From: Klebsormidium nitens
Lineage: Eukaryota; Plantae; Klebsormidiophyceae
Assembly: GCA_000708835.1 (NCBI GenBank)
Contig: DF237540.1
Span: forward strand, 1-54,997
Reading direction: 5' to 3'
Length of the DNA stretch: 54,997 bases
In this document: positions 1 through 54,997 of the stretch, in pieces
How positions within the stretch are numbered: position 1 is the first letter of the stretch
How the letters are laid out: every line of letters begins with the position of its first letter
The notes under the pieces: model-generated
What the model was told of the DNA's origin: nothing
The model's input: the letters and a program-made list of their open reading frames with translations, nothing else
Database searches by the model: none
Made by a program: the position numbers and the translations under genes

Positions 1-546
1 TACCTGCTAAAGCTAAGGAGCCAAAGCAGAAGGTTGTCACCAGGTCAGTTCGTAAGGCTGCCAAGAGGGCGCGAACGACCTGAGAGTTTTTGTAAACCAA
101 CTCTCAACTGTTTCCTGACAGAATTATTGTTCAAAGTTTTACAGGCCCTGTGACAACGAAGTTCGTGCGGCCACGAGTACCGTTCCGCCGACCTAAAAGG
201 GGGCCCAACCGCTGGTTTCCTGCCACGTGTCAGCGCCAGGTTGGTTCCCCTTATCTTGCGTTGCTACAGAGCCTCTGTCTCGCCTAAAGTTTTCGTTCTT
301 TGACCGGAACTTGAAGCGGAACGCAGACGGAACCGTGGATGTACATCAACGGTTAGGATCGAAGTCGACCCACAAACATCTGAAGTCAGATTGTCCGTCT
401 ATAAGTACAGAATAATCTGGCTTTCCTAGATTGACCAGGGTGTTGGTCTAATTGGAAGACCTAGCGGGGACATCGGGTAGGTCATTCCCCAGTCGTACCT
501 AGGGAACTGGCAGTTCATAAGTCGACCCTCGGGGCGAAGCATCTTC

Positions 547-689
547 GGGTGTTAGCCTGCGTCGGATTAAACCCCGGCGCGGTCGCAGAGCATCGACCCA
601 GTAGACATTGTGTTCGCTTCCCGCTCCGGTCTTCTGGGATTGTCGCGAGGGGTCGCCCAGATTACCGGGTTCGAAACCCGGAGCACCCA
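547..689 (+). ncRNA. candidate tRNA-like (Pol III-type) structured RNA, 143 nt, not a canonical tRNA
   Basis: GGGTGTT (547-553) pairs with AGCACCC (682-688) as a 7-bp acceptor-like stem with one G-U, followed by discriminator A689. Perfect T arm CCGGG-TTCGAAA-CCCGG (665-681) containing B box GTTCGAAAC. TTTT at 694-697. The interior is ~70 nt longer than a tRNA and has no canonical D or anticodon arm. Confidence 0.5.
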
Positions 690-1021
690 TATCTTTTGTT
701 CCGTACGCATGTGCGTTCGTCAAGATGGTGTATGGCTGTAGTAGCTTTGAGAGACAAAAATGTTGCGTGGATTCCAAGCTATAAGTTTAAGCTTGATTAG
801 CTTTCACGTCCGGAAGGTTTGACGGAGTGATATCTTCGGATGTCATTCCGCCGGAAATTCCGGAACTTTTGCTGAGCGCAGCAGAAGGTTTGAGATATAA
901 GTTTATTTCAGATTGACATTGTTAGAGGATGGTTCGAAGTGCGGTGGCTCATGGCTTATCGAACTCCGTCCCATTCTCTGGAACACAATTTTTGCTGAGG
1001 CAAGCATTAAAGTACATAACT

Positions 1022-1850
1022 TTAACTACGAAATGTTTGGGTGACGGCGGTGAGAGATAGCGAGGTAAATACTCTACCCCGCTGTCTACCACCGTCCGTT
1101 TTGCTGAGCAGAGCAAAGTGGTTCGGCTATAAGCGTAGTTTGACGAGACCCACTTTTGGACAGATGTCACAATATAAGTTTATTGGACACATCTCTCCCG
1201 TGGTGGGCGGCGTCATAAGAAGCTCTGGCTAAAGGAGCAGGCTTCTCATGACGTCATCCACTGCATCAACCCACATTTTGCTGACATTCCACCGCCAGCG
1301 GAAATATAGTTTATTTCCACCCGTTCAGAACCAAGGGTCGTCAGCAGAGCAATTGGGTAGCATGCTCATAGTCGCTCCGCTTGCCTCGACCCTTTTGGTG
1401 TTACCCAGATGGACAATTTAAGTAGATTGTCAGACCTTGTGGGAGGTCGGGTTGGAATAGCACAACTGGCTACGGCCAGGGACTTACAGAAAGTTGACAG
1501 TGTTTTAACCGACCCCCACAACAGCACCAAACTTCTTGTTGTTAACACTGACAACAAATTGCTGACGTTGCAAAAGATTGCTGAACGCAGCGTGAGATCA
1601 CCGGATACCAATGCGGTAAAGTTCAAACCTCGTGAGGTTGTCTTTTTGCCGTCGATGATCTTTGAAGTTCCGCGGTGAAACCTGCGTCGCTCGATGCGTC
1701 GCGCGGAACCGGAATTAGACCGGTGGTCACTGTCCACCGTACGATCGGAACCACAAAATTGATATCCACTGGTTTCAGTGTTTATAAGGTAAAACTTACT
1801 GACTTGTTTCATGGTACAGGGTGACCAGAAGCAAGCCCGGTGCTGAGTGA
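1022..1850 (+). pseudogene. decayed ORF of unknown family (probable TE or viral accessory gene)
   Basis: One reading frame (containing track ORF 1409-1678) gives protein-like sequence for ~800 nt, broken only by isolated TAA/TAG/TGA codons and no obvious frameshift. No recognisable domain. Confidence 0.3.
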
Positions 1851-1899
1851 TGGGCTAGGCAGTCTGCTACAGCCCTCACTCAACGCCGGGCCCCGCCTC

Positions 1900-2774
1900 N
1901 NNNNNNNNNNNNNNNNNNNNNNNNNNNNNNNNNNNNNNNNNNNNNNNNNNNNNNNNNNNNNNNNNNNNNNNNNNNNNNNNNNNNNNNNNNNNNNNNNNNN
2001 NNNNNNNNNNNNNNNNNNNNNNNNNNNNNNNNNNNNNNNNNNNNNNNNNNNNNNNNNNNNNNNNNNNNNNNNNNNNNNNNNNNNNNNNNNNNNNNNNNNN
2101 NNNNNNNNNNNNNNNNNNNNNNNNNNNNNNNNNNNNNNNNNNNNNNNNNNNNNNNNNNNNNNNNNNNNNNNNNNNNNNNNNNNNNNNNNNNNNNNNNNNN
2201 NNNNNNNNNNNNNNNNNNNNNNNNNNNNNNNNNNNNNNNNNNNNNNNNNNNNNNNNNNNNNNNNNNNNNNNNNNNNNNNNNNNNNNNNNNNNNNNNNNNN
2301 NNNNNNNNNNNNNNNNNNNNNNNNNNNNNNNNNNNNNNNNNNNNNNNNNNNNNNNNNNNNNNNNNNNNNNNNNNNNNNNNNNNNNNNNNNNNNNNNNNNN
2401 NNNNNNNNNNNNNNNNNNNNNNNNNNNNNNNNNNNNNNNNNNNNNNNNNNNNNNNNNNNNNNNNNNNNNNNNNNNNNNNNNNNNNNNNNNNNNNNNNNNN
2501 NNNNNNNNNNNNNNNNNNNNNNNNNNNNNNNNNNNNNNNNNNNNNNNNNNNNNNNNNNNNNNNNNNNNNNNNNNNNNNNNNNNNNNNNNNNNNNNNNNNN
2601 NNNNNNNNNNNNNNNNNNNNNNNNNNNNNNNNNNNNNNNNNNNNNNNNNNNNNNNNNNNNNNNNNNNNNNNNNNNNNNNNNNNNNNNNNNNNNNNNNNNN
2701 NNNNNNNNNNNNNNNNNNNNNNNNNNNNNNNNNNNNNNNNNNNNNNNNNNNNNNNNNNNNNNNNNNNNNNNNNN
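1900..2774. other. assembly gap (N run)
   Basis: Run of N. Confidence 0.99.
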
Positions 2775-3554
2775 TTGCACGATAGATCAAGCAAGTCTTA
2801 GCGCAGGTTCTCAATGAGATATTGAGTTCCTTTGCCCAGTTACGTTACGAATGCGGAGAGCTAACTTCTCTCCGCGCGAAGCCTTTCGACTTGTATCTAC
2901 TAACGGTCGGATTTCTGCCTATCGATCTACGGTACTCTAATACTGAGTAAGCATCGTGCGGCTCTCCGGAGTCGCACGTGGTCACTAACGACTCCCGGTG
3001 CTAAACCCTGAAGGACGGAGACTCCGCATTCTGCAAGTCGAACTTGTACCGCGCCGCGGCTTAGCGCGCACACTGTCCCTGCAGCAGCAAGTGTCTGCAT
3101 GCCACGTGTCACAATCTTACACGCGCGCAACCCTGACCAGTGGGACTTCCGCAGAGGGCGGGAGTATTCAGAGAGCACACTGCAGCTCTTAGGTGACGTC
3201 AAGCCTGACCTGAGTCTGACATGAAATCGGATTCGTGTGCCACTGCGCACTCTCAGAAAATGCTCGGGAAGTCGGGACTTTTGACACAGATAGACAACTT
3301 ACGGCTACCGCAGACTACGAATATTTATGCCAGTGCACAATATCGAACTTTTACGCGCTCGGTGAAATTCAGGTACCATCGTCAGGGGCTAGTTTAAAAA
3401 CGCCAGGGTAGTCTAGGTTTACGGGGAGTCCCGGGGGGGCCGCCGCAGTTGACAGCTACCTAAGGCTGCAACCCCCGGTCGAGGTCTCCCGTAGACTCCG
3501 GGACCGAACTACTGAGTGCACTGTACTATCTCGCGCAGACTTGGATGAAATGCT

Positions 3555-4376
3555 ATGACCTCGACAAAAGACCCCCGGAACTTACCGGCTGAGTATGCGC
3601 GCCGGTGGGTCGAAGCCGACCCCCAAATCGAAGAGCCGGAGTACCCAAACCCCGGCCTGCAAGGGGTTAACCTGAGGGGCATCAGCCGGATCTACCCAAT
3701 CCCGGACGGAGAGCCGGAGTGGGGCTACGAAGCACACCCTGACGGAGGCCTGGACGAAGTACCCTTGTGGCGCGAGGGCAACCGGGAGCGGCTGTACTGG
3801 CTCATCGACTTCATCAGCATGGAGGGGCCCAGCAAGTACCCTGCCGTGTGGGAGTGGGAGGAGCGACGCCTGCAGTACCGGCGTGACTGGCTGCAGCGCA
3901 TGATTCTGGAGTGCCGCAACGAACCCATGTTGGCGGGCTTCAGCACTCTTCCCCGGAGGCGGGACGAGTTAGCGCAGATAGACTCCCTGTTCATGATGCA
4001 CGCGGCCTACGCAAGGGACCTCCTGAAGGAAGATGCCCTCCGGAGGCTAGACACCGAGGCGGTGGAGTTCCAGACGGCCGCCACCAACAACCGGCGCCTG
4101 GCCTACCCCTGGGAAGCGGCGCTGGGACCCCCGGTGGATGCCCCCGCGTTCAACTTCAACACCCGCACGGCCCGGCTGCTGGAAATGGAGCTAGGAGCAT
4201 TGGTGGGGCGGGCGCACTCACTGTCTGCGTTGCTGGCGCAAAGGGAGGTGCGGCGCTTCCATCAAGAGAGGACCAGGGAGCTGATCGCCAAGCACCGGAG
4301 GGGGCTGATAGCGGCGCGTGAACGAGATCTTCCAATCCCACAGCCACGAGCGGAGGCAAGAGCGGAGGGCGCTTGA
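3555..4376 (+). CDS. 273-aa intact ORF1 of the element, possible Gag-position protein, unknown family
   Basis: ATG-initiated, uninterrupted, GC3-rich, predicted helical and charged. Lies directly upstream of the MTase-RT region. No CCHC knuckle recognised. Confidence 0.55.
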   Translation: MTSTKDPRNLPAEYARRWVEADPQIEEPEYPNPGLQGVNLRGISRIYPIPDGEPEWGYEAHPDGGLDEVPLWREGNRERLYWLIDFISMEGPSKYPAVWEWEERRLQYRRDWLQRMILECRNEPMLAGFSTLPRRRDELAQIDSLFMMHAAYARDLLKEDALRRLDTEAVEFQTAATNNRRLAYPWEAALGPPVDAPAFNFNTRTARLLEMELGALVGRAHSLSALLAQREVRRFHQERTRELIAKHRRGLIAARERDLPIPQPRAEARAEGA

Positions 4377-4964
4377 GCGCGCCTGGGCCACGCAGGTCGA
4401 GCAGCTTACAACGCTGCCATCTGGACCGGACGCCCGGAGTCCTGAACCCACCGGGACCCGGCGAGGCGGCCCCCGGTAGGAGGGACCACCCTGGGCCGGG
4501 AGCATGGAGGGCTACCCAGCCAGGGACCACCGCCAGACTACTTACGACCACCTGGGGAGGCCGGACCTCCCACCGGGATGGGCGTGGCGCGGCCCGGACA
4601 GCAACGCCGTCTACCGTCCGGGAGCTGCACGACTTCCTCGAGATCCACCTCAGGACCGGGGAGGAGGCGCAAGCTGAGAGCCAGAACCGAGCTCACGTCG
4701 GCGACTTCCGGGGCGAAGACTACCCCCAAATGGCGGATAGTTTTGCTGCAGATGCAACACCAACGGCGGCAAGAGCCGCCCCCGGCACCGGCGGACGAGG
4801 ACGAGACGCGGCCGTCCCCAGTGCCGGACTTGGCGGACTTCCAAGAGTGGAGCCCGCCACGTGAACTGGGACGAGCTGCCCCAGGCGTTCATGGTCAATC
4901 ACCACTCTACACCGGAGAAGCAGTGCGTCGAGATATGTAAGCGGCTCTGTACCGGGAGGGGGAG

Positions 4965-6074
4965 ATGATTTGGGCCATCGACGAACACCACACCCGAATG
5001 TTCGGGGACGACAAGTGGCTGTGCGTGCTGCTGCTTTTTGGCGGCATTGGGGCGGAGCTGGAGGGGCTACTGAAGGCCGGAGTCAAGATCAGGAAGGTCC
5101 TGTATGTGGACAACGACCCGATCAGCCGGAGGGTTTTTGGACACCGGCTGAGGGCCCTCCACCACGCCTACCCAGAGCAGCTACCTGAGCTGACCTACCC
5201 TCCACCGCCGCACGGCGCTACCCTCGAACATCAGGGACATCGGCAAACTGGAGCTGGAGCGCCACATCGGGCGCGAGGCACGGCACCCAATCGACCTGGT
5301 GACCGTGTCTTCGCCATGCCAGGGCTTCTCCCGGGCCAATCGACAGGCCCGGGGATTGGAGGACCCCGCTCCACCCTCTACCTGGAGGCACTGCGCGTGC
5401 TGTCAACAATCTGACGCCTTCAACGCCCGTGGTCAATCGAACCGGGCTACATCTTCGAGATGGTGGACGCGAGCGACCACGCCAATCCGCCCGCCCGGTG
5501 GGGGTTCCAACAGATGGAGCTCATCAACGGAGGCTACGCAGACAGCGGCATCCGGCTTGACGCGGCAAAACTAGGGTCGCGGCAGCCCACCGGACCCGCG
5601 TGTTCTGGACGAACCTGGCGCGCGCATGTGACATCCAGGAGCGATACAACCAGTTCGAACGCGAGTGTGGGTCCGGCTGGACGCGCAGGACGCGCTAGAC
5701 AACTTCCGGACAGTACAAATGGCGGCCCAGGACGACCCCGCAATACGGGGTTACTACTGCGTCAACGTGAAGGGGGAGCCACTGCAGACCTTTCCCACTC
5801 TGGTGGCAACCCCGAGCTCCTACGCCTTCCGCTTTCAAGCCCCTGACCAACCGGGGCCGGGGTTGGTGTACGACCGCAGCGTCCGAGAGTGGCAGGAGCC
5901 CAACGCCGACGAGCGAGAGCGGATAATGGGGATGCTGCCGTGGTCAACCCGGGGCTACAACATACCGGAAGCAGAGCGCGCATGAGGCTCATCGGAAGCG
6001 CCATCAACGTTCGCGCCTACACCTGGCTGTGCACGGAGATCCGCCGCTGGCGGGTCATCAACAAGGACGAATGA
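4965..6074 (+). pseudogene. DNMT3/DRM-like DNA (cytosine-5) methyltransferase domain, frameshifted
   Basis: Motifs in canonical order across several frameshifts: I VLLLFGGIG (FGGIG 5037-5051); II KVLYVDND; IV IDLVTVSSPCQGFS (catalytic Cys codon 5317-5319); VI GYIFEMV; VIII AAHRTRVFWTNL (5582-5617, cf. DNMT3 AAHRARYFWGNL); IX ERERIMGM; X RLIGSAINV. Confidence 0.9.
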
Positions 6075-6649
6075 AGGCGCGCTGGCGGGGGCGCAACAAT
6101 CGCCCCCGGCGTGACGGGTGTTCCGACTCACCCTCAACAAAAGCCGCAAGTACCAAACCAGCTGGCGGACCGCCGGAGTGCTCAGCGTCCCGCAGCTGGG
6201 GGGGGGAAAGGACAGGGGACTAGAGATCCCAAAACGAAAATCCCTGCAAAGGCCGGAGAGCCCAGGGGAACCGCAGAGAAGCGAGAGGGAAGAAAGGGTG
6301 ACCAGCCCCAGGGGTTAACCGGAGAAAAGCCCGGGAAGGTCAACCAAGGAGGTGGGGCCCAAACGGCCTTAGGGCTAGGGCAGTCCGAAAGGGCCTTGCC
6401 CCCGGAGGGGGGCAAACCACTAACACCCGGTCAGGGTGATCAAGAGCAACGCTGGGAAACTGCCCCGGAGACAAACAGGGAGTCGGAGCCACGACGGGGA
6501 AGAGGGCTTAGAAGAGCTCCATTCCCTGGAAACAGGCGGAAGGCAGTTGGGACCGGAGCTTCAAGCAGCAGCTGTGGGGACAGCACCGGAGGAGAACGGC
6601 GCAAGCCAATCAGTGGGGCCAAGGGAGCTGAGAAACCCTTTGAGTGGGG

Positions 6650-7349
6650 AGACGACCAGATATGGCCGGGACTGACACGGGAGCAGAACACAGAGGCACG
6701 AGGGAAGTCCAGGAGGAGTTTCGGGACATCTTCGCGTGGTCCATCTACGACCTCAGCGACACCGCCATCGAGGGGGTGGAGTTCGAGGTGGACTTCAACG
6801 ACGACAAGCCCATCTGGTCCCCCAAGCGGCGCTACTCCCAGTACGAGAGGGACCTGCTGAAGGCGTACGTGGACTCAGAGGCTGGCCGCCAAGGTCATCG
6901 CGCCCAATTGAAGCTACCCCCGCGCGTCAAGGAGCCTTTCGCCGCCGCCACCGTCATGCCCCGCAAGAAGGACGCGGAGGGAGCGGCGGATCTGCGGCGA
7001 CTACCGGCCCCACAACGACAAGACCGTCCCTGACAAGTACCCGATGCTGATTGCGGACGAGCTGTTCGACGATCTGGGGGGGAGCGACTGCTTCTCCACG
7101 CTGGACCTTCGGATGGGGTACCACCAGATCCGGATCAGGAAAGGGGACCAGTGGAAGCTGGCCTTCTGGGGGCATGACGACCTGTACATGCCCATGCGCA
7201 CCCCCTTCGGGCCCAAGATGCTCTTTCAGCGTCTGATGGACCGCGTACTCCGGGGGCTACGGGCGACCTGGCGCGGGCATTCATCGACGACATCATCGTC
7301 CACGCCAAGGGATTCCGGGCCCACCTGGACGCCCTGCGCGGAGTCTTCA
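6650..7349 (+). pseudogene. Ty3/Gypsy reverse transcriptase, frameshifted and truncated
   Basis: EVQEEFRDIFAW...KPIWSPKRRYS...MPRKKD...RICGDYRPHNDKTVPDKYPM...FSTLDLRMGYHQIRI...KLAFW...PFG...FQRLMDRVL, and the YxDD-equivalent FIDD at 7280-7291. Confidence 0.92.
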
Positions 7350-9300
7350 TGTGACGATTGGGCTATGGTTAAGTCTAACCGCACAATCGCACAAGTGTTA
7401 ACCTTCGGGTTATGCCAGTTTGCCGACGTGTTGGCATGTGGCCATTATTGATGTGACATAATTAATTGTAATTATGCCACTAATGCTAAGATGTATGGTA
7501 GGGCAATCATTGTGTTTAAATCTGTTCAGTCCGTTCAGTTCTAAACAGTTCGTTAGTCAATGTCGGTTGCTGTCATGACCAGGATTGCTTGGCGTGGCGC
7601 ACTGTGCTCTACTATGCGGTTAGTAAGTAAGCTACCTCAACAGCTGGACGGAGGACTTAGAAATGATTGGATGCAGCCCTCGAGTGCGCTCGAGACTGCC
7701 CCTCCATGATTCAGGTCTTCACTGAATGCGAGCGAGGAACAGGGCTTGGTTCAACTTGCGGGGATCATTCGAAGTGCGAATTCCCAACCAGCAAGCAGAA
7801 CTGTCTTGAGCTGAAAGACAACATTTTTACAGAGCAAGCGCCTTCGTCCGAGTATGCCTGTGCACATCCATGGTTTCCGCACATGGCTGCCGTTAGTGTT
7901 TCGTAGTTATCCTGGGCCAGCGCTTCGCTTAAGCTGGCCAACCGTCACAACTGCACTGTAATGCGCGAGCCCACCCACGCTTACCCGTTCACGACCTGTA
8001 CCCTAATGGTATCGGAGTTATACTACTCCGAGTTAACCACCGCTAATGTAATTCCCCGATAGGTAGAGCGCTTATAGAGCTACCAGTGCATCAACAAGGA
8101 TCAGCAGGCAGCGGAAGATAGATGGAACTAACGCGTGGTGTGTCAGCCGGACAAGTGTAACACTAACGAGAGCGTCACACAAGGGAGTGTCCCATACCAC
8201 TCCAGCTAACCAGCCAGACTACTATCCCACTCAGTCCGACACGTAACGGATACAACACAAGATGAACTCACCACTGGGTCTGCATTGCATGAGTCATGGC
8301 GCGATATGCTGCAATTGTGGCCGGTACTGACTAAAGTCAGAACAAGGTGGATAAGCCCTCCGTGAGGGTACACAGTCAAAACGTCACAACGTCTTTTCGG
8401 CACAAAGGTTGCCGGGTGCCTGGTGACATATAGCTATACAATGCTGGCGGTGCCAGCCAAACTGCTACGGAGGCGAGGGCCTCGATACTACAAACGGAAA
8501 GCTAGAAGCAGAAGCTCTTACTATAAGAAACAAGGGACCCTAAGCGAAAAATGTCCAAGTTACTATAATGAGCTAGCGAATCGCGTCTCCTCGGAGGTCC
8601 TCAATCCCTAGCGGACTAACAAAGCACACAGGCTACCGTGAGTAGTCTAGAGTATCAACTGCTTAAGCCTCTATCGAAACGCGAAGTCCTCGGAGTCCCA
8701 CCGCCACTCACAGCTCGACACCTAGACTAATCCGGCTGTCCTGAATGATTGGTCATCGCAACCCCCGTGGGTATCGACGGTGCCGATCACTACACCTCGC
8801 TAATGGGCCTCATTATTGAACCGTAAATCTGAAGCCCACACACCCGAAATCCTAAGCTAAAACCCCTGCGTCGCGGCCCTGTCGCGGCCGCCACGTCGCT
8901 CCCTTCAATGCCCGCTAGCCCGCTCGCGCGCTGCTCCGTCACTAGTGGTCCTGCTCACTCCGGTGGGGGTTCCGCGGCAATACAGCAGTCTAACGTCGTA
9001 TTAGAATTTCAACAAATCCACTGGTGGAAATCAAAATCCGCCGCCCCGGTGGAGGTTTCAGCCAACATCCAGATTCCTAGAGTGAACTTTTTAACCGCGA
9101 GTTTCGAGCTGCGGCGGGCCGCGGTCCTTATGAAATCCGAACTTTCACCTATCGAAACTTCAAATTTGACTCGGAACCGCAGCCAGCTTATCCACCGTCG
9201 GATCGCGAATCTGACGGCCCATCGACCAGCTCGGTATCGAACCACATCGATCTGAAAATGGCGTGGTTGCGTTGTGTAATTTAATTTTGTCATTTACATG
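7350..9300. repeat. probable non-coding TE or LTR-like sequence interrupting the RT
   Basis: Abrupt compositional switch at 7350 starting TGTGACG. The inverse CGTCACA occurs at 7943, 8173 and 8382, but none is flanked by a matching target-site duplication. No convincing ORF. Confidence 0.3.
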
Positions 9301-9399
9301 ACAAATAATGGCACCTGCATGGACTTATCATGATCAATTTTGCATCAAAAGTTATAATTCAATCACTGTTAGAAAGTGTTAGTACCGATTTAATGTGGA

Positions 9400-10180
9400 T
9401 ATGATTGAAATTCTATCTTCGCTCTGGTAATTTCGGCCTTTTCCATCGCCGATCGAACACGGAACCATTTCGGTTGATTTGTTTGCAACTTGAAAAAGTT
9501 GCAAGTTCAGTGTGCTTTAGCGGTGCGGTTGAAGATGAGGAACATTTCTTGATCCATTGCCCTGCTTACGCCAAATCTCGCAGCATCATGTGGCTCAACA
9601 TCGAAGGCAATCAGTGGAGCATTCAAGTGCAATTGGAGTCTGGCAGCACATACAGTCTTCCTCCTCGTTCAAGCAATTGCTATATCTGCTAGGTCGCACT
9701 GAAGTCGTTTGGCAATCCGATGTTGCAGACATCATCGATTCCGCGGTTCGCCAGTTCATCCTTCATGCAGCACATGATCGGTACGCTTTGTTGGCTTCTA
9801 CTAGTGACAAGTTCGGAGGGCATACACGCGGTTCTTCTAACATCCCTGCTTTGTCCCTTTCAGGCCAATAGACAGGCTCGCATCATACGGGCAACCAGCA
9901 GCACAAGCAAGCGGCAGCCTCATCCTTCATTGCCAAAGCCCTAGCCCATGACGGACAGTCTCTGTAAAGCGGCTTTTCATCAGAGCATATACAGTGTCCA
10001 CACAGTGGCATATTCCTCAAGTCGGAATTCATTTGCATGCTTCCTCAGCTGGCAATTACGGCGAAATATTCTCATCAAATCGTTGTTTAAGGTTCTGGCA
10101 TGCCATGCATCGAGTATCATGATGTGTTGCTTGTAATCATATAAGCCCAATGTCAAGCTCAAGCTCAAGCCCCAGCTCAA
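9400..10180 (+). mobile_element. 3' remnant of a non-LTR retrotransposon (LINE; RTE/RTEX-like end)
   Basis: ORF2 C-terminal zinc-finger signature C..GAVEDEEHFLIHCPAYAKSR (~9510-9580), a frameshifted tail LLG...SAVRQFILHAAHDR, then an imperfect (CAAGCT)n tandem tail at 10154-10180. Confidence 0.75.
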
Positions 10181-11428
10181 GTCCTGTATAGATTTTGCAC
10201 CACCGTTACCTTTTTCCCCTCTGAAACGAAAAGATCCCCTAAGCTACGAAGTACGGGGCAGGGGTTTTTAAACAGACGGTGTCTTGCATATCTTATACTG
10301 GATGTTCACAGCACGGTCCTCGTGACCCGGTCAACTTCGACTCCTCTACGCCGACCGGCCATCCTTACAAACCGTTGCCTTTGTACAAATCCGTCGTTCA
10401 GCTACAAACGCCCTCGGTTATGTTGAAGACAAGGCCCGGACAGCGCTGGGATTGGCAGATCCGGTCAGCCTCGTGTTTGTAATTGTTTCGGTAGGTTCAT
10501 ATTAGTCGTAAGTTGATAGAGAAGCAAACATCTTCCAACACAATAATTGTATGCCATGAGAAGCCTATGGCCGCACTGGCTACGGCGTTACGAAAAGAGA
10601 CCATCATGCATCAAAGAAGTGGATTGTTCGATTCGATCTCTCTATTACTGATAAAGAGCCTGTCATGATCGACGTACTATTCGGCACAGGGTCGACAAAT
10701 CTCCAACTATGCTAGCTCGCTTATAAGTTCCCCCCCTTAGAAATGAGATGCACGAAAGGCACCGCATGACGGCTTACTTGACGGCTCCACAAACCAGTGA
10801 AGGCTTTCCTCGTAACACGTCACGTAGCCCTAATCCGATTTGCAAGGCAGATGTTCATACTCCTATCCTTGAACTAAGTATATAAAACACCGTTTTATGA
10901 TGATCCGAGTCCTGACTCTTTTTCACTAGCTCAAGCTTGGTCACAGTTGCTTATGACCTTAGTAAGCGCATTTGTAGCGTTGAATGCTGGAAATGTCTCT
11001 TTGATATTGGGACCAGAACGAGTTGCGATGTTGGTGTAAAGCAGCCGGAGATGAAGGGCAACACTTGCCCGACCATTTACTCACGATTATGATGGTGTGG
11101 CGTACTTGAGTTGTGCGTATCAAGCAGCCTGTGTGTTTTCACTGATAGGGTAAAGTTTCGAACATTGCCACTGAGCCCAAAACAGGGTGCATCGTTTTGC
11201 GGTACGCTATGGACAACAAATGATCACTGTCGTTCCAGATCAACCTGTGAAGAGCCGAGGAGTTTGCCTTATTTGTCCAACCTATGCTGTCTTATGGATG
11301 CTCTCGCACCTTCTGGTAGATCATCTGCATATCGGTACAAAGAGGTCCGAAAATGAGGTCTTACTACGTTAGCCCCACTTTTACAAGTTTCATATCACCG
11401 CTCACCATTATACTTTTCCTACCAAACG

Positions 11429-14011
11429 TCAACTTTGTTGGACTGCCCCATCCGGCGGCGGCCCGCCTATCTGCTGTGGCTGCGCCATGGGGGGTTGCTG
11501 GTGCCAGTACTGCGGCTGGGCTGCTTGCGGCGGCATGTACTGGACGGGAGCGCGGGCCTGCGGGGGGGCTTGGTAGTAGCCAGGGTCAACAGGTCGGCCG
11601 ACATATGCCTGCAGGAAAGGGCAGGCAATCAAGGAGGAGTAAGCGCCTGGCAAAAGCATGGTGTAAGATGCGAAACCAGGTACAATCGCAGAAAGTGCTG
11701 ATGAGGAGATGGAAGGAGCGAAGAACAAGACCAATATCTGGCAACCCACCTCGCAAAGAGCATTGCTGATGCGGAGAGACTTTTGATTTTCAAAAGAGCA
11801 CTGGAGTGTACCACAGCCTCGGTGACCCTGCTCAGGCAAACTCGAGACCAGTCTATGGTGTTCTACTTCACGACCACCGCAGACTCACCGGATTCTGTGC
11901 GTACGCGGCTGGTTGTGCGTAGCCGTACATCCCCCCGTACTGCATCTGGTCCCCTGGGCCAGGCAGCGCCACAGGCGGCCGCGCCAGCGCCAGCCCCTCC
12001 TCCTGCGGCAGATCCTGGACAGGCACGCGCAGCGGTCAGGGCGCCAGGCGACATCCAGCAGCTGAGGGGGGCGGGGAGAGCGGCCAGCTGCAGCCCGGGC
12101 TGGCGACTGAGAGAGATAGGCACACAGACTCAACCAGGAAAGATGCTAGGCACTCCTTGGTACGTCCCTAGGGCGCGCAGCATGGCGCTCGCTGTCCCCG
12201 GCTGTGCGCGGCGTGGGCTGACCTTGAGGTCGTCGCGCGGCACGATGTCCACCAGGAAGTCAAAGATGTCCGTCTTGGTGATGGCCGCCGCAATGTCGTT
12301 CCGCTGCAGCGTGCGCCGCTTGTTCTCCTCGGTGTGGATCCACGAGCGCAGCGTCAGCTCCAGGATGAACATCTCGCACGCCTTGGCAAACAGCACCGGG
12401 GCCTCCGCGCTGATCATCTGTGGCACCACCGCAGGAGCACGTCAGCAGCGGACCAAGATGGGGGGCAACCCTTGCAAGGGAGGCGCTTTGCGTCTGTGCC
12501 TGGAGTACAAGGAGAGGGCCTGTCCTCGAGCCGCAAGGGCAACCTAGCAGATGAGGCTCCTGGCAGATCTCCTGGGAGGCTCAACAAAGGTGATGAAAAG
12601 GCTGAGCATGTAGTCGTTCGTGCCAGCAGCTTCCGACAGGTGCCAGCAACAACCTGATGAATCTGGTCAGGCATCGGCCTATAAATGGCAACCGTAGTGG
12701 TGCAACTGTCTTAGCATCGGGCACTGCCAAGTTTGGTATTGCCCCATCAGTCCCCATGAGTTTGCACAATGTCAACGGATCACTGAGTCCCATATGGTGC
12801 TCGCGCCAGCGCAATGTGGACAAACCAGGAGGCTCGCGCCTTACCCGAACGTCTTCATCCGCCTTCATGATCTTTTTTATCCTGGCAAACGGCAGCTGAG
12901 CATTCTTGAATTCTGCACGAGAACAAAACGGCCCTGCACATCAACAACCCGGCTGGTTCCCCTGCCAAGAACAGCACCAGGGAGGTCCAGTAGACAGCAA
13001 GGTGGCCGGGGCTCCAGGGCCTTGGTAGCTAGTAACAACCACGAGCGACATGACTGAGCTTTCATTCTATCGAGCGCAGGCATTAGGCACCTTTGCTGAA
13101 GACCAACAAGTATGTGGATCACTTGCATGCACACATCCAAGGGTACACTGGTGTATGTCATGTTGTAAACGCCGCGGGCGCCGACTCTGACCGGCCCTCA
13201 AGTTGAGGCCTCACCTGTTACTTGCTCAATCTCAGTCATCTGCTGCTGCCAGAAGAGCTGCAATTGAGCACGGTGCTGTGCCTGTGTCTGCTGGAACTGC
13301 AGTTGGGACTGTTGGAACTGCTGCTGTTGCGTGTACTGCTGCTGCTGGGGCTGAACGCACAAGAAGCAATTGCCACATTCAAAGCAGGCCGTAAAACCAG
13401 AAAGCCATCTGAGGGACAGGGGAGGACGCTTCCAGCCATATCATGTACCTTCTGATGACGTGGACCCTGTTCCAGAACAGTGCCAGTCAATGAACACTGT
13501 GTTTGTTGGCAGTCAGCTCGGACATACAAAGCACAGCTCCTTACAATCACTTCACGTCGTATGAAGACTCCAACAGGGCCTCTGACAAAAGACTGGCTTG
13601 AGGAGGACCCTGATCCAACAAAATCTGCAATGGTGGCAAAAACAATACCAAACTAAGCCTAGCAACTTCTGAACAACCTCGTTTGCACATTGAAGCTTTG
13701 AACTCTTCCATTTCTCCGCTATTTATCTTGTAGAGACTTCCATTGTGACCATTCTTGAATGAACTTGAGGAACAACGCCTTGGCAGGTAGTTCAAGCTGT
13801 GAGTCACACACAAATAATTTTCTCCAGGGTGGTCGTCATAGGCCTTGAGCCAGCAGCTCACCGACTGTTGCGGGACGGCTGCCATTCCTTGCTGGGGCGA
13901 CATGCTCCCTGCTGGGGGGGGCGGCTGCTGGTATTGCGCCGGGGTCAACTGGCCTCCCGGAGGAACGCCCGGGTACTGGCCGGCCCCATAGGGTGCTGGC
14001 TGCTGGGACAT
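11429..14011 (-). CDS. NF-YC: Nuclear factor Y subunit C (CCAAT-binding histone-fold protein), 6 coding exons
   Basis: Exons 14011-13862, 13350-13215, 12912-12845, 12417-12223, 12002-11889, 11608-11429, all GT-AG and phase-compatible. Protein: Gln/Pro-rich N-terminus, [104 protein letters not shown]. Confidence 0.97.
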
Positions 14012-15155
14012 CCTCAAGCACGAAACTGCCTGTATGCTCGCGTTTACCCTCTTGCAACTCCTCCAGCAGAGAAACGCTCAAAACTCAGCAGCTACAGCGC
14101 CCGTTAACCAAGAAAGCACTTGCCTTGTCAAGAACCCTATCGTTGTTGCTTGCTTAAAAGACGACAACCACTTGGGTGGGCCGGTCGATGAAGAAGTGCA
14201 GAATCCACTTTTGCAGTAGGCCAGATGGAGCGGAGCCTGAAGTCCTTCTCGCCTCCTAGAAGGCTGTGCGAGGAATGTGCGGAAGAACCCCTAATTCTAC
14301 CTAATCAAGCCTGCTCCCAGTTTTAGGAACAAGGGGATGACATGAGAAGTCCCTCAGCGGCGGCAGCCATTCCCAGGCGTGTCCAAGTGGCAGCAGGAGG
14401 GAGCTTCGGGCCAGGGGAGCTCCAAGGGAGGCGCTGTGCGCCCTTGGTTTCTGCGATGGAGCGCTCTGAGCCTTCCTTTCTGGGAACGGTGCGAATTCAA
14501 ACTTGCGCCCTGCTCGTCCTCATCCGACGGCTGCCTTCCTCGACGAGGACCTGCCGTCGAAGAGAGGAGGCCAAGGGGAGCCAACGGTTTTCGCCCGCTC
14601 AGCCGGGGAGCAAACGGAGGCCGTGGATGACCCGGATCGACGGCTGGCACCGCCTGCTGTGCGAGACCTCCGAGGTCAACATCGGGACGCCCTCCGCTGC
14701 TGGGCGTGGGGCATCGACGGAGGACGGAGGTTGCGGAGCCCACAGCGACACGGCCCGGCACCTTCCTCCGGGGACGCAACGTCCGGACGCCATACAGCAG
14801 CTTCTCAAGTACGGTAGTTGTGGGGAATAGAACTAGTCACCCGGACCGTTGTAGGTGCCGACCGTATTACCTACGTACCGGCGTGACCACCTTGATACTC
14901 GGTCATCTGGTAGGTAGGACGAGAGCTTGTCGCTCGCGAATTTGATGATTGATTGGTTTCCCGCCGCCCCGGCCCTCCTCGCTTCGCTCTGATCGGGTTA
15001 CCGGAGGAGTCGGTATACTGCCTAGTTCTACCAGTCGAGAGACGTCCATCTCAAGTTAGGTACAACTTTGACCGGTAGGGTTTTGCAGAAGCTGCTGTGT
15101 AACTCTTGCTGTGCAGAGCCCGGGAAGTGGAACACGTTTAGCGATACATATCCTC

Positions 15156-15163
15156 CCACGTCA
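15156..15163 (-). promoter_or_regulatory. UPRE-like element TGACGTGG, with a CCAAT box (15182-15186, minus strand) nearby
   Basis: Exact CCACGTCA on the + strand ~370 bp upstream of the ATG of an ER chaperone. Function is inferred from context only. Confidence 0.4.
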
Positions 15164-15532
15164 GCTAACCTGTAACCGTCCATTGGCTAGAATTGCCCAA
15201 CTGTACAACTCTCCAAACCTCCAAAGCCCCGCTGATACCGCATGTCGTACTCGTTTTTGAGCGGCCGCGACTCCGAGAGCGCACTGGTAGCAGCCTCGAA
15301 AGCAACTTGAAGTTGAAGCCCAAAACTTGAAACCCCACCGGGGCCACGGCGGCAGCCGATTACCGGTAGGTACGACTGAGTACCTTGAGCCGGGCCGGAT
15401 CGAGAAGCACAGAGAAGTCATACCGTGGTAGTGGCAGTGGTACACACTCAGGAAGTGTGGCAAGTTGGTTGCGTGGGCCAGATCTAACAACAATTTTCCG
15501 TCCAGATCCTTGATTTGGTTGATTGGTACCCC

Positions 15533-18500
15533 ATGGCGGGTTCTCGCTGCTGCTGGCGCCCCCTGGGGTGCCTGCTGGTGGTGCTCCTGACGTGCGGCGT
15601 GCTCCCGCAGCGTGACGCCGCGGTGCTGGGGATAGACTATGGTGCAGAGTGGCTCAAGATGGTGGTGGTCAAGTCGGGGAAGCCCATGATCTCGACAGTC
15701 ATCAACGAGATGAGCAAGCGCAAGGCGCCCGCTATGGTGGCCTTCAGTAACGGGGAGCGCCTGCTGGGAGAGGAGGCGGCCGCCATAGTTGGCAGGTGGG
15801 GGCACAGCACTCGAATGGTGGTTGCTGGACAGAGTAGCTGCTGGATCAAGTGGTGTTGGGGTTGCGGGTTGCTGGAGTCCCCCTGTTGCTCAAGTGATGT
15901 AATTGCAGGATCACTGTGGTTGCTGAAGCGGCATTGTTGCTAGATCCTTGTAGTTGCTGGAGTGCTTTAAACTTCTGATTGCTATACCGTAGGTGCTAGA
16001 TTGGTGAGATCTGCTGGAACATTGATTCTTAATACCAACGTAGGTGCTGGAGTGGTGTGATCTACTGAGATGATGTGGTTTCCAAAACAATGTGTTGATT
16101 GTGACGTGCTCATGTGGAGTGAGACAAGAGGCACTTGCTATTCTGCTTTCTTTTGTCTTGATTGCAACAGCCTCATCCAAGAGGCGCGGGTGAGGGCCCG
16201 GTCTAGCCGCGGGTGCAATATCTCCTCACCATAGCTAGCCTCCATACCCATCTGTCAGCCCCGCCAGTGTATCTGGGTTCTGAAATGGAGGCAGGCGTGT
16301 TGTCCATCATGCTTTGCCTGGATGCTCTAGCTACCTCTGCACGCCTGCGCCGGGTACGCCTGCTGTGGTTCAGACCCTGCTGCTGCCCCGCCCTGACCCG
16401 GTGGCACGTGCGGCGAGGCAGGTACCCTGAGCGTGTGTACCAGCGCGTGCGCGACTTGCTGGGGGTGGCCCTGCCTGAGGCGCGCGCGCTGCTGGCGGGG
16501 CGCTACCTGGCGTACGACCTGGTGGAGGACGCGGAGCGGCGCACGGTGCGCATCCGCACGCACGACGGCAGTGCGGAGTACGGCGCGGAGGAGCTGGCGG
16601 CCATGGTGCTGCGCTACGCGGCGGAGCTGGCGCGCGCCCACAGCAAGGCGCCCATCCGCGATTGCGTGCTCACGGTGCCGCCCTTCTGGGGGCAGCGCCA
16701 GCGGCAGGCCCTGCTGGACGCTGCGCACATCGCAGGGCTCAAGGTCAGCCGCGCCGCGCTCCTCCACTGCGCTGCACTGGCCCCTGCCGGGGCGATTTGT
16801 GCGTGCGAGTGCCTCATGTGCGTTATTTACACCAGGACTGATTTGCACGTCATCACCTCTGCGCACTGGCTCCCTGGAGTGCGCCGTAATGGGGATGACT
16901 TTGTGCCCGGCATGTGTTTGGACTGGGGCCACTTCTCAAGCCTCCGAGGGGCCACCGTCAGCAGCGTGGCCGCTGTCGTCAGCGTGAGTCAGCGCGCTCC
17001 CCCTCCTGGCGTGTGCAGGTGATGGCCCTGCTCACGGAGCCGAGCGCTGCGGCGCTGCAGTACGGCATCGACCGCAAGTTTGAGAACGCGACGCAGCTGG
17101 TGCTGCTGTACGACGTGGGCGCCGCGGCCACGCGTGCCACGCTCCTGCGCTTCTCCGCGTACGCAGGCAAGGACCGCGGCCGCAGCGCTGTCATTGGGCA
17201 GGCGCACACGCTGGGCGTGCGCTGGGACCCGGACCTGGGGGGCCAGGCCATGGAGGCGCGCCTGGCAGAGCACTTTGCGGACGAGTTCAACCAGCAGGTC
17301 AGGCCCGCACCGCCCCACCACTCTGTTGTACACACGGAGCCAATGTGCCTGCCCCGCTAGGGCTCCTGCCTTCCGTTCTGAGGTGTTGTGCGTTGCCGTC
17401 CCTGTGTTGACGAGCTGATCGCGCGGCTGGTGCAGGTCGGGGGCGGCACAGACGTGCGCGCGTCCCCCAAAGCGATGGCCAAGCTGCTCAAGGCGGTGCG
17501 CAAGACCAAGGAGGTCCTCAGCGCCAACAGCGAGGCGCCCATCTCCGTCGAGTCCCTGCTGGACGACCACGACTTCCGGTGAGGGAGTCGAGCTGCCACG
17601 TTTCGCCCCATGCCGCCTGCGCGTCTTGCTGCCCCGCTGTGGCGCGGCCCCCCTGGGCCCTTGTGTGCCGCTCTGGCAGCCCCCTCCGCGCTGTTGCTGA
17701 CGCGAGCATGCGCTGTGCTGCGGCTGCAGGTCGTCCATCACGCGGCGCCTGTTTGAGCAGCTGTGCGCCGATGTGTGGACGCGCGCGTTGGCTCCGCTGC
17801 GCGATGTGCTCGCTGAGGCTAACATCACGGCAGCGGACCTCGACGCGCTGGAGGTCATCGGGGGCGCCACCCGCGTGCCGCGCCTGCAGGCCGCCCTCAC
17901 AGACTTCCTGGTATGCGCGCAAAGTGGGACACTTGCCCATGGGCCGCCTCAGATCCCTTATCCGCCCAGTTGCAGTTATTGGTGTCTACCTTCGTGGCGG
18001 CTCGTCATTTGCTCTTGCTGTGCTTCGGTCGCGGGTTCCAGGTCCCTGTCAGCCAGTCGTGCCTTGCTCCGACGTGTGGGCGGCGGTGTGTGTGCAGGGC
18101 GACGTTCGCGGCGTGGACCGGCACCTGGACGCGGATGAGGCGGTGGCGCACGGGGCCGGGCTGCACGCGGCCAACCTGAGCGACGGCTTCAAGCTGCGCC
18201 CCTTTGGCGTCAACGACGGGCTGCCCTACGGCCTGGTGTACCGCCTCGACGGCGCGCGCGGCAGCGAGGACGCGTCCGAGGAGGGGGCCGAGGCCGCCGC
18301 ACCAGGCGCGCCGCGCAGCCTCTTCCCGCCGCTGCGCAAGCTGCCCACCAGGATCATCCGGTGAGCGCGCCGCCACGCAACCGGCCCCCACTGGTGCCGC
18401 CATGCCTTTAAGCGGGCCCGCTGTGGCTTGCCGCCACTGCCGCTGTCTGTCGCCACCCTGTGCCTCGGCCCCACCCCTGCACAGCGGCCCTTCCTCGCTC

Positions 18501-21500
18501 AGCGCCCCGCTGCTGCGCAGGTCGCTCAAGGCGCAGGAGGACGACTTCGGAGTGGCGCTGGCGTACGACCCCGCAGGGCCGCTCCCCGCCGGCATGCCCA
18601 GCCTGGACGTGGCGCAGTACGCGGTGCGCGGGGTCGCGGCCGCCACCGCCAAGTACCGCGCCAACGCTACCGCCCCGCTCAAGGTACGCTGCCAGACTGC
18701 ACGGAGCGCTGATGTGCCGCAGCAGAAGCGCGCGGAGACAGCAGGGCTGCAAGGACGCCGCAGAAGTTCCAAAGACGACAACGTTCATTCCTCGCATGTA
18801 CAGGGGGACACCCAATCTCTCATGGATTGTGTCTCCCGTTGTGCCTCTGGAACACATCAGATGCCACTAAACTGAAAAATGCCCCAACTGCTGAGAAAGG
18901 TAACCGGGAAGCTTCTGACCGAGAGCAGTGAAATGGATTCCGCACCCGCTCTACAACCTGATTGGCTTTGCCACCATACAACAACGACTGAAACATGGGT
19001 TCGGCGGTGCTTGGAGTGTCGCCGATTGGCCTCCCCCCTCTCGGAGGTCTGACTGGCGGGGGTCGGGCAGGCCGCTCGGGGCAGCAGGGTCCCGAGGCAG
19101 GGCAGGGCAGGGTCGTGGGCCTCCGCCCGGGACACAGCCGGGCCGAGCTTCTGCGCAGGCCAAGGATAGCGTCAGCGAATGACGAGCCTGTCTTCACTTT
19201 GGCGGCATAGGGGCCGAGCATGACCCCTTTCACTTCTGGATCCACTCGATCTTGGCCGGCTAACCCTTTCCTCCAGCCTCTCCCCGTGGGCCCCAGCCAG
19301 AAGGGGCTGCTGCTGCATGCGCGGCTCCGGCTGCCTGCCCTTCCGGAGCGTCCTTCGGGGGGCCGCTCTGACGCGCGCTGCACTCTGCCTGCAGGTGGCC
19401 CTCCACTTCTCGCTAAGCCGCGCGGGCGTGGCGGCGCTGGACAAGGCGGAGCTGGTGGTGGAGACGCTGGAGGCGCTGCCGGCGCCGGCCCCCCCGCCCA
19501 ACGCAAGTGTCAACGTGACCGGCAACGCGAGCAGCGCCAACCAGAGCGTGCCGCAGGGGGATGCAGCCGCCGGCGAGGGGGCCGAGGGCGCAGCTACGGG
19601 CAACGGCACAGAGGCGGGCCGGCCGGCGGTGAAGCACAGGAAGCGGACGCTCAGGATCCCCCTCGAGGTACGGCCCTCTCGCGCTCCGGCCCCTTGCCCC
19701 CCGGCCTCTCTGCGGGCAGTCCGTGCAGCAACGGGAAGTGAACCTGCGGGGGGAGCTGCCTACGAGAGTGGTCGCCGCACCCACACCCGGCGGCTGCTTT
19801 TGCCGCTGTGCTGATGACGTGCGGGGTGGCGCGCAGGTGGCGGACGTGAGCCCGGCGTCGCTGCGGGGCATGGAGCCCGCAGATCTGGCGGCCGCAGCAG
19901 CGCGGCACGAGGAGCTGCGCGCGCGCGACCAGGAGAAGCACGCCACCGCGGAGGCCAAGAACAGCCTGGAGGCGTACATCCTGCAGACCAGGACCAACGT
20001 GAGCGCGCGCACAGCGGGCAGGCCCCCCTCAGCGCACTGTGAAACACAGCACGGCACTCTGCAGCGCCCCATGTCACACTGTGGTCGCCGCGGGTGCTGA
20101 CCGTTTGTCCGGGTGTGCGGTGCAGCTGGCGGAGGAGGAGGGCGTGGCCGGCGTGTCCACTGCGGCGGAGCGCGGCGAGCTCGAGGCGGAGCTGGCGGCG
20201 GCGGAGGAGTGGCTGTACGGGGAGGGGGCCGACGGCGCCGCCCCCGCCTTCCAGGACCGCCACACAGCGCTGCGCCGGTGAGCCCCGCCGCAAGCAGGGG
20301 CCCGGCCGGCGACGACAGGCCAGGCAGCCGAGAGGGCACTCCAAACGCTCTGCCGTCGCTGGAGCTCCGACCTGTACGGCGCGGGGTGCAGCAGCGGAGC
20401 GTGCCACTGTGGCCTCCTGTGCGAACCGTGCGCCATCGGGGGCTGCCAGTGCTGCGGAGCTACGAGTTGTGCATCCGGGGGCTTGCCCCGCCCGCCAGCC
20501 ATGCACGCTCCTGGCCCCGCGCTGCTACAGCCGCTGTCATGTGGTAGCGACGTGATGCCCGAGCATGGCTCTTATCGTCGAGTCCCCGCCCTGCTGTTCC
20601 TCGTCTCCGTACTGCTATTTCGAGGAGCGGTGCCACTTGGATCGGACACCCGGGGGCACAGGGTCGCGCTGGCGGCTTGCTCGCGGGGGGGCCCTGACCC
20701 CCCTCCTCGCCTGTTGCCGTGCGTGCAGGCAGGGCGACCGCATCTTCTTCCGCCTTCAAGAGCAGCGACACCGTCCCCAGATCGTGGCGCGCGCCCATGC
20801 CCTGGTGGCGCGCGCGCGGCGGGACGTGGCGGCCTGGCGCGAGAGCCGGCCATGGGTGGGCGACGCGGAGCTGGCGGGCCTGCTGGCGGCGGTGGGCGAG
20901 TTCGAGGAGTGGGTGGCGCAGCAGGAGGCCGCGCAGGCGGGCCGCCGGCCGGAGGAGGACCCCGCCTTCGCGTGCGCCGACGTGGACAGCCGCGCCAGCG
21001 CACTGCTGAAAAAGGTGAGCCGCGCCGGGGGTGCAGGAATGCCGAACCTGGGTCCCCTACGGACAATAGATAGACACCCCGTATTGCATAGAAAGACAGC
21101 GAAAGAGAGGGGGGCCGGGCAGCACGTGACGAACGGTGCTGCAGCTGAAGCAAGCGGGCCGCTGCCCGGGTGGCAGCAGGTGGGGAGGAGTCGAGGTGCA
21201 GCCTTGACCGAAGCGATGGGACGAGCTGGCGGAGGGAGTCGGGCGGACGCACGAGGCGCCGCGGGCAGAGGGCGGCCAGTGCGGCCACGCCAGGCACTGC
21301 CTGGGACATGGGCACAGAGCAACAGGTGTGGGCTGCGGGAGCAGGCCGGCAGCCGGGGCGTGGCACCAGTGTAACTTGCACCCTCCGTTGTGTGCAGATC
21401 CGGAAGGTGGAAGCCATCCCCAAGCCGAAGCCGAAGCCGAAGCCGAAAGTGAACGTGACGACTTCCGGCGACGACTCGACCGTCAGCAACGAGACGAGCC

Positions 21501-21679
21501 AGGAGGCGGGTGCGCCAGAGACGGAGGAGGCCGCCAGCGAGGAGCTGGGCCCCGACGAGGGCGCAGGTGGCGAGGAGGGAGGGGAAGAAGAGGACGCGGG
21601 GGCGAAGAAGGGCGCGAGCAATGACGACAGCGGAGGGCTCGAGGACGAGGAGAGCAGGAGCGGCCACGATGAACTGTAA
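15533..21679 (+). CDS. HYOU1: ER-lumenal Hsp70-superfamily nucleotide exchange factor HYOU1/GRP170/ORP150 (plant Hsp70-17-like), 12 exons
   Basis: Signal peptide, then VLGIDYGAEWLK, NEMSKRKAPAMVAF, LTEPSAAALQYG, LLYDVGA, LEVIGGATRVPRLQ, DADEAVAHGAGLHAANLSDGF, AKNSLEAYI, EEWLY, PKPKPKPK, acidic tail ending HDEL. Exons approx. 15533-15795, 16422-16743, 17019-17297, 17436-17578, 17730-17910, 18098-18360, 18521-18683, 19395-19667, 19837-19999, 20126-20277, 20729-21014, 21399-21679. Confidence 0.96.
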
Positions 21680-22773
21680 CGCAGAGTCTTGACATGGCAG
21701 ATACTCCTGATTTTGCTAACCGCCCATTGGTTGGAAGCCGATTTCTCGTTACATTGATTTTCCAGAAAAGAGCTTGATTCCACGAGGACGATTTGTTCCG
21801 ACTTCAATGCTGTTGTTGGGCCACTCTGATCAGCATCGTTGAAATGATGGTCAATGGGGAAACGCCTGATGTTGCCATAGATACCAGCTGCTTTTGCACA
21901 TGTTTTCCAAGCGGGGCTCTTGTAAGACATGAATTCAACGTCGTATCCATGGTGCATGTTCACTTTTGAACTTGGCCGCGGATTGGGTATCGTCACGGCC
22001 TTGTTCAATAAGGACGTCTGACCATCTTATGATTGTAAATTGCTGAGGACAGCCCTAGCTGTCTTAGTGCACTTTCTCAAGCCTGGCCGATGTTCTCGGA
22101 TATGCCGCGTTCATCATGCGTGCCAGGCGCGGCCAACCACAGTACGTGACGGCCGGGCTGCCATGGAAACAATTGAGCCGGTATGTTCACCGGCCATCAT
22201 GTGCAGATCGAAACCACGTACCATGTTTTGGCATGCCAGTGCTTACAGTGCACCACATGCAATGCCTTGCAAAGCGGCCGGCCATGTCCGACATATCATG
22301 ATGCAGTAAGTTATGTTTTAATAACGCCCCGTACGTGCCACGTCATGAGCTATCGAGCAGCTAGTCTGCCAGTGAGACCGGGACGGTACAATGAGTTGAC
22401 TCTGCAGCTTGCAGTGCTCCCCCTACAAGTCATGTCCTTATAAGCTAGGCTCCCATGCCATGATGGTGAAGCTACGGCATGAGACAATTGCAAAACCCAA
22501 CAATACATGGACTCCTGCTGAATACGTCAAGGTTAGAGTGACTATGATTCTTGTAAACCTCTTGTAAACATAGCGTGCAACTGACTTTGAAGACGACACG
22601 AAGATCAGAGCTGGGCTTAGGGTTCGACTGCTAGACATTGAGCTCGTCCGTGCCCTGGATATTTCGCCAGAAATCACTGAGTTTTGGGCGCTGAGTATGC
22701 TATTGCTCGCGTTGTCCAACTTAGCATGATGTGCCATGATGGTCACCGGGTCACTTGCTGTTATAAACCTTGA

Positions 22774-22949
22774 TGTCGTGCCGTGATGAGTCGAGGCTGT
22801 GCCGTGTCGGGTGCGCTCAACATATGCAGTCGAAGCGAAAAAGCATGATGCCTATGTAATAAGCTACGTGAAATAGCAAAATCTTATCTCACTGCTGTCG
22901 TGCCGTGATGAGTCGAGGCTGTGCCGTGTCGGGTGCGCTCAACATATGC
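22774..22949. repeat. perfect 54-bp direct repeat (22774-22827 and 22896-22949)
   Basis: TGTCGTGCCGTGATGAGTCGAGGCTGTGCCGTGTCGGGTGCGCTCAACATATGC occurs twice, 122 bp apart. Confidence 0.9.
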
Positions 22950-23187
22950 TCAACTTTTTGTGAGTCCAACGAGCCGCGGTATGTCGATTTGAGAAGAAAG
23001 CTCAAGTGGGGAAAGCGGGTGAATGTTAAGTAGCTCAAGTGCCCAACGTGCCGCTGTGAACAAGCATGCCACGTTGATGTCACAAGGAAGATGCCACGCT
23101 CATGCACTAGTGCTCAAGGTGGCAAGATGCGCTAGCGCCAAGGTGCTCTACCAAATACTACTCAACAAAAAGTGTACTAGGTATGCT

Positions 23188-23328
23188 NNNNNNNNNNNNN
23201 NNNNNNNNNNNNNNNNNNNNNNNNNNNNNNNNNNNNNNNNNNNNNNNNNNNNNNNNNNNNNNNNNNNNNNNNNNNNNNNNNNNNNNNNNNNNNNNNNNNN
23301 NNNNNNNNNNNNNNNNNNNNNNNNNNNN
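23188..23328. other. assembly gap (N run)
   Basis: Run of N. Confidence 0.99.
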
Positions 23329-23428
23329 GCCACGCTGAGCCATTGGGCAACACTCAGGTGCAGCTTGCTGCACGGCTGCAAGTCATGTCCGATTTTCATA
23401 TCCATTAACGAGTCGATTTATTAATAAA

Positions 23429-23464
23429 GAGTGCGGGGGCTTTGGGCCCCCGCACTCCGTCTGG
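23429..23464 (+). mobile_element. possible Helitron 3' terminus
   Basis: Perfect 12-bp GC-rich hairpin GAGTGCGGGGGC-TTTGG-GCCCCCGCACTC (23429-23457), followed 3 nt later by CTGG|T, which fits CTRR|T. Confidence 0.35.
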
Positions 23465-23560
23465 TGTGAACAAAGCACGAGAGCCTCTCGGCAAGTCTTG
23501 TTGACACTGCTAAGTTTTAATTTCGGTGCAACTCAAGTGCAAAGTGCTTTCAGTCGTCCA

Positions 23561-23947
23561 TAGGCCCCGGAACATGGAATAATGGAATACGGAATACCCA
23601 TTTTGGGAAGCGAAAGAATCCGGAATACCCAAATTTGGGCCTTGGAATACTAGAATACAGAATACTGGGCTTTTCCGAGCATACTACACAACATGTGGAC
23701 AGCAAACAGCGGCAGAATACTTGACTTCGAACTAAAAAGACATCCAAAAGCATGCTTCGAACGAAAGAAGATTGTAGAAAAACTCACACGACACGGCGCC
23801 CTCCTTACGTAGCTTCCAAAGAGTGTCAAAAGACACATTTACGAAACGGAATACAGAATACTTGAGCACCTTGGAATACGGAATACTCCCTTTTTGGAAG
23901 CTTGGAATACAGAATACTGGGGGTCAAGTATTCCATGTTCCGGGGCC
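23561..23947. mobile_element. non-autonomous hAT-like MITE (~387 bp)
   Basis: Perfect 19-bp TIR GGCCCCGGAACATGGAATA (23563-23581 / 23929-23947). Many subterminal (G/A)GAATAC repeats. Flanks GTCGTCCA / GACGTCCA resemble an 8-bp TSD (7/8 identical) if the left end starts TAGG and the right terminal TA was lost. Confidence 0.8.
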
Positions 23948-24771
23948 GACGTCCAGTTGTACACCTAGACTTTATTTGTGGTCCACACCGGCCAAGGGGT
24001 CGGCCACGACTGATAGAGCTGACACTATTCTTTGAATCCGGTGCGACAAGGTAATGCCTTGCCGCTGCAGTCGATCAAAATGCACACCAAAGTGAAATCT
24101 GGTGCATTCGAAATTGGAGTTCAGGCTCGACTCGTACTGTTGACACGAGTTGCGAGAAGTATGCGAGCTCAACAGAAAGCTTTCCAGTCGTGCGATTGTG
24201 CACCGGATGACCAATTTTCTGAATTTTAGCAATTTTAGTGTCGTTTCTCAATCGCATACAACTCGACTGAATCCGCTGAATCCGCTGACACACAGCATCG
24301 AATAAGGTGCGACATATCTGAGTATACCCAGCAGTACTGCATGATATGCACCGGATCCGGAAGGAAGTGCTAGTCTTCGCCCTTACGTGCTAGACTTGGA
24401 GATTTGACACCACTTGGCAGTCTGCGACAGTCCTTATTATTAACACCAGCCCAGCCGCGATGTTCTCGTGTAGTCGGAACTCGGCGACGGCGTTAAGCTT
24501 ACGTCACTCGACCAATCAGATCGCAGGGTTCCTCCAGGCGAGTCACTAAGAGCCCCCTAACAATCGTCGAAAAACAAGTGCAACCAACTGCAACGTACCT
24601 ACACATCATCATTGCATAAGGGCGCCCAAACATGTACGTATCAACTTAATTGACCTGGTCTGCTATGCAAACGGCTGCGGCGGCCGGAATGGCATGATGC
24701 ATGACTCAACAGCTGCCAACATTTTGCTTCTGCAATTGCAGAGACTAATCTACTAACGGTCCTAGCTGGAC

Positions 24772-24902
24772 GCACATGCACACTGCTCATGATAGCTTTG
24801 GTAAGAAGGGCCGGCCGCGGTGAAGAAAAAACCCTTGCATTGGGCTACTATTGGTCCCAGACGCACATGCAGATTGCTGATGATAGCTTTAGTAAGAAGG
24901 GC
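24772..24902. repeat. imperfect 40-bp direct repeat (24772-24811 and 24863-24902)
   Basis: GCACATGCA.A.TGCT.ATGATAGCTTT.GTAAGAAGGGC, 36/40 identical, 91-bp period. Confidence 0.75.
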
Positions 24903-25446
24903 AGAAGCAACGGTAGCAAGGACTTCAAGTGCTCGCAACAAGAAACAATCTATATTTGAGAACTCGTAGCAGATTGTCAACTGCCTCGACCATGTAGCCT
25001 AGGGTATGGGCCCTTAAATACATCAACTTAGTGGGACCATCATGACCGAATGGGACCCTTATGTCGGAGTTACAACCATAGGCACGTGTGCGCCTTAGCA
25101 CCGGATGTTCTAGGAATAATGATGATTACACGATGATGCCAGATTCGCTAGCAACGAAATCCGATAGTTATGACCAACGAAGTAATTTGCAATCAAAGGC
25201 TGTCCACAGGAAAGAGGTAAAGACCACCAATCCTGGTCCAACAAAAGGGTTAGATATGTCTTGTGGGGCTCCAATATCACGATCATGCTGGAGGAGCGGC
25301 CAGAGGGAGGGGGGCTGTATTGGGCGAAAATCAAAACTGCAAGGGTTTTGAACTACAAGCCTAATTCCTGTACGTATTCATCAAAAGCAGACTCGCTTCA
25401 CCCTCACTTCACCCTCGCTTCCCCCTGCACAGGCCTCCACTTGTGC

Positions 25447-27914
25447 TTAGCCGCGCCCATACGGATGATACCTGCTTCCCCCGCTGCCGCCCGCCCCGCT
25501 CATGCCTCCACGGCTGCTGCCATAGCCGCTGCTGCCATACCCGCCGCCGCTGCTTCCGGCCCCGTAGCCACTCCCGTACGCACTGGCTCCTCCCGCAGCC
25601 CCGTAGCCGCCGTACCCCGCGGATGCGCCGTACACGTCCTCTGCACCGTACCCGCTGCCGTAGCCATACCCGCCTGCAGCGTATCCAGAACTCCCGTATC
25701 CTCCCCCTGCTGACGACCCCCCATACCCCCCGCTGGAGCTCCCATACCCTCCATAGCCGCTGCCCCCATAGCCCGCCCCGTAGCCAGCGGGCCCCCCATA
25801 GCCTGCGGAGCCATAGCCGCCGCGGCCACCGGTAGACCGGCCATAGCCCCCCCCTGCTCCTGCCCCGTAGCCCCCCCCATAGCCATCGCCATAGCCGCCC
25901 CCGTAGCCGCCCCCCCCATACCCGCCGCTCCTTCCTCCATAGCCGCCCCCGTAACCGCCGCCCCCGTAGCCGCCAGTGGGGCCGTCCCCAAGGGGCTTCT
26001 TGGGCTCAGCCTTCTTGACCTCCACCTACAGACAATGGCACACGGCGGGGAGAGTGAGGCAAAGAGCCCCAGACAGGCAACCAAGAAACATGCGCGGGAT
26101 CCACTACTCGCTTCGGCGTGCAATTGCATTCCGACCTGCTGATGTCCACCTAGCAACTGCCCCTCTACCAAAGAATGCAAGGACAATCCCCAGCTGCAGC
26201 TATGACTGTAGGCAAACACGTCCGCACCGAGCCCTCAAGACACGCGGGCCACGCTTTATGCCAGGAGCAGGGCCCGCTGCGGCGCTGACCTGCTTGTTGT
26301 CGATCTCGTGCACCTTGTTGCTGCTCAGGATGGTGTCCACCACGGCCTCGTTGTCAAAGGTGAGGAAGCCAAAGCCGCGCGAGCGCCCCGTCGTGTGGTC
26401 CTGCATGATCACCACGTCCACAATGGTGCCGTACGCCCCAAAGTGCTCCTTCAGCACATCTGCACGCAGCGCCCACCGCCGCGTCAGAAGACCATGAGAC
26501 AGGGGGAGCAGCCCGGGCAAAGCAGGGGGGGTGCAGGCAGGCGCGGGCCAGCCATGGCACGCAGCGGCGGTCGGCCCAGGACAATCTGCTCCACAGGGTC
26601 CACAGGTCGGGCTGCACTGCAATCCAGGCATCTCTGTGCATCAACAGAAGGTGGCCACCTGACGCGCGGCGAGTATCAGAAGAGGGCACCCCGCTGGTCC
26701 ATGCCCAGGCTCAAGGAGCAGATGGCGTACCTTCTGTGGCGGACGCGGGGAGGCCCCCCACAAAGATCTTCTTTGTTCGTGGCCCCCTCAGGCCCTGGGA
26801 TGCCTCCCGCGGAACTGCACTCTTCACCTCAACCTGCACCCCCGGAGGAGCACAGTCAGCACAAGGCGGAAGGATAAGGGGCTGCGCTCTTGAGGCACGG
26901 CACCTCCTCAGGAGCACGCCACACAACAAAGAGGAAGGGGCGGGATGGAGTGCAAAGCCCTGAAGCTGCACATGCCTCGACAAGTCCTGCGAAATGCTCA
27001 TTGGCTGTCTCTATGAGGGTGGACCCTCCACGAAACGCTGAGCTCTCAAATAGCTGAGCACTTAAGCAAGACAAGAGCCAATCACCAACATGCGAACCAA
27101 TTCTCCAAATGCAACGGACAATGTTGTTCACCAGCAAAACAGGATGAAAGCCAACGCCAGAGCTTCTTACATCTCGGCCATCAATCCGGTGCTTCTCTTC
27201 CAGCACCCTGTTCACGCTGTCCTGGTTGTCGAAGGTAACAAACCCAAAACCTCTGGGGCGGCCCGTAATCCTGTCCTTCATGATAACCGCATCGGTAATG
27301 TTGCCATACTTGGCAAAGTGATTCCGCAGTCCCTCTGCATTAACATGGATGATGTCAGCAAAGCTTGGAACAGGCCCCTAAAATAAAACTGGGAGGATCT
27401 GATCTACCAACAGATTGAGCCGAAGACATAATCGCCATGCATCCACTTTCACATCCATGGTCAAGAAGCTGGTAATGGTCCTGCTATCAAGCCACAGATT
27501 GGTCGCCGATCTTACCGGTAGAAGTGTCCCATGATAGGCCCCCAACGAAAATCTTCCCTTGGTCAATCCTGGAGAGAAACAATCTTCACTCTCAATGAAA
27601 CCTCTGACCAGAGCACACTTGACCAAGACGAACAGAAGTGGAGCAGAAATGGGTTACATCTAATCCATACCATCTGCATATGACTACATGCCATACCGCA
27701 CAGCGAAGGAGGCCCATGCTAATCACAACTAAAGAGTGTCTGCTGTGCTGACTAACCCTGCTTGACCTCCATCTGATGCTGCCGCTGTCTGAGCCTGAGA
27801 GTGAGACTCTATGTTCTCTTCCTGACGCTCTCCTCCATTCTGACCGGCTTGCTCTTCTTGCTGATATTCAAGCCCCTCATCCTGATTGCCATTTATTTGC
27901 TGCTCGTCTGCCAT
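25447..27914 (-). CDS. hnRNP A/B / Musashi-like RNA-binding protein (2 RRMs + Gly/Tyr-rich tail), 6 coding exons
   Basis: Exons 27914-27757, 27568-27516, 27334-27171, 26833-26731, 26459-26290, 26025-25447. RNP2/RNP1 motifs KIFVGGL...RPRGFGFVTF and KIFVGGL...RSRGFGFLTF. GGYG repeats and a C-terminal RYHPYGR (PY-NLS-like). Confidence 0.95.
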
Positions 27915-28337
27915 ACTGCGTGCCTGTACGACCAAGTATTTGTGCCTGCAAGTAACCCCTGTTCATCTCATCTGTCAAGCGGAACCAAGGAGGTCATCTA
28001 TTGTACAAAAATCCACGTCCGATCGCTTGATGCACAAAGCATGAAGAGGTTCAAACCAGAGGCGTACAAAAACACAACAGCAGCGGTAGCAAAGAAAGCA
28101 AAGGTCACACTCTATAATGCTACAAACAGAAGTATAACACCTTAGATGCTCAGCAAGCAACAGAGCTGCTTTACTGACCTGCTTGTAGGAGACGCCCGCG
28201 CAGATGGTCTGCAGGTACACACTTCTGCCCGAAAATGCTATCTTAGAGCAACTTGCAAGCTGTGCTTGGTGCTTTCATACCTAGTTGAAGGTCTGAGGTC
28301 CTGCTTGTTTCCAGGTTTGCCGGCGACATGTGCTGGA

Positions 28338-28876
28338 ATGGCAACTGCTCGGGAGTCGGGACGTGGACCCAGGGGCTCGATCACACTGTCACAGGCTACA
28401 GCCTCTCACAGGTACGGTAAATCTACCGGCCGGGAGAGGCCCCCGGTGCTCCCTCCCCGGCCTCCTCAGCTACCATTAACACGTCGTGGTCGCCGGCCAT
28501 CTCTTACATTGTCGAGCAGCTGCCACATGCAACGTGCAGCAAATTGCTGAGCAATGCGCATCCATGATTCCATTGCCATTTCCATGCATCCATGTGCCGG
28601 ATTTCTCACCAGCTGACCATCTTTCGTAGCAAGCTGGAGGGGGAAGGTCTGCACGCCTTTGGTCGCACTGTGCTGGGTTCCCCCAACCTTGAGCTGTCAT
28701 TCTGGGCGACAGCTGGCCTTGAAGAGGGTGTCCCTCTTCTTCTCGAGATCGCCCTCTACCTCGTGCTCTTCTTCAGCTGCGGCATCGCCACCGGCTTCCT
28801 CCTCGCGCGCTACTTCACGCTGTGCCTGTCCCTGTACCGAGGGGGCCCCGCAGCTGCCCACTCCGCGGTGCACTGA
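28338..28876 (+). CDS. putative small single-pass membrane protein (~106 aa, 2 exons)
   Basis: Exon 28338-28411 plus exon 28630-28876, joined by a GT-AG intron in matching phase 2. An alternative ATG at 28592 gives 94 aa. Codons over the hydrophobic segment LLLEIALYLVLFFSCGIATGFLLARYFTLCLSLY are almost all G/C-ending. Confidence 0.5.
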
Positions 28877-29221
28877 CCCTCCCCACCCGCCACCACCCAC
28901 CCCGCGCAGGGCACCTGCAGCAAGGGGCCAGGATGGGGCCCGCGCAGCAATGCCAGCCCTGACCGCTCTCTAGGAAGAACGTCCTAGGGCATCCCGATGT
29001 TGCCTCGTCGTCACTGACCCCGTGCGTGCCCCCCGTGCCCGCCTGCGCGCCCTGCCACGCTGGCGGCCAGCTTCAAGCGCCACCAGGCCAGCCACGCGCA
29101 CACGCCCGGCCCCCCCTCCCTCTCCGTCACCATTGCTTGCCCCCCCCGCAGCCCCGCCACGTCCAAGCCCAAAGTCGCCACCCCCCGGCCGCGGCCCAAG
29201 AGGCCTTCCGTGAGCCGGAGG

Positions 29222-31531
29222 ATGGGCCGCATCCGCGACGTGCTGCGGCACCGGGGGTGCCTCTACTCAGCCGCGTGTGCGGCGCTCTTGCTGCTCCTCT
29301 TTGCCCTGGTACCCCCCATCCCGCAGCCAGAGGCGTATCACCGCTTCGCCGACCGGCGGACGTTGATTGGCGGGGTGCCCAACACACTGAATGTGGTCAG
29401 CAACTTCCCGTTCCTCATCATCGGCGTGTTCGGTCTCGTCACCGCCCTACACGGCAACCGCTTCGGCTTCACGTGAGCGCCCTCTCTTTCTACCTCTTGT
29501 GAAAACATGCCCCCCGTCTGTCAAGGGGCAAAGCTCGGATGTTGCCACTGTGATGTGCCCCAAGGCTTTTCAGAGCCGTCGAACTCCGCCGAGCCACCTC
29601 GAGAGGCACTGTGCCCCCTGTCCCCTCAAAGAAAATCTGTCGCTGCTTCCCCCACAAACTCACCTCAGGTCCTGTCCTTCAGAATACTAGAATGATTTCT
29701 TGTGGCAGTGGACATTCTTGCAGACCTGTATAGGGCATACATACTGGGCACACATACTCTCTGTTATCATCATTATTTTTTCTGTGAGACGTTTGACGTA
29801 ATTTTGCATGCGACTTGGGCAAAGCCTCTTTGGCCCTTCCCAGCTGCGGTTTGCCTTGCTCTGTCCCTCAGGATGTTCCTGTCTCCCAGTGGATGCCACC
29901 CCTGCAGATGGCAGCCAGCCTGCACACCCTCACCTCACGCAGCGCACGCCGCTCAGAGCCCACCAGGCCAAGGGCAAGCCGGGGATGTGCCCCTCGCTGA
30001 GCTGGCGCCCTCTGAAAATGCCAATGGCAAAGCAGCCGCCGCAGACGTTTTCCTTTTCTGGTGGTGCAGGTGCGGGGGCGAAGTGGCGGGGTGGGCGTGC
30101 TTCTTTTTGGGCGTGGCCGCCACCGCCTTTGGCTCCGCCTACTACCACCTGCGCCCCAACGACGGCCGCCTCGTCTGGGACCGCCTCCCGGTCAGTCTGC
30201 CCCCTCGCGCCCCGCACGCCCCGCATGCCATGATCAGCAGTGCTGGAGAATGTTGCTATTCTGGCCACCACGGTCTCCCCGGCCACTGGCTCAAAGGGAC
30301 GGCAGGAGGCCCCAGGTTGCTGCGGGGCGCTGCGGCGAGACTGGGCCACTGCACTTATCCGACATGAGAAGGGTGCTCGGCCACGAGTGTCCCGTGTTTG
30401 ACCCCTGCTAGTTGCGGAGCCGACCGCTGCGGTGGATTGCCCCAGCTCGGGCTACGAGACGCCCATTGGCTCCGGGGCGGCCGCCTTACCCCACAAATCT
30501 GCGGTCTTCCGCCGTGCGCCGAACTGATCCGAGGGCATAAAGCCCACCCTGCTCTGCACTTCCACAGACATCCACCAGCTGGCCCGTCTCATGTGCCCCC
30601 CCCCTCCGCCCCTGCCTGGCCGTGCCCCCCTTTGTGGCCTCTCTCACACGCGCCGGCCCCCTGCCTGCAGATGACGGTGGCCTTCACGTCGCTGGTGGTT
30701 CTCTTTGTGGTGGAGCGCTTGTCGGAGCGCGGCGGCACCGTGGCGCTCCTCCCCGCGCTGGCGGCCGGCATCGCCTCCGTGGCCTACTGGAGGTCGGGCC
30801 CGCATGCGCCCCTCCTCTGTGCCGGCACTGCCAGCGAGGTCCCATTGTCGGCGCACTGCCTCGCTCGCCCCTGTGTGCTCTCTGCGGGCTGCGCTCTGCT
30901 GGGAAAGCGGAGGGGCAGCGGCCTTGGAGCGCATCCCCCCCCGGGCGCCCCGTCCCGCCGCAGGATGCCGGGCAGGGAGGAGTGGGAAGGGCCCTGATCC
31001 CGCCCGAGCAACAGGGCCCGGTCTGGTCCGCAGCGTCCTTTGGTGGGCCGTCCCCCTGACCCGGGCGCTGTGTCCGTGCGCAGGCTGACGGACGACCTGC
31101 GGCCGTACCTGCTGGTGCAGTTCGTGCCGCTGCTGCTCCTCCCCGCGCTCGCGCTGCTCACCCCCGCCAAGTACTCCCACTCCGCCGCCTGGCTCGGCGC
31201 GGCCGCCTGCTACGCCGCGGCCAAGCTCGCGGAGGTGGGCGACGGCCTCGTGTTCCGGCTGAGCGGCGCGGTGGTGAGCGGGCACACGGTGAAGCACCTG
31301 CTGGCGGCCGCGGTGCCGGTCTACCTCCTGCTCATGCTGCACCGCCGCGCGCTGCTGGCGGAGCGGGTGTCGGAACTAGAGCGGTGGGGGTGGGGGCCCG
31401 GGCGGGGGCGGGAGAAGGCGGGGGAGGCCACGGGGCAAGAGGGGCTGTTCGGGGACGAGGAGGAGGGGGCCGCGCAAGAGAGCCAGGGCTTGCTCCCCCG
31501 TGGCTCCTCGAGCGAACCACGTGTATCATAG
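29222..31531 (+). CDS. alkaline phytoceramidase-like (Ceramidase/CREST family) multipass membrane protein, 4 exons
   Basis: Exons 29222-29472, 30071-30190, 30671-30792, 31084-31531. Motifs PIPQPEAYHRFADRR...VPNTLNVVSNFPF, GSAYYHLRPNDGRLVWDRLPM, DDLRPYLLVQF, AAKLAE, SGHTVKHLLAA (conserved His/Ser metal-binding pattern). Confidence 0.85.
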
Positions 31532-32230
31532 GCTCTGCATCTGACCGGGGATGGTCGCACCACCCCTCAGTGTCGGGCCCCTACCGCTCGCGTGCCCTTA
31601 TGTCAGTGGCCGCTCGTGACTGTGGTGCACTTGATGCATGCCGACCGTCGAGCATGAGCACGGAACTTGTGGGACGAACTCTCCTGGTGTGCTACCTACA
31701 GGACACACGAGGGCAGGCTGCAACCATCTACCAGGCCGACATGACATGCGGGTGTATGAAGCTCGATTGCATTTGCAGGAACATGTAATATCGGACCCGG
31801 AACTCCAAGTAAGATACAGCTTGGCTCTTCCGTCGAACTTCAGCTAGAGTGCTTCAATGTTTCTGATGCACGTTTTTCTTATATCGATCAAACTTCTACA
31901 TGAAAGTGGTAACTTCTGCAAAACGCATGGCGTCAGATTCGATGAGATGCAGTACGTTGTCCGTTACACAAGTGCTTTGTAACAAAGCTTGTAAATCCCG
32001 CAGTACGTTCGGGTTTTGTATTTGTTACCATCAAAGCATCATGGAGCGAGTGCAATGAGTTGATCATTTGTCAACAATTATGCGAGATTCACTGATTACA
32101 TGCATGAATCGGACTTCATGCCATCATAATCATACGGGAAAGTCCATGCGTGGTTTTACTAACTGGACACTGACTTTTCTAAGATACTTATACATACTAT
32201 AATAGGTGAGCATTCCATGATGGTAGGCAC

Positions 32231-32925
32231 ATGCATCGATTCATGGAAACTACTGGAGGCGATGTTGGTTTGAACGTGGTTGGCCCACTCCAGGGTCGAA
32301 TATCAGCTCTAGAGGAGTCGAGGGATATGTCGGCTAGCCGGGCGAGGGCGGGTGGTTCGCGCGCAGAGGTTGTAGAGAAAGCCCGAGAACTCGTTTCTGA
32401 CGCGACCAATTTGCAAAGGGCTTCAACGCGTTCAGTCCTACGAGCTTTCTCAAAGTTTGCGTACATGCAAGATCTCAAGGAGCTAGGAGCATGGGCCAGC
32501 ATTGGATCGATCATGCAGATTGAGCATGCATGCTCCGTTTCTATATACGTTGGCTAGATTTAGACTTGGGCTCATGTAAGTTGGCTATAGAGACTGGTGC
32601 ATGGCAAGGAATCAAAGCCGCGGGCAGAGCGGTATTGTGCATTGTGTGCAGCGGGCCGGTGAGGTAGAGGACGAAGTCCATTGCGTGTATGATTGTCGAT
32701 CCAGCATACGATAGTATTAGGAGATTGTTGGCCATTTCCTCTTTAAGGATAAAGAACTTCAAGTTGTTCCTCAACTTGAATTCGCAGGATCAACATGAAG
32801 TAGGAAGGTTTCTGCACTTAGCCTTTGAAGTAAGGACAAGATTATTGCAGAACGTTGAATAGATTCAGTCGTCGACTTAGCCGATCACGGCTCCAAACCG
32901 GCGTTAAATCATCATCATCATCATC
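32231..32925 (+). mobile_element. 3' remnant of a non-LTR retrotransposon (LINE)
   Basis: Frameshifted ARFRLG-SCKLAIETGAWQG...C.LC...GEVEDEVHCVYDC-PAYDSIRR (~32552-32730), the ORF2 C-terminal zinc finger. Ends in an (ATC)6 tail at 32908-32925. Confidence 0.8.
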
Positions 32926-33325
32926 TAAAAAATATCCCTCTATTGTAGATCTGACCATGTTACACTTCAGAGGTTTCAAGATGTGGAGTCACCTACAATT
33001 GGTCAGTATGCTGTTTTAGGTTGAAATGTTCAGACGTGAATATGTGTGGCTCAACTCGCAAATGTTCCGCATTCAAGGTTTCCATGTGAAGCTGTAAGCT
33101 GGATTCAACAATCTTGATATTTCAACACGTTGTACATTCAACTAAAGTGGACATTCTAGGCGGCAATGGGAGCACTGCTTGCACACGGAGCATCAAGCGG
33201 GAAGACCTAAGGCTGCTCCATTATGATGCAGAGTAAACAACTCGTTCGACGAGACTTTTCTAGGAACCGGGTAAAATCACTGGGGGTCGCAGCTGGCTGG
33301 TTGCCGGCACGGAGCCGCCCCGATG

Positions 33326-36300
33326 TCATCGCTGTGCGATGCTGCCGCCCGGCCCCGGTATGCACGCGGTTTGCGGGATGCGCGCCAGGAGGCTGTCCAC
33401 GGAGGAGAGGAAGGAGGAGCGGCTGTAGTGCTCCTGCACGAACTCCACGGCCGCCTCGCGCAGCGCCTGCCACGCGCCCGCGTCCCCGCTGATGGCCACC
33501 ACCTGCGCGGCCATGTCCGCGCTGTCGCGCGCCGCCAGGATGCCGTCGCTCACGTTGACCGCGCCCAGCTGCGCCGCGATGCGCTCCATGGCCACCACCG
33601 GCACGCCGTGCGCCATCGCGTCCAGCACCTGGGGACAGAGGCGGAGGGGGGGGGGTCACGGGGCGCACCAAGAAAGCGGAGCGGACCAGGAGGCAGCAGC
33701 CTTGGACCTTGTTCCGGCATGAGCAGCCTGACGTTGATCGGTGTGCCAACCACCCTCTCTCGACAGGCGAGTGGACACATCGCAATGCCGCCACTCTACA
33801 GTCTAGACATGGACATGCTGACCACTTGCACCTACAGAACCAGACGCTGCATCGCGCGGCACGCGTGGCCCCGCGCCGCGGGCGCACCTTGATCTGGATG
33901 CCCGCCCCGTACTGGTGCGGCGCCACAAAGAGGCGCGCGCTGTCGTAGTACGGCCCCAATTCGTCCACGCTGCCCAGCACGTGCACCCCCCCCGCGCGGT
34001 CGTCCAGCGCCAGCAGCTCGGGGGGGGGCTCCTTGCCGATGACCACGATGCGCGCGCGCGGCTGCTGCCGCCGGATGAGCGGGAACACGTTGGCCACGAA
34101 GTGCTTCACGGCGTCCCCGTTGTAGTACATCGTGTTGTGGAAGGCGCCGATGAAGAGCAGGTCCGAGCGCGCGCCGTACCCCGGCAGCGACAGCGCCGGC
34201 TCCACATAGAACGACAAAATCTTGGTCTGCACGTGCCCGCCCCTGCACACACCACCGCCGCGCCGTCAGCCCCACGCCGCCCGGAGGAGGCCGCCAGTGG
34301 CCGGGCAGACAAGAAGGCAGGAGTCAGGGAGAGGGCGCTGGCGCAGAGCCAGCCGGGCCAGGCACGGCGGGGGACAGGGGCCTGGAGCAGTGCCAGGCGC
34401 GCATGTCCGCTGCCTGCGTGCGAGCAGGGCCCGTCCCTGCAGCTGGCCAGCCCCGCGCGAGGAGGCTCACCCGTGGAACTCTGCGACGCGCTCGCGGTCG
34501 GCCTGCGTGACGAGCAGGCTCTCGTTGGCCAGGGCAAAGAGGCGCAGCTCCTCCACGCGGCCCTGCTGCACCGCCGCCAGCAGCGCATCGTCGTGCAGCG
34601 CCTGCGCGCGCGCCTCGTCGCGGGTGTACCACAGCGCCTGCGCACGCAGCAACACACGCAGCGCTCAGCCACACACTGAGGCCACAGCGCGGCACAGCCA
34701 GGCAGGCAGAGCAAGGAGGACAGGACGCAGTACACAAGCGGCCGGCTCACAGGCCCAGCCTGCCCAGCGCAGGGCAGCAGTAACATTGCAGCGGGGCAGG
34801 CGCGGCGCCTCACCTCACTGTCAAACACAAGGTACCTGCACACGCAGCACACGCACTGTCAGTAGGGGCAGGGGGCGAGGTACAGCACAGCTTCCGGGGG
34901 GGGACACAGCAGCCTGAGGGAGGGGCGCAGAAGTGCTGGCACATGAGCACAGGACAAGTGCCCTGGCCGCAGCAGGAGACCCTTTCCGAAGGGCCACTCA
35001 CGCGCGGGGCTGGTGCTGCTTGATGCAGGCGTGCGCGTTGAGGAAGATGGGGGGCCGGCTGACGATGACGGCGTCGTAGAAGCCGGCGCGCTCCTCCAGG
35101 AAGGCGCACAGCTGCTGCGTGCGCTCGGCCAGGAGGGGGTCGCTGTACTCCCAGCCCGCGGTGGCGTTCCAGATGACCTCCACGCCGCGCTGCAGCAGCT
35201 GCGCCACGGTGCGCGGGGGCCGGCGGTCGAGCATGGGGTACATGGTGACCAGCGCGCGGAACTGCGCGAGCGCGTGCAGGATGAGCAGCGCGCGCCCGTA
35301 GCCGCTCCCGGTGTCGGGGTCCCCCAGCAGCTGGTCCACAAACAGGATGCGCTTGGCGCCCGTGTTCTCGCGTGCGCACAGCACGCTGGCGGGGCTGGAC
35401 GGGAAGTGCCGCGACTCGATGAACGGCTTCCACTTGCGCCGGAAGATGACCTCGCTGGCCGCCATAAGCGCCAGCGCCTCGTCGCGCCCCTTGGAGCTGT
35501 ACTCGTGGTGCGTCACCGCGGCCGCCGGCTGGTACAGCACCGCCAGCCGCTGCTCGTACCGGATCTTCATCTGCAGGTCGCTGTCCTCGTAGTAGTGCGG
35601 GAACGTGTTCGCCTCAAACCCGCCCGCCGCGGCAAACACGTCGCGGCGCACCAGCAGGCAGCACGCGCTGCAGTAGTCCACGCTGCGCACGTAGTTGTAC
35701 TCGGGCGCTGCCGGCGACTGCCCGCGGCCGTACCCCGCGCAGCTGCCCTGCGCGTACACCAGGCTGCCCGCCTCCTGCAGCAGGCCCGTCGGGTAGACGA
35801 GCTTGCAGCCGACGGCGCCCGCGTCCAGGCGGCCCTCCAGCGTGGCCACCAGCGCGGCCAGCGTGCCGTTGCCCACCTCCACGTCGTTGTTGAGGTACCA
35901 GAGGTAGCGCGACCAGGGGTGGCTCAGGTTGAACGTCGCGTGGTTGTTGGCGCGCGCAAAGCCGAGGGGCTTCTCGGAGCGGCCGCCCACGATGCCCTCC
36001 ACCTGGGCCAGCAGCGCGGGGGTGCCGTCGCTGGAGGCGTCATCAAACACCACGACCTCAAACGGGATCTCGGTGCCCAGCGCCGCGATGGATCTGAGCG
36101 CCTGCATCGTCTTGTTCACGCTGTTGTGCGCCGTGATGATGATGGACACCAGCGGGGCGCCTCCGCCGAAGCGTGGCATGCTAGGCAGCGCGCCCGCCAT
36201 GCCCGGCTGGCCCTCTACTTGCGCCACAGCGAAGCGCGCGGCGCTGATGGGGGGGCGGTCGCGCGTGTGGCGCATCTTGTACGTGGAGAGGCAGCCTGCG

Positions 36301-36422
36301 CCGCCGCTCTCGAGCTGCACCATGAGGCGCAGGAAGCCCCAGTGGCTGTGGACCACCAGCAGCAGCAGGCCCGCAAACAGCAGCACGAGCCGCGAGGGGG
36401 CCAGCATGCGCAGCGGGCCCAT
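33326..36422 (-). CDS. two-domain glycosyltransferase: N-terminal TM anchor + GT2 domain + GT4/GT-B-like C-terminal domain
   Basis: Exons 36422-35002, 34835-34814, 34637-34471, 34242-33888, 33628-33326. GT2 motifs SIIITAHNS, VVVFDDASSD, LGFARANN, YLNNDVEV, VDYCSACCLLVRR, YYEDSDL. GT-B motifs RILFVDQ, LLFIGAF...NGDAVKHF, LFVAPHQYGAGIQIKVLDAMAHGVPVV. Confidence 0.9.
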
Positions 36423-37360
36423 GACGGCACTACCGCGGCAGGCACCCCTACATAGGGGAGGCAAATGCCAGCTAGAATCGGGGGGGGGGGGGCGCGAATG
36501 GGGCGTCCTCTGCCGGCCTGCGAATGGGGCTGTCCGGGATGGGACCTGCTGTTCAGCAGTTCAAGTTTGGCCTGAAGGTTGAGGGGAATGGGCTCTGAAA
36601 CGTGAACCAAGGTCGCTTGGATCCACTGTCCGCCCTTGAAGTTGAACTTGAAATTGGAGCCAGATCTGCCACCGCCTCCCTGCTGCAGGTGCCAGGACTG
36701 GTAGAGGTCTGCGCGTGTGCTCACTTCCCTCTGCCCTGGGCCTCGGATGTTCTGCTCTAGCTAGAGCAATTTGCAAGATCTCACGTCTCTTTTCAGATCT
36801 CTTTTCAGATCAGCCTGCATTTGCCTGGTCCGGTAGTACCGTACCGTATGGGTTACTCGTAGGTACCCGCAACCCCGGGTGGCGGCAGTACTTTTCTCAG
36901 GTGCGTTCAGCCGTCGATCTGGCACGAGGCTACCATTCGACGGATTTCAGGCGCCAAGAAAGCACGGGGGAACCAGGCAGGACAGGGGTACTTTCGAAGC
37001 CTCAATGCTGGTAGCAGCTGTCAGACTACCGGTACGGCGTCCAGGTCCAACGGCACACACAGACTTGGCGCGCCACGTTTGGAATCGGATCGACCGATTT
37101 TGGTAGCTACTACTACTACCGTAGACTCAGGACTGTATAGCAGTGTAGGACTAGCCTAGCCAGATTCCAATGCCGATGGATTCTTGGAAGCTCAGCATAA
37201 GTTGGCCCTGGCAGCGCGGGGCGCCCAAGTCGAGGGGACTGCGAATCCAATGCTGAGAGACGCAGCGTGTGCGGAAGTCTGCCCTCGGTCTACGGGGATT
37301 CCAAAGTCGTTGGGGCCTTGATGGTCGCTGCACAGCTCTGCTGAGAGCGTTGTGGGAGCA

Positions 37361-39982
37361 ATGGTGGCCACAGACACCGCGCCCAGCAGCAGGGATGCCG
37401 GCTGGATCCCGTGGGATTCGCTGCAGGCCACGCTGGCCGACTACCACTGGGCACTGCAGGTCAGTGCGGCCCTGCCCCCCCTTGCAGCAGCTCCTAGACA
37501 CAAGATGTGCACGAATGGCCCTCACTCTTGGCGTGTGCGTGCCTCTCTCTCTTTCGGCTCTTGCCGCTGTCCCTCTCCCCATCTGTGGCCCCTGAACCCC
37601 CCTGCTGCGGCTCTGCTGCGCGTGTGTGTGTGCAGGAGTACCTGCGCAGCCTGGTGGTGCGCGACGGCCCCGCCGATGGCTGCATCTCCCCGTGCCCGCG
37701 CTGCAAGGGCGATGGGCGCGGCCCGCCCGGGGACGGCGGCCTGGCGCAGCNNNNNNNNNNNNNNNNNNNNNNNNNNNNNNNNNNNNNNNNNNNNNNNNNN
37801 NNNNNNNNNNNNNNNNNNNNNNNNNNNNNNNNNNNNNNNNNNNNNNNNNNNNNNNNNNNNNNNNNNNNNNNNNNNNNNNNNNNNNNNNNNNNNNNNNNNN
37901 NNNNNNNNNNNNNNNNNNNNNNNNNNNNNNNNNNNNNNNNNNNNNNNNNNNNNNNNNNNNNNNNNNNNNNNNNNNNNNNNNNNNNNNNNNNNNNNNNNNN
38001 NNNNNNNNNNNNNNNNNNNNNNNNNNNNNNNNNNNNNNNNNNNNNNNNNNNNNAATCTGCAGCAGGCGCTGCACCACCTCGAGGCGGACCCCTCGCGCAG
38101 CGCGCCGCAGCGGGGCGCACGCAGCCGGCCGTTTGCAGTGCTCTGGCGCTGGCGCGGCTTGGATGGGCTGGGGCCGCGCGGCGGGCGCGCCACGTGGGAG
38201 CGCCAATGCTGGTTCTGCGACGGGTGAGCCACTGACAGCCGCCCCGGACCACCAACAGGGGGGCTGGCCCTCACGCATTTGCGTGGCTCTGCTTGGTGCT
38301 GCCATGGCGCAGCAGGGGCCCATTCCAGAGGTTGCGGCGCCCTGCTGGGGCGTGCTTGTCGCGGCGCTGCCCTGACCCCGCGGCGCTGTGCGCTGTGCAG
38401 CGTGGGCATCATGCCCGTGGTCAACCTGCACGGCTACCTCTGTGCCTGGGCCCCCGCGGCACTCAACACCCGCCACCACGCCGCCTCCGCCGCGCCCCCG
38501 TCCTCCGCTGCTGCTGTGCGCCCCCCCGCCCCGTCGCATGAGCGCCTGCAGCGCCGCAGGGCAGCGCTTGCTCGGGGCCACGCGGGGCGGGTCGGCACGC
38601 CGGGGCTGCGGCTGATGCGTGTGAGCAAGGCGCAGAAGGTGCCGGGAGAGAGCACGCAGCGCTACGTGGGCCACCTGGTGCCCGCGTTTGAGGTGCGCGA
38701 GCGCGCAGAGCAGATGCCGCACTGGCACGACGGGCGCACCCGCCGCCGCGGCAACCTGCTGGAGTTTGACTGGCGCCGCGCGCAGTGGATTGCCGACGTG
38801 CAGGTAAGGGGGTGGGGGAGGGGAGGCGCGGAGAGCTCCACAACGTTGAGGCTGGCAGGGGCCAGAGGCGCTGCGCCTCCTCCAGTCTCTTATGCACGGC
38901 GGAGTGCGAAGGGCGTGCATGTTCCTCAGCCTGACTCCTTGTGCGCCCCCTGGCAACGTGCAGAACATTGTGGAGAGCCCGGTCGGGCCAGCCCCCCCTG
39001 CCGCTGCGCCGCCGCCCCCCCCACCCCGCCCCTTGGATGCGGCGCAACCCGCGGCTGGGGCCCTGGCCAAGGCCGCGCATCTCACGGGGGGGGACCGGCG
39101 GTCGGGCGGCATGGCGCGGCTGGAGCGCATGCTGGCGGACTGGAGCAGGAGGAGGCGGGGAGCAGGACGGCGCCAGGCAGGGGGTAAGCGCGGGCTGCCA
39201 CAGACAGGGGGGCACACGCGGCGGCGGTCCTGTGGCTGCAGACAGCCCATGGCTGCTCAATGCGACCTCGCTCTTCCTGGTCGCTCCAGTAGTGGCCCCA
39301 CTTTTGGCCGGGACCTCAGCCGCTGGTGCGTGCACTGGACCACGCGCCGCCAGCTGCGCGCTGGCGTACGCCCCCCTGCTTGGGGGCAGCAGGCTGCATT
39401 CGGTGGAGCCAGTGCGGCCACGCTGGTGAGGAGCCAGCCACTGACTGCGCTCTGTTGCTTCACGCAGGCGCCGAGCGGGCGGGCGAGGGATTGCCACAGG
39501 GGGGCCCGACCGCGGCAGCGCGCACGCGGGAGGGGCAACTAGGGGGACGGCGCAGCAGCGGTGCGAGAGGGGGCACGGCAGGGCAGGGAAGAGAGGGGCG
39601 GGCAGGGCGGCCAGCGGCGGAAGAGAGGGACCCAGCGGGGCCTCGGGGCCGTATGGGGAGGGGAGGCAACGGGCCAGGGAGGGGGCAGCGGCAGGGAGAG
39701 GGGCGCGGCGCGCCGGTGACTCTGGATGGCGACTTCCCGGAAGACCTGGTCAGCATCCGGCCAGGGTACGAGGAGGAGGAGGAGGGGGCGGCAGCAGCGG
39801 CGGCGGTGGCGGCAGGGCGGGCAGGGCTGGAGGGGGGAGTGACGTTCCGGGACAGGATCTTTGACCCGCGGCTGCGCGCATCGCCGCTGCTGCAACCCAT
39901 GCTCAGGATCAGTGAGGCGCTCTCGTTGAGCTTCTTAGGCGAACGAAGGGACGCCCGAGCTGGACCCAGCACCCCAGATTGA
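37361..39982 (+). CDS. multi-exon hypothetical protein spanning an assembly gap
   Basis: GC3-rich segments bounded by GT-AG: MVATDT...YHWALQ (37361-37459), EYLRSLVVRDGPADGCISPCPRC (from 37636), ...WERQCWFCDG, VGIMPVVNLHGYLCAW...PAFEVRERAEQMPHWHDGRTRRRGNLLEFDWRRAQWIADVQ, and a last exon ending TFRDRIFDPRLRASPLLQPMLRISEALSLSF...PSTPD*. No family recognised; the 3' exon structure is uncertain. Confidence 0.6.
37751..38053. other. assembly gap (N run)
   Basis: Run of N. Confidence 0.99.
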
Positions 39983-41602
39983 CCTTGCTTTAAGTTTTGC
40001 TTTGAGTTGGGCTGGTACAAGCATAAGCTTGGCCTGAACATAGTCTTCCAACCCAGGGATCTGGTTCTTTGGGAGAGTCCGCTTTTGAGTGTTTGTCATC
40101 TCTCCACATATGACTTGTGCAGCTGGCTAGGCGATCATGCACGGCCTGAACGATGGGTACAAGCTCCTGGATCGCTTCATTCTCGTTCGTTGCCTTGCAT
40201 ATCCAATTGGCTGGCCGGGCTCAAGCTGTGATGTATGAACCATCTTTCGTCAGTCGGTGGATTATGGAAAAAGGCAAAGGGATCGACAGAAAAGGTGCTC
40301 GAAGAGCACACGTGCTTTTGCAGGAGTTGCGGTTTGTATAGCAGACTTCAATTGTATAGTGCATGATGGTGACTTGTACCATACATATCTGTACGTGTGG
40401 TTTGGCATGAAACTTGTGGACCAGGCATATGCTACCGTTCAATATCTATGTAGTACGTTGACCTGACTTTGGGCAATCCAATCCAATTGAACCAATCAAT
40501 CCAGTCGTTACAACATGCATGCATGATGAGCCGTGCTTAAGCGGTTGCCAGTTTTCCTTTATTGTGCAGGTGTCAAACGGATTTGCAGGTTGACCATCGG
40601 CCTGGTTTTATTCATCGACTGCGCATCACCAGTATCGATGTGTGTTCTTGATGTGGCATTAATTTGAGGATTGCAATCCTCATGACGTGGGTAAGTTGAA
40701 TTGGGGCCGCGCGGCCATAACATGTCCTCCAAGAAGCATCCGCGACTAAATGTCATCCGCATTCATGTGCATGCGCGAACGAGGAAAGCACTCTAGCTAG
40801 TCTCGGAGGGCTGCCATCTGCATACCTATGTATGGTCAAGACAGGCTTCTTTGACAGCTCGCCGTTCGTGTCCACATGGCTGGCATGTATTGTCAGTGTC
40901 CGAATGATCGGGCCCATCATTGCAGCCGGATCGGATCGGATGGCCGCGGGATAGTTGTTCATATACATGGCCTGGCATGCCGCCATGAGTGAAGACAGGC
41001 CGACAGAGATCATGCACCCGGTTCTCGACAGAGCGTTGCTTAATGGCTCAACGTGGCTCAGGGTTTATATAACAGCAAGTGACCATAACGCACGTACACT
41101 GGCCAAGGTTTGCACGGCGCATGGGAGTTATTACGTCCTCATCGAGTGCAACATGCATCTTGAGAACTGATGTACATTATGATGGTTGGAGTACGTCAGC
41201 TAAAGTTGTGACTTGTAGCATACATTTATATGGAGTCACCATGCATGAGGGTATAGCTCATGCGCTAGTGGCAGAACATACACTTTAGTGTCCAATCCAT
41301 GCCTAATGACATCACATACAAAGAGAAGCCGTCGGAAGCTTCCCCGTGACTGCTATGGTTCACTGCAAGTTTGATCATTAGCATCCCTTCGATGTACCTG
41401 TCGGTGTCACTCAAGAAGGGACGAACTCATCAAGGACCGGCTACAGGTGTCAAAATGTCAGAGACCTGTCAATCACAGCGCATTGGGTGAGAGACTAATA
41501 GATGGAAGGACTGACGGGGAGCATGTGACTCATGAGTCTTCGAACATGATCGGATTCGACTGTCCTGAATTTGGCAGAAACGACGAGCTTTGCACCTGAC
41601 GA

Positions 41603-44600
41603 CTAGTCCTCCATGTCCTGTGCATGCTCTAGGAGATAGTTGGCCGCCAGGTTCTCGTTCTTGTCACAAGCGAGAAAGGCTTCGATCACCCTGGCTCGAT
41701 CGAACCCCATGGATTCTAGCTGCAACCACAACCACAGAAAACGCCTCAAGATCAGCGCCAGCTTCCAGTCTTGCTTGACTATTCAAGGGCTCAGTCTTTC
41801 GGAACCTGCCCCACGGGCATTGCGTGAGATTACGATTGAGCGGCCGCAACCAGGCAGGGAGACGACACACGGCTGCCCGGCGTGCATTCCCACCACCCCC
41901 CGCCGCTGCAGAGAGCGCAGGAGAGCCGTTGCCGGCCGGCAGGCGGAGCTGGGCTCACTCTGTCGATGGCCTCCTTCTCCTCGGGCGTAACGTTGATGGC
42001 CTGCGGCGCGCCCCCCCCCATCTCGCCCAGCTGCCCCAAAATGTCCCTGCACGCACACATCGCCACGCGCTGCGCCGTCACACTCACGCAAACGCCTCAG
42101 GGCGCGGCCCCGTCCCTGCGGCAGGCGACTTGCGCGCAGGCATGGCGGCAGACTGCCGCACAGTGCAGACAGTGCGCGACGTGGCAGGATGCGGGCGGTC
42201 AGGAGGGCTCACGCTTCGCCCTCTGCGGCGGGCTCATTGATGAGGCGCAGGAACTCGGCCTGGTGCGCGTTGATGAGCGCCAGCAGCTGCGGGTTCTGCT
42301 TGCCCAGCTCCTGCAGCATCGGCTGCACACACACACACACCCGCCAGTGGGTCAGCGCACTGCCGCAGCCGCCAGCGCACGGCAGGCCAGCCCAGCAGCG
42401 CGGCCCCCAGGGCGAGCAGATGCGCGCGCATGCCGCGAGGCTTGCCTGCGGTGGGAGCCCTCACCTGCAGGATGGTCGGGTTGGCCTGCACCATCTGGCG
42501 CAGCGCTTGGAACTGCGGGTTCTCGCGCAAGAAGTCGAGCGCCCCGGCCGGCCCCGCGCCCGCTGCGGCGCCCCCCCAGCCGGGCATGCCCTGCGGGAAC
42601 AGGTCCAGTGGCGCTGCATTGGGGCCACCACCGGGCGGGCCCGCCGCAGGAGCCGCAGAGGCAGGAGAAGCCGCAGCCCCGGGGGCAGGCGCAGCGTCAG
42701 AGCCTGGAGGGGGGGGCGCAGGAGTGGCGCCGCGAGCAACCACAGGAGCGGCCTCCGCGGTCTCCGGGATGCCCTGATGCAGACAGTGAGGGAGCAGCAG
42801 AGGCAGTCAGGGAGGGGCATGCGAGCCAAAGTGCCCCCGGCCATGCGCAACACCGCAGTGTCTGTGCAGCACAACAGCTGGGGTGCGCAGAGTCTCCCCC
42901 GCAGCGCAGCGCTTGAGCGCGCCTGCGGAGGGCCACTCACGGTGTAGAGGTACTCGACGGCGCGCTCGGGGTTGTTGTACGCGGCGCTCAGGGCCTTGAC
43001 CACCTGGTCGCGCTGGAAGGCGCCGCCGCCCATCTCCAGGATCTGCGCAATGGTGCTCTCCAGCGCGCTCCCCGCCACCAGCGTGGACGCCGCACTGTCG
43101 TACCCCGCCTCCCCCGCCACGCCGCCCACCGCACTGCACACACACACACACACACACACGCGATGCACCACACCTCAGCGCTACAGCCACAGGAGCAGCA
43201 GCGGAGTAAGGAAGGCATCCCCGCTGGCAAGGCATGGGGGAGGCCCTGCAGCGGGCATCAGCTGGCGCGTGGCAGGGGCTGTCGCAGAGGAGGGCTGCGC
43301 GCAGAGCAGCTGAGGGTGCACCCAGGGGCAGAGGGGCTTACGGCGCAGTAGCAGCAGCAGCAGCAGGGGCTGGGGCGGCGGCAGCCCTGCAGCAGGGGGG
43401 AGAAGGGGAGAGGGTCAGACCCGCGGGCCAAGCAAGGGCGGGAGTGCCAAGAGAGGCTTTGCCTGGTGGCGCAGCAGGAACGGGCCCTCCGGTGGGACCA
43501 TGGCGGGCCCCACGCAGGCCGCTGCATCGGCCGTGCAAGGGGGGCTGGCCCGCGCTGGCCCGCTCTGCTATGCCTCAGGAGCCTGGCCCCTGGCAAGCGG
43601 CAGCAGGGAGCAGCGATAGGCGTGGCAGGGCCTAGCACAAGAAGCAAAGGGAGCAAAGCATGGAGGACGCACGCAGCAGGGGGCGCCGCAGCAGGGGGAG
43701 CAGCAGCAGGGGGGGCAACAGCAGCAGGCGCAGCGGTAGGGGGCGCCGCAGCGGGGCTGGCAGCGGGCACAGGAGGAGCAGCCGAGGGAGGGGCCGCAGC
43801 GGGCTTGGCCTGCAGACAGAGCAAGGGGGGGGTGGGGAAAGGCAGGAGCAAGAACGGCAAAGGACGGGCACTTGGAGCGGCAGCGATTGGAGTGCAGGAA
43901 GCAGTTGTGCGGGGCAGAGGAGGCAAGGAGGGCAGCAAGTGCGAGGTCCTGATCATAGCCACCACAACCTGAAGTGGCCACTGAAGCAAAACTTGCTCGC
44001 ACTTGTGAACAAAACTGCAGAGGCACAGGGGCGGGCAGAGAGGTATGGCAGATGCACAGGTGCCGGCAGAGAGGTATGGAAGATGGAGGTTGCAAAGGAG
44101 AATGATGCACTAATTATCAGATCAACATAGAAACAGGAGAACCCAGAAAGAAACTCAACAGCAATGGAATCAAGAAGGTATGATAACATTGAAAGGAAAA
44201 GCAAGAGCGGCGAAAAGAAAACAAGGTCGGAATGTTGGCGCAAGCAGGTGCAGTCCATGCATCCGTACTGCTGGGTGCCGCGTGGCGGATGCTGCTGACC
44301 TTGGTGAGCATGACCACCACGAAGCCGCTCTCGGCGATGCTGTTGTCGGCCACGCTGGTGTCGTCCTTAAGCACCTTGCCCTGGTAGATGAGCACCTGAG
44401 CGCCAACCGGGTACGCCTCTGCGCCCTGCGCTGCCGCCACCTTGCGCTTCACCTCCGCAATCTGCGCAGCGCAGCACAGCAGCACACCAGGGGCACTCAC
44501 CACCACGGCAGCAACAGCGATGGGCAACCCCATCACTCACTTGACAGCGGCAATTCGCACCCGGAGTCACACACTGGATGGGCAACACAGGAACCGAAAG

Positions 44601-44723
44601 GGGAGGCAACCGTGAGGGAAATGCAAGCAGCACAGTCAGCGCCTCGCATGAGCTCACCTTGTCGGTTGCATCCACCTCCAGGCTGAAATTCTGACCCTTC
44701 AGGGTCTTCACCGTAATCTTCAT
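41603..44723 (-). CDS. RAD23: ubiquitin receptor RAD23 (UbL-UBA-XPCB-UBA)
   Basis: Exons include 44723-44658 ([17 protein letters not shown]), 44461-44300 ([13 protein letters not shown]...FVVVMLTK), 43809-43673, a probable short Ala/Pro exon near 43341-43390, 43133-42941 (UBA1: [17 protein letters not shown]), 42773-42465 ([21 protein letters not shown]), 42322-42213, 42046-41959 and 41719-41603 ([31 protein letters not shown]). Confidence 0.97.
43137..43158. repeat. (CA)n microsatellite, read as a (GT)n tract at a RAD23 3' splice site
   Basis: About 11 CA units; a similar shorter tract lies near 42327-42340. Confidence 0.9.
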
Positions 44724-45605
44724 CTTCAGAACTTCCGTTAGGCGTCGGGCGGAACCGACAGAGTCTCTTCCTGGCAAGTTGTAAACGTCCTCTCCTTGCT
44801 GTCAAATGATCTGAACTTTGCTCAAAAGTCTTCCAAGTTGAGACCCAGGGCCGTTCCTGGCAGCAACCGCTGACAAGTACCTACGTAGTTATTAGCCCGC
44901 GTGGCGCACAAGGAGTTCAAGCACTGTTCAACTTCAAGTTCAAAGCAATTGTCAGAGAAGAAGGAACTTTATTCCTGCTATCCCATAGACCCGAAAATTG
45001 GAAAAGGGTTTGGCTGACGCTTCTTGGCACATAGCGCAAAGCGGTACTACTGTTTCTGTGACACCCGTGGGCCGTGGATGAAGTTCGCGGAAAACCTCAA
45101 GAACTTAATGTATAATCTGGAGGTTTTAAAAAGCATCATTCGAGTCATCTCAGACTCTGCATACCGGTATGCCGTACGGTACTAAAACATCATGCAGGTC
45201 TAGGTTACTGTAGGTACCTCCTACCATCGTATTTGAATTTTCTCAAAAATCCTCAAAATTTGGATCCGCAATAGGCCCGCCTGAGGGGATCCCCGGGAAG
45301 GCCGTATATCGAGTCTTGACAATCCGTGCCCCGGGCACTGGAAAACGACGGAATTGGAGCCGCGATTCCGGCGACCGCGGTTTTGATTAGATAGGGTGGT
45401 CAACACTTAACCCAAGTGAAGTACGGTATAATGTTGGGCTGGCCCCTGTACCACAGAGATGAGGACAGTGCAGCCAGGGCTCCGTTCAGGCAGCAAAAAC
45501 TTGGTAGTCCTTGAAAGCGTTTAACTTTTTGGTGGCGCTCATTACATCTGTAGACTGCCTATTGGGCCTCGTCATTTGGACTCTCCTGTGCGACTGCTTC
45601 TGTAG

Positions 45606-47708
45606 ATGATGGCGGCCAACTCCAACCTACCACGGCGAATTATAAAGGTAGGAAGCAAGCTTTGCTTTGAAGACTCCAAACCCTAAATACATGCTTCGCT
45701 TGTTGCACACATATCTTAGCATAACGTGCATATTTTTAGCTGTTATTCTCACTGGAATCTGCTTTGCCGTACAGGAAACACAGCGGCTGCTCAGTGAACC
45801 AGGTATGTTTACAAACTGGAGTCTCTTCCAATGGTGTGATGAAGCAGATGACGAGCAGCGTGTAACTCTGTTGTGTGCACAGCGAGGTCCTCGCTCGCCC
45901 GCGGAAGATGCTGGGGCAACCGGATGTTGCCGGCCCTGCTGATCTTCTTCCTTTTCCATGCTGCAGCGCCGGGGATCAGTGCCTCACCGGCTGAGGACAA
46001 CTTGCGCCACTTTAATGTGATGATTTTAGGGCCAACACAATCTCCTTATGAAGGTAGGGGGAGCAGGCAAAGATTGGGTTGCACTTGGACAGATCGGTGG
46101 GGTGTTGGAAGAGCTATTTGTGCACCATTCCCGGCATGAGCAGAGACTAGCGACAGACGACAGCACGACAGCATGACAGGGGCGGCAGCTGGCTCACTTT
46201 GTGTCTGTTTTGTCTGCAGGCGGTGTTTTCAAATTGGAGCTATTTCTACCAGAGGATTACCCGATGGCACCCCCAAAGGTCACCATTTTGCTTTGCCAAC
46301 CTGTGCTTCTAGCTCCGCTGACAGCCGCTTGCCTGCTGTATGCGTTTCAAGAAAAGGCAACTGCCTTTACGAAGACACCTCAGACAATTGGCATGGGATT
46401 GTGGAGACAATGACCCTCATCACTGACTACCTTGCTTGTTGGGAAGCCTTGTCCACAAGCTAAACTCCTTGGGTTTTGTTTTAATCGTTGGTGTTGTATC
46501 TTGGTTAGAATGTGTTGAAACGCTTTCTTTCTTATCAAGGCCTTCCTCACTACGGAGGCTCATTGTGATGCAACGTGTGGATGTGCAGGTCCGATTCCTT
46601 ACAAAGTTATATCACCCAAATGTTGATAAGGTGAGTTTGGAGATGGTTCCAGAGTATTATAGACCAGTGCAATCACCTGAGCTCTTTAATTTGTGCCCGA
46701 GTACAGCAGATCCTGAGTTCTCCTGATCGTGCACAGGGCAAACCTGTGCTTCTGATTGGGTTGTCTCAAGCCACACTTTCAGCCTGATTGAATTGCAATT
46801 GCTGTCAAGCCTGATATTGCCTACTTCAGCCTGAGTACTCAGAGCACAGATTTTAATGTTGGGTCTCACTTTTGCAGCTAGGACGCATCTGCCTCGATAT
46901 TTTGAAAGACAAATGGAGCCCTGCCCTGCAGATTCGAACTGTCCTTCTTAGGTGAGAGGTTAGGCAAAGCTGTTTGACTTTGATGCAGTCAGACCATTGC
47001 AGTAGACAGGGCCAGTTCTTACTCTGTGTCCAGAAGCTGCTTGCTTTCTCTGTGGACGACTTGCGGTCACACGCAGACTAATCATGGTCATTGTACTCCA
47101 AGAAAGTGATTGTGGTCAATGTGAATCAAGAATGTGACGCACCCTTGGATTCTGGATGCAGTATTCAAGCTTTGTTGAGTGCACCAAATCCGGATGACCC
47201 ACTTGCGGAGAATGTTGCAAAGCATTGGAAGCAGAATGAAATCGAAGCAGTTGCTACGGGTGAGTGATCTTACGTCGAGTTTTCTAAATTCAGTCAGGGA
47301 TTCTCATTGAGTTCCTGATAGTCGTTCAATTTTGACTTTGGAAGCCTTGACATGTCGCTTGAATGAAACTCCATCTTGTGGTGTTCGGGCCATTGTGAGC
47401 AGATTGAAGAGAGGAGCATTCATCAAGCATTATGCTTCTGGAGCTTACTCTATCATGCTTGCAAAAGGCACCCCACGTTCCGGCAACACAAATACAACAG
47501 TGAAAGGTACTTATCAGAGCAAAAATACTGCATCTCGTCACTTTGATGCATCCGAACAGGCTTCTCTATGTTCTCAATTTTGTTGTATCATCGACCTTGC
47601 TCTAATCTATGCACTTGATCCACTTTCGGAGGAACGAATTCGTGCCTAAACGTTTTGTGTTTACGTGCAGCGAAGGAATGGACACGACTATATGCTGGAG
47701 GTGCATAA
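45606..47708 (+). CDS. UBC13: K63-specific E2 ubiquitin-conjugating enzyme UBC13 (UBE2N; plant UBC35/36), 8 exons
   Basis: Exons 45606-45647, 45775-45802, 45968-46053, 46220-46278, 46589-46630, 46878-46951, 47163-47259, 47671-47708. Protein [40 protein letters not shown]...[71 protein letters not shown]...AKEWTRLYA. Confidence 0.98.
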
Positions 47709-48829
47709 AGCCGCTGTGTAGTCGATAGGAGCTGGGGCTAAATATGTAAAGTGTAAGGAGGCGTCAAATTTGCGACCGTCATATCCAAGTGATGTTAAGT
47801 GGGCCTTATACTTGCTTTCTCACGTTTTCGCAAATTCGTTTTTAGCATACTACATTCTCACCCTTTCAAGGTTATGGCCGTTTACAAAATATTCGAAACA
47901 CTTGGGTCGTATCCTTGGTATGACACTTAGGGTGATCAAAACCAATCGTTATTTAGCCCGCTTGAGCTTCAAACCTGGGGCGAGAGTCGGATGACTGCAG
48001 CATAGTGTGCTCGTGTGTCTCTTTTGGGTCAACATCGACTATATTGCAATTTCCCAAATGAAAAAGCACAGGAGGCTCCGAGCTCACCTAGTTGCATTCG
48101 ATACTAAATTAGATGGTTCAACTTTAGCTCATGGCTCACGCAACCTCAACGATCGGCCCTTTGAACTCTTAATCATTGTTTATCATGTGTGCATGTTTGG
48201 TTGTCATGGTGGCTGCAATTGTAAGCCTTGGCATGATCTTTAAGTTTGGAGAATGATCTAGGTTGTGCAGCAAATAATTGGTTGGCCGGCGAGATTGGAG
48301 CTTGGCTAGCTCAAGGATATTTAGAGCTGGTTGTATATGAGCATGTGCCAACGCTACTACCGGACTTGGAACCGGGACTATGTGAGCCCAAAGGGAAATT
48401 TTAAATTCGGGCCCGCTAAAGTGCAACAAGTCACACTAGTCATGAAACAAGCTTAGCCTACTCGTCATCCGCGTACTATCCATCATCCTCATCAACAAAC
48501 TAGCGGCCTAGAAGAAGAGTAGTTGACTCGGAGCCACTGCCTACCAAGATCATGAATATATCCATATCCAAGAGTACACTGTGTTGAATTTTTGCGCCAA
48601 GGTCGGCCACTGATTCTCTAATGTATGCTGAAGCATCGGTGGGCGCGGTCCGCTTGATCGTTGATGCAAGTTGAGCAAAACGACATTTGTCGGAAGCCCG
48701 TAGCGGAATCCGAGTGGCAGAGAAAGCTCAAAAGGAAATTATCAACCTTTGGTCCTGAGAAACTTGAAGAAAGAAAGGGAACGCAATAGGCTAAACTTAT
48801 GCCCGAGGGATACAAGATCCATATCAATA

Positions 48830-51800
48830 AGCTGGATGTGGAGAACTATAGCCTACTGGAAATCGAAGATTAGATTTCTACTGACTCCCCAAGACCTATT
48901 CGGATGGAGTTGAAGATCTTGTAGCGCACCCCGCTCAATCAAAGAAACTGATGTCCATCATCGAGCTGAACGTTGAAGATTGAGGCGTGCAAGATGAAGT
49001 CGGGTCACTACCATCCGTGACCAGGTATGCACATGGGTCGGGCAAAGCCTCGGATTTGTATAGGGACCTGGTCGTCACCAGTGTCAGATCAAGCCGGGCG
49101 AGTTGGCGTGGAGCCTGCTTGCGGGATTGCCCACTGAAACGTTTAGTATACACTAAAAACAATCCAAGAAGCTGGCAGAGAGCGCCATAAGCTTGGTGGA
49201 TATGATTCTACCAAAGTTTGAGGGATTGCCCGAGGAAAAGGGCGGCAGTGGGTCGTAGGCTCCGCTGTGGCCTATGCATGGTCGGGCGGAAAGGCCAAGC
49301 AAGTAGAAAGGCCACGGCAAGGATAAAAGCCGGGGCAAGCGGCTGAGTTCGGTCGCATTGCCCGGAAGTGTTGCAAGCCGGACTTAAGCGTGAGCACATG
49401 CCGGAGCAAAAGAAGGGAGAGAAACCTTCCAAGGGTCTTCAGCGTCGACTGAAGGGGTGTCTGTATCAACGAGTGGCTTTTCGATTCGTGGACTCTCAAA
49501 ACCTAACCGGGAACAAGAGCTTATTTGAGACCCTCAGAACTTTTTTGCGGGGAGTGGCCGAGAAGTCACGTTTGGGGACAAGGGAACCCTATGGGCAAAG
49601 GGGAGCGGCTCCGTCGAGCTGCGGTGTGCGACACCAACGGCGAAAGTTTGGTCGCCGTCTGCAAAACGTGACGTATGTCTCGAGGGTGGCGGCGAATAAT
49701 TATAATTTCGGTACTTGCAAGGCAACCGAAGTCGCCTCGGTGGTGTTCAAGGAGAACGGCAACTGCGAGCTTGGAATTGACAAGGATTCGTCCTTATTGC
49801 TCAGAAAGTGAATAGATCTACCGTACGTGGTCAACCGGGCTCAAATGGACACGTGCTACTTGTGGAGCCGAAAACGGCGGAGTTATGGCACCGACGGTTG
49901 GGACACGCCAGGTACGAAAATCGGCGAAACTTGGTATATGGCGATCTCGTGGAACTTGGTCGGGAAGAAACTTGAACGCGTTTCGGGCGCCTATACCCTT
50001 GGTGTGCGAGCGGCCCTGCACAATGGGAAAGCAAACTAAGCTTCTCAGCCCAAGTTCCCGGAATCCGACTCGACTGAGCATGGAGCCTCTCGAGCTAGTC
50101 CACATGGATGTTCAATGGGCCAATGCGGGTAGCCTCAGTAGGGGGTAGCCGGTTCTTCGCCACGTTCTTGGACAACTACAGCAAACTTTTGGTTCACACG
50201 CAACCTAGGGTGGGTTTCGGTCCGTACAAATCCGCGATCTCGTCAGTTTTCGTGACGAATTTGCGACAAAATCGCAACGCCGGGGTACCGGCGCCGATAC
50301 TGATCAGTGCGGAATATTTTAGAAACAGAGTCCCGAATTCGGATCGAGAATCCATATAAACTTTGGTAAGGACGGTGACCGTTGAACTTCCGCGAATCCA
50401 AGAGGTACGGTTTCGCCGTGCTGCGGACCCAGTCTGTCGCGCGACACATTTCAAAATTTCAGGTCTTGATTTGAAGTACGATCGGACGACCGCGTGCCGC
50501 TACAACGTACCCCGATACCCCAGCAAGTCCGTGGGACGGTAGAAGAAGGAAGGATGAGTGTCATGAAAAGCTTCTCCTTGAAGCTCACCACAGCGCCACC
50601 ATGGCAGCCAACTTTGGCAATATATAGGTGCACCTGCCGATATGCCACGACAAAAGGCCTTGAGGGGACTTCAAAGACATGCATTGACGCCATTCTAGAC
50701 TAGGTTTTATGGCTGCACCTTAGGCTTGTCTACAACATATAAAGCCTGACTGAGGCTTTGAGCCCCATTTTAAGTCTACATTTTGAGTGTAACTTAGTGT
50801 GACACTGATTCTACTAGTACAAACAATGTCTTAGACCTGGCGGGTCAGCCGACGCGATTGCCTTTCAGAACGTACCGTCATTCGCCGTTACTAAAATCGT
50901 CCAATTCATCGAGTCGGAAATTGACTCGGATCGAATTAGACTCGCGACACGATCGACACGGCTCGGAACCACCCTAGGTTGCTTGTGTTGTAGTCCCCTG
51001 AAGCAAAAAAGCGAGGTGGCCAATAGACGAAGGGGACAATAAACCGATTGGAATTGCAATTAAGGAAGAAGCTCAAGTCGACGGTGCAAACGGATCAGGG
51101 CAAGGTGAACGTCATCAAGGCCCTTGAAGACGTGTTCGGGGGCAAAGGGATGGTTCACGAGAGGACGCCCCCTACAATACCAACTCAATGGGTCGGCCGA
51201 GTAATCTGAACCAGGGTTTGAAGCAGAAAATTCAGACGATGCTCGAGGACTTGGGGTTGCCCAAAGAGTTGTGGGCGGAAGCTGTGATAACGGCCAACTA
51301 CACTCAGAACCGGACGTCCGTGAGCGCACATGGGAAAACGAGGGGAAAACTCCCTGGAAGACGTTCGTCGGTGTAAACGAAGCCTCAAATGAGAAGTTTT
51401 TGGCGGCCGAGCCTTCAGACACGTCCCTAAGCAGCGAAGGCGTAAGTTAGATCCGGGGAACGAGCAATGTGTGTTCATGGGGTACGAGCCGCGGGCTTGA
51501 AGGCGTGCATCTAGGCTTTGGGGCCGTGACGCGATATGGATTATCTCCAAGAACGTCATACTTGACGAGGGGATTGGGGGCGATGGGGTTGTCGAACTTG
51601 GCTCCAACCCCACGGACGGTCTTGAGACGGCGGAGGGTCTGTACGGCGCACAGGTTCAGACGGAAGCCCATGATAGATCCAAAGTTGATTCTCTGCGCAA
51701 GGACGACACGACCGCGCGCGCGCGACCGCTGCTGTCGCTTTCGCAAACGAGCCAAAATAAGGGGCAACTCTGAAAGCGTGCGCAAAGACAAGGCAGAGCC

Positions 51801-51900
51801 GAAAGAGATTGAGGAGGATACCAAGATGCAAATTTGCGGCTGCCTAGAGGTACTCAGTGCGTCAAAGACGCGCACCGAAGAAGAGCCAACATAGCGTCGT
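48830..51900 (+). mobile_element. decayed Ty1/Copia retrotransposon (gag-PR-GAG_pre-integrase-integrase), truncated before RT
   Basis: Frameshifted gag (DLYRDLV...GELAWSLLAGLP), protease region (LTGNKSLF), ELWHRRLGH (~49880), EPLELVHMDV...GGSRFFATFLDNYSKL, TMLEDLGLPKELWAEAVITANYTQNR, and the FMGYE SH3-like region. Boundaries approximate. Confidence 0.85.
50195..50987. mobile_element. non-autonomous CMC/EnSpm-like TIR element (793 bp) nested in the Copia integrase
   Basis: 19-bp TIR CACA(C/A)GCAACCTAGGGTGG (50195-50213 / 50969-50987, one mismatch). TT duplicated at 50193-50194 and 50988-50989. Removing it restores integrase DNYSKLLV-VVPLKQK. Confidence 0.85.
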
Positions 51901-52499
51901 AAAAGTAGCGCGCGACCATGCCCCTAATCTGGAGGCCGTACAAGCCACCACTTCAGATCTCAAAGTTGATCGCGGTGGAGGATAAGGTGCTTTTGGCCGT
52001 CAAAATCTTCATCGACGGTGCTAAAGTGCCTCATCCAAACACCAGGCAGAATGCAGTGTCAAGTTGGGGCGAAAACGTTCTGCCCGTGCATAGTGTGGCT
52101 GCGCGTGCAGAGTGTGCACTTTGCGAGATGGCCGCACGAGCAAAAAAGTGATGCCATGCCACACGTCGCATACTTAGGCCACCAAATAAGCTACCCGGTC
52201 CAAACCTGTCAGACTAAACACTAGTACCGTACGGTCTTGGAGTTCAGCCTCTACGGTCACGGTATTATTAATGTGATGTTGGGCGGCAGTAGTAGACCGC
52301 CGCGCGATAAACCGCAAGAGGCCGTGTCAATCACAAATTGTTGCCAGGCATTTGACTCAAGCTGAGGCCGGTCGTGGATTGCGCGGAAAATTTATCTCCA
52401 AGGCATGCTAGCGATATAAAGTGACGGTCGGACATAGTGGTCGGGTGCTATTTTGTTCCACGGTGCTTGTGTCCAAAGCTCAACTGCCGCTAACACTGC

Positions 52500-54950
52500 C
52501 TCCGAACCTTATCCTATTACAAACGAATCTTATCTCCATTCCCCGAGCATTTCTCCATCAAGCAACCGGGCTGAGTTAAGGGCATCATTCGCAAGCTCCT
52601 TCTACAACGCTATGCAAGACTTGGACGCCTACGCCACGTTCCCGTGAGCGTCCCGCTTGATCTTGTTAACCCACTTCATGGAAGCCGGCTTGACCCCAAT
52701 TTTGTGACTATCTCCCACGTTCCGTTTTCTAGGAGGGAACGCATCTCCTCGCCCATAAAGTTCCGCTAAACGTCACTCTTCTTTCCCTCTACAGCTTCCT
52801 AATATTTATGCGGTTGTTGATGCTCCCCTAACCCTAATCGATGCTTTGCTGCTTCAATGTCTGCCGCCAAGTTGGCGCGGAATTACCTCCCCGGTGCCCG
52901 CCTAGCGCTGGCGGGGCACCTCTGGGCAGCCGGTAGTTGAATCCCTTGGTCCACCTCCATCTCTTTCGACCGTATGCCTCTGCTTGGCGCTTTAAATTTG
53001 GAACTTCCCCGAATTGGCCGGCTTTTTATTTTGGCGCGCTGACCCGCTCCAATAAGGGCCCCTTTTTGATCCCTAGCGGATCTTGTTCGCCACCCTCCAC
53101 CGCCGTGGGCGATTCCTCCTCTAGATCGGAGCTAAGCTCAACAACCGCTTTGTTTGCTTTCTCGTCGAAATGGACGTCCTGGCGGATGATGAGCTTCCGG
53201 TCGCTTTCATGGGGCACCCGGTATGCCTTAAAGTCTGGCTCATACCCTACGAACACACCTCGCTCTGATCCGATCCACTTATGTCTTCGTTATTCTGGCA
53301 CGTGCGCAAACGTCCGCGCCCCACATGCCCGCAAGTGTACCACCGTCGGCTTTTTGCCGAAGAACGCCTCCCACGGGGTCACCCTGTGCGCGCTCACAGG
53401 GGCCCGGTTCCGGGTGTGGTTGGCCGTCTAGTATGGCCTCCACCCACAACTCCTTCGGCAGCCCCAATGGTTCTCGAGCATCGCCCGGACCTTCTCCTCC
53501 AACTGTGAATGAGCCGCTCTGCCGATCCGTTTTGCTCGGCCATGTACGAGGCGGTCTTTTTGTGCACCGTAACTTTGCCCACAAAGACGTCCTTGAGAGC
53601 TTTATTGACGTACTCTTTCCCCCGATCCGTCCGCACCATTTTTGAGCATCTTCCCCAATCGCAACTCCAGCCGGTTGATCACGTGCTCAGTCACCTTGGC
53701 TACTTCGCCCTTCTACTTTGCGGGGACCACAACCAAGAATTTGTTGTAGTCGTCTGAAACCGTGGCAAAGTACCGGCTGCCTCGCATCATAGGCACCAGC
53801 ATTGGCCCACCGACGTCCGTGTGGACTAGCTCGAGAGGCTCCGAAATCACGAACTCCGACCGCGTGTGTGAGTTGGACTCCGAAAAAACTTGCTGCGTTT
53901 GCTTCCCCATGATGCGGGATCACACACCTAGCTTTTAAATCATATGAGCGCTCAAAACGCACTCGGCTTCACCTCAACGCCCTCGACGAGATTCCTTGCA
54001 CCATCTTCGCCAAGTTCTCAAACGAAGCGTGTCCCATCCGGCGGTGCCACAACTCCGCCGTCTCGGCTTCTCTCATGAGGAAACACTTGTCCGTCTTTGC
54101 CCGGTCAAACATGTAGATCTCCTTCCCTTCTCGAGCTTCAAGGACTACTTCCCCGTAGCCGCAAGCTCACAACTATTCTGCTTGAACGACACCGTCGCGA
54201 CTTCGGTCAAGCCTTGCTCACCGAGATCAAGTTTGCCGCCATGACATACGTCACGATTTGCAGAGTGAACAGACTTTCTCCGGTCGGTATTGCACACCGC
54301 AGCTCGACCGTGCCGCCCCCCTCTGCCCACCAGGTTCCCTTGTCCGCGAACGTGGACTCTCGGCCATTCCCCCCAAAGATATCGAGAGTCCTTAATAGGT
54401 TCTTGGCCCCGGTCAGGTGTTGAAAGCTACCCAAATCGACGTGCCTATAGTTTGGCAGCTACCCCTTCAATCTCGCTAAAGGCCACTCCTTTGATTTTTC
54501 TTCGACCTCTTTGCTCCGATTTGAGCTCCCGCATATTCGGCTTCTCTTCCCGGCAATGTCACCCAACTCTCCGTAATTGTAGCACTCAGGGTATTGAACG
54601 AGCTCGAGGGTCCCGCAAGCACGCTCCAAGCCAACTCTTCCTGCTTCAATTCGAAACCGGTAGCTGTCAAGTCCCAAAATAAGTCCTTTGCTCGAGCCAC
54701 GTACACGGTCACAGGCTCAGCCGACTTCATTTTGAAAGAATGCGACTCGTGGCTAAACTGCAACTTCGTTGCGTGGGATTTGCTCTTGTAGGTTGTCTCA
54801 AGAAGATCCCAAGCCTCCTTTGCGGTTTTGCACGCCTGACTCCTCCCCCAATGATGGTCATCAAAGTTTAGCCCAATGATGGACACCGCTTTCGTTGATT
54901 CAGATGCGTGCTCCTTGGGATCCGTTACTCGTCCCAGCTACTCCAATCAA
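52500..54950 (-). mobile_element. decayed Ty1/Copia retrotransposon (gag-PR-integrase-start of RT)
   Basis: Gag KTAKEAWDLLETTY...ELAWSVLAG, protease SFQHLTGAKNL, WHRRMGH, EPLELVHTDV, VRTDRGKEY...QNGSAERL (DDE intact), FVGYEPDFKAYR...RQDVHFDE, and RT start TWEIV...MKWVNKIKRDAHGNV (~52630-52720). Boundaries approximate. Confidence 0.9.
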
Positions 54951-54997
54951 TGTAGTTACCTACACTAATCTTGTCTATGTAAACGTTGAACCCGTTA

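Follow-up and report, generated by a model that had tools for sequence, protein, structure and literature searches.

A tRNA-derived unit and a candidate Pol III hairpin array in a nuclear contig of Klebsormidium nitens

Organization of the contig

The window analysed is a complete nuclear contig of Klebsormidium nitens, 54,997 nt in length, in which the ORF at 3549 is identical to KFL_005910010. A tRNA-like unit and an array of hairpins lie within bases 1–1899, which are closed by a gap of 875 N. All of the array and RNA results come from this one copy. The features of this part of the contig are as follows.

3–83, plus strand: end of an ORF, 26 codons, with a K/R-rich tail and its stop at 81–83, cut by the contig start; possible parent element
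400–513, plus strand: box (TATAAG) with short hairpins, a weak unit (z −1.3, 18/200 shuffles equal), with no TTTT of its own before 694
516–521, plus strand: CATAAG box, candidate TATA element, 31 nt upstream of the first base of the tRNA-like RNA
547–689, plus strand: tRNA-derived RNA, 143 nt, with acceptor stem, T arm, a 9-bp hairpin replacing the D arm, and A73 at 689
575–612, plus strand: extra insert 1, about 38 nt, from the D loop to the anticodon stem (from the fold and tRNA comparison)
613–649, plus strand: relic anticodon arm, stem 613–617/645–649, base 38 at 644
618–619, 620–622, 623 and 624–643, plus strand: U32-U33, CCC, G37 and insert of the relic anticodon loop (from the alignment)
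655–664, plus strand: extra insert 2, 10 nt, from the variable loop (650–654) to the T stem (from the tRNA alignment)
694–697, plus strand: TTTT, candidate Pol III terminator (from the sequence)
780–870, plus strand: cassette 2, box 780, hairpin 809–864 with UUCG loop, TTTT 867 (z −6.3, 0/200 shuffles)
867–1284, plus strand: TTTTGCTGA, four copies (867, 990, 1099, 1276), spaced 29, 25, 29 and 29 nt from the box that follows
896–993, plus strand: cassette 3, box 896, hairpin core 922–982, T5 989 (z −3.3, 1/200)
1015–1102, plus strand: cassette 4, degenerate box 1015, hairpin 1043–1100, TTTT 1099 (z −7.6, 0/200)
1128–1157, plus strand: box without hairpin, probably a deleted cassette, TTTT 26 nt after the box
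1173–1279, plus strand: cassette 5, box 1173, hairpin 1200–1264, TTTT 1276 (z −5.8, 0/200)
1305–1396, plus strand: cassette 6, degenerate box 1305, hairpin 1333–1394, TTTT 1393 (z −3.2, 2/200)
1418–1520, plus strand: atypical cassette, degenerate box with a branched hairpin 20 nt downstream (z −4.9), outside the cassette rule given below
1783–1899, plus strand: box with a long hairpin at 1835–1891 (z −5.2), which enters the N gap, its terminator out of view

The ORF tail at 3–83 has no Pfam match, is unlike the ends of 30 proteins compared with it by inspection, and differs from the PHD end of Pol in the adjoining Gypsy family. The tRNA-like RNA had been placed by the original prediction between two decayed ORFs. 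The upstream ORF is borne out by this tail, but what follows downstream is a non-coding hairpin array up to 1899, and recognisable ORFs begin only at 3549, past the 875-N gap. An open frame at 1–150 gave a single weak match, to a repetitive protein, which is taken as spurious, and a minus-strand frame at 1366–1854 (162 codons) has no Pfam match. Bases 1–1899 have not lost CpG, the observed/expected ratio being 0.97. A near-perfect palindrome of 24 nt lies upstream of the array at 331–354. Inspection by eye showed no HDV-like or hammerhead core, and there are no TATAAG-type boxes in the stretch 2775–3548.

Past the gap there is a decayed KnitGypsy-Dnmt3-like element (3549–7350) that is cut inside the RT. 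Its DNA-methylase-like and RT pieces, at 5221–7348, match KnitGypsy-Dnmt3 as presented in the available text of PMC5890265. A protein search with the first ORF of the remnant gave no relative of similar length. Intact relatives of the element end in a PHD finger. One metagenome locus of this Gypsy family, L001, was retrieved; it lacks its 5' region, and the 1.3 kb that follow pol contain neither an array nor a tRNA. Judging by its neighbourhood, the array may belong to a mobile element.

The DNMT-bearing Gypsy of the window and that of L001 each have one in-frame stop, TGA in the former and TAG in the latter, between the methylase and the remainder of pol, and a GC-rich hairpin follows directly after it (6072–6130 in the window, −29.4 kcal/mol; 848–905 in L001, −36.3 kcal/mol). 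From their sequence, stop and hairpin are a candidate stop-codon read-through signal. Section 9 of PMC5890265 gives KnitGypsy-Dnmt3 one Pol ORF and makes no mention of an in-frame stop.

Elsewhere in the contig, two decayed Copia-like remnants face each other at 48800–54997, with inverted matches between 49544–49638 and 54283–54377 and between 50082–50111 and 53813–53842, and with a copia gag match at 54476–54937. The region 44200–47710 has a multi-exon gene on the plus strand that presumably encodes a ubiquitin-conjugating-enzyme-like protein. Head to head with it, on the minus strand, is what we take, by eye, to be a gene with a ubiquitin-like domain. An HSP70 piece and two glycosyltransferase pieces are found at 16207–17022, 33207–34265 and 34998–36560.

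The tRNA-derived unit

The ends of the unit at 547–697 are as originally predicted. There is a 7-bp acceptor stem (547–553/682–688) with one U.G pair and discriminator A689, and a T arm with a 5-bp stem (665–669/677–681), a 7-nt loop and a perfect B box. Pair probabilities in the acceptor and T arm are 0.82–1.0. This end architecture of acceptor, T arm, B box and TTTT occurs once in the window, both strands counted, and in 0/2000 shuffles of bases 1–1899. The fold of the unit has z = −3.1 on the plus strand and −0.1 on the minus strand. ARAGORN at default settings called 0 genes, and an Rfam search with 547–697 gave no significant match (best E 2.2, with mascRNA-menRNA among these best matches), both in keeping with the prediction. 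When relaxed to allow introns, ARAGORN made 24 low-score calls over the window and was uninformative. A tmRNA was rejected, having G3-C70 here instead of G3.U70, a long-helix fold of −54.1 vs −63.3 kcal/mol, and negative ARAGORN and Rfam results. A 5-bp direct repeat (541–545 and 691–695) flanks 546–690, either as a target-site duplication or by chance.

Within the core, the 9-bp hairpin at 557–565/574–582, with its two G.U pairs, has pair probabilities of 0.8–1.0. The other two helices proposed for the core belong to minor folds: no pair of the 581–598 stem and none of the 633–661 hairpin reaches a probability of 0.25, and the latter, when forced, gives −57.6 vs −63.3 kcal/mol. Bases 634–638 are instead paired with 597–601 (probability ~0.98). 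The dominant core fold consists of 597–606/629–638, 583–586/645–648 and a small hairpin at 649–658.

The core had been described as foreign to tRNA and as having no canonical 37/38 intron, and neither description can be kept. An anticodon stem, U32-U33, CCC and G37 can all be placed, and the 20-nt insert at 624–643 is at the canonical 37/38 site. The GGGA of this insert pairs with the anticodon. G15, G18 and G19, at 561, 564 and 565, are at normal distances from the 5' end. The insert at 575–612 pairs with the remnant of the D arm and with the intron-like insert, and competes for the 3' anticodon strand.

A search pattern for the 3' half, modelled on its likeness to tRNA-Pro, was used on viral contigs and retrieved 5 loci, two of which are tRNAs at the match: a tRNA-Pro (L004) and a tRNA-Arg (L006). 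Comparison was made with 161 distinct tRNAs in 126 viral loci, 150 of which are scorable. The eukaryote-type tRNA-Pro of L004 ranks first of the 150, with 20/24 acceptor and anticodon-stem positions in common. The second, L117, is also a tRNA-Pro (17/24) and came from a search with the T arm only. Outside the D region 42/54 positions match L004, of which approximately 20 are imposed by the pattern that fetched it. The match to its acceptor is independent of that pattern: in the acceptor alone L004 shares 11/14 positions, with one compensatory pair, and the next among the tRNAs listed shares 9. Two of 98 further pattern loci, L163 and L187, are tRNA-Pro genes with a 37/38 intron and the same layout, without the extra inserts. 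Both are on viral contigs, that of L187 being labelled giant-virus, and are of the eukaryote-type tRNA-Pro(TGG).

By this alignment, the 143-nt unit keeps the layout of an intron-containing tRNA gene, likely that of tRNA-Pro, having gained two inserts and lost the D stem. The predicted Pol III tRNA mimic, belonging to no ordinary tRNA or catalogued family, stands to this extent, with descent from an intron-containing tRNA gene in place of the foreign core.

The D stem has 2/4 pairs, and there is an A at 8 and a C at 14, such that U8 and A14 have been lost. A single-intron tRNA was rejected, since no single deletion outdoes controls with a shuffled core; the best of 1716 scores 101.4 as a cloverleaf, and 18/25 controls score higher. 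The canonical anticodon fold is −56.2 kcal/mol against −63.3 kcal/mol for the best fold, a cost of ~7 kcal/mol that arises because the inserts pair with the scaffold and the intron. Because the two extra inserts and the loss of the D stem refold the RNA, including its anticodon arm, it is probably neither spliced nor charged. The gene likely no longer serves translation. RNase Z and the CCA enzyme could still mature the ends of an intact 12-bp acceptor/T helix.

The cassette array and its possible transcription

The cassette array, which the original prediction missed, is the main and more surprising result. A cassette is here a TATAAG-like box, a hairpin downstream of it, and then TTTT. By this rule, which was set post hoc with the data already seen, there are six distinct consecutive cassettes, the tRNA-like unit being the first, with boxes at 516, 780, 896, 1015, 1173 and 1305. 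A seventh match, at 786, is a second box for the hairpin of cassette 780. Shuffles have a mean of 0.19 matches and a maximum of 3 (300 shuffles), and there are 3 in the remaining 52 kb on both strands. The distances from box to hairpin are 31, 29, 26, 28, 27 and 28 nt, where the value for cassette 896 depends on a hairpin start (922) chosen by the analyst; the fold from 918, with the outer pairs counted, gives 22 nt. The five plain hairpins are 60–80 nt and pre-miRNA-shaped (z −3.2 to −7.6), and have no sequence in common. The TTTT of the atypical cassette at 1418 is inside its stem, at 1503. The tRNA-like head is split from the hairpins by the TTTT at 694, and read-through to 870 would join them.

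The motif [T/C]ATAAG is present 8 times on the plus strand of 1–1899 and 0 times on the minus strand (shuffle mean 0.54; 0/1000 with as many). TATAAG-type boxes (384–1810) sit at the tip of stem-loops that are specific to each unit and have UAAG-N-N-type loops, which may resemble the yeast RNase III tetraloop. The only strict B boxes in 1–1899 are at 669 and 1621, and that at 669 alone adjoins the six-cassette run. The hairpin cassettes are devoid of strict A and B boxes; raw matches to a loose, B-like pattern are seen in the array at 816, 887, 931 and 1120. Within 547–697 there is neither a strict nor a loose A box. There are four copies of TTTTGCTGA in 1–1899, while the remaining 51,779 nt have none, both strands counted (0/1000 shuffles). 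This sequence, at 25–29 nt from the boxes, is a candidate USE. In Arabidopsis the USE sits at a fixed 23–24 bp from the TATA, according to the available text of PMC8287931. The plant-type USE ACCCAYAW is found at 368, 685 and 1269 at variable spacing from the boxes; this consensus is that given for Micromonas in PMC8287931.

The tRNA-like unit and the array have no second copy in the window. Searches of metagenomes and of bacterial and archaeal genomes gave 0 homologues, those of viral contigs gave only ordinary tRNAs or chance matches, and blastn against phages gave one 28-nt match (E 0.3) that is not a homologue. Because no homologue was found in the sequences searched, there is no cross-species covariation.

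The sequence has blocks of tRNA ancestry, an intact 12-bp acceptor/T helix, a B box and a repeated geometry of box, hairpin and TTTT. The locus is read here, with a probability of about 40%, as a cluster of small RNAs made by Pol III, probably carried by a mobile element, with a tRNA-like member and at least five pre-miRNA-shaped hairpins, which may work like the cassettes of BLV, foamy viruses and the TMERs. Each TATAAG-like box would set a Pol III start 26–31 nt downstream, at the base of the hairpin, and TTTT would end the transcript. The 3' end of the tRNA-like RNA would be trimmed by RNase Z, with CCA possibly added, without splicing or charging. The B box of this unit would help the cluster to recruit TFIIIC, and the stable RNA may serve as a decoy. 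The hairpins would be cut by the host DCL and loaded into AGO, leading either to the silencing of host or rival-element RNAs or to the saturation of silencing. The cluster would be part of a mobile element or viral remnant, the ORF of which ends at 83.

Retroviral miRNAs have been found by means of a signature in which the 3' base of a stem-loop carries a Pol III terminator, as described in the available text of PMC3993851. DCL1, DCL-New, AGO1/5/10 and AGO4/6/9 go back to the ancestor of the Klebsormidiophyceae, and plant miRNAs derive from Pol II transcripts, according to the portions of PMC7994812 at hand. In the window and L001, the 21-mers of the hairpins have no target beyond those of shuffles (best penalties 4.0–6.5 vs 3.0–7.0). 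The fuller proposition, that an element or virus remnant of a streptophyte alga has its own Pol III battery of miRNA-like hairpins and an intron-locked tRNA decoy and so steers or swamps DCL/AGO, is rather unlikely.

The main rival is one long RNA, because the boxes also cap unit-specific stem-loops. It would be made by Pol II from the upstream ORF, or by Pol III read-through from the tRNA-like head, and it seems doubtful as an account of the locus. The tRNA-like fold would then be a cut signal for RNase P or RNase Z that frees the hairpin array, and the UAAG-type stem-loops would serve as marks for RNA processing instead of TATA boxes. The stem-loops count against the Pol III cluster, since a DNA promoter needs none. 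The flanks of ten boxes pair best with their own partner, which 681 of 100000 permutations equal by pairs and 15 of 100000 by energy, and G.U pairs favour the plus strand at boxes 896 (−9.1 vs −0.4) and 1128. Several T tracts double as the 5' arm of small hairpins formed with downstream bases, the strict B box near the run is a single one, and the terminators are mostly just T4, all of which agree with a long RNA. Other features argue against it: the T tracts are at the 3' base of 5/6 units, the spacing of box and hairpin fits that of a TATA and a start site, no stem encloses the box that precedes the tRNA-like unit (0 cross pairs), and five boxes (400, 1015, 1173, 1305 and 1783) fold equally well or better on the minus strand.

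Less probable than the long RNA, and unlikely, is a tRNA pseudogene or SINE-like head in structured, non-functional repeat DNA, with the array as either a modular repeat that has decayed or a folded, non-coding portion of some dead element. The transposon debris all around, the loss of D stem, U8 and A14, and the direct repeat that brackets 546–690 would all be expected of this, but the hairpins are near-perfect though unrelated in sequence and the short motifs between them have been kept. The acceptor/T helix is likewise intact over its 12 bp, with a compensatory pair, no poly(A) tail is present, and CpG is not depleted in 1–1899.

It is very improbable that the unit functions as a tRNA-Gly(CCC) gene split by three introns (at about 575–612, 624–643 and 655–664). 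Removal of the three segments does generate a 75-nt cloverleaf with an ARAGORN score of 115.3, in which G15-C48, G18, G19 and the T loop are in place, and the 37/38 insert pairs with the anticodon. That score is beaten by 6/30 controls with a shuffled D region, however, and the cloverleaf retains the defects in the D stem, at 8 and at 14 noted above. The junctions that would be needed have no bulge-helix-bulge: a 4-bp central helix occurs in 1/156 D-region deletions, one that takes out the D loop, the 655–664 junction has 1/4, and the 3' bulge at 37/38 is 5 nt. The acceptor stem, furthermore, is Pro-like.

Least probable of all is the original suggestion of a self-encoded primer, with which an LTR element would start its reverse transcription. 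An intact, tRNA-like 3' end and a Gypsy remnant 2.9 kb off would suit it. Against it, the complement of the 3' end has its sole exact match at the gene (allowing up to 2 mismatches there are 10 matches vs 7.9 expected), no matching PBS is found elsewhere in the window, where the 875-N gap could hide one, and the tRNA-like part of Helenus also fails to match its own PBS in the available text of PMC10886601. A separate search for PBS of the initiator-Met type gave 2 matches vs 3.7 expected.

Relation to known RNAs and meaning

The TMERs of gammaherpesvirus 68 are tRNA-miRNA-encoded RNAs, and the K. nitens locus is like them in having a Pol III-type tRNA-like structure 5' of clustered hairpins that are potential miRNAs (PMC8223928, available text). 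In the same text each TMER unit has a tRNA-like head and a triple A box. The K. nitens locus has a single tRNA-like unit, and its hairpins are preceded by boxes. Unlike a TMER, the K. nitens unit ends in a TTTT of its own that lies 120 nt upstream of the first hairpin. Its host is an alga, and the locus is on a nuclear contig and not in a gammaherpesvirus. TMERs are processed by RNase Z.

The clusters of BLV and foamy viruses likewise consist of several unrelated hairpins of 60–80 nt in <1 kb, with a T tract at the 3' base, as described in the parts of PMC12498455 and PMC3993851 available. According to these, they use internal A and B boxes, with the B box of BLV located after the terminator. 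The K. nitens cassettes differ in having no strict A or B boxes, a recurring upstream TATAAG-type box, and a tRNA-derived member. Its host, its promoter layout and its single, separate tRNA-like unit set the cluster apart from those of BLV, foamy viruses and the TMERs, to which it does not belong.

Among tRNA genes, the unit is most like the intron-containing, eukaryote-type tRNA-Pro of L163 and L187 (that of L004 is intronless) in its acceptor, anticodon stem, variable loop, T arm and 37/38 site. It differs from them in its CCC anticodon, its discriminator A, its two extra inserts, the absence of a D stem and the dominance of an alternative fold.

A tRNA-derived SINE is an element defined by a tRNA-derived Pol III promoter. 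Such a promoter and a mobile-element context are common to these SINEs, to the Helenus TRIMs, which carry tRNA-like sequence in the LTR (PMC10886601, in the text available), and to the K. nitens unit, which has a 5-bp direct repeat on its flanks. The unit differs from both in having no second LTR copy, PBS or A tail, and in that both tRNA ends and the terminator are complete. Solo-LTR ends of the form TG...CA around the tRNA-like unit gave 1 candidate vs about 2.3 expected.

In having an acceptor and T-arm fold downstream of a longer transcription unit, the RNA is similar to mascRNA/menRNA (RF01684). It is 143 nt long, compared with the 56 positions of that model, and has its own B box and terminator. 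Membership of this Rfam family was rejected, the score being 14.2 bits vs a gathering score of 42.5.

The literature covered, with most subscription journals and the repeat databases outside its scope, holds no description of the RNA or the array, for which a prior annotation may exist. The available text of PMC8557442 makes no mention of Klebsormidium. The Pol III hairpin clusters found described are those of animal viruses. On the fuller and rather unlikely proposition given above, the K. nitens cluster would be the first counterpart in the green lineage of the BLV, foamy-virus and TMER clusters. If the reading as a Pol III small-RNA cluster is correct, K. nitens would gain a series of natural Pol III promoters of minimal size, and the intron-locking inserts would show how a non-coding scaffold can arise from a tRNA gene with an intron. 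K. nitens is among the earliest lineages to have both DCL1 and AGO1/5/10. The same reading would mean that genomic parasites of the green lineage can exploit the small-RNA machinery of the host through self-contained Pol III genes.

What the first reader, a model, noticed from the sequence alone, without database searches (positions are those of the whole stretch)
4965..7349. Gypsy retrotransposon carrying its own DNMT3-like cytosine methyltransferase upstream of RT
Seen: all main C5-MTase motifs in order (FGGIG; SSPCQGFS with the catalytic Cys intact; EMV; AAHRTRVFWTNL; ERERIMG; LIGSAINV), on the same strand and ~600 nt upstream of an unmistakable Ty3/Gypsy RT. The frame upstream (track ORF 4578-4940) continues into the MTase across a single TAA, so it was probably part of a polyprotein. 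Known: motif VIII closely matches DNMT3 (AAHRARYFWGNL) in linear, non-permuted order, unlike plant DRM. Retrotransposon-borne DNMTs have been reported in dinoflagellates and in the charophyte Klebsormidium (de Mendoza et al. 2018), so the concept is not new. Inference: this may be a further lineage or independent capture in which the element methylates its own cDNA or insertions. Motif VI reads EMV rather than ENV, which is either decay or a family signature.
Basis: partly seen in the sequence, partly recalled or inferred. Interest (0 to 1): 0.85.

Follow-up and report, generated by a model that had tools for sequence, protein, structure and literature searches.

The report
Dead algal retrotransposon carrying DNMT3 methyltransferase
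This is a broken copy, in the alga Klebsormidium nitens, of an already described kind of jumping gene that carries its own DNA-methylating enzyme; its intact relatives show that a conserved stop codon, likely read through by ribosomes, separates that enzyme from the reverse transcriptase, and that related elements occur widely in green algae and in a liverwort.

Summary
In detail: all six C5-methyltransferase motifs lie in linear order at 5037-6011, about 630 nt before a Gypsy RT, and the family is DNMT3-like by profile and by fold. It is not a new capture. The window is Klebsormidium nitens, the species in which Gypsy-Dnmt3 elements were described in 2018. This copy is dead: five frameshifts and a stop in the methyltransferase, a broken RT cut off at 7349, and no Gag or protease found. 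EMV is a subfamily signature, not decay. Relatives add two things I did not find in print. (1) ORF1 (Gag-protease-DNMT) ends at a conserved stop, and RT-RNaseH-integrase-PHD follows in frame without an early AUG. The stop is followed by GC hairpins here and in L001, and by the textbook UAG-CAA-UCA readthrough signal in distant L003. The 2018 authors put DNMT in the RT ORF. Readthrough would make DNMT as abundant as Gag in the particle. (2) Related DNMT-carrying Gypsy elements, most with a PHD finger, carry Closterium, Marchantia, Tetraselmis, Scenedesmus, Haematococcus and Chlamydomonas labels, in two domain orders. Readthrough and cDNA methylation are untested.

The parts
3549..4614 (+). Remnant of ORF1 middle region (predicted helical domain of unknown family between protease and DNMT in relatives); frameshift near 4312
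   Evidence: 69% identity over 319 residues to P0004; P0007 and P0009 carry an aspartic protease upstream of the same region; no Pfam match
4504..5012 (+). ORF1 linker into the DNMT, broken by four frameshifts and the TAA at 4938-4940
   Evidence: 52% identity to P0006
5013..6071 (+). DNMT3-like C5-methyltransferase domain, motifs I-IV-VI-VIII-IX-X in linear order, catalytic Cys codon intact; five frameshifts and one internal stop (5412)
6072..6074 (+). Conserved ORF1 stop (TGA), in frame with the downstream linker; candidate readthrough site
   Evidence: 10 of 12 clade rows end here, plus 4 shorter proteins; TAG in L001; TGA in loose ends of runs X1, X6, X7
6086..6133 (+). Two predicted hairpins 3' of the stop (6086-6108 and 6116-6133); stems identical in L001, loops differ
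   Evidence: z -1.7 here, -3.7 in L001; no compensatory change seen; no Rfam match
6186..6207 (+). 22-nt G-run motif identical in L001 within an otherwise diverged linker; role unknown
   Evidence: a Gly-Gly-Gly motif sits at a similar place in more distant RT ORFs
6075..6703 (+). Linker between DNMT and RT; the frame after the stop has 0 stops in 188 codons, the other two frames have 5 each
   Evidence: part of it matches P0187 in another frame, so compensating shifts are likely
6704..7348 (+). Ty3/Gypsy reverse transcriptase, N-terminal part to just past the FIDD motif; four frameshifts inside it, one more at its start (about 6695), and short deletions; RNase H, integrase and PHD missing
   Evidence: nearest rows P0187 and K. 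nitens P0193
7350..7949 (.). High-copy 600-bp TG...CA LTR-like repeat that cuts off the RT; inverted ends match at 11 of 12 bases; no target-site duplication
   Evidence: depth about 1800-2400 against 20-80 on the element in X1/X2, and loose ends at 7350 in all four runs

Best explanation
The region is a decayed, truncated copy of a Klebsormidium nitens Gypsy retrotransposon whose intact relatives encode Gag-protease-DNMT3-like methyltransferase, then an in-frame stop, then RT-RNaseH-integrase-PHD; the stop is likely read through, so the methyltransferase would be made in Gag-like amounts and would likely methylate the new cDNA in the particle. Shown: domain order in relatives, DNMT3 kinship, purifying selection, the conserved stop, and that this copy is broken. 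Inferred: most ribosomes stop after DNMT and a minority read through, helped by 3' hairpins (window, L001) or a UAG-CAA-UCA signal (L003). Inferred: the protease releases the DNMT inside the virus-like particle, where it methylates cDNA before integration. Inferred: the PHD finger on integrase reads histone tails to choose insertion sites. My odds by step: dead DNMT3-Gypsy copy 0.97; readthrough 0.65; catalytic methylation of the element's own cDNA 0.5.
For: Host label K. nitens on the window's own protein. All 35 PDB sequences matched by the family profile are DNMT3A/B/C or DRM-type, with a colinear alignment to DNMT3A; all listed fold hits of the P0004 model are DNMT3. dN/dS window vs L001: 0.20 for DNMT (251 codons, dS near saturation) and 0.13 for RT (180 codons). 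Catalytic Cys kept in 154 of 158 domain rows. L001: DNMT-TAG, then a 1194-codon in-frame ORF whose first in-frame AUG lies inside RT; only that frame is open across the linker (simulated chance 0.087). L003 (its family's RT ORF about 46% identical to L001's): 1162-codon Gag-PR-DNMT ORF, TAG CAA TCA, then an in-frame 1047-codon RT-RH-INT-PHD ORF with first AUG at codon 117. This equals the type I motif UAG-CAA-UYA (PMC3159437), and the next 132 nt fold at z -4.4. Split gene pairs in K. nitens: GAQ89453/GAQ89454 and KFL_013780020/013780010. None of the 7 intact RT proteins in the window's RT clade is fused to DNMT, and no fused protein above 46% RT identity appeared among proteins over 2090 aa (weak evidence by the tool's own note).
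Against: Only three junctions were read in full, plus loose ends from three runs. The window's hairpins are not significant alone (z -1.7; longer windows z -0.8 and -1.05 for window and L001), and the stems are invariant, so there is no covariation. The window lacks CAR-YYA. Truly fused single-ORF relatives exist at 46% RT identity or less (P0020, P0314 and others), so the stop is not universal. The 2018 authors state DNMT shares the ORF with RT and RNase H, and their K. nitens domain gave no methylation in yeast, which they call inconclusive. No CpG depletion: o/e 0.96 in the window DNMT, 0.90 and 0.80 in L001, 0.93 in a host gene region.
Confidence: 0.68

Rival explanations
1. [quoted passage not shown]
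For: [quoted passage not shown]
Against: The linker frame is open and in phase in L001 and L003; L003 has a single stop with the exact type I motif and no spacer between the ORFs; L001 has no GT in the last 40 nt before its stop.
Confidence: 0.13
2. RT is made by re-initiation or internal initiation near the stop, as a separate protein.
For: The window has an AUG overlapping the stop (ATGA at 6071-6074), and the K. nitens gene model P0193 starts with the matching peptide.
Against: No AUG in any frame for 460 nt after the stop in L001; loose ends of other copies have no AUG there; predicted starts of sister RT ORFs are scattered. A separately made RT would need another route into the particle (general retroelement knowledge).
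Confidence: 0.1
3. The element is as described, but the DNMT domain of this subfamily is not an active enzyme; it binds nucleic acid or a host partner, or acts on RNA.
For: Motif VI reads EMV in the whole clade; the 2018 yeast test of a K. nitens domain was negative but inconclusive; no CpG depletion.
Against: Cys of motif IV, Glu of motif VI and both Arg of motif VIII are kept; motif VI position 2 varies in the wider lineage; dN/dS 0.20; related Symbiodinium DIRS Dnmt3 domains methylate CG in yeast.
Confidence: 0.2
4. A host DNMT3 pseudogene landed by chance beside an unrelated RT, or the breaks are assembly errors in an intact element.
For: The copy is heavily broken; there is an N gap at 1900-2774 upstream.
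Against: Same layout in L001 and L003 and in two K. nitens gene pairs; DNMT and RT trees both separate the two domain orders. Contigs identical to the window bridge the breaks near 5212 and 5668 (they may come from the source strain). No break lies in a run longer than 4 bases.
Confidence: 0.02

Closest known systems
KnitGypsy-Dnmt3 (de Mendoza et al. 2018, PMC5890265)
   Same: Same species, Gypsy RT, intronless non-rearranged Dnmt3-related domain, purifying selection near or below 0.2.
   Different: Described with DNMT in the same ORF as RT and RNase H; here a conserved in-frame stop lies between them. This copy is dead and lacks the DIRS-like repeat arrangement. I could not see their Fig. 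4c or supplementary figures, so they may have drawn another subfamily or this one.
SymbioDIRS-Dnmt3 and SymbioLINE-Dnmt (PMC5890265); EpiLTRs (bioRxiv 2026.05.21.726589)
   Same: Retrotransposon-borne C5-methyltransferases; proposed self-methylation of cDNA.
   Different: Other retrotransposon classes or other DNMT clades (EpiLTR DNMT is sister to DNMT4 and sits with DAM and a chromodomain).
Gag-Pol stop readthrough in MuLV, Tj1/Tosmo and Tca2; type I UAG-CAA-UYA signal (PMC3159437; bioRxiv 2022.12.06.519325)
   Same: Single in-frame stop that lowers the amount of RT and integrase; 3' motif or 3' structure.
   Different: In the fission-yeast elements the stop lies between Gag and protease; here it lies after protease and DNMT, putting both on the abundant side. 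Not demonstrated here.
Ogre (Tat clade) Gypsy elements (PMC6317226)
   Same: Gag-protease and RT-RH-INT in two ORFs.
   Different: Ogre uses a partly spliced intron; the REXdb survey text has no mention of PHD, methyltransferase or Klebsormidium.

Membership tests
KnitGypsy-Dnmt3 | Host is Klebsormidium nitens | tested here: met
   Window protein P0001 labelled KFL_005910020 K. nitens, contig length 54997
KnitGypsy-Dnmt3 | Dnmt3-related domain without DRM-type rearrangement | tested here: met
   Motif order; PDB profile hits all DNMT3/DRM-type, colinear with DNMT3A; fold hits. No host DNMT3 was in my trees.
KnitGypsy-Dnmt3 | Intronless DNMT with conserved catalytic residues | tested here: met
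   Colinear with single-ORF relatives; Cys, Glu and Arg-x-Arg codons present although the frame is broken
KnitGypsy-Dnmt3 | Gypsy-type RT, RNase H and DDE integrase | tested here: met
   RT in the window; RNase H, integrase and PHD only in relatives such as L001 and P0193
KnitGypsy-Dnmt3 | DNMT in the same ORF as RT and RNase H | tested here: not met
   Conserved stop after DNMT in window, L001 and clade proteins. One polyprotein only if the stop is read through, so I file it as a variant, not a strict member.
KnitGypsy-Dnmt3 | Purifying selection on DNMT (Ka/Ks < 0.2) | tested here: met
   0.196 for one pair, window vs L001, dS 1.74; borderline and a single pair
KnitGypsy-Dnmt3 | DIRS-like arrangement of terminal repeats | tested here: inconclusive
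   Copy truncated at both ends; no such repeats in the window; L001 incomplete; L003 assembles as a circle, which collapses repeats
Active C5-DNA methyltransferase | Methyl transfer to cytosine in DNA | not testable with these tools
   Needs an assay; the 2018 yeast test was negative and called inconclusive
Programmed stop readthrough element | Conserved in-frame stop with open downstream frame and no own start | tested here: met
   L001 and L003; window consistent but decayed
Programmed stop readthrough element | 3' stimulatory motif or structure | tested here: inconclusive
   Type I motif met in L003; in window and L001 only predicted hairpins without covariation
Programmed stop readthrough element | Measured readthrough product | not testable with these tools
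   Needs reporter, ribosome profiling or proteomics

The most novel reading that the evidence does not exclude
This is one member of an ancient Gypsy lineage spread across green plants (chlorophytes, charophytes, liverworts) that pairs a DNMT3 'writer' with a PHD 'reader' on its integrase, has moved the DNMT between two positions in the polyprotein, and in several branches uses stop readthrough placed after the DNMT to load its particles with methyltransferase at Gag-like levels. The K. nitens case would then be no lineage-specific capture.
Probability: 0.5. Interest if true: 0.68.

Novelty: new variant of a known kind. Interest (0 to 1): 0.45.

Why it matters
Why retrotransposons keep a DNA methyltransferase is still open. 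If the stop is read through, the element sets the dose of its DNMT far above that of RT and integrase, which fits methylation of cDNA inside the particle and gives a simple reporter test. Intact relatives, including Scenedesmus- and Haematococcus-labelled ones, offer enzymes to assay where the one K. nitens domain tested gave nothing. The wide distribution would move the capture from one alga to early green-plant history. The window's copy itself is only a fossil.

Tried and rejected
No whole genome is held for this window, so no genome-wide copy count, LTR search or multi-copy dN/dS. No RNA holder listed; this says nothing on expression. Earlier-findings index: nothing by sequence or words. 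Viral contigs: only a phage methyltransferase at 25% (L002) and no RT relative; L002 served only as a long-branch outgroup. Rfam: 0 matches at 5900-6400. The weak Pfam APT match on an RT fragment (E=0.007, below cut-off) was taken as chance. RNAalifold on two junction sequences was misaligned and is not used as evidence. tblastn with six relatives found no Gag or protease anywhere in the window. The substitution table across the junction was cut (30 rows hidden), so the lack of listed changes at the stop and second hairpin is only a hint. Tree limits: DNMT tree by FastTree on 159 rows, leaving out domains under 250 profile positions (Tetraselmis rows among them); RT tree was a quick search on 47 rows that I picked; no host DNMT3 or DRM rows, so direction and number of captures are not tested. 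'Fused' labels on eukaryotic gene models (Closterium, Marchantia, Tetraselmis) may hide stops bridged by predicted introns. Paired ORFs on unnamed contigs (P0009/P0188, P0011/P0189) rest only on equal contig lengths. Iyer et al. 2011 is not held and may already mention algal DNMT-RT fusions.

Full report
Observation. Aligned with frameshifts allowed to the intact relative P0004, the region 4855-6071 is 73% identical over 403 residues; the methyltransferase has five frameshifts and one internal stop. The RT runs from about 6704 to 7348, is also broken, and ends where a high-copy 600-bp TG...CA repeat begins. Upstream, homology to the same polyprotein reaches back to 3594 through several more frameshifts, so the 'single TAA' detail is wrong although the polyprotein conclusion is right. 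No Gag or protease was found in the window. Contigs identical to the window bridge two of the breaks and no break lies in a long homopolymer, so the decay is probably real.

Host. The protein search listed the window's own gene model as KFL_005910020 of Klebsormidium nitens, on a contig of 54997 bases. This is the species in which de Mendoza et al. described KnitGypsy-Dnmt3 (PMC5890265; I read parts 1-5 of 7 of the text, and passages of the peer-review file; figures and the supplementary-figure PDF could not be seen, and Fig. 4c bears on the ORF question). The idea of a further independent capture therefore falls.

What the domain is. A profile of 12 relatives matched 35 PDB sequences, all DNMT3A/B/C or DRM-type, and aligned colinearly with DNMT3A. 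A model of P0004 (mean pLDDT 61 overall, mostly 70-94 in the domain) hit only DNMT3 structures among the rows listed. EMV is present in 14 of 14 close proteins checked and in L001; in the wider set it occurs in 12 of 42 rows with DNMT before RT and is not among the six commonest forms in the 85 rows of the other order. The catalytic Cys is kept in 154 of 158 rows. Window against L001 gives dN/dS 0.20 for DNMT and 0.13 for RT, one pair only.

Anatomy from relatives. Close relatives carry an aspartic protease upstream of the DNMT in the same ORF (P0007, P0008, P0009, P0012), and more distant ones also a Gag zinc knuckle (P0019, P0020). In the DNMT tree the window sits in a clade of 12 rows (support 100) nearest to K. 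nitens P0003; 10 of the 12 end at the homologous place just after motif X, and the other two end slightly earlier. In L001, the one close relative with DNA, the DNMT ends in TAG and is followed in frame by 1194 codons of linker-RT-RNaseH-integrase-PHD; the first in-frame AUG is inside RT, and there is no AUG in any frame for 460 nt. Window and L001 share two hairpin stems just after the stop and a 22-nt G-run motif further on; loose ends of further copies in runs X1, X6 and X7 again show TGA followed by the first stem arm or part of it. Two other K. nitens loci are annotated as a DNMT gene next to a separate RT gene. A distant element, L003, found as a eukaryote-like contig in a bacterial bin and grouping by RT with a Marchantia protein, has Gag-PR-DNMT, then TAG CAA TCA, then RT-RH-INT-PHD in frame. 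That is the type I readthrough motif UAG-CAA-UYA (PMC3159437, passages); my estimate of chance for CAR-YYA is about 1 in 500. Nine of 15 listed members of that RT cluster are 1043-1044 aa and start with M or V at the same place, as expected if a stop lies just upstream in all of them.

Mechanism. I commit to readthrough: most ribosomes make Gag-PR-DNMT and stop, and a minority go on into RT and integrase. In-frame stops serve this way in MuLV and fission-yeast elements, where the yeast elements have the stop between Gag and protease (PMC5009743 and bioRxiv 2022.12.06.519325, passages). Here the DNMT is on the abundant side, so particles would hold many copies, which fits methylation of the new cDNA, the role proposed in 2018. 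The PHD finger would steer integration by reading histones (inference from the domain family). Against: three junctions only, no covariation, weak folding scores for the window, fused single-ORF relatives at 46% RT identity or less, no CpG depletion, and a negative though inconclusive yeast assay in 2018. Rivals are Ogre-type splicing (PMC6317226, passages), re-initiation (the window has an AUG overlapping its stop, L001 does not), and a non-catalytic domain.

Wider family. The profile found 254 cluster representatives at E <= 1e-30 and 2560 at E <= 0.001, the latter surely including ordinary methyltransferases. Among 160 proteins scanned (the 14 first hits, the new ones among the best 150, and P0160), 29 read RT-RH-DNMT-INT-PHD in full and many more in part, while 17 read PR-DNMT. 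The two orders separate in both trees. Names given by sources: DNMT before RT in Klebsormidium, Closterium, Marchantia polymorpha and Tetraselmis striata; DNMT between RNase H and integrase in Scenedesmus sp., Haematococcus lacustris and, degenerate, Chlamydomonas reinhardtii. Most hits are unnamed, and 30 proteins were looked up. Later papers still cite the Gypsy-DNMT3 case for streptophytes only (PMC12344493 passages and one table row listing 0 DNMT3 for Chlamydomonas; bioRxiv 2026.05.21.726589 passages). Ten library searches turned up no report of the stop, the PHD finger or the chlorophyte elements; the library lacks most subscription papers, and Iyer 2011 was not held.

Verdict. The finding is real but its headline is known, in this very species, and the copy is a fossil. 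Because one described feature (DNMT and RT in one ORF) is not met, I file it as a variant of KnitGypsy-Dnmt3. The likely readthrough site and the green-plant-wide spread are the parts worth following. Interest 0.45.

Noticed in passing
window 7350-7949 and about 8006-8017: 600-bp high-copy TG...CA LTR-like repeat with 11/12 inverted ends and no target-site duplication; about 55 nt downstream lies a stretch resembling a tRNA-iMet primer site (resemblance recalled, not from a call).
   Followed up: partly
window 2775-3440: Another repeat (depth 100-400 in X1, X2, X5 over most of it) between the N gap and the element; its relation to the element is unknown.
   Followed up: no
window 6186-6207; L001 about 947-968: G-run motif identical at nucleotide level between window and L001, and read as AAGGG or ELGGG in different RT ORFs, which suggests an RNA- or DNA-level signal (slippage site or internal purine tract).
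   Followed up: partly
run X5 laid on window 2800-9200: 264 of 362 changed places are C>T or G>A, against 123 of 425 in X1; library type is not on record, so either a converted library or deamination among copies.
   Followed up: no
L003 and L004 (contigs CADCWO010000201, CADCWO010000148); L005 (JBAVTE010000030): Eukaryotic Gypsy elements sit in bacterial genome bins (labelled Synechococcales and Minisyncoccia), most likely contamination; L005 has the RT-RH-DNMT-INT-PHD order in a 2152-codon ORF.
   Followed up: partly
P0347 (CHLRE_09g398141v5), P0325, P0050/P0176: Chlamydomonas, Haematococcus and Scenedesmus proteins with RT-RH-DNMT-INT-PHD; many chlorophyte-type members have EC instead of PC in motif IV.
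   Followed up: partly
P0145, P0157: Other layouts: DNMT upstream of protease in a Gypsy polyprotein (P0145), and a DNMT at the N-terminus of a 1230-aa protein with an RT-like tail not matched by my Gypsy domains (P0157).
   Followed up: no
window 54476-54937 (-); inverted pair 49544-49638 / 54283-54377: Copia-type gag fragment (PF14223, E=4e-18) and a 95-nt inverted repeat pair 4.6 kb apart.
   Followed up: no
window 12130-44800: Ordinary intron-containing host genes: NF-Y/histone-fold (about 12130), Hsp70-family (about 16200), RRM protein (about 26900), GT2 glycosyltransferase (about 35000), UBA-domain protein (about 42500).
   Followed up: no
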